Shown: positions 1-64,000 of the stretch, piece after piece
Position numbering within the stretch: position 1 is the stretch's first letter
Layout of the letters: every line of letters starts with the position of its first letter
NCBI GenBank assembly: GCA_039621445.1
Contig: CP154954.1
Coordinates: forward strand, 35,759,703 to 35,823,702
Reading direction: 5' to 3'
Length of the DNA stretch: 64,000 nucleotides
Origin: Euglena gracilis
Lineage: Eukaryota
Notes under the pieces: model-generated
What the model was told of the DNA's origin: nothing
The model's input: only the letters and a program-made list of their open reading frames with translations
Database searches by the model: none
Translations under genes and position numbers: made by a program

Positions 1-1043
1 CTCGGGGATGGCGGCGGACGGGTCTGTCAACCGCCCGTGGTGGACAGCCTGGGCGTCCTGCTGGGAAGACTGCAGGGCGGCGGTCGCGGCGGCGACGACC
101 AGCCGGGCGGTGGGCGGTGGGCCGCGGGCGGGGAGGGTGGGCGACCGCTGGGGGTGGACGGGCGGGTGGGGGGACCGGTGGGCGGAAGCAATTGGCAACA
201 ATTTGCAAGTCATCAGAAGGACAGGTGAGCGAGCGAGTGCAGAAGGAACGGGTTTGGTGTGTACCTTTCCAGGGGACCAGGGGCGTGACTGGTCAACTGG
301 AATCAGCCACTGTTCACCGGCATGACTTTTGAGGAGGCTGTTCTGAATCTGAGAAGGGCAGATTGCAACACCTTCCCAAACTGCTCCTGGAAAAGTCAGT
401 ATTCAGGAAAGCAGCTGACGAGCCTTGTGGCAAATATTTCTGTTTGGATTTAAACAGGAACGCTGATGCGAGAGGTTTTCAGAGGGTGTCAGCGCCAAGA
501 GCACTGAAATCCTTGACTATGAAGAATGAACCCTTGCGTAGAGACAGTTCTTCAAAAGGGTAACAGAAAAAAATGCACAGCGCTCCACTTGGTGCCAGAA
601 ACGAGCACTCATTTTTGAGAAATAGCCAAATGTGACAAGGGACAGCTCTGATGAAAGATCCATTCCTTTCAAATCTCTCCACAGCTGTTGGAGGAGATGG
701 AAAAACCACCTCCTCGGAGGGAAAATTGTTGAAATGCGACATGGTTTGTGTTTTCAAAAATCGTATATCAAAGCAGCGTCTTACCAACGTTTCCAGAGAA
801 TTATCAAAAATGCACAGCCAAAAGTGGCATATTCTAACAACAAAATATAATGCACGGCTTGGTTCTGCCAGCCCCTGGATGCGCTTAATGTGGGGGAAAT
901 AATAATCTTCAAGGTCCCTGAAGACTCCCAGAGGTTCAGCTGACTGGCAGGAAAAAGGTGCTGGGTGGAACCCACCCCCTGGGGGGGGACCCAAATGGTA
1001 CAAAACTGGACAGAGCACAATTGTCCAGCTGTCCAAAATGTGA

Positions 1044-4000
1044 TTGCAAGAAATGAGCAGATTTAGATGGGTGCATTCGACCATTCCGGGGGACATTTAC
1101 CAGGTCAGCCCAGGTTACCATGTAAAAATGGACCAAATTGGGCCATACTCCGAGTTACCGAATGGGTGTTGCAGGGAGGCCTCCAAGGTCAGGGGACCCG
1201 TTGGTTTCATGATTGTCGTGGTTTAATGGTAAGAAAAGCATGCAGCGGGAATGTTGGTTGCAAGAAATGAGCACATTTAGATGGGTGCATTCGACCATTC
1301 CGGGGGACATTTACCAGGTCAGCCCAGGTTACCATGTAAAAATGGACCAAATTGGGCCTTACTCCGAGTAACCGAATGGGTGTTCCAGGAGCCCTCCAAA
1401 GTCAGGGGACCCGTTGGTTTCATGATTGTCGTGGTTTAATGGTAAGAAAAACATGCAGCGGGAAGGTTGGTTGCAAGAAATGAGCAGATTTAGATGGGTG
1501 CATTCGACCATTCCGGGGGACATTTACCAGGTCAGCCCAGGTTACCATGTAAAAATGGACCAAATTGGGCCTTACTCCGAGTAACCGAATGGGTGTTCCA
1601 GGAGGCCTCCAAAGTCAGGGGACCCGTTGGTTTCATGATTGTCGTGGTTTAATGGTAAGAAAAACATGCAGCCGGAAGGTTGGTTGCAAGAAATGAGCAG
1701 ATTTAGATGGGTGCATTCGACCATTCCGGGGGACATTTACCAGGTCAGCCCAGGTTCCCATGTAAAAATGGACCAAATTGGGCCTTACTCCGAGTTACCG
1801 AATGGGTGTTCCAGGAGGCCTCCAAAGTCAGGGGACCCGTTGGTTTCATGGTTGTCGTGGTTTAATGGTAAGAAGAAACATGCAGCGGGAAGGTTGGTTG
1901 CAAGAAATCAGCACATTTAGATGGGTTCATTCGACCATTCCGGGGGACATTTACCAGGTCAGCCCAGGTTACCATGTAAAAATGGACCAAATTGGGCCTT
2001 ACACCGAGTTACCGAATGGGTGTTCCAGGAGCCCGCCAAAGTCAGGGGACCCGTTGGTTTCATGATTGTCGTGGTTTAGTGGTAAGAAAAACATGCAGCC
2101 GGAAGGTTGGTTGCAAGAAATGAGCACATTTAGATGGGTGCATTCGACCATTCCGGGGGACATTTACCAGGTCAGCCCAGGATTACCATGCGAAAATGGA
2201 CCAATCCGGGCCTTACTCCGAGTAACCGAATGGGTGTTCCAGGAGGCCTCCAAAGTCAGGGGACCCGTTGCTTTCATGATTTTCGTGGTTTTATGGTAAG
2301 AAAAACATGCAGCGGGAATGTTGGTTGCAAGAAATGAGCACATTTAGATGGGTGCATTCGACCATTCCAGGGGACATTTACCAGGTCAGCCCAGGTTTAC
2401 CATGCGAAAATGGACCAATCTGGGCCTTACTCCGAGTAGCCGAATGGGTGTTCCAGGAGGCCTTTAAAGTCAAGGGACCCGTTGGTTTCATGATTGTCGT
2501 GGTTTAATGGTAAGAAAAACATGCAGCGGGAATGCTGGTTGCAAGAAATGAGCACATTTAGATGGGTGCATTCGACCATTCCGGGGGACATTTACCAGGT
2601 CAGCCCAGGTTACCATGTAAAAATGGACCAAATTGGGCCATACTCCGAGTTACCGAATGGGTGTTCCAGGAGGCCTCCAAAGTCAGGGGACCCGTTGCTT
2701 TCATGATTGTCGTGGTTTAATGGTAAGAAAAACATGCAGCGGGAATGTTGGTTGCAAGAAATGAGCAGATTTAGATGGGTGCATTCGACCATTCCGGGGG
2801 ACATTTACCAGGTCAGCCCAGGTTACCATGTAAAAATGGACCAAATTGGGCCTTACTCCGAGTAACCGAATGGGTGTTCCAGGAGGCCTCCAAAGTCAGG
2901 GGACCCGTTGGTTTCATGGTTGTCGTGGTTTAATGGTAAGAAAAACATGCAGCGGGAAGGTTGGTTGCAAGAAATCAGCACATTTAGATGGGTGCATTCG
3001 ACCATTCCGGGGGTTACCATGTAAAAATGGACCAAATTGGGCCTTACTCCGAGTTACCGAATGGGTGTTCCAGGAGCCCGCCAAAGTCAGGGGACCCGTT
3101 GGTTTCATGATTGTCGTGGTTTAATGGTAATAAAAACACGCAGCCGGAAGGTTGGTTGCCAGAAATGAACAGATTTAGTTGGGTGCATTCGAGCATTCCG
3201 GGGGACATTTACCAGGTCAGCCCAGGTTCCCATGTAAAAATGGACCAAATTGGGCCTTACTCCGAGTTACCGAATGGGTGTTCCAGGAGGCCTCCAAAGT
3301 CAGGGGACCCGTTGGTTTCATGGTTGTCGTGGTTTAATGGTAAGAAAAACATGCAGCGGGAAGGTTGGTTGCAAGAAATCAGCACATTTAGATGGGTGCA
3401 TTCGACCATTCCGGGGGTTACCATGAGTTGAAGGAAAATTCCCCAGGAGCCCAGGCAGTTGGGTTCAGTCGCTCCTCCCATCTGCTGGGGGTGGGGGGGG
3501 GGGTGGACCGATGTAGCAGCAGCAAGAGCCACCCTCGTAGTGGTTTTCCCATTTGCGATGACAGCTTTTCGGAAAAAAAGACAACTCAAAATTTCAATGG
3601 TTCTTATTTTGCCAAAATATGAGTAAGAACCGGTGTAAAAATGGACCAAATTGGGCCTTACTCCGAGTTACCGAATGGGTGTTCCAGGAGCCCGCCAAAG
3701 TCAGGGGACCCGTTGGTTTCATGATTGTCGTGGTTTAATGGTAATAAAAACATGCAGCGGGAATGTTGGTTGCAAGAAATGAGCACATTTAGATGGGTGC
3801 ATTCGACCATTCCGGGGGACATTTACCAGGTCAGCCCAGGTTACCATGTAAAAATGGACCAAATTGGGCCTTACTCCGAGTTACCGAATGGGTGTTCCAG
3901 GAGGCCTCCAAGGTCAGGGGACCCGTTGGTTTCCTGATTGTCGTGGTTTAATGGTAAGACAAACATGCAGCGGGAAGGTTGGTTGCAAGAAATGAGCACA

Positions 4001-4292
4001 TTTAGATGGGTGCATTCGACCATTCCGGGGGACATTAACCAGGCCAGCCCAGGTTACCATGTAAAAATGGACCAAATTGGGCCTTACTCCGAGTAACTGA
4101 ATGGGTGTTCCAGGAGGCCTCCAAGGTCAGGGGACCCGTTGGTTTCATGATTGTCGTGGTTTAATGGTAAGAAAAACATGCAGCCGGAAGGTTGGTTGCA
4201 AGAAATGAGCAGATTTAGATGGGTGCATTCGACCATTCCGGGGGACATTTACCAGGTCAGCCCAAGTTACCATGTAAAAATGGACCAAATTG
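1044..4292 (+). repeat. 213-bp tandem satellite, block 1 (about 15 monomers, one foreign insertion)
   Basis: Unit ...ttgcaagaaatgagcagatttagatgggtgcattcgaccattccgggggacatttaccaggtcagcccaggttaccatgtaaaaatggaccaaattgggcc... recurs with a 213-bp period; two monomers (near 3010 and 3415) share a ~21-bp deletion. Confidence 0.97.
3426..3635. other. 210-bp non-satellite insertion inside a satellite monomer
   Basis: Satellite ...gttaccatg|taaaaatgg... is interrupted by unrelated sequence containing a G-run; the flanks join perfectly if it is removed (possible TG duplication). Confidence 0.8.
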
Positions 4293-4298
4293 TGTAGG

Positions 4299-4310
4299 GC
4301 TCTGCTACCA
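4299..4310 (-). promoter_or_regulatory. PBS-like motif TGGTAGCAGAGC (complementary to the 3' end of eukaryotic initiator tRNA-Met)
   Basis: Plus strand gctctgctacca; on the minus strand it directly follows ...CCCCAACA. Confidence 0.65.
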
Positions 4311-5001
4311 TGTTGGGGTTGCCCCTCCTGAGGTCCCTGTGAAGGGACCCCTGGTGGCGCAACCCGCGTAGGATCGTTAAAATTTGAGCCCGTCCGGCCC
4401 ACAGGGTTTTCCCCTTGGTGAAAAAGTGGGGTAGGGGTTGGTGTTGGTGTAGGTGAAGCTGCAGAATTGAAAAAATACATACTTTTGGGGTCCACTCAAT
4501 TGAACTTGATTGAATAATCTGGTCAATGCCTTGGACTTGTTTGCTTGAACTTGTTTGATTGTTTGTTGATTGCCAAATGCAAAAACACAATTGAATGCCA
4601 AACAATGAACAGAGACACAGTATGTGAACAGAGTGTAAACAGAGCCCTGTGCAGAAAATGTGCAATTGTAGAGGGGCTCCAGCTGGGGGGGCTACTTGGT
4701 ATATTTTGCGCAATTCTTAAATGAATTGTGCCATCCCAAGCGTCCACCAAGGGGGTGCGCATGCTTGCACAAAGCCCTGCAGGGCTTGCGCATCCCCTTG
4801 GGGGTTGCCTGTTGGCCCCCTCAAACTGCCCCCTCCTTTACCTTCCCTTGGATTGCTCAAAATGGGCTGTGGGGCCCCTTTGGGGGCCAGTGGGACCTCA
4901 AAAGGCCCTTGGGGGCCTTGGAGCCCCCTTGCGGCCCTTCGTGGCCCCTTTGGGCCCCCTTGGGACCTCTCCTTGGGGCGGGCACCCTCGGACCGCGCAC
5001 A
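4311..5001 (-). repeat. Putative 3' LTR of family 1 (about 690 bp; alternative end at 4293)
   Basis: Minus strand begins TGTGCGCGG directly after the purine tract and ends ...CCCCAACA before the PBS-like motif; no second LTR copy in the window to confirm the boundaries. Confidence 0.6.
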
Positions 5002-5012
5002 CTCCCCTCCTC
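5002..5012 (-). promoter_or_regulatory. Polypurine tract (PPT) GAGGAGGGGAG
   Basis: Minus strand ttttctt-GAGGAGGGGAG-TGTG, downstream of pol and immediately before a TG terminus. Confidence 0.65.
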
Positions 5013-6437
5013 AAGAAAATTGCCGTGCAATTTAAATTCGACTCCTTTGCCGGTCCGAGGTGCCGTGCCCCCCCCCGACTATTTTGTATTTTTTTTGTTG
5101 ACGCCCCGTGGCCCTTCCTGTGTGTGCGCGTGCTCCATGGTGACAAAACAATCGTTGTGTTGTGTTTGGACGTGTCAACAGTGCTGGCTACGCGGGGCGG
5201 CAGGGGCGAGGGACAGGGTGGGGGCGGGAGTTGCCACAGGGAGGGGAGGGGGGGGGGGGGGCCCATCAAACGGCCTCGCCACGGGTCCGTGACCCGGGGA
5301 GGCACCGCTTGGGGCCGCTCCGCTCCCCTCCGCTCCCCTGGCCCGTGAGCCTTCTTGGCCCTGGGGTGGGGGGGGACTGCCCCCCCCCCCCGAAACACTC
5401 GATGCCAATGTGTAATTGTGATTCCCCCCCCAGGCCCCGCTTGGCCCTGGGTGGAAAACTCCTGCATGTTGGAAGGAACATTTGACCAACCCAGCAGGGC
5501 CGCCCCGCCTTGCCCGGTATCCCGGGGCCAAAGGCCCCGGGGCTTGGCGGGGTGCGTGCTGGGGGGGGCGCGGGGGAGGCGCCTTGAGTGGGGCCAGTTC
5601 CTTGGAGGAGGGGGCTGCCCCCCCCCCCCTGGGGGGGGTCGGGGCGGCCCCCCCCCCCGCGTTGTGGCCGGGCCGCCTTGGCGGGGCCCGTCCTCTTTGG
5701 GGGGGGCTGCCCCCCCCCGCTCTCCCGGTGTGGAGGGGGTTGGCGCTTGCCCCCCCCCCGTGGCTTCAAAAAATTGGCCGACGGGGTGTATTTTGTTTAA
5801 AAATTGGTGGAAAAGCGGCAGGCGCCCCCCCCTCCCCCGACATGGTGGGCCGAGGAGGTGTGTGGACGACCGCAAAAAAATCGGTCAAAAAAGGCAGGCG
5901 CCCCTCGGCGCGGTGGGCCGATGAGGGGGTAGCCAACCGTCAAACCGGGAAGAATTGGCAGGCGCCCCCCCCCTCGGCACGGTGGGCCGAAAGTGTGGGC
6001 CCAACCATCAAAAATGACAAAATGGGCAGGTGCCCCCCCCCCCGCCCAACTTGGCCCGGGCACCCCCACCGCCTAATGACAACGCAACACGAAAATGAAA
6101 TGGAGATCGACGACGAACACTTGAAGGGCTCAAAAAAAGGAAAAAAGAATAATGCACACCCGGGGGCTCGAGGCACCCGTTGGGCCTCCGTTCCCTGTGG
6201 GCCCTCGGGCCCGCAGGCGCCTGTGGACCCCCTGTGGGCCCCTCGGGCGCCGCACCGTGCGGTGTGGGCACGTGCGGCGCGTGGGGCGCCTCATCTCGTG
6301 GGCGCCTTGCCCCTCGGGCGTGTGTGGGGCCTTCGGGGTGCACGTGGCTGTGTGCTTGATTGGCCTGTTCGGCTCAGCGGGCGTCCCTCCAAGGTTTCCG
6401 CACACCAACCCATTTTCTGCCCCCCCCCCCCGGTGGG

Positions 6438-7007
6438 CTAGCCTCCACAGGTAAGCCGGCCCAGGCTACGTCTGGGTCGGGGGGGGGGAGGGGTCCTCAT
6501 CGGAGCCGGGCCACAAGGGCTCGAACTCCGCGAGGAGCAGTTGGAGCACCCCGCCGGGCTCCCCGACCTGGTCCCCTTCGGCGTCCTCGGCCTCGGGGTC
6601 CCCGGCCGTGCAGCCGCGGCGAGGAGGTCCAACGACCCCGACTCGCTTGCCTCCTCCTCGCTCCCCTGGTCGTCCCCTTCGTCCCCTTCGCGCCGCCTGC
6701 ACCTCATCCACCCGCGGTGCTCCCTCGCCCACCAACCCCCCACCACGCTCCGGAGGTGCTCCACCTCCGCCGCCAGCCCCTCGAGGTAGGCCAGCAGGGA
6801 GCGGAGGTCCTCCGGGCGTGTGGGGGGACGGTGGTCGGGGGGAGTCGGCCGGCTGGGGAGGTTCCGCGGGGGGTGTCCAGGCGGGGGCGCTTGGGGGCGG
6901 GCAAGAGGGTGAGGAGGGCGGCCTCCGCCTCGGCGGCCGATGGTGGCGGGGGGGCGACGGGGAAGAGGTCCAGGGACGTAGGGGCGACGGGGCACGTAGC
7001 GCTGCAT
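6438..7007 (-). CDS. Putative extra ORF downstream of pol (about 189 aa; Pro/Arg-rich, amphipathic helix, acidic patch), function unknown
   Basis: ATG lies 1 nt after the pol stop (TAG G ATG); contains EDLRSLLAYLEGLAAEVEHLRSVV and EGDEGDDQGSEEEASES. GC-rich DNA makes a chance ORF possible. Confidence 0.4.
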   Translation of the reverse strand: MQRYVPRRPYVPGPLPRRPPATIGRRGGGRPPHPLARPQAPPPGHPPRNLPSRPTPPDHRPPTRPEDLRSLLAYLEGLAAEVEHLRSVVGGWWAREHRGWMRCRRREGDEGDDQGSEEEASESGSLDLLAAAARPGTPRPRTPKGTRSGSPAGCSNCSSRSSSPCGPAPMRTPPPPRPRRSLGRLTCGG

Positions 7008-7008
7008 C

Positions 7009-9483
7009 CTACGCACAAGAGCGAAGGATGTGCGTGTGCTCCGTCACCACCACAATCCCCGCACCCGCCGTCCCCTCGCCTCCACCTCCTACCCCCCCCC
7101 CCTCTTTACCCCCTCCCCCCCCCCCCCCCCTTCCCGGGCGGGGAAGGCCCACCCCCCCCCACGGAATCCCCCTTGCTGCACAATAATCAACCACATCCTC
7201 ATTGTACGAGGGGAAGAAATCTGACCATGGCAGCCATTGGAGATCCGTCGGATCCCAATTTTTCCACCTCACCTGAAATTCCGGGACTCCCGTTTCCGGG
7301 TGGTTCCGGCTGCCCACAATCTCCTCCACCACCCACTCATCCGGTCCCACCTCCAGGGGGGCCGCCTTGTCATTGAAATAGAACAGTGGGAGGGGGTCGG
7401 TGGAGAACTCGTCCTCCGCGTGGAGCTTGAGTTGGCTCCGGTGTGTCTCTTGGCGGGCCCCTGGGGCCAGCTCCACCACATATGAGTGGCGACCCCGGCG
7501 GGCCACCACAGTCCCCCTTTTCCACTTGGTGGCCAACTTGTCCGTGCCCGGCTGTGTCTCGGGACGGTACCACACCTTGGCACCGACCTCCAGGGGAGGT
7601 GGGTCCCTTCTCTTGGCGTTGATGGAAGCCCACCGTTTGGCGTGCAAGGCATTCAAGGTTGAGGCCACCTTCTCGTCCATAGCCCGCATCCGTGCCATGA
7701 AGTTGGCTGCCCCCTCGGCCTCTCGTGGGGGCTGGTGGGGCAGGCCTTGGAGTGGCCGGTGCCGCCCGAAGACCACTTGGTAGGGCGACAAGCCGGACTC
7801 CCCTGGCACATCGTGCAGGTGCCGGAGGGCCTTGGGTAACAGCACCACCCATGAGGCCTCCTTCTCCGACAGGTCAGCGATGAGCTTGGACAGAGTGTTC
7901 ATCACCCGTTGGCCTGCCACCTCTGCCCGACCGTTGGCCTGGTGGTGGTAGGCCTGCCCGTAGGCGCGCCTCACCCCCATGGCGGCGCACATTGTTTGCC
8001 ACCAAGCCGAGGCAAAGTGGGGGCCACGGTCCGAGGTCACCACAGAGGGTACCCCGAACGTGTCCCAGTGGCGGAACATGGCCTTGGCCACCACCTCAGC
8101 TGCCAGGCCCTTGTACTTGTGAGGGGTGGCCACCGTCCACCCAGTCTCACGGTCCACGCACAGGGCCAGAAAATCATACACCTGGCCCTCGTGGGTCACC
8201 TCAGGCATGGCGAACAGGTCCACTGCCACACTGTCCATGAGGAACGGTGGCACAGGGGTGGCTTCGAGAGCACACTTGAAAGGTGCTCGAGAGGGGTCAC
8301 AGGCTTGGCAGATTTCACATTGCCGCTGGATGCCTTGGGTGATTTTCACAGCCCCCCTTGGATCCGCGAACCTGTACCACCGCCCCATCCGGTGCCATAG
8401 CCTTGAGGCACCTGAGTGGCCCGCGTCCCCATGGTGGGCCCGGACCACGAGCCCCATCAGGCTGGTGGGCACACGGAGGAGCCCGTCCGTGTACATTTTG
8501 TCCCCGTACAGACGGACCCCCTCAGGCCACTCTCCTGCAGGGGCCTGCACACTTGCATAAACAGGCCCCCACACAGGGCAATTTTCATATGCCCGTGACC
8601 AATCCCTGTCCATCACTGGGATGGAGGGATCCTCCTCCACCTCCTCCTGGGTGTGCACCCCCGTGTCTGGAGAAAGTGAAATTGGTTCCCCCACAGGTTC
8701 CCCGAGATCCCCCCGGTGAGGATCATCGATGGTGGGGGTCAGCTGCAGGTCCTCACTCAGAACTCTTCGCCCCGGTTGCTGATCCTCAGGTCCCCCCCTT
8801 CTTGCCGGCTGTCCATTATCGAATTCATCCACGAAAAGATGGGGACGTGGGGAACCTCGTGTCTCCCGCGTGTCCAACCCAGGTACCTCAGGCCCCTGCC
8901 CTCCCATGAGGATGGGACCCGAATCTCCCGAGGGGGCGTCCACAGGCCCCTCCCCCCCTGTGGGGTCAGGGCCAGGGCCCCCTGGCACTGAATCCTCAGC
9001 CCCCTCCCCCTCTGTGGGGCTGGGGCCAGGTCTGTGCTGTGCTGCTGTGTCTCTCCAACTGCGTGTTGTTACTGCCACGTGGAGTTCCTCCCCCCCGTGC
9101 GGTGTCCCGCATTCTCGCTCTTCCCTCCGTTCTTCTTCGATCATGGCCCTCATTGCCTCATCATTCTCCTCGCTCCCGTGGAGGCTGATTTCGGCAAATG
9201 CCTTGGAGGCAGGATATGCCCACCTGCTCAGGGCATCTGCCACCACGTTTTCCTTTCCCGGGATGTAGACCACGTGAAGGTCAAACCGGGAGAAAATTTC
9301 ATGCCAGCGTCCCCGCCTTCCCGCAGGTCCGCTGGGCGTGTCCAGGGTTTCCTTGGCCCAGGCCTCCAGGGACTTGTGGTCCGTGAGGACCAACACCGGC
9401 TGCAGGCCGATGTAGGAGGCCCATTTCTGGATGTCCAGGATGATGGCGTAGGTCTCCTTCTCTCGCGGAGACCAGCTTTTCAA
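7009..9483 (-). pseudogene. pol: Pol C-terminal part: RNase H end, long linker, integrase (HHCC, DDE, GPY/F-like) and chromodomain
   Basis: EKETYAII...LTDHKSL...ENVVADALSR (RNase H); HHGDAGH...CEICQAC; VAVDLF...TSDRGPHF...NGRAE; KLATKWKRG...HSYVVEL; WVVEEIVGSR...EFQVRWKNWDPTDLQWLP (chromodomain, about 7215-7340). Frameshifted from the RT part near 9485. Confidence 0.93.
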
Positions 9484-11345
9484 CCTGTCCAGCCGTGAGT
9501 TTTCGGGAGCAGAAGGCCACGGGCACGGTTTTCCGTGTGGTGGCCTCCACGGCTGTGGGAATCCCTACCGTTGGCTCCAAAAACTGTTCAAGGGCTGCCC
9601 CCACCGCCTTGTCGCTCGCATCAACCCGGAGAATGAATGGCTGGTCCGGGTTGATGGTGTGGAGCTCCAATCCCCGGAGGAGCTCCTGCTTCAGGGCGGT
9701 GAAGGCCTCCCGTTCCACTTGGCCGAATTTCACAGGTTTTTTGCTGCCTTTTTTCCCTTCCACACGTCCCACCTTGAGGAGTTCCATCAGGGGGGTTGCA
9801 CACCGGGCATACTCCTTCACGTAGCTGGAGTAGTAGTTGGTGAAGCCCAGAAAGCCCCTGAGGGTTGTGATCGTGAGGGGCTCCTCCCACTTCTCCAGCG
9901 CCATGAGTTTGCCCGGGGCTGGCCTCCGTTTTCCTCCCCCCAGGATGTGGCCACAGAACTCCACTTCTCTTACGAAGAAGCGGCACGTTTTTTTGTCCAC
10001 GACCAGGAGGTGTTCCCGCAGTGCCTCCAACACTCGCCTTATGTCCTGGTCGTGTGCCTCCAGGGTAGCTTCCTCTGTGCCACACCACTCGGTCCCCACG
10101 ATGATGCCGTCAACATATGGGTTGGCGACATCAGCCACATCCCTCAGCGAGTAGTCGATCACCCGCTGAAAAATGGCCACTCCATTTTTCAGGCCCATCA
10201 CGACCACACACCACTGCTTGGACCCTCGGGGGGTGCTGCAGCAGGTGTATGGGCGTGAGTCTTCGTGTAGGGGCACCTGATGGAAGGCATCCTTGAGATC
10301 AAGGACGGAGAACAGGTACCTCCGTCCTTGGTTCACCAGGATGTCTTCAATCCTGGGGAGGGGGTAAGCATCCGTCACTGTGGCCTCGTTTAATGCCCGA
10401 AATCCACAACCCCACGCCACCTCCCCTGTTTCTTGGCCACCACGAATGTGGGGCTGCTCCAGGCACTTGGCACCCCCTCCTCCACCTTCTTGTCCCGCAC
10501 CCACTCATCCACCAGGTCACACAAGGCCCTGTGCCTCTCCGCCGTCAGGTGGATGGGCCTCTGTTTCTTTGCCACAGATCCCGGTTTTAATTCGATTTTC
10601 CCTTCCCCCAGGGGCCCCCGAACGATTCCTTCCCCCCAAATCCTGTCTCGGAGAACCTCCCCCTCGAAGTCCCTCCGGAGGGCTGCCCGGAGCTCCTCAG
10701 CCCGCTGGCTGGTCACCTGTTCCCCTTCGGGAACAAGGATGACCCCTTGGGCTGCCCGTGCTTCGACCTCCCGGGCTGCCAGCAGGAGTTCCTTGGCCAC
10801 TGTCTCCTGGGTCGCCTCATCCTCGTGCAGGGGGTTTTCCTCCCACTCAGGCTCCTCGGTGTCCTCCCCCAGGGCTGCCTCTGGCAAAGCAAGCCGCAGT
10901 GCTCTGACTTTTTCCACCATTTTCAGGTATCTCACTCGCTTTTGTGCCTTTTTGTGGGCTGCTGGCTGAACTTGCTCACCCTCTGCATCATGTCCCCGAA
11001 GGAGGACCACCTGCTCTCCCCTCAATGCCAGGGCTCGGAGATGTGGAAACACCCCGAGCTGGTTTTCCTCCAGCCACGGAAAGCTGATGATGGTCTCCAC
11101 GTGGATGTCTGCCTCATAGAAGGAGGCTGGGGCCGTCCACAAGGCCCCTTCCCCCTGACCCAGGCCCCCCTCCCGCCGGAGGATCAGGCCCACGGTTGCC
11201 TCACGTTCCCCCCCTTCCATCTTGGCTCCACTAGCCGTCACCAGGGACAGGGGCTTGGGGGCAGGCAGGAGGTATGTGCTGGGTAGCATGCCTCTTCGGA
11301 CCAGGTTCACCTCTGCCCCTGTGTCAATGAGGGCGTTGATGAAGG
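9484..11345 (-). pseudogene. pol: Pol: aspartic protease, reverse transcriptase and RNase H start (mutated)
   Basis: NALIDTGAEVN; AWSSPTFVVAKK; YPLPRIED; LDLKDAFHQ; MGLKNG; YVDG (YVDD in the other copy); LRVDASD; frameshift near 10405. Confidence 0.93.
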
Positions 11346-11399
11346 TACCGCTCTGGCTCCGGAGACCCGGCAGCGTGGGCCTCCGGTGCCGGTGCTGTG

Positions 11400-12001
11400 G
11401 CCAGGTCACGGATGAGCGCCTCTGGGATCCGATATTTCAGGTGCCTGGGCAGGTTTTGGTGTTTGCTGCTGAGCCGAATTTTGTGCCGTCCCTTTCGTCA
11501 CCCCTCAGGTAGTGGGCTTTCCAGGTTGGTGCAGGTCCGGCCGTCACACACCCGTGGCCGGAGACCCAGGACATGGGGGCTGCCCCATATCCTGGTGGGC
11601 TTCTGGTAGCCCCAGTCAGCGTACTGGCAGTAATCCACGTCCACGTGTAGGATCCCTGCCATGTACCTGCGGGTCCGCAGGTAACCATACCGGGAGTTTT
11701 CCAGCCACCACCGCCGTGGGCGTAGGTATCTGATGATGGCCAGGGCCCGCTGCACCAGCCGATCAGCCAATTTAAAATCCCGTTCCCTGGTGGTCAGGGC
11801 CACGCTGAATTCGGTGCAGGGGACCCCGCACACCACCACCTCAAAATCCCCAGGCTGGAACTGTTTTTTAAAATTCCATTTCAGCACATCAACACAAATG
11901 TCTGGCCGCCACCTGGGGTCCACGTCCACCGACGTGACCTGGTAGCCCAGGCTGCGATAGACGTCCCCCACTGAACCTGTCCAGCAGAACAGGTCCAGCA
12001 T
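11400..12001 (-). pseudogene. C5-cytosine DNA methyltransferase domain, degenerate copy
   Basis: MLDLFCWTGSVG, VDVDP, CGVPCTEFS, WWLENSR, YQKPTRIWG; TGA stop at 11498 and about 100 bp missing before the protease relative to the plus copy. Confidence 0.85.
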
Positions 12002-12509
12002 CCGCCTGGGCTGGTCCGCTCTCCCCGCCTGCCCCAGGTGCGCCGGTTCGACATCCCCTGTGGCCCCCCCGGTCCCTGTGGATGGCCCTGAAAAATGTGT
12101 CCGGAACCTGGTTTTTTTCTCCCTCCCCCTTCGTGTCACCTCCTCCAGCGTGCACCGGTCTGGGTGCCCTCACAGCAAAAAGGCTGCGATGGGCCACTTG
12201 GTCCCTCGGCACAACTCCTCCCCTCTGCCGAAAAATCGTGTCCCCTGAGGGAACGTGACTTGGCGCACTGCCAAGCCCTCACAGGCATCAATCAGGGAGG
12301 CAGCAAGGGAGGTCATCAACGTTCCCCAAACCAGTAAGGGCACGGATGAAACCGCCCCCAGCACGGAAAGGGATTCAGGTTTTTCGATTCGCCAGGTGAG
12401 GTGCGTCAGGGCCGCACCTTCCACCTCAGCCCCCACACCACAGCCAGCCCCAGCACCACTCCCAGCCCGTTCCTCAGGGTTTGGGAGGTCTCCCTCCCGG
12501 TGGATCTCC

Positions 12510-12915
12510 CAGGACTACCACGTCCGGGAGGAGTACGTGAGGGACGTACTCCGCCGCCTGGGGGTCCAGCCGGAGGGCGACGCTTTTTCTGCACAAAGAA
12601 AACCGCAGGTTTGTCGGCTGGTGGGGGCCAGGGAGCAGGGAGGGAAAAGATGCCTTCAAACAGGACTGGGGCAGGGAGGCTTTGTGGATCAACCCACCTT
12701 ACAAAAAAATCCAGGAGGTTCTCGAAAAAATCAGGAGGGATCAGGCCCATGCCATCCTGGTGATCCCCAGGTGGCCGGGGCGGCGCTGGTACAGGGAGGC
12801 GAGGGGCTTGACAGTGAGCCAAGTCACGTTCCCTCAGGGGACACGATTTTTCGGCAGAGGGGAGGAGTTGTGCCGGGGGACCAAGTGGCCCATCACAGCC
12901 TTTTTGCTGTGCAGG
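12510..12915 (+). pseudogene. Dam-like DNA N6-adenine (amino) methyltransferase domain of the type found in phages and DIRS1 elements
   Basis: DYHV..EYVRDVLRRLGVQPEGDAFS [frameshift in A-run near 12600] NRRFVGWW...DAFKQDWGREALWINPPYKKIQEVLEKIRRDQAHAILVIPRWPGRRWY; NPPY at 12691-12702. Confidence 0.85.
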
Positions 12916-13080
12916 CACCCAGACCGGTGCACGCTGGAGGAGGTGACACGAAGGGGGAGGGAGAAAAAAACCAGGTTCGGGACACATTTTTCAGGGCCAC
13001 CCCATGGGACCGGGGGGGCCACAGGGGAGGTCAAGCCGGCACACCTGGGGCAGGTGGGGAGAGCGGACCAGCCCAGGCGG

Positions 13081-13690
13081 ATGCTGGACCTGTTCTGCGG
13101 GACAGGTTCAGTAGGGGACGTCAACCGCAGCCTGGGTTACCAGGTCACGTCGGTGGACGTGGACCCCAGGTGGCGGCCAGACATTTGTGTTGACGTGCTG
13201 AAATGGAATTTTAAAAAAGAGTTCCAGCCTGGGGATTTTGAGGTGGTGGTGTGCGGGGTCCCCTGCACCGAATTCAGCCTGGCCCTGACCACAAGGGAAC
13301 GAGATTTTAAATTGGCTGATCGGCTGGTGCAGCGGGCCCTGGCCATCATCAGATACCTCCGCCCACGGCGGTGGTGGCTGGAAAACCCCTGGTACGGGTA
13401 CCTGCGGACCCGCAGGTACATGGCAGGGATCCCACACGTGGACGTGGATTACTGCCAGTACGCTGACTGGGGCTACCAGAAGCCCACCAGGATATGTGGC
13501 AGCCCCCATGTCCTGGGTCTCCGGCCACGGGTGTGTGACGGCCGGACCTGCACCAACCTGGAAAGCCCAGTACCGGAGGGGGGACGAAAGGGTTGGCACA
13601 AAATTCGGCTCAGCAGCAAACACCAAAACCTGCCCAGGCACCAGAAATATCGGATCCCAGAGGCACTCATCCGGGACCTGGCCACAGCAC
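13081..13690 (+). CDS. C5-cytosine DNA methyltransferase domain within the polyprotein ORF 12682-14496
   Basis: Motif I LDLFCGTGS, motif II SVDVD, motif III DICVDV, motif IV CGVPCTEFS, motif VI WWLENP, motif VIII YQKPTRI, possible motif X KYRIPEALIRDL; in frame with the upstream NPPY domain and downstream protease. Confidence 0.9.
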
Positions 13691-13779
13691 CGGCACCGGA
13701 GGCCCACGCTGCCGACCCCCAGACAGAGCGAGGGGTGCCCTCGGTCTTGCTCCGTGAGGTGGGGCAGGGTGCCAGTGAA

Positions 13780-15697
13780 CGGCAGCTGCTGATGCGGGTG
13801 CAGGCCAGGGGGCCAGACGGACAGACCCACTTCATCAACGCCCTCATTGACACAGGGGCAGAGGTGAACCTGGTCCGAAGAGGCATGCTACCCAGCACAT
13901 ACCTCCTGCCTGCCCCCAAGCCCCTGTCCCTGGTGACGGCTAGTGGAGCCAAGATGGAAGGGGGGGAACGTGAGGCAACCCTGGGCCTGGTCCTCCGGCG
14001 GGAAGGTGGCCTGGGTCAGGGGGACGGGGCCCTGTGGACGGCCCCAGCCTCCTTCTATGAGGCAGACATCCACGTGGAGACCATCATCGGCTTTCCGTGG
14101 CTGGAGGAAAACCAGCTCGGGGTGTTTCCACATCTCCGAGCCTTGGCATTGAGGGGAGAGCCGGTGGTCCAGGTGAGCCAGGTGGTCCTCCTTCGGGGAC
14201 ATGATGTGGAGGGTGAGCAAGTTCAGCCAGCAGCCCACAAAAAGGCACAAAAGCGAGTGAGATACCTGAAAATGGTGGAAAAAGTCAGAGCACTGCGGCT
14301 TGCTTTGCCAGAGGCAGCCCTGGGGGAGGACACCGAGGAGCCTGAGTGGGAGGAAAACCCCCTGCACGAGGATGAGGCGACCCAGGAGACAGTGGCCAAA
14401 GGAACTCCTGCGGGCAGCCCGGGAGGTCGAAGCACGGGCAGCCCAAGGGGTCATCCTTGTTCCCGAAGGGGAACAGGTGACCAGCCAGCGGGCTGAGGAG
14501 CTCCGGGCAGCCCTCCGGAGGGACTTCGAGGGGGAGGTTCTCCGAGACAGGATTTGGGGGGAAGGAATCGTTCGGGGGCCCCTGGGGGAAGGGAAAATCG
14601 AATTAAAACCGGGATCCGTGGCGAAAAAACAGAGGCCCATCCACCTGACGGGGGAGAGGCACAGGGCACTGTGTGACCTGGTGGACGAGTGGGTTCGGGA
14701 CAAGAAGGTGGAGGAGGGGGTGCCAAGTGCCTGGAGCAGCCCCACATTTGTGGTGGCCAAGAAACAGGGGAAGTGGCGTGGGGTTGTGGACTTCCGGGCA
14801 TTAAACGAGGCCACAGTGACGGATGCTTACCCCCTCCCCAGGATCGAGGACATCCTGGTGAATCAGAGACGGAGGTACCTGTTCTCCGTCCTTGATCTCA
14901 AGGATGCCTTCCATCAGGTGCCCCAACACGAAGACTCACGCCCATACACCTGCTGCAGCACCCCCCGGGGGTCCAAGCAGTGGTGTGTGGTCGTGATGGG
15001 CCTGAAAAATGGAGTGGCCATTTTTCAGCGGGTGATCGACTACTCGCTGAGGGATGTGGCTGATGTCGCCAACCCATACGTTGACGACATCATCGTGGGG
15101 ACCGAGTGGTGTGGCACGGAGGAAGCTACCCTGGAGGCACACGACCAGGACATAAGGCGAGTGTTGGGGGCACTGCGGGAACACCGCCTGGTCGTGGACA
15201 AAAACAAGTGCCGCTTCTTCGTAAGAGAAGTGGAGTTCTGTGGCCACATCCTGGGGGGAGGAAAACGGAGGCCAGCCCCGGGCAAACTCATGGCGCTGGA
15301 GAAGTGGGAGGAGCCCCTCACGATCACAGCCCTCAGGGGCTTTCTGGGCTTCACCAACTACTACTCCAGCTACGTGAAGGAGTATGCCCGGTATGCAGCC
15401 CCCCTGATGGAACTCACGTGTGGAAGGGAAAAAAGGCAGCAAAAAACCTGTGAAATTCGGCCAAGTGGAACGGAGGCCTTCACCGCCCTGAAGCAGGAGC
15501 TCCTTCGGGGATTGGAGCTCCACACCATCAACCCGGACCAGCCATTCATTCTCCGGGTTGATGCGAGCGACAAGGCGGTGGGGGCAGCCCTTGAACAGTT
15601 TTTGGAGCCAACGGAGGGGATGCCCACAGCCGTGGAGGCCACCACACGGAAAACCGTGCCTGTGGCTTTCTGCTCCCGAAAACTCACAGCTGGGCAG
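13780..15697 (+). pseudogene. pol: Pol: aspartic protease, RT and truncated RNase H
   Basis: ALIDTGAEVN...IIGFPWL; +1 frameshift near 14400; KWRGVVDFRALN, LDLKDAFHQ, YVDD, FCGHIL, LRGFLGFTNYY, LRVDASDKAVGAAL, VPVAFCSRKL, then satellite. Confidence 0.93.
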
Positions 15698-18600
15698 GGG
15701 ACCCGTTGGTTTCATGATTGTCGTGGTTTAATGGTAAGAAAAACATGCAGCGGGGATGTTGGTTGCAAGAAATGAGCAGATTTAGATGGGTGCATTCGAC
15801 CATTCCGGGGGACATGTACCAGGCCAGCCCAGGTTACCATGTAAAAATGGACCAAATTGGGCCTTACTCCGAGTAACCGAATGGGTGTTCCAGCAGGCCT
15901 CCAAAGTCAGGGGACCCGTTGGTTTCATGATTGTCGTGGTTTAATGGTAAGAAAAACATGCAGCCGGAAGGTTGGTTGCAAGAAATGAGCAGATTTAGAT
16001 GGGTGCATTCGACCATTCCGGGGGACATTTACCAGGTCAGCCCAGGTTACCATGTAAAAATGGACCAAATTGGGCCTTACTCCGAGTAACCGAATGGGTG
16101 TTCCAGGAGGCCTCCAAAGTCAGGGGACCCGTTGGTTTCATGATTGTCGTGGTTTAATGGTAAGAAAAACATGCAGCCGGAAGGTTGGTTGCAAGAAATG
16201 AGCAGATTTAGATGGGTGCATTCGACCATTCCGGGGGACATTTACCAGGTCAGCCCAGGTTACCATGTAAAAATGGACCAAATTGGGCCTTACTCCGAGT
16301 AACCGAATGGGTGTTCCAGGAGGCCTCCAAAGTCAGGGGACCCGTTGGTTTCATGATTGTCGTGGTTTAATGGTAAGAAAAACATGCAGCCGGAAGGTTG
16401 GTTGCAAGAAATGAGCATTATGGGTGCATTCGACCATTCCGGGGGACATTTACCAGGTCAGCCCAGGTTACCATGTAAAAATGGACCAAATTGGGCCTTA
16501 CTCCGAGTAACCGAATGGGTGTTCCAGGAGGCCTCCAAAGTCAGGGGACCCGTTGGTTTCATGATTGTCGTGGTTTAATGGTAAGAAAAACATGCAGCCG
16601 GAAGGTTGGTTGCAAGAAATGAGCAGATTTAGATGGGTGCATTCGACCATTCCGGGGGACATTTACCAGGTCAGCCCAGGTTACCATGTAAAAATGGACC
16701 AAATTGGGCCTTACTCCGAGTAACCGAATGGGTGTTCCAGGAGGCCTCCAAAGTCAGGGGACCCGTTGGTTTCATGATTGTCGTGGTTTAATGGTAAGAA
16801 AAACATGCAGCCGGAAGGTTGGTTGCAAGAAATGAGCATATTTAGATGGGTGCATTCGACCATTCCGGGGGACATTTACCAGGTCAGCCCAGGTTACCAT
16901 GTAAAAATGGACCAAATTGGGCCTTACTCCGAGTAACCGAATGGGTGTTCCAGGAGGCCTCCAAAGTCAGGGGACCCGTTGGTTTCATGATTGTCGTGGT
17001 TTAATGGTAAGAAAAACATGCAGCCGGAAGGTTGGTTGCAAGAAATGAGCAGATTTAGATGGGTGCATTCGACCATTTCGGGGGACATTTACCAGGTCAG
17101 CCCAGGTTACCATGTAAAAATGGACCAAATTGGGCCTTACTCCGAGTAACCGAATGGGTGTTCCAGGAGGCCTCCAAAGTCAGGGGACCCGTTGGTTTCA
17201 TGATTGTCGTGGTTTAATGGTAAGAAAAACATGCAGCCGGAAGGTTGGTTGCAAGAAATGAGCATATTTAGATGGGTGCATTCGACCATTCCGGGGGACA
17301 TTTACCAGGTCAGCCCAGGTTACCATGTAAAAATGGACCAAATTGGGCCTTACTCCGAGTAACCGAATGGGTGTTCCAGGAGGCCTCCAAAGTCAGGGGA
17401 CCCGTTGGTTTCATGATTGTCGTGGTTTAATGGTAAGAAAAACATGCAGCCGGAAGGTTGGTTGCAAGAAATGAGCAGATTTAGATGGGTGCATTCGACC
17501 ATTCCGGGGGACATTTACCAGGTCAGCCCAGGTTACCATGTAAAAATGGACCAAATTGGGCCTTACTCCGAGTAACCGAATGGGTGTTCCAGGAGGCCTC
17601 CAAAGTCAGGGGACCCGTTGGTTTCATGATTGTCGTGGTTTAATGGTAAGAAAAACATGCAGCCGGAAGGTTGGTTGCAAGAAATGAGCAGATTTAGATG
17701 GGTGCATTCGACCATTCCGGGGGACATTTACCAGGTCAGCCCAGGTTACCATGTAAAAATGGACCAAATTGGGCCTTACTCCGAGTAACCGAATGGGTGT
17801 TCCAGGAGGCCTCCAAAGTCGGGGGACTCGTTGGTTTCATGATTGTCGTGGTTTAATGGTAAGAAAAACATGCAGCCGGAAGGTTGGTTGCAAGAAATGA
17901 GCACATTTAGATGGGTGCATTCGACCATTCCGGGGGACATTTACCAGGTCAGCCCAGGTTACCATGTAAAAATGGACCAAATTGGGCCTTACTCCGAGTA
18001 ACCGAATGGGTGTTCCAGGAGGCCTCCAAAGTCAGGGGACCCGTTGGTTTCATGATTGTCGTGGTTTAATGGTAAGAAAAACATGCAACCGGAAGGTTGG
18101 TTGCAAGAAATGAGCATATTTAGATGGGTGCATTCGACCATTCCGGGGGACATTTACCAGGTCAGCCCAGGTTACCATGTAAAAATGGACCAAATTGGGC
18201 CTTACTCCGAGTAACCGAATGGGTGTTCCAGGAGGCCTCCAAAGTCAGGGGACCCGTTGGTTTCATGATTGTCGTGGTTTAATGGTAAGAAAAACATGCA
18301 GCCGGAAGGTTGGTTGCAAGAAATGAGCAGATTTAGATGGGTGCATTCGACCATTCCGGGGGACATTTACCAGGTCAGCCCAGGTTACCATGTAAAAATG
18401 GACCAAATTGGGCCTTACTCCGAGTAACCGAATGGGTGTTCCAGGAGGCCTCCAAAGTCAGGGGACTCGTTGGTTCATTGATTGTCGTGGTTTAATGGTA
18501 AGAAAAACATGCAGCCGGAAGGTTGGTTGCAAGAAATGAGCAGATTTAGATGGGTGCATTCGACCATTCCGGGGGACATTTACCAGGTCAGCCCAGGTTA

Positions 18601-21600
18601 CCATGTAAAAATGGACCAAATTGGGCCTTACTCCGAGTAACCGAATGGGTGTTCCAGGAGGCCTCCAAAGTCAGGGGACCCGTTGGTTTCATGATTGTCG
18701 TGGTTTAATGGTAAGAAAAACATGCAGCCGGAAGGTTGGTTGCAAGAAATGAGCAGATTTAGATGGGTGCATTCGACCATTCCGGGGGACATTTACCAGG
18801 TCAGCCCAGGTTACCATGTAAAAATGGACCAAATTGGGCCTTACTCCGAGTAACCGAATGGGTGTTCCAGGAGGCCTCCAAAGTCAGGGGACCCGTTGGT
18901 TTCATGATTGTCGTGGTTTAATGGTAAGAAAAACATGCAGCCGGAAGGTTGGTTGCAAGAAATGAGCAGATTTAGATGGGTGCATTCGACCATTCCGGGG
19001 GACATTTACCAGGTCAGCCCAGGTTACCATGTAAAAATGGACCAAATTGGGCCTTACTCCGAGTAACCGAATGGGTGTTCCAGGAGGCCTCCAAAGTCAG
19101 GGGACCGTTGGTTTCATGATTGTCGTGGTTTAATGGTAAGAAAAACATGCAGCCGGAAGGTTGGTTGCAAGAAATGAGCACTTTTAGATGGGTGCATTCG
19201 ACCATTCCGGGGGACATTTACCAGGTCAGCCCAGGTTACCATGTAAAAATGGACCAAATTGGGCCTTACTCCGAGTAACCGAATGGGTGTTCCAGGAGGC
19301 CTCCAAAGTCAGGGGACCCGTTGGTTTCATGATTGTCGTGGTTTAATGGTAAGAAAAACATGATCCGGAAGGTTGGTTGCAAGAAACGAGCAGATTTAGA
19401 TGGGTGCATTCGACCATTCCGGGGGACATTTACCAGGTCAGCCCAGGTTACCATGTAAAAATGGACCAAATTGGGCCTTACTCCGAGTAACCGAATGGGT
19501 GTTCCAGGAGGCCTCCAAAGTCAGGGGACCCGTTGGTTTCATGATTGTCGTGGTTTAATGGTAAGAAAAACATGCAGCCGGAAGGTTGGTTGCAAGAAAT
19601 GAGCAGATTTAGATGGGTGCATTCGACCATTCCGGGGGACATTTACCAGGTCATCCCAGGTTACCATGTAAAAATGGACCAAATTGGGCCTTACTCCGAG
19701 TAACCGAATGGGTGTTCCAGGAGGCCTCCAAAGTCAGGGGACCCGTTGGTTTCATGATTGTCGTGGTTTAATGGTAAGAAAAACATGCATCCGGAAGGTT
19801 GGTTGCAAGAAATGAGCAGATTTAGATGGGTGCATTCGACCATTCCAGGGGACATTTACCAGGTCATCCCAGGTTACCATGTAAAAATGGACCAAATTGG
19901 GCCTTACTCCGAGTAGATTTAGATGGGTACATTCGACCATTCCGGGGGACATTTACCAGGTCAGCCCAGGTTACCATGTAAAAATGGACCAAATTGGGCC
20001 TTACTCCGAGTAACCGAATGGGTGTTCCAGGAGGCCTCCAAAGTCAGGGGACCCGTTGGTTTCATGATTGTCGTGGTTTCATGGTAAGAAAAACATGCAG
20101 CCGGAAGGTTGGTTGCAAGAAATGAGCACATTTAGATGGGTGCATTCGACCATTCCGGGGGACATTTACCAGGTCAGCCCAGGTTACCATGTAAAAATGG
20201 ACCAAATTGGGCCTTACTCCGAGTAACCGAATGGGTGTTCCAGGAGGCCTCCAAAGTCAGGGGACCCGTTGGTTTCATGATTGTCGTGGTTTAATGGTAA
20301 GAAAAACATGCAGCCGGAAGGTTGGTTGCAAGAAATGAGCAGATTTAGATGGGTGCATTCGACCATTCCGGGGGACATTTACCAGGTCAGCCCAGGTTAC
20401 CATGTAAAAATGGACCAAATTGGGCCTTACTCCGAGTAACCGAATGGGTGTTCCAGGAGGCCTCCAAAGTCAGGGGACCCGTTGGTTTCATGATTGTCGT
20501 GGTTTAATGGTAAGAAAAACATGCAGCCGGTAGGTTGGTTGCAAGAAATGAGCACATTTAGATGGGTGCATTCGACCATTCCGGGGGACATTTACCAGGT
20601 CAGCCCAGGTTACCATATAAAAATGGACCAAATTGGGCCTTACTCCGAGTAACCGAATGGGTGTTCCAGGAGGCCTCCAAAGTCAGGGGACCCGTTGGTT
20701 TCATGATTGTCGTGGTTTAATGGTAAGAAAAACATGCAGCGGGAATGCTGGTTGCAAGAAATGAGCACATTTAGATGGGTGCATTCGACCATTCCGGGGG
20801 ACATTTACCAGGTCAGCCCAGGTTACCATGTAAAAATGGACCAAATTGGGCCTTACTCCCAGTAACCGAATGGGTGTTCCAGGAGGCCTCCAAAGTCAGG
20901 GGACCCGTTGGTTTCATGATTGTCGTGGTTTAATGGTAAGCAAAACATGCAGCCGGTAGGTTCGTTGCAAGAAATGAGCAGATTTAGATGGGTGCATTCG
21001 ACCATTCCGGGGGACATTTACCAGGTCAGCCCAGGTTACCATATAAAAATGGACCAAATTGGGCCTTACTCCGAGTAACCGAATGGGTGTTCCAGGAGGC
21101 CTCCAAAGTCAGGGGACCCGTTGGTTTCATGATTTTCGTGGTTTAATGGTAAGAAAAACATGCAGCCGGTAGGTTGGTTGCAAGAAATGAGCAGATTTAG
21201 ATGGGTGCATTCGACCATTCCGGGGACATTTACCAGGTCAGCCCAGGTTACCATATAAAAATGGACCAAATTGGGCCTTACTCCGAGTAACCGAATGGGT
21301 GTTCCAGGAGGCCTCCAAAGTCAGGGGACCCGTTGGTTTCATGATTTTCGTGGTTTAATGGTAAGAAAAACATGCAGCCGGAAGGTTGGTTGCAAGAAAT
21401 GAGCACATTTAGATGGGTGCATTCGACCATTCCGGGGGACATTTACCAGGTCAGCCCAGGTTACCATGTAAAAATGGACCAAATTGGGCCTTACTCCCAG
21501 TAACCGAATGGGTGTTCCAGGAGGCCTCCAAAGTCAGGGGACCCGTTCGGTTTCATGATTGTCGTGGTTTAATGGTAAGAAAAACATGCAGCCGGTAGGT

Positions 21601-24600
21601 TGGTTGCAAGAAATGAGCAGATTTAGATGGGTGCATTCGACCATTCCGGGGGACATTTACCAGGTCAGCCCAGGTTACCATATAAAAATGGACCAAATTG
21701 GGCCTTACTCCGAGTAACCGAATGGGTGTTCCAGGAGGCCTCCAAAGTCAGGGGACCCGTTGGTTTCATGATTGTCGTGGTTTAATGGTAAGAAAAACAT
21801 GCAGCGGGAATGTTGGTTGCAAGAAATGAGCACATTTAGATGGGTGCATTCGACCATTCCGGGGGACATTTACCAGGTCAGCCCAGGTTACCATATAAAA
21901 ATGGACCAAATTGGGCCTTACTCCGAGTAACCGAATGGGTGTTCCAGGAGGCCTCCAAAGTCAGGGGACCCGTTGGTTTCATGATTGTCGTGGTTTAATG
22001 GTAAGAAAAACATGCAGCCGGAAGGTTGGTTGCAAGAAATGAGCACATTTAGATGGGTGCATTCGACCATTCCGGGGGACATTTACCAGGTCAGCCCAGG
22101 TTACCATGTAAAAATGGACCAAATTGGGCCTTACTCCGAGTAACCGAATGGGTGTTCCAGGAGGCCTCCAAAGTCAGGGGACCCGTTGGTTTCATGATTG
22201 TCGTGGTTTAATGGTAAGAAAAACATGCACCCGGTAGGTTGGTTGCAAGAAATGAGCACATTTAGATGGGTGCATTCGACCATTCCGGGGGACATTTACC
22301 AGGTCAGCCCAGGTTACCATGTAAAAATGGACCAAATTGGGCCTTACTCCGAGTAACCGAATGGGTGTTCCAGGAGGCCTCCAAAGTCAGGGGACCCGTT
22401 GGTTTCATGATTGTCGTGGTTTAATGGTAAGAAAAACATGCAGCCGGAAGGTTGGTTGCAAGAAATGAGCACATTTAGATGGGTGCATTCGACCATTCCG
22501 GGGGACATTTACCAGGTCAGCCCAGGTTACCATATAAAAATGGACCAAATTGGGCCTTACTCCGAGTAACCGAATGGGTGTTCCAGGAGGCCTCCAAAGT
22601 CAGGGGACCCGTTGGTTTCATGATTGTCGTGGTTTAATGGTAAGAAAAAAATGCAGCGGGAATGTTGGTTGCAAGAAATGAGCACATTTAGATGGGTGCA
22701 TTCGACCATTCCGGGGGACATTTACCAGGTCAGCCCAGGTTACCATGTAAAAATGGACCAAATTGGGCCTTACTCCGAGTAACCGAATGGGTGTTCCAGG
22801 AGGCCTCCAAAGTCAGGGGACCCGTTGGTTTCATGATTGTCGTGGTTTAATGGTAAGAAAAACATGCAGCCGGAAGGTTGGTTGCAAGAAATGAGCACAT
22901 TTAGATGGGTGCATTCGACCATTCCGGGGGACATTTACCAGGTCAGCCCAGGTTACCATGTAAAAATGGACCAAATTGGGCCTTACTCCGAGTAACCGAA
23001 TGGGTGTTCCAGGAGGCCTCCAAAGTCAGGGGACCCGTTGGTTTCATGATTGTCGTGGTTTAATGGTAAGAAAAAAAATGCAGCGGGAATGTTGGTTGCA
23101 AGAAATGAGCACATTTAGATGGGTGCATTCGACCATTCCGGGGGACATTTACCAGGTCAGCCCAGGTTACCATGTAAAAATGGACCAAATTGGGCCTTAC
23201 TCCGAGTAACCGAATGGGTGTTCCAGGAGGCCTCCAAAGTCAGGGGACCCGTTGGTTTCATGATTGTCGTGGTTTAATGGTAAGAAAAACATGCAGCCGG
23301 AAGGTTGGTTGCAAGAAATGAGCAGATTTAGATGGGTGCATTCGACCATTCCGGGGGACATTTACCAGGTCAGCCCAGGTTACCATATAAAAATGGACCA
23401 AATTGGGCCTTACTCCGAGTAACCGAATGGGTGTTCCAGGAGGCCTCCAAAGTCAGGGGACCCGTTGGTTTCATGATTGTCGTGGTTTAATGGTAAGAAA
23501 AACATGCAGCCGGAAGGTTGGTTGCAAGAAATGAGCACATTTAGATGGGTGCATTCGACCATTCCGGGGGACATTTACCAGGTCAGCCCAGGTTACCATA
23601 TAAAAATGGACCAAATTGGGCCTTACTCCGAGTAACCGAATGGGTGTTCCAGGAGGCCTCCAAAGTCAGGGGACCCGTTGGTTTCATGATTGTCGTGGTT
23701 TAATGGTAAGAAAAAACATGCAGCCGGAAGGTTGGTTGCAAGAAATGAGCACATTTAGATGGGTGCATTCGACCATTCCGGGGGACATTTACCAGGTCAG
23801 CCCAGGTTACCATGTAAAAATGGACCAAATTGGGCCTTACTCCGAGTAACCGAATGGGTGTTCCAGGAGGCCTCCAAAGTCAGGGGACCCGTTGGTTTCA
23901 TGATTGTCGTGGTTTAATGGTAAGAAAAAAATGCAGCCGGAAGGTTGGTTGCAAGAAATGAGCACATTTAGATGGGTGCATTCGACCATTCCGGGGGACA
24001 TTTACCAGGTCAGCCCAGGTTACCATGTAAAAATGGACCAAATTGGGCCTTACTCCGAGTAACCGAATGGGTGTTCCAGGAGGCCTCCAAAGTCAGGGGA
24101 CCCGTTGGTTTCATGATTGTCGTGGTTTAATGGTAAGAAAAAAATGCAGCCGGAAGGTTGGTTGCAAGAAATGAGCACATTTAGATGGGTGCATTCGACC
24201 ATTCCGGGGGACATTTACCAGGTCAGCCCAGGTTACCATGTAAAAATGGACCAAATTGGGCCTTACTCCGAGTAACCGAATGGGTGTTCCAGGAGGCCTC
24301 CAAAGTCAGGGGACCCGTTGGTTTCATGATTGTCGTGGTTTAATGGTAAGAAAAAAATGCAGCGGGAATGTTGGTTGCAAGAAATGAGCACATTTAGATG
24401 GGTGCATTCGACCATTCCGGGGGACATTTACCAGGTCAGCCCAGGTTACCATGTAAAAATGGACCAAATTGGGCCTTACTCCGAGTAACCGAATGGGTGT
24501 TCCAGGAGGCCTCCAAAGTCAGGGGACCCGTTGGTTTCATGATTGTCGTGGTTTAATGGTAAGAAAAACATGCAGCCGGAAGGTTGGTTGCAAGAAATGA

Positions 24601-27600
24601 GCAGATTTAGATGGGTGCATTCGACCATTCCGGGGGACATTTACCAGGTCAGCCCAGGTTACCATATAAAAATGGACCAAATTGGGCCTTACTCCGAGTA
24701 ACCGAATGGGTGTTCCAGGAGGCCTCCAAAGTCAGGGGACCCGTTGGTTTCATGATTGTCGTGGTTTAATGGTAAGAAAAACATGCAGCCCGAAGGTTGG
24801 TTGCAAGAAATGAGCACATTTAGATGGGTGCATTCGACCATTCCGGGGGACATTTACCAGGTCAGCCCAGGTTACCATATAAAATGGACCAAATTGGGCC
24901 TTACTCCGAGTAACCGAATGGGTGTTCCAGGAGGCCTCCAAAGTCAGGGGACCCGTTGGTTTCATGATTGTCGTGGTTTAATGGTAAGAAAAAATGCAGC
25001 GGGAATGTTGGTTGCAAGAAATGAGCACATTTAGATGGGTGCATTCGACCATTCCGGGGGACATTTACCAGGTCAGCCCAGGTTACCATATAAAAATGGA
25101 CCAAATTGGGCCTTACTCCGAGTAACCGAATGGGTGTTCCAGGAGGCCTCCAAAGTCAGGGGACCCGTTCGGTTTCATGATTGTCGTGGTTTAATGGTAA
25201 GAAAAACATGCAGCCGGAAGGTTGGTTGCAAGAAATGAGCAGATTTAGATGGGTGCATTCGACCATTCCGGGGGACATTTACCAGGTCAGCCCAGGTTAC
25301 CATGTAAAAATGGACCAAATTGGGCCTTACTCCCAGTTACCGAATGGGTGTTCCAGGAGGCCTCCAAAGTCAGGGGACCCGTTCGGTTTCATGATTGTCG
25401 TGGTTTAATGGTAAGAAAAACATGCAGCCGGTAGGTTGGTTGCAAGAAATGAGCAGATTTAGATGGGTGCATTCGACTATTCCGGGGGACATTTACCAGG
25501 TCAGCCCAGGTTACCATATAAAAATGCACCAAATTGGGCCTTACTCCGAGTAACCGAATGGGTGTTCCAGGAGGCCTCCAAAGTCAGGGGACCCGTTGGT
25601 TTCATGATTGTCGTGGTTTAATGGTAAGAAAAACATGCAGCCGGAAGGTTGGTTGCAAGAAATGAGCACATTTAGATGGGTGCATTCGACCATTCCGGGG
25701 GACATTTACCAGGTCAGCCCAGGTTACCATATAAAAATGGACCAAATTGGGCCTTACTCCGAGTAACCGAATGGGTGTTCCAGGAGGCCTCCAAAGTCAG
25801 GGGACCCGTTGGTTTCATGATTGTCGTGGTTTAATGGTAAGAAAAACATGCAGCCGGTAGGTTGGTTGCAAGAAATGAGCAGATTTAGATGGGTGCATTC
25901 GACCATTCCGGGGGACATTTACCAGGTCAGCCCAGGTTACCATATAAAAATGGACCAAATTGGGCCTTACTCCGAGTAACCGAATGGGTGTTCCAGGAGG
26001 CCTCCAAAGTCAGGGGACCCGTTCGGTTTCATGATTGTCGTGGTTTAATGGTAAGAAAAACATGCAGCGGGAATGTTGGTTGCAAGAAATGAGCACATTT
26101 AGATGGGTGCATTCGACCATTCCGGGGGACATTTACCAGGTCAGCCCAGGTTACCATGTAAAAATGGACCAAATTGGGCCTTACTCCGAGTAACCGAATG
26201 GGTGTTCCAGGAGGCCTCCAAAGTCAGGGGACCCGTTCGGTTTCATGATTGTCGTGGTTTAATGGTAAGAAAAACATGCAGCCGGTAGGTTGGTTGCAAG
26301 AAATGAGCAGATTTAGATGGGTGCATTCGACCATTCCGGGGGACATTTACCAGGTCAGCCCAGGTTACCATATAAAAATGCACCAAATTGGGCCTTACTC
26401 CGAGTAACCGAATGGGTGTTCCAGGAGGCCTCCAAAGTCAGGGGACCCGTTGGTTTCATGATTGTCGTGGTTTAATGGTAAGAAAAACATGCAGCCGGAA
26501 GGTTGGTTGCAAGAAATGAGCACATTTAGATGGGTGCATTCGACCATTCCGGGGGACATTTACCAGGTCAGCCCAGGTTACCATATAAAAATGGACCAAA
26601 TTGGGCCTTACTCCGAGTAACCGAATGGGTGTTCCAGGAGGCCTCCAAAGTCAGGGGACCCGTTGGTTTCATGATTGTCGTGGTTTAATGGTAAGAAAAA
26701 CATGCAGCGGGAATGTTGGTTGCAAGAAATGAGCACATTTAGATGGGTGCATTCGACCATTCCGGGGGACATTTACCAGGTCAGCCCAGGTTACCATGTA
26801 AAAATGGACCAAATTGGGCCTTACTCCGAGTAACCGAATGGGTGTTCCAGGAGGCCTCCAAAGTCAGGGGACCCGTTGGTTTCATGATTGTCGTGGTTTA
26901 ATGGTAAGAAAAACATGCAGCCGGAAGGTTGGTTGCAAGAAATGAGCAGATTTAGATGGGTGCATTCGACCATTCCGGGGGACATTTACCAGGTCAGCCC
27001 AGGTTACCATGTAAAAATGGACCAAATTGGGCCTTACTCCGAGTAACCGAATGGGTGTTCCAGGAGGCCTCCAAAGTCAGGGGACCCGTTCGGTTTCATG
27101 ATTGTCGTGGTTTAATGGTAAGAAAAACATGCAGCGGGAATGCTGGTTGCAAGAAATGAGCACATTTAGATGGGTGCATTCGACCATTCCGGGGGACATT
27201 TACCAGGTCAGCCCAGGTTACCATGTAAAAATGGACCAAATTGGGCCTTACTCCGAGTAACCGAATGGGTGTTCCAGGAGGCCTCCAAAGTCAGGGGACC
27301 CGTTCGGTTTCATGATTGTCGTGGTTTAATGGTAAGAAAAACATGCAGCCGGTAGGTTGGTTGCAAGAAATGAGCAGATTTAGATGGGTGCATTCGACCA
27401 TTCCGGGGGACATTTACCAGGTCAGCCCAGGTTACCATATAAAAATGACCAAATTGGGCCTTACTCCGAGTAACCGAATGGGTGTTCCAGGAGGCCTCCA
27501 AAGTCAGGGGACCCGTTGGTTTCATGATTGTCGTGGTTTAATGGTAAGAAAAACATGCAGCCGGAAGGTTGGTTGCAAGAAATGAGCACATTTAGATGGG

Positions 27601-30600
27601 TGCATTCGACCATTCCGGGGGACATTTACCAGGTCAGCCCAGGTTACCATATAAAAATGGACCAAATTGGGCCTTACTCCGAGTAACCGAATGGGTGTTC
27701 CAGGAGGCCTCCAAAGTCAGGGGACCCGTTGGTTTCATGATTGTCGTGGTTTAATGGTAAGAAAAACATGCAGCCGGTAGGTTGGTTGCAACAAATGAGC
27801 AGATTTAGATGGGTGCATTCGACCATTCCGGGGGACATTTACCAGGTCAGCCCAGGTTACCATATAAAAATGGACCAAATTGGGCCTTACTCCGAGTAAC
27901 CGAATGGGTGTTCCAGGAGGCCTCCAAAGTCAGGGGACCCGTTCGGTTTCATGATTGTCGTGGTTTAATGGTAAGAAAAACATGCAGCGGGAATGCTGGT
28001 TGCAAGAAATGAGCACATTTAGATGGGTGCATTCGACCATTCCGGGGGACATTTACCAGGTCAGCCCAGGTTACCATGTAAAAATGGACCAAATTGGGCC
28101 TTACTCCCAGTTACCGAATGGGTGTTCCAGGAGGCCTCCAAAGTCAGGGGACCCGTTGGTTTCATGATTGTCGTGGTTTAATGGTAAGAAAACAGGAGGT
28201 TGGTTGCAAGAAATGAGCACCTTCAGATGGGTGCATTCGACCATTCCGGGGGACATTTACCAGGTCAGCCCAGGTTACCATATAAAAATGGACCAAATTG
28301 GGCCTTACTCCGAGTAACCGAATGGGTGTTCCAGGAGGCCTCCAAAGTCAGGGGACCCGTTGGTTTCATGATTTTCGTGGTTTAATGGTAAGAAAAACAT
28401 GCAGCCGGTAGGTTGGTTGCAAGAAATGAGCAGATTTAGATGGGTGCATTCGACCATTCCGGGGGACATTTACCAGGTCAGCCCAGGTTACCATATAAAA
28501 ATGGACCAAATTGGGCCTTACTCCGAGTAACCGAATGGGTGTTCCAGGAGGCCTCCAAAGTCAGGGGACCCGTTGGTTTCATGATTGTCGTGGTTTAATG
28601 GTAAGAAATACATGCAGCCGGAAGGTTGGTTGCAAGAAATGAGCAGATTTAGATGGGTGCATTCGACCATTCCGGGGGACATTTACCAGGTCAGCCCAGG
28701 TTACCATGTAAAAATGGACCAAATTGGGCCTTACTCCCAGTTACCGAATGGGTGTTCCAGGAGGCCTCCAAAGTCAGGGGACCCGTTGGTTTCATGATTG
28801 TCGTGGTTTAATGGTAAGAAAAACATGCAGCCGGAAGGTTGGTTGCAAGAAATGAGCAGATTTAGATGGGTGCATTCGACCATTCCGGGGGACATTTACC
28901 AGGTCAGCCCAGGTTACCATATAAAAATGGACCAAATTGGGCCTTACTCCGAGTAACCGAATGGGTGTTCCAGGAGGCCTCCAAAGTCAGGGGACCCGTT
29001 GGTTTCATGATTGTGTGGTTTAATGGTAAGAAAAACATGCAGCCGGAAGGTTGGTTGCAAGAAATGAGCACATTTAGATGGGTGCATTCGACCATTCCGG
29101 GGGACATTTACCAGGTCAGCCCAGGTTACCATGTAAAAATGGACCAAATTGGGCCTTACTCCGAGTAACCGAATGGGTGTTCCAGGAGGCCTCCAAAGTC
29201 AGGGGACCCGTTGGTTTCATGATTGTCGTGGTTTAATGGTAAGAAAAACATGCACCCGGTAGGTTGGTTGCAAGAAATGAGCAGATTTAGATGGGTGCAT
29301 TCGACCATTCCGGGGGACATTTACCAGGTCAGCCCAGGTTACCATATAAAAATGGACCAAATTGGGCCTTACTCCGAGTAACCGAATGGGTGTTCCAGGA
29401 GGCCTCCAAAGTCAGGGGACCCGTTGGTTTCATGATTGTCGTGGTTTAATGGTAAGACGCACCCAGCGGCGGGAAGGTTGTTGCAAGAAATGAGCAAATT
29501 TAGATGGGTGCATTCGACCATTCCGGGGGACATTTACCAGGTCAGCCCAGGTTACCATATAAAAATGGACCAAATTGGGCCTTACTCCGAGTAACCGAAT
29601 GGGTGTTCCAGGAGGCCTCCAAAGTCAGGGGACCCGTTGGTTTCATGATTGTCGTGGTTTAATGGTAAGAAAAACATGCAGCCGAAAGGTTGGTTGCAAG
29701 AAATGAGCACATTTAGATGGGTGCATTCGACCATTCCGGGGGACATTTACCAGGTCAGCCCAGGTTACCATATAAAAATGGACCAAATTGGGCCTTACTC
29801 CGAGTAACCGAATGGGTGTTCCAGGAGGCCTCCAAAGTCAGGGGACCCGTTGGTTTCATGATTGTCGTGGTTTAATGGTAGGAAAAACATGCAGCCGGTA
29901 GGTTGGTTGCAAGAAATGAGCAGATTTAGATGGGTGCATTCGACCATTCCGGGGGACATTTACCAGGTCAGCCCAGGTTACCATATAAAAATGGACCAAA
30001 TTGGGCCTTACTCCGAGTAACCGAATGGGTGTTCCAGGAGGCCTCCAAAGTCAGGGGACCCGTTGGTTTCATGATTATCGTGGTTTAATGGTAAGAAAAA
30101 CATGCAGCCGGAAGGTTGGTTGCAAGAAATGAGCACATTTAGATGGGTGCATTCGACCATTCCGGGGGACATTTACCAGGTCAGCCCAGGTTACCATGTA
30201 AAAATGGACCAAATTAGGCCTTACTCCCAGTTACCGAATGGATGTTCCAGGAGGCCTCCAAAGTCAGGGGACACGTCGGTTTCATGATTATCGTGGTTTA
30301 ATGGTAAGAAAAACATGCACCCGGTAGGTTGGTTGCAAGAAATGAGCAGATTTAGATGGGTGCATTCGACCATTCCGGGGGACATTTACCAGGTCAGCCC
30401 AGGTTACCATATAAAAATGGACCAAATTGGGCCTTACTCCGAGTAACCGAATGGGTGTTCCAGGAGGCCTCCAAAGTCAGGGGACCCGTTGGTTTCATGA
30501 TTGTCGTGGTTTAATGGTAAGAAAAACATGCAGCCGGAAGGTTGGTTGCAAGAAATGAGCACATTTAGATGGGTGCATTCGACCATTCCGGGGGACATTT

Positions 30601-33600
30601 ACCAGGTCAGCCCATGTACCATGTACATTTAGGTTACCATGTAAAAATGGACCAAATTGGGCCTTACTCCGAGTAACCGAATGGGTGTTCCAGGAGGCCT
30701 CCAAAGTCAGGGGACCCGTTCGGTTTCATGATTGTCGTGGTTTAATGGTAAGAAAAACATGCAGCCGGAAGGTTGGTTGCAAGAAATGAGCAGATTTAGA
30801 TGGGTGCATTCGACCATTCCGGGGGACATTTACCAGGTCAGCCCAGGTTACCATATAAAAATGGACCAAATTGGGCCTTACTCCGAGTAACCGAATGGGT
30901 GTTCCAGGAGGCCTCCAAAGTCAGGGGACCCGTTGGTTTCATGATTGTCGTGGTTTAATGGTAAGAAAAACATGCAGCCGGAAGGTTGGTTGCAAGAAAT
31001 GAGCACATTTAGATGGGTGCATTCGACCATTCCGGGGGACATTTACCAGGTCAGCCCAGGTTACCATATAAAAATGGACCAAATTGGGCCTTACTCCGAG
31101 TAACCGAATGGGTGTTCCAGGAGGCCTCCAAAGTCAGGGGACCCGTTCGGTTTCATGATTGTCGTGGTTTAATGGTAAGAAAAACATGCAGCCGGAAGGT
31201 TGGTTGCAAGAAATGAGCACATTTAGATGGGTGCATTCGACCATTCCGGGGGACATTTACCAGGTCAGCCCAGGTTACCATGTAAAAATGGACCAAATTG
31301 GGCCTTACTCCGAGTAACCGAATGGGTGTTCCAGGAGCCCGCCAAAGTCAGGGGACCCGTTGGTTTCATGATTGTCATGGTTTAATGGTAAGAAAAACGT
31401 GCAGCCGGAAGGTTGGTTGCAAGAAATGAGCACATTTAGATGGGTGCATTCGACCAGGACATTTACCAGGACAGCCCAGGTTACCATGTAAAAATGGACC
31501 AAATTGGGCCTTACTCCGAGTAACCGAATGGGTGTTCCAGGAGGCCTCCAAAGTCAGGGGACCCGTTGGTTTCATGATTGTCGTGGTTTAATGGTAAGAA
31601 AAACATGCAGCCGGAAGGTTGGTTGCAAGAAATGAGCACATTTAGATGGGTGCATTCGACCATTCCGGGGGACATTTACCAGGACAGCCCAGGTTACCAT
31701 GTAAAAATGGACCAAATTGGGCCTTACTCCGAGTAACCGAATGGGTGTTCCAGGAGGCCTCCAAAGTCAGGGGACCCGTTGGTTTCATGATTGTCGTGGT
31801 TTAATGGTAAGAAAAGCATGCAGCGGGAAGGTTGGTTGCAAGAAATGAGCAGATTTAGATGGGTGCATTCGACCATTCCGGGGGACATTTACCAGGTCAG
31901 CCCAGGTTACCATATAAAAATGGACCAAATTGGGCCTTACTCCGAGTAACCGAATGGGTGTTCCAGGAGGCCTCCAAAGTCAGGGGACCCGTTGGTTTCA
32001 TGATTCTCGTGGTTTAATGGTAAGAAAAACATGCAGCCGGTAGGTTGGTTGCAAGAAATGAGCAGATTTAGATGGGTGCATTCGACCATTCAGGGGGACA
32101 TTTACCAGGTCAGCCCAGGTTACCATATAAAAATGGACCAAATTGGGCCTTACTCCGAGTAACCGAATGGGTGTTCCAGGAGGCCTCCAAAGTCAGGGGA
32201 CCCGTTGGTTTCATGATTGTCGTGGTTTAATGGTAAGAAAAACATGCAGCCGGAAGGTTGGTTGCAAGAAATGAGCACATTTAGATGGGTGCATTCGACC
32301 ATTCCGGGGGACATTTACCAGGTCAGCCCAGGTTACCATGTAAAAATGGACCAAATTGGGCCTTACTCCCAGTTACCGAATGGGTGTTCCAGGAGGCCTC
32401 CAAAGTCAGGGGACCCGTTGGTTTCATGATTGTCGTGGTTTAATGGTAAGAAAAACATGCACCCGGTAGGTTGGTTGCAAGAAATGAGCAGATTTAGATG
32501 GGTGCATTCGACCATTCCGGGGGACATTTACCAGGTCAGCCCAGGTTACCATATAAAAATGGACCAAATTGGGCCTTACTCCGAGTAACCGAATGGGTGT
32601 TCCAGGAGGCCTCCAAAGTCAGGGGACCCGTTGGTTTCATGATTGTCGTGGTTTAATGGTAAGAAAACATGCAGCCGGAAGGTTGGTTGCAAGAAATGAG
32701 CAGATTTAGATGGGTGCATTCGACCATTCCGGGGGACATTTACCAGGTCAGCCCAGGTTACCATATAAAAATGGACCAAATTGGGCCTTACTCCGAGTAA
32801 CCGAATGGGTGTTCCAGGAGGCCTCCAAAGTCAGGGGACCCGTTGGTTTCATGATTGTCGTGGTTTAATGGTAAGAAAAACATGCAGCGGGAATGTTGGT
32901 TGCAAGAAATGAGCAGATTTAGATGGGTGCATTCGACCATTCCGGGGGACATTTACCAGGTCAGCCCAGGTTACCATGTAAAAATGGACCAAATTGGGCC
33001 TTACTCCGAGTAACCGAATGGGTGTTCCAGGAGGCCTCCAAAGTCAGGGGACCCGTTGGTTTCATGATTGTCGTGGTTTAATGGTAAGAAAAACATGCAG
33101 CCGGAAGGTTGGTTGCAAGAAATGAGCAGATTTAGATGGGTGCATTCGACCATTCCGGGGGACATTTACCAGGTCAGCCCAGGTTACCATGTAAAAATGG
33201 ACCAAATTGGGCCTTACTCCGAGTAACCGAATGGGTGTTCCAGGAGGCCTCCAAAGTCAGGGACCCGTTGGTTTCATGATTGTCGTGGTTTAATGGTAAG
33301 AAAAACGTGCAGCCGGAAGGTTGGTTGCAAGAAATGAGCAGATTTAGATGGGTGCATTCGACCATTCCGGGGGACATTTACCAGGTCAGCCCAGGTTACC
33401 ATGTAAAAATGGACCAAATTGGGCCTTACTCCGAGTAACCGAATGGGTGTTCCAGGAGGCCTCCAAAGTCAGGGGACCCGTTGGTTTCATGATTGTCGTG
33501 GTTTAATGGTAGGAAAAACGTGCAGCGGGAATGTTGGTTGCAAGAAATGAGCAGATTTAGATGGGTGCATTCGACCATTCCGGGGGACATTTACCAGGTC

Positions 33601-36600
33601 AGCCCAGGTTACCATGTAAAAATGGACCAAATTGGGCCTTACTCCGAGTAACCGAATGGGTGTTCCAGGAGGCCTCCAAAGTCAGGGGACCCGTTGGTTT
33701 CATGATTGTCGTGGTTTAATGGTAAGAAAAACATGCAGCCGGAAGGTTGGTTGCAAGAAATGAGCAGATTTAGATGGGTGCATTCGACCATTCCGGGGGA
33801 CATTTACCAGGTCAGCCCAGGTTACCATGTAAAAATGGACCAAATTGGGCCTTACTCCGAGTAACCGAATGGGTGTTCCAGGAGGCCTCCAAAGTCAGGG
33901 GACCCGTTGGTTTCATGATTGTCGTGGTTTAATGGTAAGAAAAACATGCAGCGGGAATGTTGGTTGCAAGAAATGAGCAGATTTAGATGGGTGCATTCGA
34001 CCATTCCGGGGGACATTTACCAGGTCAGCCCAGGTTACCATGTAAAAATGGACCAAATTGGGCCTTACTCCGAGTAACCGAATGGGTGTTCCAGGAGGCC
34101 TCCAAAGTCAGGGGACCCGTTGGTTTCATGATTGTCGTGGTTTAATGGTAAGAAAAACATGCAGCCGGAAGGTTGGTTGCAAGAAATGAGCACATTTAGA
34201 TGGGTGCATTCGACCATTCCGGGGGACATTTACCAGGTCAGCCCAGGTTACCATGTAAAAATGGACCAAATTGGGCCTTACTCCGAGTAACCGAATGGGT
34301 GTTCCAGGAGGCCTCCAAAGTCAGGGGACCCGTTGGTTTCATGATTGTCGTGGTTTAATGGTAAGAAAAACATGCAGCGGGAATGTTGGTTGCAAGAAAT
34401 GAGCAGATTTAGATGGGTGCATTCGACCATTCCGGGGACATTTACCAGGTCAGCCCAGGTTACCATGTAAAAATGGACCAAATTGGGCCTTACTCCGAGT
34501 TACCGAATGGGTGTTCCAGGAGGCCTCCAAAGTCAGGGGACCCGTTGGTTTCATGATTGTCGTGGTTTAATGGTAAGAAAAACATGCAGCCGGAAGGTTG
34601 GTTGCAAGAAATGAGCACATTTAGATGGGTGCATTCGACCATTCCGGGGGACATTTACCAGGTCAGCCCAGGTTACCATGTAAAAATGGACCAAATTGGG
34701 CCTTACTCCGAGTAACCGAATGGGTGTTCCAGGAGGCCTCCAAAGTCAGGGGACCCGTTGGTTTCATGATTGTCGTGGTTTAATGGTAAGAAAAACATGC
34801 AGCGGGAATGTTGGTTGCAAGAAATGAGCAGATTTAGATGGGTGCATTCGACCATTCCGGGGGACATTTACCAGGTCAGCCCAGGTTACCATGTAAAAAT
34901 GGACCAAATTGGGCCTTACTCCGAGTTACCGAATGGGTGTTCCAGGAGGCCTCCAAAGTCAGGGGACCCGTTGGTTTCATGATTGTCGTGGTTTAATTGT
35001 AAGAAAAACATGCAGCCGGAATGTTTTTTGCAAGAAATGAGCAGATTTAGATGGGTGCATTCGACCATTCCGGGGGACATTTACCAGGTCAGCCCAGGTT
35101 ACCATGTAAAAATGGACCAAATTGGGCCTTACTCCGAGTAACCGAATGGGTGTTCCAGGAGGCCTCCAAAGTCAGGGGACCCGTTGGTTTCATGATTGTC
35201 GTGGTTTAATGGTAAGAAAAACATGCAGCGGGAAGGTTGGTTGCAAGAAATGAGCAGATTTAGATGGGTGCATTCGACCATTCCGGGGGACATTTACCAG
35301 GTCAGCCCAGGTTACCATGTAAAAATGGACCAAATTGGGCCTTACTCCGAGTAACCGAATGGGTGTTCCAGGAGGCCTCCAAAGTCAGGGGACCCGTTGG
35401 TTTCATGATTGTCGTGGTTTAATGGTAATAAGAACATGCAGCGGGAATGTTGGTTGCAAGAAATGAGCACATTTAGATGGGTGCATTCGACCATTCCGGG
35501 GGACATTTACCAGGTCAGCCCAGGTTACCATGTAAAAATGGACCAAATTGGGCCTTACTCCGAGTAACCGAATGGGTGTTCCAGGAGGCCTCCAAAGTCA
35601 GGGGACCCGTTGGTTTCATGATTGTCGTGGTTTAATGGTAAGAAAAACATGCAGCCGGAAGGTTGGTTGCAAGGAATGAGCACATTTAGATGGGTGCATT
35701 CGACCATTCCGGGGGACATTTACCAGGTCAGCCCAGGTTACCATGTAAAAATGGACCAAATTGGGCCTTACTCCGAGTAACCGAATGGGTGTTCCAGGAG
35801 GCCTCCAAAGTCAGGGGACCCGTTGGTTTCATGATTGTCGTGGTTTAATGGTAAGAAGAACATGCAGCCGGAATGTTGGTTGCAAGAAATGAGCAGATTT
35901 AGATGGGTGCATTCGACCATTCCGGGGGACATTTACCAGGTCAGCCCAGGTTACCATGTAAAAATGGACCAAATTGGGCCTTACTCCGAGTAACCGAATG
36001 GGTGTTCCAGGAGGCCTCCAAAGTCAGGGGACCCGTTGGTTTTATGATTGTCGTGGTTTAGTGGTAAGAAAAACATGCAGCCGGAAGGTTGGTTGCAAGA
36101 AAAGAGCAGATTTAGATGGGTGCATTCGACCATTCCGGGGGACATTTACCAGGTCAGCCCAGGTTACCATGTAAAAATGGACCAAATTGGGCCTTACTCC
36201 GAGTAACCGAATGGGTGTTCCAGGAGGCCTCCAAAGTCAGGGGACCCGTTGGTTTCATGATTGTCGTGGTTTAATGGTAAGAATAACATGCAGCCGGAAG
36301 GTTGGTTGCAAGAAAAGAGCAGATTTAGATGGGTGCATTTGACCATTCCGGGGGACATTTACCAGGTCAGCCCAGGTTACCATGTAAAAATGGACCAAAT
36401 TGGGCCTTACTCCGAGTAACCGAATGGGTGTTCCAGGAGGCCTCCAAAGTCAGGGGACCCGTTGGTTTCATGATTGTCGTGGTTTAATGGTAAGAAAAAC
36501 ATGCAGTGGGAATGCTGGTTGCAAGAAATGAGCAGGTTTAGATGGGTGCATTCGACCATTCCGGGGGACATTTACCAGGTCAGCCCAGGTTACCATGTAA

Positions 36601-37400
36601 AAATAGACCAAATTGGGCCTTACTCCGAGTAACCGAATGGGTGTTCCAGGAGGTTTCATGATTGTCGTGGTTTTATGGTGAGAAAAACATGCAGCCGGAA
36701 GGTTGGTTGCAAGAAATGAGCAGATTTAGATGGGTGCATTCGACCATTCCGGGGGACATTTACCAGGTCAGCCCAGGTCACCATGTAAAAATGGACCAAA
36801 TTGGGCCTTACTCCGAGTAACCGAATGGGTGTTCCAGGAGGCCTCCAAAGTCAGGGGACCCGTTGGTTTCGTGATTGTCGTGGTTTAATGGTAAGAAAAA
36901 CATGCCACCGGAAGGTTGGTTGCAAGAAATGAGCAGATTTAGATGGGTGCATTCGACCATTCCGGGGGACATTTACCAGGTCAGCCCAGGTTACCATGTA
37001 AAAATGGACCATATTGGGCCTTACTCCGAGTAACCGAATGGGTGTTCCAGGAGGCCTCCAAAGTCAGGGGACCCGTTGGTTTCATGATTGTGGTGGTTTA
37101 ATTGTAAGAAAAACATGCAGCGGGAATGCTGGTTGCAAGAAATGAGCAGATTTAGATGGGTGCATTCGACCATTCCGGGGGACATTTACCAGGTCAGCCC
37201 AGATTACCATGTAAAAATGGACCAAATTGGGCCTTACTCCGAGTAACCGAATGGGTGTTCCAGGAGGCCTCCAAAGTCAGGGGACCCGTTGGTTTCATGA
37301 CTGTCGTGGTTTAATGGTAAGAAAAACATGCAGCGGGAATGTTGGTTGCAAGAAATGAGCACATTTAGATGGGTGCATTCGACCATTCCGGGGGACATTT
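15695..37400 (+). repeat. 213-bp tandem satellite, main array (about 102 monomers)
   Basis: Period measured as 213 (ccaaagtcag at 15901 and 16114); very homogeneous, with a few diagnostic variant sites. Confidence 0.99.
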
Positions 37401-37817
37401 TGTGTACCAGGCAGCATGAACATGGCACTGTGCATAGCAGCAAACTGCAAAATGTACAATGTCATGCCAGATAGCACTATTCCATGTTCTGCAATACAAA
37501 TTGCAGAATTAGGAATAGCCTATCCTATCTCGGATCTGCCTTTCCCTTCACAGGTGGTATTATTGTTTTGCTTTGTGTTTCATCAGCCCAAAAGGGCAAA
37601 TCAAAGATTTGAAGGTTTGAACTCCGATAGGAGAACACTACTGGAACTGAAGTTCCAAAATCACACCTGGTTTGCCTTGTGCTCTGCATAAGCCCAAAGG
37701 CAATAAAAACTAATAGTTAAGTGAAAGACTTTCTTTTTTGTTACTCTCCTGGTTTTGTTCCCACTGGAGGGTGTAAGTAGGCCGACAGGCAGTGGGAATA
37801 GAGTCAGGGGACGTACA
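37401..37817 (+). repeat. Putative 5' LTR of copy A (417 bp)
   Basis: TG...GTACA termini; first 12 nt and the GACGTACA-CT-PBS junction are shared with copy B. Confidence 0.75.
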
Positions 37818-37819
37818 CT

Positions 37820-37836
37820 TGGTAGCAGATTTGGTT
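37820..37836 (+). promoter_or_regulatory. Primer-binding site, tRNA-iMet type (TGGTAGCAGATTTGGTT)
   Basis: 2 nt after the CA terminus; conserved in copy B. Confidence 0.75.
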
Positions 37837-38070
37837 TCTTTCCTACGCCCCTTCTCCCCCCTTCTCCCCCTCATCTTAACAGGTGACTTCAAACAGTGAG
37901 TGGTGCTGAGCCTATAGGCTACAAAGCATCCACGAACTGTTTGGAGCCAACTTCCAAGCACAGATACAAGCTTCAGGAGGCTCTGAGCAGTATACGCTGC
38001 CATATCCTTCTAAGTTTGTTCCTTTGCTTACCTTTTTGGGTTTGCTTGTGTTTTTTCTGCAAATAAAAAT

Positions 38071-41000
38071 ATGCAGAGCTCAAGCACCAACACACTCATT
38101 GATGACCAAGAATTGATTGGTTCTTTGAGAAGCACTTCACATGAATTGTCACAAGAGGCGTATACGCTCCAATCAAGGTATACACCCAGCTCTATTGAGC
38201 ATCCCCCCACCCCATTGGTTTCCAGCTCTATTGAGCATCCCCCCACCCCAGTGGTTTCCAGCTCTATTGAGCACCACCCCACCCCAGTTTTCAGCTCTAT
38301 TGAGCATCCCCTTACCGTAATTTTCAGCTCTACCGAGCACACCCCCACCCCGTTTTACAGCTCTATCGAGCAACCCCCCACCCAATGGGTGCCACACCTA
38401 ACGGTGTCCAGCTCTATCGAGCATCCCCCCACATTGGCCAGCTCTATCGAGCAATTACCTCCAACCCCCAGCTCTATAGAGCATTCCCCCACCGTTCCCA
38501 GCTCTATAGAGCATTCCAACACCCAAAGGGTGCAACACCTAACGGTATCAAGCTCCATCGAGCATTTCCCGACGCAGGAGTTTCCACACCTAATTGATTT
38601 AGGCGATAACCCCGCAGCGCAATGGGTGCAACGCCCATCGGCGTGTGGCTCTATCGAGCAACCCATCGCCCAGTGTGATTATCAGCCTTTGCTGCAAAGT
38701 CAGGCATCTTGTTGTAATTCTCTGAATCAAGATGTCGCAACGGTGCCTACAGGCACATTTGGCAAACAACCCACTGATGTGGTTTACCGCATGCTGCCAA
38801 AGGAGGCATTTTTGCACATGCAACATAGTTTGCAAAAGTTGATTACAAAAGTGGAGCCAATAACGGCACTTTTTGAGCACAAAAATCCTCATATGGGAGC
38901 TTTTGTCACGTTGGAGCAGTTCACTGCATTCCAGGAAGCGCAACAGCGCATTATGCAACAGAGCCGTGAATCGGCAAGTTTTCACCATATGCACACCCAA
39001 CGTGGTGAAGGTTTCGCTTCCAGCACTTATGCGCAGCAATTGGAGGAAAGACTTTCCCGGTTGGAGCGAAAGTCATGTAGGTGTGGTGAAAATTCTGCTG
39101 AAATAACAAGTTTTTACTCCCATATTGCGAATATCGCAAGCAGACAGGATGCGTACCACCAACGGTGGCAGAACAATATTGTTGACATCCAGACCACAAT
39201 TGCGGAGTTGCAGAACCGCACTGCGGTACCATGTTCACATAATTTAGAATTTCAGCGACTTTCTGCAGATATGTGTGATGAAAATCACCAAGTCAGAAAA
39301 GAAAATTGTGACAGTCCGATACGGACCGAGGAAACAGTGAATCAGCAAGTCAAAAACTTGCAAAAAGATTTCTCAGCGCTATCCGCGCAAGTTTCGGTGT
39401 TTTTGGAACAGCCAATGGCTGAAAACGTGCGGAATCCGCAAAATACCCCTCCTTCCAAACCACCTCCACAACTGGAGTCTATTTCCGCAGCGGTGCACAC
39501 TCTAGCTGTGCGACTACGGGAATTGGAAAGTGGTTTTGGAAAACTTTCGCAAGATTTCCGGTCTTTTTCTGACAAAATCCCTCTTCTGGTGTGTGCGGCA
39601 GACGGGAGATCCTACGGAGGTAGGTCGCCGGCGCGTAGTACCAAGCCGAGTATCGCTCGAGTAGCTTATTCGGTAAGGTGCTGGGCTCACACGCGGGAGG
39701 TCGTGGGTTCGAGACCCAGGTCTCGAACCCACGAGGACGATATGTCCAAACACCGCAGGCGTATTAAGCGTTTGCAGGAAGATATTGGTGCAATCACCGA
39801 TCATCTGAAAATTCTCGATGACTTGGAGAAAAATTTTCGTGACTATACAGAAAATTTGGATCAAGTACACGCACAATTGCGTTTTTTACAACAAAAACCC
39901 GATATGGGTGTTGTAGGCACACTTGCCGCAGATTCCAGCTCCAAAAGCGCTAATAGCGCACCTGTGGCAGAGCCCATTGGCATGTTGCCTCAAAAATACG
40001 ATACTGCTCATGCAGTGGTCCCTCCCCCAGCGGTACCAGTCCCAATGGACCATTTTTTGGATGATTCGGTTGGTTTTCAAGAGAAAGCCAAGCGAAACCC
40101 TCAAAGAAATCGAAAAATTTGGGAATATGAACTTTGTCGCGGTATGAGCCGCACTCCCGCACATGGTATTGATCCTGAGATGCATCAGCACCACCATTCA
40201 CGCATTCGCGATTCACCAAGTTTGCAAGGTACCTATGGGACACCAAGTGGAATATTGAGTGCGCATTCGCAAAATACACCCAAAAGTACACTTGGTGCAA
40301 CCACCGAGGTACCCGCGCATGGTGCGGTTTTGCGCCCAGGCCCAACCTCCTTGAATACCACCGAAGGGCCATGGGAGTCTCAGAAAGATATCAAAGGAAT
40401 TATCGCTATCGCGAAAAAGGTGAAGCCCCAATGGGACGGTGACCCCACAACATGGAAACAGTTTTTCCGTGACTGGGAGTACTACTGGGATCTGAAAGGA
40501 TCAACCCAAGACGGAAACCCAGAAGTAATCAAAATGGAATTCATAGACTGTTTACCAAAAGACGAAAAGGAACGCGCCAGACAATTGGTCATACGCGGGC
40601 GCATTTCTTTTCAGAATTTGGTAGAGCAATATGCTTCTTCATGTTCCAGTTTGGTTTCCAGAATCACTCTCGAGAAAAAATGGCGGCAATATGCCCCCCA
40701 TGACCGAAAATGGAGGTCGATAGACCTATGGTACTCAAAATGGCTCGCATTGGCAGCCGAAGTAGACGAGTTAGGTGAAACCCAAATGAAAGAGCAATTT
40801 GACGCAGTATTGCTGCACTTTATACCCAAACTCATCAAAGAAATTCACCGCGAGGAACTCGCAGGACATATTTTGACGCTCGATGAGCGATGGAACTATG
40901 TTTCCAAACAATTGAAGCTATCACAGCTTCTCGGACAAATCCAGTTGGCTTATACGAGCCACCCCACAGCAGGAATCCCCGCTATCCAAGTCAGTTCTTT

Positions 41001-41543
41001 GAAAAAAGTGTCACGCTTATCACACACCGCTATGGCGGAATCCAAATTGCGCGATTCGCGCTCTTCAGATGATTTTTGGACAAACTGTGCTTTTTGTGTA
41101 ACAAAAAGGGTCATATATCTTGCCGTTGTCCACATCCCGCAGCGCGAAAGCGCAACACAAGTCCAAGAGGATCAGCCTCATCATGCAGTTCTCGTTTTTC
41201 AAAAAATGCGCATTCGCAAAATTCAAAATTTCGATCACGATCCACATGTTCACTGTGCGGATCAACCAACCACCCCTCACCCAAATGTCGCTATGCGACT
41301 CCTCCCCACCCAAGCCATCGCGATATGACTCGCAGTTCAAAAGATCATACTTCAGTTAAGAGGCATAAGGTAGGTCAACGAACAACCTCTATTGAGGATT
41401 ATCACCCGGCTTCGGGCAGGGAGGGGGATGATACCCCACGTAATAAAAGGGATCATCCCTACTTTAGCGCTCATAAATTCAGAGACGTATATGCGTCAAG
41501 AAAGTCAATGGCTGATAGGGCCACCGGTTCGGATTTTGAGTGA
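38071..41543 (+). CDS. gag: Long Gag-like protein (about 1150 aa; one frameshift near 41090) with N-terminal repeats, coiled coils, capsid-like domain and two zinc knuckles
   Basis: KPQWDGDPTTWKQFFRDWEYYW...MEFIDCLP; knuckles C(AF)LCNKKGHISCRC and CSLCGSTNHPSPKC; T5 here versus T6 in copy B explains the frameshift. Confidence 0.8.
38185..38665 (+). repeat. Coding minisatellite, about 13 degenerate copies of SSIEHPPT (cagctctatYgagca core)
   Basis: Directly visible in DNA and in the translation. Confidence 0.85.
39589..39735 (+). other. 147-bp in-frame insertion in gag A, GT...AG-bounded, containing a tRNA-like segment and a perfect 16-bp hairpin
   Basis: Absent from gag B (IPLL|DD versus IPHL|DD); A-box-like TAGCTTATTCGG, B-box-like GGTTCGAGACC; inverted arms 39701-39716 and 39719-39734. 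Confidence 0.75.
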
Positions 41544-42534
41544 AGACACCCGAAACCCAGGGATGTGGACTACAGAGGCTACTAGAAAGGAGGTGACAGG
41601 AGTCATGACCCTAGTCATCCCCTGCCCAGTATCCTTTCTGGTCATCGTTCCAGGATTTTCCGGTGTCCCCGCTCAAAACTCTGCCAAATTTTTGACATAT
41701 AGACCGTTTTGTGTTTCCGGTTGTGGTTTATCATGGGATAGCCCATGAATGTCCATGTGGTTGAGTGGATTCCCGCTCCAAGAATGCACACGACACCGCA
41801 AAATTCTTCCCCCCCTCAAACTTCCACTAATCATCACTTTTACATACCGTTTTCGATGACAGCAACACCGTTTTCAACAACACCAACACCGTTTTCAACC
41901 GGGTAAAGAGAAAGTGCCCCCCCTGCCCACCGCATATCCACAAACGTTCCACATGCGGTAGGGGTAACAAGTAGCTTAACCCCCATTCGTTCCACTGGGT
42001 TCCAAGACGAAAGCCCTAAGGCCTGAAGTTTAAACGGTGTCGAGTAGTCGCCCAGCTGCTACCAACTTTTCGTTTTCCACCAGGTTTGTTGATTGCAGAC
42101 AATCATGTACACCCCCAGCAGCTCCAAAATTCGCATGCTCAAATTTTTACTACACACTCACCCCCGCAGACCGACATGCGCGACCAGGACAACTACTCCG
42201 CACCTTCCCCCCATGGTGTGCACTCTGGGAGAACTTTCCACACAATCACCAACCAAACACAAAGGTGAATATATACATCAAAACTAATCCCCCCACACTC
42301 TATCTCCAACGGAGAGCTCTATTCATTGACTGATTTTTGTCAAGTGCAAGAGAAATTCAGCACTATGTGCACATTCCCCCCCGAAGCGCATAGCGCACAT
42401 CAATGCATGCGCTTTCCCCCCTCGCATTCCCCCCCAAGCGCTAATTGCGCACACCGCGCGTCGCGCGAATCCTGCGCATATCGCGCTTCCAAGCCCACCC
42501 CCCCCACGCATGTTTTGCAGTGAGGCAACTGCCC

Positions 42535-45500
42535 GACACTTTGGTCAAAGTGGCCTTGGCCAGGGACACTTTGGTCGAAGTGGCCTTCGCCAGGGACACT
42601 TTGGTCAAAGTGGCCTTCGCCAGGGACACTTTGGTCAAAGTGGCCTTGGCCAGGGACACTTCGGTCAAAGTGGCCTTCGCCAGGGACACTTTGGTCAAAG
42701 TGGCCTTCGCCAGGGACACTTTGGTCAAAGTGGCCTTGGCCAGGGACACTTTGGTCAAAGTGGCCTTCGCCAGGGACACTTTGGTCAAAAGTGGCCTTCG
42801 CCAGGGACACTTTGGTCAAAGTGGCCTTGGCCAGGGACACTTTGGTCAAAGTGGCCTTGGCCAGGGACACTTTGGTCAAAGTGGCCTTCGCCAGGGACAC
42901 TTTGGTCAAAGTGGCCTTCGCCAGGGACACTTTGGTCAAAGTGGCCTTGGCCAGGGACACTTTGGTCAAAGTGGCCTTGGCCAGGGACACTTTGGTCAAA
43001 GTGGCCTTGGCCAGGGACACTTTGGTCAAAGTGGCCTTGGCCAGGGACACTTTGGTCAAAGTGGCCTTGGCCAGGGACACTTTAGGCAAGGTGGCCTTGG
43101 CCAGAGACACTTTGGTCAAAGTGACCTTGGCCAGGGACACTTTGGTCAACGTGGCCTTGGCCAGGAACACTTTGGTCAAAGTGGCCTTGGCCAGGGACAC
43201 TTTGGTCAAAGTGGCCTTGGCCAGGGACACTTTGGTCAAAGTGGCCTTGGCCAGGGACACTTTGGTCAACGTGGCCTTGGCCAGGAACACTTTGGTCAAA
43301 GTGGCCTTGGCCAGGGACACTTTGGTCAAAGTGGCCTTGGCCAGGGACACTTTGGTCAAAGTGGCCTTGGCCAGGGACACTTTGGTCAAAGTGGCCTTGG
43401 CCAGGGACACTTTGGTCAAAGTGGCCTTGGCCAGGGGCACTTAAGGTCAAAGTGGCCTTGGCCAGGGACACTTAAGGTCAAAGTGGCCTTGGCCAGGGAC
43501 ACTTTGGTCAAATTGGCCTTGGCCAGGGACACTTTGGTCAAAGTGGCCTTGGCCAGGGACACTTTCGTCAAAGTGGCCTTGGCCAGGGACCCTTTGGTCA
43601 AAGTGGCCTTGGCCAGGGACACTTTGGTCAAAGTGGCCTTCGCCAGGGACACTTTGGTCAAAGTGGCCTTCGCCAGGGACACTTTGGTCAAAGTGGCCTT
43701 GGCCAGGGACACTTTGGTCAAAGTGGCCTTGGCCAGGGACACTTTGGTCAAAGTGGCCTTCGCCAGGGACACTTTGGTCAAAGTGGCCTTGGCCAGGGAC
43801 ACTTTGGTCAAAGTGGCCCTCGCCAGGGACACTTTGGTCAAAGTGGCCTTGGCCAGGGACCCTTTGGTCAAAGTGACCTTGGCCAGTGACACTTTGGTCA
43901 AAGTGGCCTTCGCCAGGGACACTTTGGTCAAAAGTGGCCTTCGCCAGGGACACTTTGGTCAAAGTGGCCTTGGCCAGGGACACTTTGGTCAAAGTGGCCT
44001 TGGCCAGGGACACTTTGGTCAAAGTGGCCTTCGCCAGGGACACTTTGGTCAAAGTGGCCTTCGCCAGGGACACTTTGGTCAAAGTGGCCTTGGCCAGGGA
44101 CACTTTGGTCAATGTGGCCTTGGCCAGGGACACTTTGGTCAAAGTGGCCTTTGCCAGGGACACTTTTGTTCAAAGTGGCCTTTGCCAGGGACATTTTGGT
44201 CAAAGTTGCCTTGGCCAGGGACACTTTGGCCAAAGTGGCCTTCGCCAGGGACACTTTGGTCAAAGTGGCCTTGGCCAGGGACACTTTGGTCAAAAGTGGC
44301 CTTCGCCAGGGACACTTTGGTCAAAGTGGCCTTGGCCAGGGACACTTTGGTCAAAGTGGCCTTGGCCAAGGACACTTTTGTCAAAGTGGCCTTGGCCAGG
44401 GACACTTTGGTTAAAGTGGCCTTGGCCAGGGACACTTTGGTCAAAGTGTCCTTGTACAGGGACACTTTGGTCAAAGTGGCCTTGGCCAGGGACACTTTGG
44501 TCAAAGTGGCCTTGGCCAGGGACACTTTGGTCAAAGTGGCCTTCGCCAGGGACACTTTGGTCAAAGTGGCCTTCGCCAGGGACCCTTTGGTCAAAGTGGC
44601 CTTGGCCAGGGACACTTTGGTCAAAGTGGCCTTGGCCAGGGACACTTTGGTCAAAGTGGCCTTCGCCAGGGACACTTTGGTCAATGTGGCCTTCGCCAGG
44701 GACACTTTGGTCAAAGTGGCCTTGGCCAGGGACACTTTGGTCAAAGTGGCCTTCGCCAGGGACACTTTGGTCAAAGTGGCCTTCGCCAGGGACACTTTGG
44801 TCAAAGTGGCCTTGGCCAGGGACACTTTGGTCAAAGTGGCCTTCGCCAGGGACACTTTGGTCAAAGTGGCCTTGGCCAGGGACACTTTGGTCAAAGTGGC
44901 CTTGGCCAGGGACACTTTGGTCAAAGTGGCCTTCGCCAGGGACAGTTTGGTCAAAGTGGCCTTCGCCAGGGACACTTTGGTCAAAGTGGCCTTGGCCAGG
45001 GACACTTTGGTCAAAGTGGCCTTGGCCAGGGACACTTTGGTCAAAGTGGCCTTTGCCAGGGACACTTTGGTCAAAGTGGCCTTGGCCAGGGACACTTTGG
45101 TCAAAGTGGCCTTGGCCAGGGACAGTTTGGTCAAAGTGGCCTTGGCCAGGGACACTTTGGTCAAAGTGGCCTTGGCCAGGGACACTTTGGTCAAAGTGGC
45201 CTTGGCCAGGGACACTTTGGTCAAAGTGGCCTTGGCCAGGGACACTTTGGTCAAAGTGGCCTGGGCCAGGGACACTTTAGGCAAGGTGGCCTTGGCCAGG
45301 GACACTTTGGTCAAAGTGGCCTTGGCCTGGGACACTTTGGTCAACGTGGCCTTGGCCAGGAACACTTTGGTCAAAGTGGCCTTGGCCAGGGACACTTTGG
45401 TCAAAGTGGCCTTGGCCAGGGACACTTCGGTCAAAGTGGCCTTGGCCAGGGACACTTTGGTCAACGTGGCCTTGGCCAGGAACACTTTGGTCAAAGTGGC

Positions 45501-46290
45501 CTTGGCCAGGGACACTTTGGTCAAAGTGGCCTTCGCCAGGGACACTTTGGTCAAAGTGGCCTTGGCCAGGGACACTTTGGTCAAAGTGGCCTTGGCCAGG
45601 GACACTTTGGTCAAAGTGGCCTTGGCCAGGGACACTTAAGGTCAAAGTGGCCTTGGCCAGGGACACTTAAGGTCAAAGTGGCCTTCGCCAGGGACACTTT
45701 GGTCAAAGTGGCCTTGGCCAGGGACACTTTGGTCAAATTGGCCTTCGCCAGGGACACTTTGGTCAAAGTGGCCTTGGCCAGGGACCCTTTGGTCAAAGTG
45801 GCGGTGGCCAGGGACACTTTGGTCAAAGTGGCCTTCGCCAGGGACACTTTGGTCAAAGTGGCCTTCGCCAGGGACACTTTGGTCAAAGTGGCCTTGGCCA
45901 GGGACACTTTGGTCAAAGTGGCCTTGGCCAGGGACACTTTGGTCAAAGTGGCCTTCGCCAGGGACACTTTGGTCAAAGTGGCCTTGGCCAGGGACACTTT
46001 GGTCAAAGTGGCCTTCGCCAGGGACACTTTGGTCAAAGTGGCCTTGGCCAGGGACCCTTTGGTCAAAGTGACCTTGGCCAGGGACACTTTGGTCAAAGTG
46101 GCCTTCGCCAGGGACACTTTGGTCAAAGTGGCCTTCGCCAGGGACACTTTGGTCAAAGTGGCCTTGGCCAGGGACACTTTGGTCAAAGTGGCCTTGGCCA
46201 GGGACACTTTGGTAAAAGTGGCCTTCGCCAGGGACACTTTGGTCAAAGTGGCCTTCGCCAGGGACACTTTGGTCAAAGTGGCCTTGGCCA
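42535..46290. repeat. 30-bp minisatellite GACACTTTGGTCAAAGTGGCCTTSGCCAGG, about 125 copies
   Basis: Near-perfect tandem array with occasional 31-bp units. Confidence 0.99.
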
Positions 46291-46572
46291 GCCCAGGTTA
46301 CCATGTAAAAATGGAACAAATTGGGCCTTACTCCGAGTAACCGAATGGGTGTTCCAGGAGGCCTCCAAAGTCAGGGGACCCGTTGGTTTCATGATTGTCG
46401 TGGTTTAATGGTAAGAAAAACATGCAGCGGGAATGTTGGTTGCAAGAAATCATCACATTTAGATGGGTGCATTCGACCATTCCGGGGGACATTTACCAGG
46501 TCAGCCCAGGTTACCATGTAAAAATGGACCAAATTGGGCCTTACTCCGAGTAACCGAATGGGTGTTCCAGGA
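46288..46572 (+). repeat. 213-bp satellite remnant (about 1.3 monomers)
   Basis: Same monomer sequence, joined to the 30-mer array through a shared CAG. Confidence 0.95.
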
Positions 46573-49207
46573 CTACCCTTCATCCCCAAGCACCACTCAC
46601 CCCCCCCCAACCGCAAAATTTTCCGGATACCTGGGGATACGAATCCGGAATCCATGGTTCTGACGTAATCCTGGGATACCCCTTTTTACGTCAGCACCGG
46701 CTGGTAGTGGATTGCCACTCCCACGGTTTGCGCACATCACCGTTCTCCTCTTTGCCCCCCAAACCTTCATCACCTGTGGCGTCAACCGCGATAGCCACCA
46801 ATTTTTCCACACCGTATTCGAAAACTTTTACCCCGTTACCAACCACACCAACCAACTTTTTCCACACCGGGTGTACCGAGAAAGTTCACCCCCTGCCCAT
46901 TGACACGCCAACTTCCGTTCCCCGTGAGGCAGGGCAAGCGAGTAGCGGTACCCCCCTCGTTCCACTGGGTTACAAGACGAAAGCCCAAAGGCCTGAAGTT
47001 ATAACGGTGTCGAGTAGTCGCCCAGCTGCACTAATACCCCGTTTTCCACCAGATGTATCGCTTTCAGATACATCTGTACACCCCCCAGCAGCTTCAAAAG
47101 CGCATCCCAACTTTTACACACGCCCTCACCAGACCAACGTGCGCGACCAGGACCACTACTCCGACACTTCCTTCCAATGTGTGCACTGTAGGAGAATTTC
47201 CGCCCATCCAGATTTCGATTGTGGATGTCTAGTCCAAACACCAACACTAATCCTGATTTCGCGTAACCATACACTTGGTTGCGGATCGCAATGCGCGACC
47301 GTACATCAAGTGCTCCAACAACGAGGTATTGCCTTGTTGTTTGGGCCCGCGAAATCCGTGTCACATACCTCCCCCACCTCCATCTGGCATGATATGGACT
47401 GGGTATGCACCCATCCAACCCATCAACCCTTGGGAATGCCCCTTGGTAGTGTGGATGACACACCCTTGACCTATGTTTGCGGATCCCTGAATTGTGTTAC
47501 CGCTCTTCAGCCCGCGAACCAGGTCGACACCTACGCGATGCGCGTATGGAACGCATTTAATTTTGGTCAATACCGTATTTTGGAGGAATGGTTCTCCAAA
47601 ATCGCGGCTTTGGCTGATTCCTTCGATTTGTCGTTGGAAATTGATGCGTTCTCATCAAAAGCGCATGCGCGCTTGTCGCGATATTGGTCGCGACATACCA
47701 ACACATTTCTTAAATTCTGGGGTGATACGGTGCTATGGATGCACCCTCCCCCAAAACTTATCCCGGATGTGGTGGAGAAAATCCTCCGCGATGAAGCGCG
47801 AGGAGCACTCCTCATACCCGTCAATCCGAATGCGGATTGGTTTCATCAACTATCCTACGTGTGTTTTCATTGGTGGGATTTACCCGCTGATGTACCACTA
47901 TTCGAGGATTTTTGTGGTATATTATTACCACCTGTTAAAGAAATCATTTTTCGCGTTTGTTTCTTTGACGCATTCGGAATATCCGATGTGCGTGTGCCAA
48001 GATACCTTGGTACCAATGGGGATGCCACACCCTCAACGCAGATTTCTGCGGTCATTGAGAGTTCGGACCAACATCCCAAGTCCGCTGACTATTGTTCGCG
48101 AATTACTCGCGAATTTCATGGTGTACTGGATAATCCAGTTTACGCCTGCGACATCGACCCCGCGATTCGCGGTCCGTTCGGTGTTTGCAAAATCGAGCTC
48201 AAGGAGGGCGCTAAACCCATGCACCGGAAATTCTTCCGTTGCTCGGGTGAACGCGAACAGGCTCTCAACGAGATGATTGAGAAGCTCATCCAGCGGAAGT
48301 GGATTATCCCTTCCAAGGGCGAGTGGACATCACAAGCTCTTGTGGTGCCCAAACCCGCTGACCAGTCTGGTCAGAAGAAGTGGAGACTGGTGCTGGATTA
48401 CCGGTACCTGAACTCCCAAACGAAGGATGACCCCTTCCCGTTACCGCTGATCGAGGATTTGATCACCAAACAATCGGATAACAGATTGTGGTCAATCTTT
48501 GATCTGGAAGACGGTTTCCATCAGATGCATTTGAATCCTGATTCACAACCGTACACGGCATTCGTGACATCCAAGGGTGTGTACCAACGGACGGTACTCC
48601 CCATGGGTGTTAAGAATGGCCCAGCCATGTTTCAACGCATGATCCAGTGGGTTTTGCGCGATTTACCGTTTGCTCTGGTGTACATCGATGATGTACTGGT
48701 GGGAACCAAACCGCCATCCGCGAAATCGGGCGGGGATATCCTCGACCCGCATTATCGCGATGTGCGCGCGGTATTATCCGCGTTCCAAAAGCATGTGCTT
48801 TTTGTGAAGGGTTCCAAAATGCACCGGTTTCGCAAAATTATTAAGTTTTGCGGACACATCCTGAGCAACGGGCAGCGTAAAGCCGCACCCAGTAAGATGG
48901 AGGCCATTAAGAAATGGACTCCTGAGGTCATTAAGACCTTAACGCATTTAAAGGGATTTTTGGGATTAGCCCAATACTACGCGATTTACATGAAAGATTT
49001 CGCGAAAATCGCGGTACCCCTAACCCGACAACTCAAAAATCGGACACCCGATAACGCAAGAGTCATTTGGGATGACCCAATGCGCGAGGCCTTGAAAAAA
49101 ATCAAGGACTTGCTCCTCGAGAACGTGGTTCTCGATATCGCGGATCCATACAAACCGTATGTCCTGGAAGTCGACAGCAGCGATTACGCTGTTGGCGGGG
49201 TTCTTAG
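46573..49207 (+). mobile_element. pol: Family 2 Gypsy internal fragment C: Dam-like domain, RT and truncated RNase H (ORF 46707-49373 runs into the satellite)
   Basis: IDAFSS...RYWS...FWGDTVLWMHPPPKLIPDVVEKILRDEARGALLIP; KWRLVLDYRYLN, FPLPLIED, FDLEDGFHQ, LPMGVKNGPAMFQ, YIDD, FCGHIL, VLEVDSSDYAVGGVLS. Confidence 0.92.
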
Positions 49208-51292
49208 CCGAGTAACCCAATGGGTGTTCCAGGAGGCCTCCAAAGTCAGGGAATGTTGGTTGCAAGAAATGAGCACATTTAGATGGGTGCATTCGACCAT
49301 TCCGGGGGACATTTACCAGGTCAGCCCAGGTTGCCACCTAAAAGAGGACCAAATTGGTCCTTACTCCGAGTAGCCGAATGGGTGTTCCAGGAGGCCTTCA
49401 AAGTCCGGGGACCCGTTGGTTTCATGATTGTCGTGGTTTAATGGTAAGACAAACATGCAGCGGGAATGTTGGTTGCAAGAAATGAGCACATTTAGATGGG
49501 TGTATTCGACCATTCCGGGGGACATTTACCAGGTCAGCCCAGGTTGCCAGGTAAAAATGGACCAAATTGGTCCTTACTCCGAGTAACCCAATGGGTGTTC
49601 CAGGAGGCCTTCAAAGTCGGGGGACCCGTTGGTTTCATGATTGTCGTGGTTTAATTGTCAGAAAAACATGCAGCGGGAATGTTGGTTGCAAGAAATGAGC
49701 ACATTTAGATGGGTGCATTCGACCATTCCTGGTGACATTTACCAGGTCAGCGCAGGTTGCCACGTAAAAGTAGACCAAATTGGGCCTTACTCCGAGTAAC
49801 CGAATGGGTGTTCCCGGAGGCCTCCAAAGTCAGGGGACCCGTTGGTTTCATGATTGTCGTGGTTTAATGGCAAGAAAAACATGCAGCGGGAATGTTGGTT
49901 GCAAAAAAATGAGCACATTTAGATGGGTGCATTCGACCATTCCCGGGGACATTTACCAGGTCAGCCCAGGTTACCATGTAAAAATTGGCCAAATTGGGCC
50001 TTACTCCGAGTAACCGAATGGGTGTTCCAGGAGGCCACCAAAGTCAGGGTGCCTGTTGGTTTCATGATTGTCGTGGTTTAGTGGTAAGAAAAACATGCAG
50101 CAGGAATGTTGGTTGCAAGAAATGAGCACATTTAGATGGGTGCATTCGACCATTCCGGGGGACATTTACCAGGTCAGCCCAGGTTACCATGTAAAAACGG
50201 ACCAAATTGGGCCTTACTCCGAGTAACCGAATTGGTGTTGCAGGAGGCGTCCAAAGTCAGGGGACCCGTTGGTTTCATGATTGTCGTGGTTTAGTTGTAA
50301 GAAAAACATGCAGCGGGAATGTTTGTTGCAAGAAATGAGCACATTTAGATGGGTGCTTTCGACCATTCCGGGGGACATTTGCCAGGTCAGCCCAGGTTAC
50401 CACGTAAAAATGGACCAAATTGGGCCTTACTCCGAGTAACCGAATGGGTGTTCCAGGAGGCCTCCAAAGTCAGGGGACCCGTTGGTTTCATGATTGTCGT
50501 GGTTTAATGGTAAGGAAAACATGCAGCGGGAATGTTGGTTGCAAGAAATGAGCACATTTAGATGGGTGCATTCGACCATTCCGGGGGACATTTGCCAGGT
50601 CAGCCCAGGTTACCATGTAAAAATGGACCAAATTGGGCCTTACTCCGAGTAACCGAATGGGTGTTCCAGGAGGCCTCCAAAGTCAGGGGACCCGTTGGTT
50701 TCATGATTGTCGTGGTTTAATGGTAAGAAAAACATGCAGCGGGAATGTTGGTTGCAAGAAATCAGCACATTTAGATGGGTGCATTCGACCATTCCGGGGG
50801 ACATTTACCAGGTCAGCCCAGGTTGCCACCTAAAAGAGGACCAAATTGGTCCTTACTCCGAGTAGCCTAATGGGTGTTCCAGGAGGCCTTCAAAGTCCGG
50901 GGACCCGTTGGTTTCAAGATTGTCGTGGTTTAATGGTAAGACAAACATGCAGCGGGAATGTTGGTTGCAAGAAATGAGCACATTTAGATGGGTGCATTCG
51001 ACCATTCCGGGGGACATTTACCAGGTCAGCCCAGGTTGCCAGGTAAAAATGGACCAAATTGGTCCTTACTCCGAGTAACCCAATGGGTGTTCCAGGAGGC
51101 CTTCAAAGTCGGGGGACCCGTTGGTTTCATGATTGTCGTGGTTTAATTGTCAGAAAAACATGCAGCGGGAATGTTGGTTGCAAGAAATGAGCACATTTAG
51201 ATGGGTGCATTCGACCATTCCTGGTGACATTTACCAGGTCAGCGCAGGTTGCCACGTAAAAGTAGACCAAATTGGGCCTTACTCCGAGTAAC
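49208..51292 (+). repeat. 213-bp satellite, diverged block (about 10 monomers)
   Basis: Same monomer with more substitutions (gttgccac, tggtcc, ccttcaaag). Confidence 0.96.
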
Positions 51293-54200
51293 AAGTTCGC
51301 TGGACAAGTTGGTACGACTACGGAGGACACTGCGCTGAACGAGGTTGGTAAGGAATGGATTGGACATCACCCATGCTAATGTGAGCATGTTTACAACCAG
51401 ATTACCTGCAGTTTTTCTGACAATTTAAGACCACGAAATCGAGGTGTGTTTGAAGTGGAACACCCCCCCCCCAATTGGGTTAATCAGAGTAATAAGACCT
51501 TTACTAAGTGCGACTTCGGCAAGCGATGCCCTGGAAGTCGCGGGTTATGGGTGAATGCTGCCTGTGGCGCGGACCTTCCACACCCACCCCGGCCGCAGCC
51601 CCTGTTGTGCCATTCCCCCGACTCTAAAGAAGGAAGCCCGTTTTCAGGCCGCGGACCAGCCGGTCCGAGCGGTACCAATTCTGCGTCCAGGGTGCCTGGG
51701 GACCTTCCATGCCCCCGGCCGGTGAAGACCATCCAGAGATGATTCCGCCCCTCACACACCAGCGCGATCGGTACCCCCCCCTTGCCCTTATGCAACCATG
51801 GGTCCTGCTGGAGAGTTGTGCACACCCCGTGTATTGTCTCTTGGTACCCTGATGACAGTCTGGGATCTTGTCCACCAGGCCCTGCGTCACCTTCTGAAGA
51901 CGCAGATGCGGTATTGCCCCCCTGTCCCGGTGTATCTGCACTACACAACCCGTGCTGGACGGGTTCTGGGTATGTTGCCATCCAGCCTCTCAACGACCTC
52001 CACCCGCGTGCGGAATGAAGGACGTCTGGCGGCTTGCTTCTCCCTGCCTTCTCTCTTTTTCTACTCCTCCTGATGCACGCGTGCCTTCTCGTCCTGCAGC
52101 TGTCCCTACGGTCTCTTTCGGCGCACGCCTGATGTGGCGATCTGAGCGCGGCCGCGCATGTGTGCCGAAGACCAGGTACCTCCCCGCGTGGGAGTTGACC
52201 CCCATGCGAGGCCTGACAACTCCCCACCTGGATGCCAGGGTCTGATTGGCTCCCCGCGGACTCGGGCCCTCTCGAGGATGAACCTGCGCTAACGGCCAGC
52301 GGCACAATTGTTCCTCGCATGCCAGATTCAGTCTGAAGAGCACGGTGACGAGGTATTACTGCGATCCGCACGCGTGCTGACGAGCCCAGCGTTAACCCCC
52401 GCAGCTTCCTTGGCATGCTAGGTTCTCTACCCGTACCTAGACCCGGCGCACATTAGTACGCAGGCACCTGATTTTGGGGGCAACCGGTGATAGGGTTTCT
52501 ACGAGCCCCTTACACCTGGGATTAACCTGCAGGACCCAGGAGCAAATACAGTGGGCTCCGAATGGTCACGGGATGTGAAGGCATCCATTAAATGCGGTGT
52601 CCTAGTGACAAACCTTACGCCGCCGTCTGCGCATTGCCACCGGACAAGAGCCACCCCGGGTCCATGACGGAGGGGAACCCATGGTCCATCCGGAGTCGGC
52701 CCAATGCTGTGGTCCAGTACTCTAGCGAACACGCGTGATCCACCCCCTGGCGACCCAGCACGGAATGGGACGCGAACCATGCAGTCAAGGTGCTCATGGC
52801 TGGCCGGCACATTCCCGAGGCCGGTGCGACCAATTTTACAGCACGCCAAAGAACCACAATTCGGGGGCGTCCAAGGTGTGGGTGAAGGGCCGCTAAGGAA
52901 CAACCATGAGGGAGAAGCCAGCGGTCCCTAGCAGGACCATTTGACAATAGCCTTGCGTTGGGCTGGCCCCCGGCTGGTCGCTCACCCCTTCACGAACTGT
53001 GTAGCCAAACCGCTCCAGGTGGTATCTACCCCACACCGACAATCAGACCCCATTACGGGGACCCGCGCATCAGGTGGCCCCCTTGCTGGTGGCCGTCGTA
53101 GGAGGTCTGCTGGAAGGACGACGCACCGGGGACAGCGGCAAGCTCATCGCTGCTGCACTGGTTGGGACCGGGGTTTTACTTCCCATGCGAAGCACCCTTC
53201 GACTGTGTATGTGCAACACCCTTCGGGCCTTGGGTGGCACACCCATGGGTCCTCGACTCCAACCGGTCCTCCGTGTTCGCCCGCCCTCCGGTGTGAACGG
53301 TGAGAACCCTGATGCGGCGCACGGAATTCCGTCTGGGAACAGTGGGTTTCCTGCTCTGGGGGACCCGAGAGGTCCTGCTCAGACTGGTGCGTGGAATCCC
53401 GACGGGGGGGGCCGGAAGTCCACCGTCTGCGTGCTGAAGATGTGGCGGTGCTCCTTTCAGGCGTGGGGAGGTCCTACCAACGGCCTAGGCGTCCTTTTAA
53501 TGGCTCCCAGGGTGGGGCTGGTTGCGGCTGTGACCCGACCTCGGGTGGGAATTATCGGTGACCCCAGGACAGGCGGCGTCCTGGAGATTGCCCTGGAGGG
53601 AGACCCGAGGGGGTTCCGCTGTCATGTTCCCGCGAGGAACGGCTCGACCGGGCTTGCGTTGCACCTGGTGCTTACATGGGCGGGTTTTCCTAATCCACCC
53701 CGCGATGGGAAACCCCACTGGTACACGACAATGGTTCGGGTCCCCTAATCCGCTCCGGTCTGATGGCACCGTCTCGGCTCCCGCTGCCCTTTTCATCCGG
53801 ATCTTGGGTCCCCCACCCTCAACAGATCCGCGGTCGGGGATCGCGCGTACTGCGATTCGAGCGCCGTTGCTCCGAGTTCTCGCCTTCTCGCCCCAGAGAT
53901 GGTCCCAAGCCGCCCGGGCCGGATACCCAGCCCCGCTTTGTGGCTTCCATCTGCTTGGCCGGCGGGAGACCGTGGACCAGCAGCCTCTTTCCGAGAATGT
54001 CGGCGCCGGGAACGAGGTGCGGCTTGCTTTGAGTCTCGATGCTTGCCCCGCGACCTAGATGTCGGGGGGTACCGGTCGACGGCTCCCGTCTTTCCTGCCG
54101 TGAGACCATCGGAACTTCCGAGACTGGGGGTGAGAGGATCTACTGACCGCGCTTGCGTACGCAACCCGGTTACCGTCTGCTAACTGGCAAGTCCACTGGC

Positions 54201-56144
54201 ACATCGAAATAACTGGTGGTCATCGACGAACAACCAAGATTTCCGTACTCTTAACCACCAGCCAGTGGTACATCAGCGGGTAACCCCAACTGCCGTGGCT
54301 TTGGTGAACCAATCCGCATTCGGATTGACCGGTATGAGGGGAGTTCGTTCATCCTGGGGGATTTTCTCCACCACATGGGATAAGTTTGGGCGGACTGGAG
54401 TCGGAATCGGTGCACCCCAAAATCCACCGATACACCTTCGGCCGTAGTTGACATGGCAGTAGCGACCAATACCGATCGAAAAACCGGACACCTGCGATTT
54501 TGATGGGCTCAATTTCCACAACATGAAGGAATCACTCGCCGGCGCTTTTGGAGACCCAGTTTTCACAATAACGGCGTTGACCTTAAATGCGTTCCATACC
54601 GCATCGCGTACTGCGTCGACCAGTGGCGCTGGGGTGAAGAGCGGTCTTCACGGGATCCACCTGGTCAAGGAGTGTGTCATGGGGCTCCCAAGGGTGATGG
54701 GTTGGATGGGTGCATACCCAGCCCCATATCATGACCAATGGACTATGTGTGCACGGGCTTTGCTGCCTCGGCAATCCACTCGGTTGTTGCACGTTGCCAA
54801 TGTAACGCGCGCCCTTTGCGATGGTGTATGGTTACGCGAATCCCCCCCGTTGTGGTCCAATGCCCACTCTGGCACATCCGTACAAAAACGGGAACCCCTT
54901 CCGTGGTGGCTCCTTGCCGACAACAAACGTTGGGCCCTGACGTGGATGTCGAACCTTCGTTCATCTTGCTGGTAAGAAGAACCCACTGTCAGTAACACGG
55001 AAATGTACCACCACCGTACTGTAGCAGCAGGTGACAAACAAGCAAATCGCACACACGGGAAGTATTTCACCATTGAAGGACCTAACGTGATTGCCCCAGC
55101 GGTCACTGACACGTTTGGAACGGCACGAGGGGACCGCTACTCGCCTTGCCCTGCCAAAGTAAGGAACACCGTTGGTGTGTCACCTGGGCAGGGGTGTTCC
55201 TTCGCGGTACCCCGGTGTGGAAACCGTGGAGCGGGTGCACAACCGGCAACAAAGAAGTAAAAGGTTCGAAGGTGATGGAAAAAACTGGTGACTTCCCAGG
55301 ACAGACCGCACAAACAGAACGCCCACGGGTCTTGCGTTTGGGGCCTGCCGCGCGGTTGATGTGCGCAAACCGTGGAACAGTGGCACCATCCCCCCCTACC
55401 CGCCGGTGCTGCCCTTCCACCGGGAGCTTCACAAAAAACAACACCAAAAAACAACCAGGATTCCCGGATGGACTCCGGACTATAAAACACCCAGGTATCC
55501 GGAAATTGCGGTTTGGGGGGGTGTGAGTGGTGCTTGGGGACCGAGGGGTAGGACTATGTCCAAAAAGCATCCCCAAGTCACCCACCTCAAACACACAACG
55601 GGAAAACCCCACAAAAACCCCACAAACGGTGGTCAGCCGTCGTAATTTTGATGGCGTCTTGGCTTGCACCAACAAAAAAGTAACCGGGGATGAGTGATCA
55701 CCCACCCGAAAAAAGTAGTCAAATGCCGCACAAACCGTGGTCCATGAGAATTGACTTTTGCACAAAAATTTTGGATTTTTTCCGCTTAAACCCGACCAAA
55801 ACAGTTCCACCTGGTCGGGGTAGCGCGAAGGGCGAGACTGCGAACACAAAAGCGTTTTCTTGACAAGCTACCAGACACAATCCATGGAACCTTTTCCTAC
55901 CTTTGCACACATTCCAGAGCGGTAACGGAAAACCGCAGTGGGGCCCGAACTGGGCAACGGCCCCGACTTTGGGGGTGAGGTACGACCACAGAAACCGGAA
56001 GGCCCATTCACAACACAATGGCAGGGTGGGCAGGGTTGTGGAGGTCCTACCTCCATCTGTTCATTAGCCCAGAGGTCCGTGCCCTCGGACCTCGGGTTCC
56101 CCTACTCCAGGTCCGAACCGGCCGAATCGCCGGCTATGGGCCTT

Positions 56145-59100
56145 TTAGAGGTATAAAACGGATTTAAACGTGCGCACCGCCATGCGGGCCTTGTCGAAAT
56201 CGGTATCCGTGGTCTCATCCCCCTCCCTGCCCGAAGCCGGGGTGTCATCCTCCAAACAAGATATCTTGAAACCGACTTTATGGCAGTTGGAGGAGTGACC
56301 CTTGTCACCGCGATTCATACCGCGATGACGTTGGCCAGGGCAGGGAGAATGAGAACGCGGACATTTGGATGAGTGGTGATCACTCGATCCACAAAGCGAA
56401 CACCGAGATTTGGGTCGCGATTCTTGGTAACGGGGGGATCGGTTTCCCGATTTCCCGTCAAACCGTCGTGGTGACCGGATATCCCGTCGACCATGACCGG
56501 TGTATCGGGGTTTTCCCGATGACGATCGCGAAGAAGATTATCCGCTTCGCGAACGCGATCGCGATGTCTCGCGATGAGAATCACGCTTCTTGGCCGGGGC
56601 ACCGGGTGACCTACCCCGAGGGGTACCGTGTTTCCGCTTATCGCGGAACGGGATCCGGGGGCTAATACCACCGGAACGGGGACCCGATGACCGTGAATTG
56701 CCCGATTGGCGTGAAAACGCGGAGGAACCCGAACCTCGTGATGAGGTCGAGCCTCGCGGACTCTGAATACGCTTACGCGCTTCAGGATTAGGACATTCCC
56801 GAGACATATGTCCCGATTTGTTGCACAAAAAAGCACACTTTATCCGTGGCTTGGTCCGAAGAACGCGGTATCGCGTTTTCGATCCCGTGGTGGGTGAAGC
56901 GGGTGGAACTGGTGATTTTTGCAATGCGTTCACCGAACCAGCCGGTAATCCAGCGGTTGGGTGTGCGGTATACGCGGATTGAATCTGACCAAGAAGCTGT
57001 GATAGCTTCAGTTGCTTGGAAACATAATTCCAGCGTTGGTCAAGAGTCATTGCATTACCCGCCAACTCCTCACGATGGATATCCTTGATGAGGCTAGGCG
57101 TGAAATGCATGAGAACAGCGTCAAACTGTTCGCGCATTTGCTTTTCACTGAGTTCATCCACTTCAGCGGCAAGTCCTAACCATTTGGCATACCAAAGGTC
57201 AATGGACTTCCATTTGCGATCGGGTGGGGCGCATTGCCGCCACTTGGTCTCCAGGGTAATCCTAGCGACCAAACTTGAACTGGTGGAAGCGTATTGCTCC
57301 ACCAGGTCATCAAAGGAAACGCGGTAGCGAATGACAAGTTGTCGCGCGCGCTCCTTCTCATCCCTAGGGAGGCAATCGATGAATTCCATCTTGATCACCT
57401 TCGGGTTTGTGTCCTGGGTTGGCCCTTTCAATGCCCAGTAGTACTCCCAGTCCCGGAAAAACTGTCTCCATGTGGTTGGATCACCGTCCCATTGGGGTTT
57501 CACCTTATTCGCGATTGTGATGGTGCCCTTGAAGTCTTTCTGAAAAACCCGTTGGCCCTCGGTGGTATTCCGTGGATTCGGTCCCGGGTACGCTCGAGCA
57601 CCAAGCGTATCCTTTCCGGATTCTTGTCGGAATCGCGAAATTTCTGGTGAAGGTGAATCCTGGTACCGGAAATCCGGTCGCAAACCCTGTTGGTCACCCG
57701 TAATAGGGGGACACTCCGGTGTGGGGGTATGTCGCGCATGCAACATGTGACCCACTCCCGGTGTACGGGATTGGCTCATTCCACGCACAAGCATGGAATG
57801 ATGGATTTCTTGGTGGAGACTTGGCCGAATCGCCGTTTTTTCCGAAAATTCCGTTCCCGTAATGGGAGATTCATCCGAAAACTGGTTTTGAGTTGTAGGC
57901 AAGGCCAGTGGTGGCACAATTCGCGGAATCGCGGATTGTGACACTCGGGACACGGGTGGTGGTGGTGCATGTGCACCCAGATTCGGGTTGTGGAAACGCG
58001 AATCTGGAGCATCTGGCGCATCTTCGGCAATGCATACTGCCGAATTGCGGTGTGAAACCCGCTGTTGGTTGGACACATTATCCAAACACACAGACAAGTC
58101 ATGCACACTTTGCTCCAAATGCTCAACGTGTTGGATTTGGCCGCAAATACGGTCAACTTCATCCTCCAAAGCGCAAATACGCTTGCGGTAACAAAAAAAG
58201 TCATCCAAGTGCGGAATCCTTTCGGAAATTCCGGTAACATCTGGAACAAGTTTCCCGTGAGACTTATCCAGTGTTTGGAGTTGTCCCATTAATGCTTTTA
58301 CAGCATTTGAGAGAATCTGCAAAGGTGATGTCACCTTGGTTGGTGTGGTGGTGGGTGCAACCGGTGCAGGGTTATCCGACAACACGGTTGTGGTACCCAT
58401 GGGCAAATTTCCAGGTCGTGGCTTATCCAACAACGCGGAAATCCGCTCATCCAACCTGGTAATCTCACCTTGCGTGGATCGGGCATTCCGATTCACCGAT
58501 TCCTCAAGCCGTAATAGGATGTTGCAGAAATCTTGCAAGGTTTCCTGATTGTTAGTGAGCATTTTGTCATAAAATGCCTTGAAATCAGGGTTCTCGGTAA
58601 TCCGAGAACTTGAACCTGCAGGTAGAGACTGCATTTCCGTTACTTTGGTAGACACCGATGCATACCGGGTCTGGAGTTCTCCAATAGCAGTCTGAATGCC
58701 GCTAATGTCCGGAACTCGGTGGGAAAGTGCGGAATAGCTTTGTTGCAAACCCGCAATGGCCGAGTTAATCCCGCCAATGTCGGATTGCAACTGCAACTGC
58801 AGGGAATCCTGCCGTTGTGCCATTTCCGCGACTTTCGCGCTCAGATTGGATAATCCAACCCGATTTGCGTCACAATAGCAGGTTTTCTGCTCCAAACGGT
58901 AAAGTCGCTCCTCCAACTGCCGCACATACGTGTGGGGAGCAAAATTCTCGTTGGCTTGTGACTGGAATTACCGAAACTTTTCCGTTTCATCGCACAACTG
59001 CATAATGCGGTGTTACGATTCATGGAAAGATGCGGACAATGTGGTGAAATGGTCCATAGACACAAATCCACCACTGCTTGATGTTGCAGATGACGAATCT

Positions 59101-60080
59101 CGTGCATGCAACTGTTGTTGCAAATGCAACAACGCGGATGAACAGGACTCCATTTGTCCCGATAATCGTTGTAGTGAGTCGTGCAAGTGCAGAAACTTGG
59201 AGTCGTTCCGCGTTTCCGCTTCATGCATGCATTCACTAATTTGCCGGAAGTGTTGCGGGAGTTGTTGGCACATTTTGTCAAAGGGTTCCCGAAAGTTTGC
59301 AAGGTCAATACCCGTACTTTCGAAATTCCTCTGGCAATATCTGCCAACTTCCTGCAAGTAATTCCAGCAGTGTTCCAGCTTGGTGAAGACATGTTTCTGG
59401 TTGTCCTCATCAAACTGAAGCACTTTGTTCAATGCGGTTGCACACTCTGCAACGCATTGTTGCACATGGTTGAACTGCCTCACAAGGGGGTGATCCCCTG
59501 GAAGCCGAGCAACAATATCCTGCACATCCTCAGCAGTGAGGAGCTCACCAGTGCCCTTCCCATAGTCATCCATGGGTTGGGATGTACCGGAGAATTCCGG
59601 CACCACGAGGCGAGTCTCCGGTTGCCAAGGTAGTGCGGGATAGCACCCGATATCGGGGGGCGGTGGCAAAGCTCTGTAAGGGCTTGCCGGAGGAAGAGCG
59701 GGTGGTGGTTGAAAGAAACACGGGGTTTCCAACCCACCATCACCAGAGAAGCCCGGTGGCGGAATCACCACGGGTCTCTCCGGTGTGTGCAGCTGCACCG
59801 TTGCCGCAGACAGAGGCGAATACTCTCGTTGTGGCAAGGTGAGTGCGGAAGAGGCCGCATTAGCCTCTGAAGACGATGAAGTGGAGGGCTCATCGCCGAC
59901 CACTTTCAATGATGACAAGTGTTGCAATTGTGACAATTGAACCAATTTTGCCTCATCGGCGTGGGAACTGGAAGCACTTTCACATAAAAGCTTCCAATCC
60001 CCATTTTCTTGGTCAATGCCTTGCAATGATGCCTGTAATAAGTCATAATTGAATTGATGGTTGGGGCCTGTGCTTTGCAT
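56145..60080 (-). pseudogene. gag: Long gag, single frame interrupted by three TAA stops
   Basis: ORFs 59013-60113 and 56538-58925 and the downstream segment are in one frame; KPQWDGDPTTWRQFFRDWEYYW; CAFLCNKSGHMSREC and CSLCGSSDHHSSKC. Confidence 0.8.
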
Positions 60081-60363
60081 CTTTCTGATGACAAAAACAG
60101 CAAAAACCCTCAAAACTAAGCAGTTGTGCTGGCACCAGAGGGGCTGTAACGGGTAATACCGTACAGAACCTTCCGGAGCCTGCTCGTCTGCTTAGACGTT
60201 GACTAGAAGCCGGGAGCTGACTCTGCGACCGTGTAATAACGGTGCAGGGGCTCTCCGCTGCCAGTCAGCGTAGTATCGAACCAATCTGCTACCAAGTGTA
60301 ATACCTGGTAGCCTTTCTTTCTGTGAAGTATGTATATAGGATCGTAACCAATCTGCTACCAAG

Positions 60364-60676
60364 TGTACGTCTGATTCCCAATTCCCCTTTCCAAATTCCC
60401 AAAAGCCTTCGCTTTCGCCTTGGCGCACCTACTTGGGAACTGAAAATCAGAGAAACAGAAAATCCCTTTACCCACTTCCCAAGAAGCAAAGCACGGAGCA
60501 ATGCAGGGGGTACGGACTGGATAACCAAGTCCGGTCCGATGGAAAGGAAGGAAAAGGTATGAAGAAGAATACCACCTGTGGAGAGAGAAGGGGCACCCAT
60601 TAGGAGATCCTAATAGGATCTGCTTCCATCCTAACTTCCTCAACGGAAGGGGACAGAAGCATACGCCTGGTACACA
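60364..60676 (-). repeat. Putative 5' LTR of copy B (313 bp, or 380 bp if it ends at 60297)
   Basis: TG start at the satellite edge; ends GACGTACA before CT-TGGTAGCAGATTGGTT. Confidence 0.7.
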
Positions 60677-63600
60677 GTAAGGCCCAATTTGGTCCATTTT
60701 TACGTGGTAACCTGGGCTGACCTGGTAAATGTCCCCCGGAAAGGTCGAATGCACCCATCTAAATGTGCTCATTTCTTGCAACCAACATTCCCGCTGCATG
60801 TTTTTCTTGCCATTAAACCACGACAATCATGAAACCAACGGGTCCCCTGACTTTGGAGGCCTCCTGGAACACCCATTCGGTTACTCGGAGTAAGGCCCAA
60901 TTTGGTCCATTTTTACATGGTAACCTGGGCTGACCTGGTAAATGTCCCCCCGAATGGTCGAATGCACCCATCTAAATGTGCTCATTTCTTGCAACCAACA
61001 TTCCCGCTGCATGTTTTTCTTACCATTAAACCACGACAATCATGAAACCAACGGGTCCCCTGACTTTGGAGGCCTCCTGGAACACCCATTCGGTTACTCG
61101 GAGTAAGGCCCAATTTGGTCCATTTTTACATGGTAACCTGGGCTGACCTCGTAAAGTCCCCCGGAATGGTCGAATGCACCCATCTAAATGTGCTCATTTC
61201 TTGCAACCAACATTCCCGCTGCATGTTTTTCTTACCATTAAACCACGACAATCATGAAACCAACGGGTCCCCTGACTTTGGAGGCCTCCTGGAACACCCA
61301 TTCGGTTACTCGGAGTAAGGCCCAATTTGGTCCATTTTTACATGGTAACCTGGGCTGACCTGGTAAATGTCCCCCGGAATGGTCGAATGCACCCATCTAA
61401 ATGTGCTCATTTCTTGCAACCAACATTCCCGCTGCATGTTTTTCTTACCATTAAACCACGACAATCATGAAACCAACGGGTCCCCTGACTTTGGAGGCCT
61501 CCTGGAACACCCATTCGGTTACTCGGAGTAAGGCCCATTTGGTCCATTTTTACATGGTAACCTGGGCTGACCTGGTAAATGTCCCCCGGAATGGTCGAAT
61601 GCACCCATCTAAATGTGCTCATTTTTTGCAACCAACATTCCCGCTGCATGTTTTTCTTACCATTAAACCACGACAATCATGAAACCAACGGGTCCCCTGA
61701 CTTTGGAGGCCTCCTGGAACACCCATTCGGTTACTCGGAGTAAGGCCCAATTTGGTCCATTTTTACGTGGTAACCTGGGCTGACCTGGTAAATGTCCCCC
61801 GGAATGGTCGAATGCACCCATCTAAATGTGCTCATTTCTTGCAACCAACATTCCCGCTGCATATGTTTTTATTACCATTAAACCCCGACAAGCATGAAAC
61901 CAACGGGTCCCCTGACTTTGGAGGCCTCCTGGAACACCCATTCGGTTACTCGGAGTAAGGCCCAATTTGGTCCATTTTTACGTGGCAACCTGGGCTGACC
62001 TGGTAAATGTCCCCCGGAATGGTCGAATGCACCCATCTAAATGTGCTCATTTCTTGCAACCAACATTCCCACTGCATGTCTTTCTTACCATTAAACCACG
62101 ACAATCATGAAACCAACGGGTCCCCTGACTTTGGTGGCCTCCTGGAACACCCATTCGGTTACTCGGAGGAAGGCCCACTTTGGTCCATTTTTACGTGGTA
62201 ACCTGGGCTGACCTGGTAAATGTCCAGCGGGAATGGTCGAATGCACGCATCTAAATGTGCTCATTTCTTGCAACCAACATTCCCGCTGCATGTTTTTTTT
62301 TAACCATTAAACCACGGCAATCATGAAACCAACGGGTCCCCTGACTTTGGAGGCCTCCTGGAACACCCATTCGGTTACTCGGAGTAAGGCCCAATTTGGT
62401 CCATTTTTACGTGGTAACCTGGGCTGACCTGGTAAATGTCCCCCGGAATGGTCGAATGCACCCATCTAAATGTGCTCATTTCTTGCAACCAACATTCCCG
62501 CTGCCTGTTTTTCTTACCATTAAACCACTACAATCATGAAACCAACGGGTCCCCTGACTTTGGAGGCCGCCTGGAACACCCATTCAGTTACTCGGGGTAA
62601 GGCCCAATTTGGTCCATTTTTACATGGTAACCTGGGCTGACCTGGTAAATGTCCCCCGGAATGGTCGAATGCACACATCTAAATGTGCTCATTTCTTGCA
62701 AGCAACATTCCCGCTGCATGTTTTCCTTGCCATTAAACCACGACAATCATGAAACCAACGGGTCCCCTGACTTTGGAGGCCTCCTGGAACACCCATTCGG
62801 TTACTCGGAGTAAGGCCCAATTTGGTCCATTTTTACGTGGCAACCTGGGCTGACCTGGTAAATGTCCCCCGGAATGGTCGAATGCACCCATCTAAATGTG
62901 CTCATTTCTTGCAACCAACATTCCCGCTGCATGTTTTTCTTGCCATTAAACCACCACAATCATGAAACCAACGGGTCCCCTGACTTTGGAGGCCTCCTGG
63001 AACACCCATTCGGTTACTCGGAGTAAGGCTCAATTTGGTCAATTTTTATGTGGTAACCTGGGCTGACCTGGTAAATGTTCCCCGGAATGGTCGAATGCAC
63101 CCATCTAAATGTGCTCATTTCTTGCAACCAACATTCCCGCTGCATGTTTTTCTTACCATTAAACCACTGACAATCATGAAACCAACGGGTCCCCTGACTT
63201 TGGTGGCCTCCTGGAACACCCATTCGGTTACTCAGAGTAAAGCCCATTTGGTCCAGTTTTATATGGCAACCCGGGCTGACATGGTAAATGTCTCCCGGAA
63301 TGGTCGAATGCACCCATCTAAATGTGCTCATTTCTTGCAACCAACATTCCCGCTGCATGTTTTTTTTTTAACCATTAAACCACGGCAATCATGAAACCAA
63401 CGGGTCCCCTGACTTTGCAGGCCTCCTGGAACACCCATTCGGTTACTCGGAGTAAGGCCCAATTTGGTCCATTTTTACGTGGTAACCTGGGCTGACCTGG
63501 TAAATGTCCCCCGGAATGGTCGAATGCACCCATCTAAATGTGCTCATTTCTTGCAACCAACATTCCCGCTGCATGTTTTTCTTGCCATTAAACCATTACA

Positions 63601-64000
63601 ATCATGAAACCAACGGGTCCCCTGACTTTGGAGGCCTCCTGGAACACCCATTCGGTTACTCGGAGTAAGGCCCAATTTGGTCCATTTTTACGTGGCAACC
63701 TGGGCTGACATGGTAAATGTCCCCCGGAATGGTCGAATGCACCCATCTAAATGTGCTCATTTCTTGCAACCAACATTCCCGCTGCATGTTTTTATTACCA
63801 TTAAACCACGACAATCATGAAACCAACGGGTCCCCTGACTTTGGAGGCCTCCTGGAACACCCATTCGGTTACTCGGAGTAAGGCTCAATTTGGTCAATTT
63901 TTATGTGGTAACCTGGGCTGACCTGGTAAATGTCCCCCGGAATGGTCGAATGCACCCATCTAAATGTGCACATTTCTTGCAACCAACATTCCAACTGCAT
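60677..64000 (-). repeat. 213-bp satellite in inverted orientation (over 15 monomers, continues past the window end)
   Basis: Reverse complement of the same monomer. Confidence 0.98.

What the first reader, a model, noticed from the sequence alone, without database searches (positions are those of the whole stretch)
12510..14150. Gypsy retrotransposon with two DNA methyltransferases in tandem (Dam-like N6-adenine plus C5-cytosine) fused ahead of its protease
Seen: one reading frame (12682-14496) carries WINPPY...ILVIPRWP..RWY, then LDLFCGTGS/GVPCTEFS/WLENP/QKPTR, then LIDTGA, followed by Gypsy RT-RH; the sister copy supplies IN and a chromodomain. Established: NPPY is the amino-methyltransferase motif IV and this Dam-like domain is typical of phages and DIRS1 tyrosine-recombinase elements; C5-MTases captured by retrotransposons have been reported in dinoflagellates and charophyte algae. 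Inference: both enzyme classes together in the Pol of a DDE-integrase element is an architecture I do not know as described. It could mark its own cDNA or target site with both 6mA (or 4mC) and 5mC. Both catalytic motifs are intact in this copy.
Basis: partly seen in the sequence, partly recalled or inferred. Interest (0 to 1): 0.93.

Follow-up and report, generated by a model that had tools for sequence, protein, structure and literature searches.

The report
Jumping gene carrying two methylating enzymes
This is a broken copy of an abundant retrotransposon that carries both an adenine-type and a cytosine-type methylating enzyme, a combination already reported in a 2026 preprint, though its cytosine enzyme appears to come from DNA viruses of eukaryotes and its relatives arrange the same parts in every possible order.

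Summary
The domains are real. An amino-methyltransferase (NPPY), a C5-cytosine methyltransferase and a protease precede Ty3/Gypsy RT-RH, and an inverted sister copy supplies integrase and chromodomain. Both copies are broken and sit in a 213-bp satellite. It is not a one-off chimera: 45 of 279 fetched proteins hold both methyltransferases. It is not undescribed either: a May 2026 preprint names such elements EpiLTRs (Euglena gracilis, Cymbomonas), and an E. gracilis protein falls in the same RT clade. The host of this window was not determined. Three points are not in the preprint's text. (1) Relatives show all six orders of Dam, DNMT and protease; in a 17-protein test the order tracks RT lineage. 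(2) The DNMT is a ~205-aa enzyme with an invariant Cys/His cluster, nested among virophage and giant-virus methyltransferases; DNMT4, the preprint's proposed sister group, could not be tested. (3) The 'Dam' fold matches the RNA-cap enzyme PCIF1 best, so its substrate may be RNA. Likeliest mechanism (inferred): protease-released modules act in the particle, and the DNMT puts CpG methylation on new cDNA. Verdict: new member of a known kind; interest 0.45.

The parts
12504..12912 (+). Dam-like / PCIF1-clade amino-methyltransferase domain; N-terminal third in a different frame from the NPPY part (frame break near 12600)
   Evidence: fold of intact relative P0009
13075..13692 (+). short C5-cytosine DNA methyltransferase (motifs I, IV PC, VI ENP; Cys-Cys-Cys-His cluster)
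13777..14145 (+). aspartic protease (DTG at 13849)
14642..15256 (+). Ty3/Gypsy reverse transcriptase, in a different frame from PR (break near 14400)
15467..15694 (+). RNase H, N-terminal half, cut off by satellite
12284..12503 (+). upstream polyprotein linker; the copy is cut at its 5' end at an inversion junction near 12283
11390..12280 (-). sister copy: tail of Dam (12176-12280) and DNMT (11390-12007, in-frame stop); about 95-96% identical to the plus copy
9283..11355 (-). sister copy PR, RT, RH (frame breaks near 10400 and 9480)
7177..8454 (-). sister copy DDE integrase (7738-8454) and chromodomain (7177-7347)
4293..7100 (-). 3' region of the sister copy: G-rich tract after the chromodomain, then an LTR-like end (...TACACA) abutting the satellite
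   Evidence: higher summed contig depth at 4494-5281
1041..4292 (.). 213-bp satellite array, left flank
15695..37400 (.). 213-bp satellite array, right flank (about 100 units)

Best explanation
Two decayed, 5'-cut copies of a high-copy Ty3/Gypsy chromovirus-like retrotransposon of the EpiLTR kind, joined head to head inside a 213-bp satellite of a eukaryote (probably a euglenid; inferred). Shown: Pol order Dam-DNMT-PR-RT-RH-IN-chromodomain; conserved catalytic residues across divergent relatives; lineage-specific module order. Inferred: the protease cuts Pol so that each methyltransferase works as a free module inside the particle, which is why its slot in Pol does not matter. The virus-type DNMT then methylates CpG on new cDNA de novo, as vertebrate iridovirus methyltransferases do on viral DNA, so the insert arrives carrying the host's default mCG mark. 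The chromodomain integrase delivers it to heterochromatin such as this satellite. The Dam-like module adds an N6-adenine mark to a replication intermediate (cDNA, RNA-DNA hybrid or RNA); its substrate is the weakest step. Confidence: identity as an EpiLTR-type element about 0.9; the whole mechanism about 0.5.
For: Domains. Family trait: 5 long relatives among 1323 candidates, one (P0004, 1896 aa) with PR-Dam-DNMT-RT-RH-IN-chromo in one frame; 45 of 279 proteins hold both enzymes, 22 of them with RT. Contigs from 3 of the 4 runs laid cross from the Dam part into the DNMT (X1 12782-13160 with 49 differences, X12 12613-13301, X16 12666-13145), and summed depth in X1 is of one order over Dam, DNMT, RT and IN. 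Catalytic conservation: NPP[FWYH] in 39 of 43 Dam domains; catalytic Cys in 37 of 37 and motif VI Glu in 36 of 37 element-context DNMTs. pN/pS between the two window copies: DNMT 0.35 (13 nonsynonymous, 12 synonymous), PR 0.36, RT 0.21. All six orders of Dam, DNMT and PR occur, plus slots after RH. Order maps on an RT tree with the minimum 5 changes; 0 of 1000 shuffles were as low (17 rows). E. gracilis protein P0202 (Dam-PR-RT-RH-IN-chromo) lies in the same 54-row RT clade, SH-aLRT 95. Host CpG methylation is indicated by C/T differences at 19 of 253 CpG versus 30 of 1368 other C sites, p 5.5e-5. Iridovirus DNMTs methylate CpG of viral DNA (PMC11627377, PMC10899263, passages).
Against: No activity was measured. 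The preprint saw no 6mA gain from eukaryotic Dam domains in E. coli and low LTR expression in E. gracilis. Iyer et al. call DIRS1-type N6A domains likely inactive (PMC4738411, passage). The Dam tail plus linker shows no constraint between the two copies (pN/pS 1.15; 10 nonsynonymous, 3 synonymous). Many relatives in the RT clade show only one or no methyltransferase, although many are cut at the N-terminus. CpG decay can come from host enzymes alone. Protease cleavage sites were not tested. Gag and a 5' LTR are missing in the window. CpG specificity is borrowed from relatives at about 33% identity.
Confidence: 0.55

Rival explanations
1. The 'Dam' module is an RNA enzyme or binder, like PCIF1: it methylates or binds the cap or an adenosine of the element's genomic RNA or primer. 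The element would then be a one-DNA-mark, one-RNA-mark system rather than a dual DNA methylator.
For: The Dam part of the P0009 model (residues 17-171) has zebrafish PCIF1/CAPAM as its best match among 48,161 chains (Z 10.9, 138 aligned, rmsd 3.0), and human CAPAM is first in Foldseek (E 1.4e-4). Iyer et al. place DIRS1 methyltransferases in the PCIF1 clade. The E. coli DNA assay was negative. The preprint's main text never mentions PCIF1.
Against: Profile hits are to phage DNA methyltransferases (phrog_111 E 2.5e-8; Pfam Dam up to E 4.2e-8 in P0004). The preprint reports more 6mA on DAM-LTR insertions and a prokaryotic origin. The two-domain model filled both fold lists with DNMT matches, so the Dam part was thinly tested. 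A shared fold shows no substrate.
Confidence: 0.3
2. The enzymes act after integration on chromatin: the DNMT silences the new copy or competing elements, and the Dam domain seeds 6mA that host AMT1 maintains to keep copies transcribed (the preprint's model).
For: [quoted passage not shown] The chromodomain gives chromatin targeting.
Against: No chromatin-reading domain is fused to either enzyme, and their slots in Pol vary freely. E. gracilis LTR expression is low. These copies lie in a satellite and show CpG decay.
Confidence: 0.25
3. One-off nested chimera or assembly artefact joining unrelated pieces.
For: The locus is rearranged (inversion junction, satellite truncation, frame breaks). 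The preprint itself warns of nested insertions or assembly artefacts in Euglena.
Against: The same Dam-DNMT-PR order is in single open frames of P0002 (Logan) and P0008 (JGI) at about 41-53% identity. Contigs of three other runs cross the Dam-DNMT link. Order follows RT phylogeny.
Confidence: 0.03

Closest known systems
EpiLTR of Euglena gracilis (bioRxiv 10.64898/2026.05.21.726589; whole main text read; figures and supplements not seen)
   Same: Ty3/Gypsy LTR element with Dam, DNMT and chromodomain. An E. gracilis DAM-LTR protein (P0202) is 49-57% identical over RT-RH and in the same RT clade.
   Different: The text gives no domain order for Euglena. P0202 groups with DNMT-Dam-PR elements, whereas this one is Dam-DNMT-PR in another subclade. 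The text places the DNMT sister to DNMT4 and mentions no iridovirus, virophage, PCIF1, protease or satellite.
EpiLTR of Cymbomonas tetramitiformis (same preprint)
   Same: Dam + DNMT + chromodomain in a chromovirus-like Pol.
   Different: DNMT is appended to the 3' end of pol there; here it precedes the protease.
KnitGypsy-Dnmt3, SymbioDIRS-Dnmt3, SymbioLINE-Dnmt (PMC5890265, passages)
   Same: C5 methyltransferase inside a retrotransposon polyprotein under purifying selection.
   Different: KnitGypsy and SymbioDIRS carry DNMT3-type enzymes; none is described there with a Dam domain. The enzyme here is a ~205-aa virus-type one.
DIRS1 tyrosine-recombinase elements with N6A-MTase; PCIF1 clade (PMC4738411, passages)
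   Same: Same Dam-like domain with NPP motif; PCIF1 fold.
   Different: This element has a DDE integrase, protease and chromodomain; no tyrosine recombinase was seen.
Short C5 methyltransferases of eukaryotic dsDNA viruses (Tetraselmis virus 1 A0A2P0VN45; lymphocystis disease virus Q6JLA2; virophage and giant-virus contigs)
   Same: About 200-230 aa, same motifs, invariant Cys-Cys-Cys plus near-invariant His; up to 42% identity over the whole domain.
   Different: Stand-alone genes in viruses; here a module of a retrotransposon Pol.

Membership tests
EpiLTR (DAM-LTR with DNMT and chromodomain) | Ty3/Gypsy Pol with RT-RH-IN order and DDE integrase | tested here: met
   (minus copy RT-RH-IN-chromo)
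EpiLTR (DAM-LTR with DNMT and chromodomain) | Dam-like N6-adenine methyltransferase domain with NPP motif in Pol | tested here: met
   broken by a frame change in this copy
EpiLTR (DAM-LTR with DNMT and chromodomain) | C5 DNMT domain in Pol | tested here: met
EpiLTR (DAM-LTR with DNMT and chromodomain) | chromodomain | tested here: met
   Pfam Chromo E 9.6e-5, 22.7 bits, under the 25.1 cut-off; family profile E 6.9e-7; in the sister copy only
EpiLTR (DAM-LTR with DNMT and chromodomain) | paired LTRs and Gag | tested here: inconclusive
   one LTR-like end at 4293; both copies are cut at the 5' end; no whole genome held
Euglena DAM-LTR lineage | RT groups with E. gracilis DAM-LTRs | tested here: met
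   54-row clade, SH-aLRT 95, holds the window RT and P0202; one named reference only, quick tree
Euglena DAM-LTR lineage | DNMT in the clade reported as sister to DNMT4 | not testable with these tools
   no DNMT4 or published EpiLTR DNMT sequences were in hand; supplements closed
Cymbomonas-type EpiLTR | DNMT at the 3' end of pol | tested here: not met
   DNMT precedes PR in both copies
DIRS1 elements | tyrosine recombinase instead of protease and DDE integrase | tested here: not met
   PR and rve present; no recombinase family hit in the 8 frames of the two copies scanned
short virus-type C5 methyltransferases | ~200-aa core with shared invariant Cys cluster and phylogenetic grouping | tested here: met
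   three non-catalytic Cys in 75 of 75 IMG/VR rows, 19 of 19 phage-type rows and 36-37 of 37 element rows; element clade 99/99 nested in viral rows
short virus-type C5 methyltransferases | de novo CpG methylation activity | not testable with these tools
   needs an assay
PCIF1 clade amino-methyltransferases | PCIF1-type fold | tested here: met
   best match for the Dam part of relative P0009 in two searches; Z 10.9 is moderate
PCIF1 clade amino-methyltransferases | cap-adjacent adenosine methylation | not testable with these tools
   needs an assay

The most novel reading that the evidence does not exclude
One chromovirus lineage captured, once, the compact C5 methyltransferase of eukaryotic dsDNA viruses (the virophage / giant-virus / iridovirus family with a probable Cys3His zinc site), not a host DNMT4-like gene. 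It paired this with a PCIF1-like enzyme that may act on RNA, and then shuffled the two enzymes and the protease through all six orders and into post-RNase H slots without losing catalytic residues. The particle would be a small self-marking factory that writes viral-style CpG methylation on its cDNA.
Probability: 0.45. Interest if true: 0.7.

Novelty: new member of a known kind. Interest (0 to 1): 0.45.

Why it matters
The headline architecture is already in a preprint, so this is not a discovery of the kind. The additions make its open questions testable. A virus-type minimal DNMT predicts de novo CpG methylation of cDNA and gives one of the smallest C5 enzymes to assay. A PCIF1-like fold offers a reason for the failed E. 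coli DNA assay and points to RNA or hybrid substrates. Free permutation of enzyme modules around the protease is unusual for LTR Pol proteins (own knowledge) and argues that they work as released subunits.

Tried and rejected
Plain PDB sequence search with the two domains gave nothing below E 0.66; the profile gave weak DNMT1 hits only (best E 3.5e-4). A search for longer relatives with the Dam piece alone found 0 of 158 candidates (weak evidence). The metagenome scan returned 17 loci and none held an RT; all hit with the DNMT profile alone. The prokaryotic genome scan gave 3 weak loci of 88 candidate stretches (26% over the full domain; 43% over 41 residues). ESM Atlas: the DNMT's nearest clusters were viral by the few members with taxa; the Pol fragment gave scores under 0.9, leads only. 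Rfam: 0 matches in the window. The Dam tree was poorly resolved, with long branches, and was not used for origin claims. No listed contig spans DNMT core to PR core; that link rests on the two window copies, P0002 and P0008. RNA-labelled runs that hold the sequence are guesses and may be DNA, so transcription is not claimed. The host could not be named: run labels are coded, and papers gave no satellite sequence. Literature searches for prior description; 'EpiLTR' occurs in 1 paper.
Full report
Setting. The window is eukaryotic repeat DNA: a 213-bp satellite (1041-4292, 15695-37400, 46286-46572, 49208-51292, 60676-64000) broken by LTR retrotransposon pieces. The finding lies in an 11.4-kb block (4293-15694) made of two copies of one element, joined head to head near 12283 and about 95-96% identical. 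No genome is held and the host was not determined.

The observation. The frame 12541-14496 carries all motifs listed. Pfam hits are weak and under cut-off (Dam E 4.8e-4, DNA_methylase 0.016, RVP 0.068). PHROGs gives E 2.5e-8 and 5.7e-10. A confident model of the second domain (pLDDT 94.8) ranks C5 DNA methyltransferases and DNMT2 in its first 15 rows. Family profiles place Dam at 12504-12912, DNMT at 13075-13692, PR at 13777-14145, RT at 14642-15256 and a cut RH at 15467-15694. On the minus strand they place Dam tail, DNMT, PR, RT, RH, IN (7738-8454) and chromodomain (7177-7347). The copy is dead: the first third of Dam is in another frame, the frame changes again before RT, and the satellite cuts RH. 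The sister copy lacks most of Dam and has a stop in the DNMT region.

Not a one-off. A search for longer relatives gave 5 proteins of 1323 candidates; P0004 holds PR-Dam-DNMT-RT-RH-IN-chromodomain in one 1896-aa frame. The full-library search found 3593 proteins at E 0.001 or less and 163 at 1e-30 or less; I saw the best 150. An RT-RH search found 222 of 7999 scored; I saw the best 120. Among all 279 proteins then held, 45 have both methyltransferases, 22 of these with RT and 7 with a chromodomain (two of the 7 are cluster-mates). Of 24 runs listed, 20 hold part of the stretch. In the 4 runs laid, 68,669 contigs of run X1 mapped to the stretch (satellite ends included), summed depth was of one order over Dam, DNMT, RT and IN, and contigs of 3 runs cross from Dam into DNMT (depth is no copy number).

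What is known. bioRxiv 10.64898/2026.05.21.726589 (whole main text; figures and supplements not seen) describes DAM-LTRs and names the Dam+DNMT+chromodomain ones EpiLTRs, in Cymbomonas (DNMT at the 3' end of pol) and Euglena gracilis (order not given in the text). The only protist-named protein among my hits is E. gracilis EP00667_P000113 (P0202; Dam-PR-RT-RH-IN-chromo). It is 49-57% identical to the window over RT-RH and shares a 54-row clade with it in a 111-row quick tree (SH-aLRT 95). Two other hits are labelled Genlisea aurea; I take them as probable contaminants of that assembly (inference). So the element is an EpiLTR of the Euglena-type lineage, and a euglenid host is likely but not shown. 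PMC5890265 (passages) and PMC6338049 (passages) cover earlier single-enzyme cases.

Addition 1: module permutation. Of 27 proteins with Dam, DNMT and PR together, the orders are Dam-DNMT-PR 3 (window, P0002, P0008), PR-Dam-DNMT 7, DNMT-Dam-PR 6, Dam-PR-DNMT 6, DNMT-PR-Dam 2, PR-DNMT-Dam 2, and 1 with Dam after RH. Among the 130 RT-bearing proteins, Dam follows RH in 9 and DNMT in 6. On an RT-RH tree of the 17 rows that had all three modules plus a usable RT and RH, the order needs the minimum of 5 changes, and 0 of 1000 shuffles were as low. Three groups there are single rows and near-copies inflate clustering; the orders PR-DNMT-Dam and DNMT-PR-Dam were not in that tree. A protease tree splits PR-before-DNMT (9 rows) from the other 13, of which 12 are DNMT-before-PR (SH-aLRT 99). 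The orders are therefore heritable, not misassembly. The words protease and 'domain order' do not occur in the preprint's main text.

Addition 2: where the DNMT comes from. With the family profile, 238 of 597 matched stretches in viral contigs encode relatives; the best 80 were kept, up to 42% identity over the whole domain. Neighbours include an NCLDV capsid (L027), a virophage capsid (L092), an AEP-D5 primase (L049) and ribonucleotide reductase (L028). Most of 115 neighbour genes from 32 loci had no Pfam hit, so most contigs stay unclassified. Fold search of viral proteins puts the Tetraselmis virus 1 cytosine methyltransferase first (E 8.5e-22, TM 0.81, 32%) and lists the lymphocystis virus enzyme (33% over 96 columns). 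Phage-type relatives are at 24-38%. In a 208-row FastTree and a 76-row IQ-TREE subsample (25 of 35 element rows, 30 of 75 viral, 8 of 19 phage-type, 13 unassigned), element DNMTs form one clade (99/99) inside the viral rows when rooted on the phage-type group. Three non-catalytic cysteines are invariant in viral and phage-type rows and in 36-37 of 37 element rows; a histidine is in 37 of 37 element and 73 of 75 viral rows. I read this as a probable zinc site (inference). Limits: the viral set was found with this family's own patterns, the root is assumed, and no DNMT4 was in the tree, so the preprint's 'sister to DNMT4' is not excluded. PMC12344493 (passages) calls DNMT4 fungal and notes orphan DNMTs of viral source. 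Vertebrate iridovirus DNMTs methylate CpG in viral DNA, in the cytoplasm for FV3 (PMC11627377, PMC10899263, passages).

Addition 3: the 'Dam' domain. In a model of intact relative P0009 (domain pLDDT mostly 84-95), residues 17-171 match PCIF1/CAPAM best (Z 10.9; Foldseek E 1.4e-4). This agrees with Iyer et al., who put DIRS1 methyltransferases in the PCIF1 clade and thought them inactive (PMC4738411, passages). Here NPP[FWYH] is kept in 39 of 43 domains, which argues for catalysis. The preprint's E. coli DNA assay was negative. The substrate is open.

Mechanism. Shown: anatomy, conserved catalytic residues, constraint on the DNMT between the two copies (pN/pS 0.35, small counts; Dam tail plus linker 1.15, against), CpG-biased decay (19 of 253 versus 30 of 1368, p 5.5e-5), and LTR-like ends abutting the satellite. 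Inferred: Pol is cut by its protease, the enzymes are packaged with RT and IN, the DNMT writes mCG on new cDNA so that it matches a CpG-methylated host, and the chromodomain steers integration to heterochromatin. The adenine enzyme marks cDNA, hybrid or RNA. Rivals are an RNA-directed PCIF1-like role, action on chromatin after insertion, and artefact (nearly excluded).

Verdict. Observation confirmed; interpretation partly supported; new member of a known kind; interest 0.45. The boldest reading not excluded (viral-origin minimal CpG methylase, a possibly RNA-directed partner, free permutation around the protease) has probability about 0.45 and would deserve 0.7. Supplements of the preprint, which I could not see, may already show some of the orders or viral sequences in its DNMT tree.

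Noticed in passing
window 46573-49207 (+): A second, distant Gypsy with PR tail, a Dam-like domain (HPPP in place of NPPY) and RT-RH but no DNMT, cut by satellite on both sides; a DAM-only LTR element whose nearest relative is P0264.
   Followed up: partly
window 37401-42330 (+) and 51293-60675 (-): Two related elements start with the same LTR-like end (TGTGTACCAGGC) directly against the satellite and carry long Gag-like frames (38014-41328; 56538-58967 with a CCHC knuckle, plus 59013-60191), about 71% identical in part; they share pieces with the DAM-only element.
   Followed up: partly
window 42535-46291: 125 copies of a 30-bp repeat (95% matches) that runs into the 213-bp satellite and resembles part of its unit; possibly derived from it.
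   Followed up: no
window 1041-64000, satellite blocks: The 213-bp satellite is highly homogeneous (97-98% in the main array), switches strand at 60676 and is very abundant in run X1; chromodomain elements nested in it suggest centromeric or other heterochromatin.
   Followed up: partly
window 6438-7043 (-): A 201-aa proline/arginine-rich frame in the 3' region after the chromodomain, no Pfam hit; this stretch has lower contig depth than the rest of the element.
   Followed up: no
P0017, P0260: Two family members with Dam-PR-DNMT order are annotated in the Genlisea aurea assembly, probably from a protist contaminant; P0260 has two DNMT domains.
   Followed up: no
L031: A viral contig with both a short DNMT of this family and a separate small Dam-like ORF (profile score 28.7), a possible source pairing.
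   Followed up: no
L002-L026: Phage-type relatives, several from gut metagenomes, mostly carry D instead of P before the catalytic Cys (18 of 19 distinct rows) yet keep the three-Cys cluster.
   Followed up: partly

Follow-up and report, generated by a model that had tools for sequence, protein, structure and literature searches.

A Dam/PCIF1-like domain without the base-stacking aromatic of its motif lies inside a Ty3/Gypsy Pol fragment of Euglena gracilis

A truncated pol fragment of a Ty3/Gypsy retrotransposon family (family 2) lies embedded in satellite DNA of Euglena gracilis, within the window analysed here, a stretch of 64,000 nucleotides (contig CP154954.1, positions 35,759,703 to 35,823,702). 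A 939-codon open frame (46554-49373, plus strand) contains a Dam-like domain and its motifs, and the order from 5′ to 3′ is an aspartic protease of which only the C-terminal half is present, a poorly conserved linker (about 270 residues), the Dam-like domain, reverse transcriptase (RT) and the beginning of RNase H (Table 1). A satellite with a unit of 213 bp breaks the fragment at both its 5′ and 3′ ends. The protease keeps SDVILGYPF (46659-46685) and its catalytic DTG motif is cut away; most of RNase H, the integrase and the chromodomain are missing, and no element ends (paired LTRs, primer binding site, target-site duplication) are left, this copy being a dead fragment. The order of protease remnant, RT and RNase H start is that of a Ty3/Gypsy Pol, and relatives from its RT clade have an integrase after RNase H. 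The copy ends before the point where a chromodomain would lie, and one was found in P0155, which is 88% identical to family 2 over RT and RNase H (RT-RH), and in seven other clade members. Seven relatives have intact Pol proteins of 1643-1805 aa with RT, RNase H, integrase and chromodomain. A first-pass annotation, made from the letters alone, had placed a Dam-like domain before RT in two Gypsy families of this window; this stands, the order being more exactly protease-Dam-RT in family 2 and Dam-DNMT-protease-RT in family 1.

Table 1. Features of the window that bear on the Dam-like domain and its element
Feature	Coordinates	Strand	Basis or remark
Family 1 Dam domain, in-frame part (comparator)	12583..12912	+	NPPY at 12691-12702; then DNMT, protease, RT
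Another related element, 5′ part	37401..42239	+	probable 5′ LTR 37401-37817; gag-like ORF 38014-41328
Family 2 Ty3/Gypsy pol fragment, truncated	46573..49208	+	embedded in 213-bp satellite
Aspartic protease, C-terminal half	46611..46736	+	tblastn of full-length relatives; protease HMM
Dam/PCIF1-like domain inside Pol, predicted amino-methyltransferase fold	47538..47984	+	HMM limits residues 329-477; Pfam Dam; AlphaFold2; fold matches
DAFSS, predicted SAM-binding motif I	47643..47657	+	D and F invariant in 22/22 clade members
HPPP in place of [DNSH]PP[YFW]	47742..47753	+	end of strand 4; model strand E69-72 stops at HPPP
Reverse transcriptase	48348..48863	+	Pfam RVT_1 E 2.8e-25; YIDD at 48681-48692
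RNase H beginning, interrupted by satellite	49068..49208	+	Pfam RT_RNaseH_2, profile 1-50 of 100
Decayed Dam-region homolog	54264..54742	-	blastn 69%, E 2e-43; frameshifted, no RT after
Related minus-strand element, 5′ part	56541..60676	-	probable 5′ LTR 60676-60364, from TG...CA ends only

In each of two related elements in the window, a single probable 5′ LTR is retained together with a site that begins with TGG. The minus-strand element has two gag-like ORFs (60191-59016 and 58967-56541; zf-CCHC E 0.0025) and the primer-binding-site-like sequence TGGTAGCAGA at 60361 and 60294, 67 bases apart. The element at 37401-42239 has such a sequence at 37820 and a decayed protease-linker piece that is 76% identical to 46803-47201, with no Dam domain remaining. 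In both families the probable LTR ends are followed by TGGTAGCAGA, which may resemble the 3′ end of initiator methionine tRNA, its occurrences including one at 4310 on the minus strand. The decayed homolog that had been placed at about 54250-54560 on the minus strand was found with wider limits; an insertion at motif IV makes its motif unreadable. The 213-bp satellite occupies about half of the window (1044-4292, 15695-37400, 49249-51292 and 60676-64000), and both probable 5′ LTRs (37401 and 60676) begin directly in it, as expected if these chromodomain elements are directed to satellite arrays or build up there. Between the 5′ part of one element and the pol fragment lies a 30-bp tandem repeat of 125 copies, 95% identical (42535-46291), whose long stop-free frames are an artefact of the repeat. 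The segment 51300-54250 is GC-rich and non-satellite; none of the pol relatives compared with it matched, and three of its ORFs gave no Pfam match. Six ORFs within 4.9-7.4 kb and 51.5-55.9 kb matched nothing in Pfam.

In frame, the motif string of the family 2 domain reads IDAFSS ... YWS ... LWMHPPPKLIPDVVEKILRDEARGALLIPVNPNADWF, and the motifs and domain reported earlier at 47540-47980 were confirmed, the HMM limits agreeing with them. DAFSS is, to judge from the fold and from methyltransferase anatomy, the predicted motif I. The domain matched Pfam PF05869 (Dam) with E 2.5e-5 when searched alone and 3.9e-4 within the whole ORF, both under the curated cut-off of 28.1 bits, and PHROG 111 (DNA methyltransferase) with E 8e-6. 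Its likeness to the family 1 domain, first noticed by eye, was borne out by tblastn (35% identity to 12586-12798, E 1.3e-8). A first protein search with the Dam region gave one match among 843 candidates; a search of 1.84 billion representatives gave 375 relatives at E<=1e-3. PF05869 was matched by 63 of 79 aligned relatives and PCIF1_WW by two of the 79, and a sequence search of the PDB with the 79-row profile yielded nothing real, the sole match having E 0.61. Two weak metagenome DNA loci from 149 candidates, of 26 residues each, were set aside, and three eukaryotic clusters of the ESM Atlas at 0.94-0.95, with one more in which 11% of members have Dam, serve as a lead only.

The AlphaFold2 model built from the 79-row alignment had a pLDDT of 94.4, with HPPP closing a core strand. 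The best solved structure in Foldseek was PCIF1 (E 6.4e-4, TM 0.62), which also headed an exhaustive structure search (Z 10.6), followed by PH1948 (10.1), METTL5 (9.0), KsgA (8.9), T4 Dam (8.2) and E. coli Dam (7.5); the PCIF1 match (rmsd 2.6 over 127 residues) is tied within 1 Z with that of the archaeal RNA methyltransferase PH1948. On this model 47538-47984 is predicted to form a class I Rossmann amino-methyltransferase fold, in agreement with the kinship proposed from the letters. The motif after strand 4 fits [DNSH]PP[YFW] at positions 1-3, and position 4 is Pro.

Family 2 sequence was present in 20 of the 24 rows listed for public runs, and 8,316 contigs of run X1 aligned to a 1-kb stretch of it. 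The family is abundant and diverse, contig counts and summed depth giving no copy number; it also occurs in the RNA-labelled runs X15 and X17, whose contigs cannot show transcription. Contig 16 of X15 spans the HPPP site with 12 differences, none of them in the HPPP codons, and is a second public copy with HPPP. Among the best-supported 40 of 143 variant sites (four runs), none fell in these codons. The nearest protein, P0003 (78% identical in Dam and 85% in RT), reads HPPL, which together with the second HPPP copy makes copy-specific decay very unlikely. HPPP belongs to the subfamily and not to the clade. NPPY/F is not the family consensus and the predicted fold is that of amino-methyltransferases, so that neither objection foreseen in the first-pass annotation applies.

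An RT-RH tree of 121 rows (the best 120 of 302 relatives together with earlier matches, 10 short or split rows dropped; quick search, SH-aLRT support only) placed family 2 inside an 11-row clade with support of 100. The eleventh row, P0155, begins past the Dam position, which leaves ten Dam-bearing members with the motifs HPPP, HPPL, HPPA (twice), HPPS, HPMF, NPSL, NPPI (twice) and NPPL, none of them canonical [DNSH]PP[YFW]. NPPF, HPPF, CPPF or CPPP are the motifs of its sister groups, with which it makes up an enclosing clade of 21 rows. Dam-only trees built without motif columns 71 and 74 recovered the same group, with 100/100 from 62 rows and as a 22-row clade with support of 99 from 154 domains. 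These 154 are the domains covering at least 100 columns (51 shorter ones of 205 were dropped), a set biased towards the query and including a few near-duplicates. Their first motif residue is N in 99, H in 34, C in 12 and another residue in 9, and 69 of the 154 carry the canonical motif. The first residue changed at least 15 times on the Dam tree, which makes the change from N to H recurrent.

Only two of the 22 members of the Dam clade have the canonical motif. The first residue is N in 12, H in 9 and Y in one, position 4 varies freely among I, L, V, A, S, P, F and Y (F in 4/22), and the second Pro is lost in four members. Kept in all 22 are D38, F40, S42, W52, W63, W69, P72, K83 and G91 (domain positions); R141 is kept in 19/19 and F124 in 21/21, and a clade-specific change of N45 to H45 is found in 20/22. 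W98 is kept in 5/22 clade members vs 60/64 NPP[FYW] domains, and W138, present in 46/49 canonical domains, falls outside the three commonest residues in the clade (19 rows); both tryptophans probably face the substrate within the pocket. In a second and separate clade, of 19 rows, the motif is mostly HPPD or HPPN (canonical 1/19), and W98 and W138 are lost too. The two clades appear to have eroded the pocket separately, in two events and not 41. The telling loss is that of the base-stacking aromatic at position 4 rather than the His on which the first-pass annotation had put the weight; that weight was misplaced, H being listed in [DNSH]PP[YFW] (PMC4738411, excerpts) and N and H alternating in the clade. 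A further clade with CPPF (P0023, P0032, P0045, P0052, P0165 and others) keeps the aromatic and has Cys first, which is outside [DNSH].

Silent changes made up 12 of the 17 domain variant sites listed, whereas these base changes would be expected to give 5.1 (p=5e-4), the listing being the best-supported 40 of 143 sites, chosen by support. Mean identity within the clade was 50% for Dam, 50% for the protease, 28% for the linker and 79% for RT (45 non-independent pairs). The ratio of Dam to RT divergence was 3.3 in the family 2 clade vs 1.5 in the NPPF sisters, or 2.4 at matched RT distance (9 pairs). The protease to RT ratio rises likewise (3.3 vs 2.15), and the sign of relaxation is therefore weak. 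The domain appears from these comparisons to be still under selection, with its fold and predicted SAM-binding motif kept.

Dam-bearing Gypsy elements had been proposed in the first-pass annotation to be a lineage of this genome and not a single accident. Our data support this view, which is already published: a May 2026 preprint (Fernandez-Moreno 2026, bioRxiv 10.64898/2026.05.21.726589; hereafter the preprint) describes DAM-LTRs of five lineages, including a Euglena group, and EpiLTRs that combine Dam, DNMT and a chromodomain. Family 2 resembles DAM-LTRs in having Ty3/Gypsy RT and a Dam-family domain in Pol with a partial Rossmann fold (PF05869 and RVT_1 share one reading frame) and, in its full-length relatives, a chromodomain. 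The family was also said to lack a C5-methyltransferase, and indeed no PF00145 match was found in the fragment and no DNMT match in any of the ten Dam-bearing clade members, which sets family 2 and its clade apart from EpiLTRs; the preprint's description of Euglena EpiLTRs fits family 1, which has Dam, DNMT and chromodomain in the window. Almost all DAMs sampled in the preprint have Asn-Pro-Pro and an aromatic, in contrast to HPPP of family 2 and to the absence of canonical motifs in its clade (0/10). That motif is described there as a common trait and not as an inclusion rule, inclusion resting on a domain match at E 1e-5. Only one of the ten clade members reached E<=1e-5 against Pfam Dam, so eroded clades were probably under-sampled in the preprint, its profile and database size being different. 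The main text of the preprint makes no mention of His, histidine, HPP, inactive, catalytically, PCIF1 or protease, and in literature surveys judged mostly from listings the preprint alone was relevant and the eroded clade was not found in print; the figures or supplements of the preprint may show H in a logo. The element class is already known; what is added here is that the base-stacking residue has been lost more than once, each time across a clade, while selection on the domain continued.

DIRS elements have a tyrosine recombinase and a methyltransferase domain after RT-RNase H, with no protease or DDE integrase. Family 2 differs from them in that a protease precedes its domain and its relatives carry a DDE integrase; the domain follows RT-RNase H in the DIRS-like P0137 and lies between protease and RT in family 2. 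The domain itself belongs to the same family as that of DIRS1, which was predicted to be inactive and to bind the element transcript or mimic PCIF1 (PMC4738411, excerpts). In the same excerpts Iyer, Zhang and Aravind (2016) put the DIRS methyltransferase in the PCIF1 clade, with which our fold result agrees. PCIF1/CAPAM, a cap-specific adenosine N6-methyltransferase (PDB 6irw, 6irx), is the best structural match, but identity is only 11-14%, family 2 is without the WW or helical cap-binding domain, and HPPP stands against NPPF. The retrotransposons of Symbiodinium and Klebsormidium that carry DNMT also have a DNA-methyltransferase-type Pol domain under purifying selection, but theirs are C5 cytosine enzymes with conserved key residues, unlike the amino-methyltransferase fold with an eroded motif in family 2 (de Mendoza et al. 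2018, PMC5890265, excerpts).

The motif of amino-methyltransferases begins with a residue that makes a hydrogen bond to the target amino group and ends with an aromatic that stacks the base (PMC4738411, excerpts). PCIF1 double mutants with APPA or SPPG are inactive (10.1101/485862, excerpts), and other eukaryotic DAMs expressed in dam-minus E. coli gave no gain of 6mA (the preprint). The freely varying position 4 and the two lost tryptophans point to a pocket that no longer holds adenine, whereas His alone says little. We favour, with moderate confidence, a pseudo-methyltransferase that would bind nucleic acid of the element within its particle, with the fold and predicted SAM pocket kept and the usual adenine methylation lost. 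That this version might be dead or repurposed for nucleic-acid binding was suggested in the first-pass annotation and, for related DIRS domains, as early as 2016 (PMC4738411, excerpts). The ancestor of a large Gypsy clade would have acquired the domain from a DIRS-like donor and, made within Pol, it would be packaged in the particle beside RT. The adenine-stacking aromatic may have been lost at the base of the subclade, and with it two further conserved tryptophans; the first motif residue could then have drifted between N and H. Selection would then retain the domain for a non-catalytic job, most likely a putative binding of element RNA or of the RNA/DNA intermediate in reverse transcription.

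Several points speak against a pseudo-enzyme. The PCIF1 mutants alter both residues and do not isolate the aromatic, F is present at position 4 in four of 22 members, and the conserved F124 could stand in as the aromatic. The negative assay of the preprint concerned mostly or wholly other proteins, and misfolding may be its cause. In addition, the preprint reports DAM-LTR copies of E. gracilis to be richer in 6mA than other LTRs, and since families were assigned there by best tblastn match, family 2 may be among the 6mA-bearing DAM-LTRs. The domain could be a still-active amino-methyltransferase with a remodelled pocket, His replacing Asn and another aromatic such as F124 replacing the lost one, perhaps acting on RNA, a cap or an RNA/DNA hybrid. 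Such an enzyme would be in keeping with H as an accepted first residue of the consensus (PMC4738411, excerpts), with the invariance of motif I, the first Pro and F124 in the clade, with PCIF1 at the top of both fold searches, with the preference of PCIF1 for ssRNA over hybrid, ssDNA and dsDNA, in that order (PMC9178792, excerpts), and with the 6mA enrichment. A newly constrained pocket, however, would hardly leave position 4 free and lose the second Pro in four of 22 members, and the raised Dam to RT divergence also counts against it, although the protease ratio is up too. We regard continued activity as possible but unlikely; a literature survey judged by titles found no measured active enzyme with a His motif.

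We give still less credence to a purely structural part of Pol, such as an RT folding or processing partner or a protein-binding module, for which SAM and nucleic-acid binding would be immaterial. Most invariant residues occupy the hydrophobic core, the rate of evolution of the domain is no lower than that of the protease, and many relatives in the family 1 RT clade have no Dam between protease and RT, so its job is dispensable or replaceable; yet the constancy of the polar residues D38, S42, K83, R141 and H45 goes beyond what a bare spacer needs. Neutral decay in dead copies of active NPPF/Y progenitors, which the dead state of the family 2 copy and the derivation of the protein relatives from single predicted ORFs might suggest, is very improbable and largely refuted by the unchanged HPPP codons in X15 contig 16 and at the best-supported 40 variant sites, by HPPL in P0003 and by ten of ten non-canonical clade members, most with intact frames of 1.6-1.8k aa.

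The reading of the domain as a pseudo-methyltransferase bears on the model of the preprint, in which DAM-LTRs write 6mA on their own copies for a permissive chromatin state. An abundant clade in which the domain persists under selection but the base-stacking residue does not provides a natural control for self-methylation: if Euglena nanopore data already available show as much 6mA on HPPx copies as on NPPF copies, the mark is not written by the element's own enzyme. The question of the 6mA writer is thereby testable on public data. More speculatively, and in our judgement doubtfully, DAM-LTRs may at least twice have turned a captured adenine methyltransferase into a nucleic-acid or cap reader that retains the SAM pocket and serves reverse transcription or packaging. 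If so, 6mA writing would not at all be what the domain is conserved for in LTR elements, and the published preserved pocket would be the product of a detection threshold that drops eroded clades.

RT phylogeny had been suggested as the way to tell a single capture from independent captures in the two families. RT-RH of family 1 is only 37-38% identical to that of family 2, and the order protease-Dam-RT is found on both sides of the deepest split in the Dam-bearing RT clade. Family 1 lies in an RT subclade of 37 rows (98) whose domain orders are shuffled (PR-RT, DNMT-PR-RT, DNMT-Dam-PR-RT, Dam-PR-DNMT-RT and PR-Dam-DNMT-RT), and its Dam groups with those of P0186, P0189 and P0196 (96/84), of which P0186 and P0189 belong to the RT sister group of the subclade and P0196 lies inside it. 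The best trees favour shared descent, and an AU test with four long-branch rows left out and four DIRS-like rows added did not reject family 1 Dam joining the DIRS/Copia-type set (p=0.251). On these trees we lean towards shared descent of families 1 and 2, with which one old capture and a later relocation would fit. The Dam domains of P0228, P0239 and P0243 group with DIRS/Copia-type domains (95/95), which suggests a second capture in the family 1 clade.

Relatives P0192-P0245 of the family 1 RT clade show at least five arrangements of DNMT and Dam modules relative to the protease. Three Dam-bearing relatives (P0184, P0246 and P0249) also carry PF00692, presumably dUTPase, in Pol. In P0124 and P0133 Dam occurs with Ty1/Copia-type RT (Pfam RVT_2, E 3e-14 and 2e-65), with the order integrase-Dam-RT in P0124, and from their sequences these two may be Copia-type DAM-LTRs; Dam lies between integrase and RT in the Chloro-Ochrophyta lineage of the preprint, and the word 'copia' is absent from the preprint's main text. 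Family 1 is present at 7009-15775 as two copies in a 96%-identical inverted pair (9484-11344 vs 15698-13830; 11368-12278 vs 13714-12804), of which the minus copy retains integrase and chromodomain and the plus copy has its Dam frameshifted upstream of motif IV.
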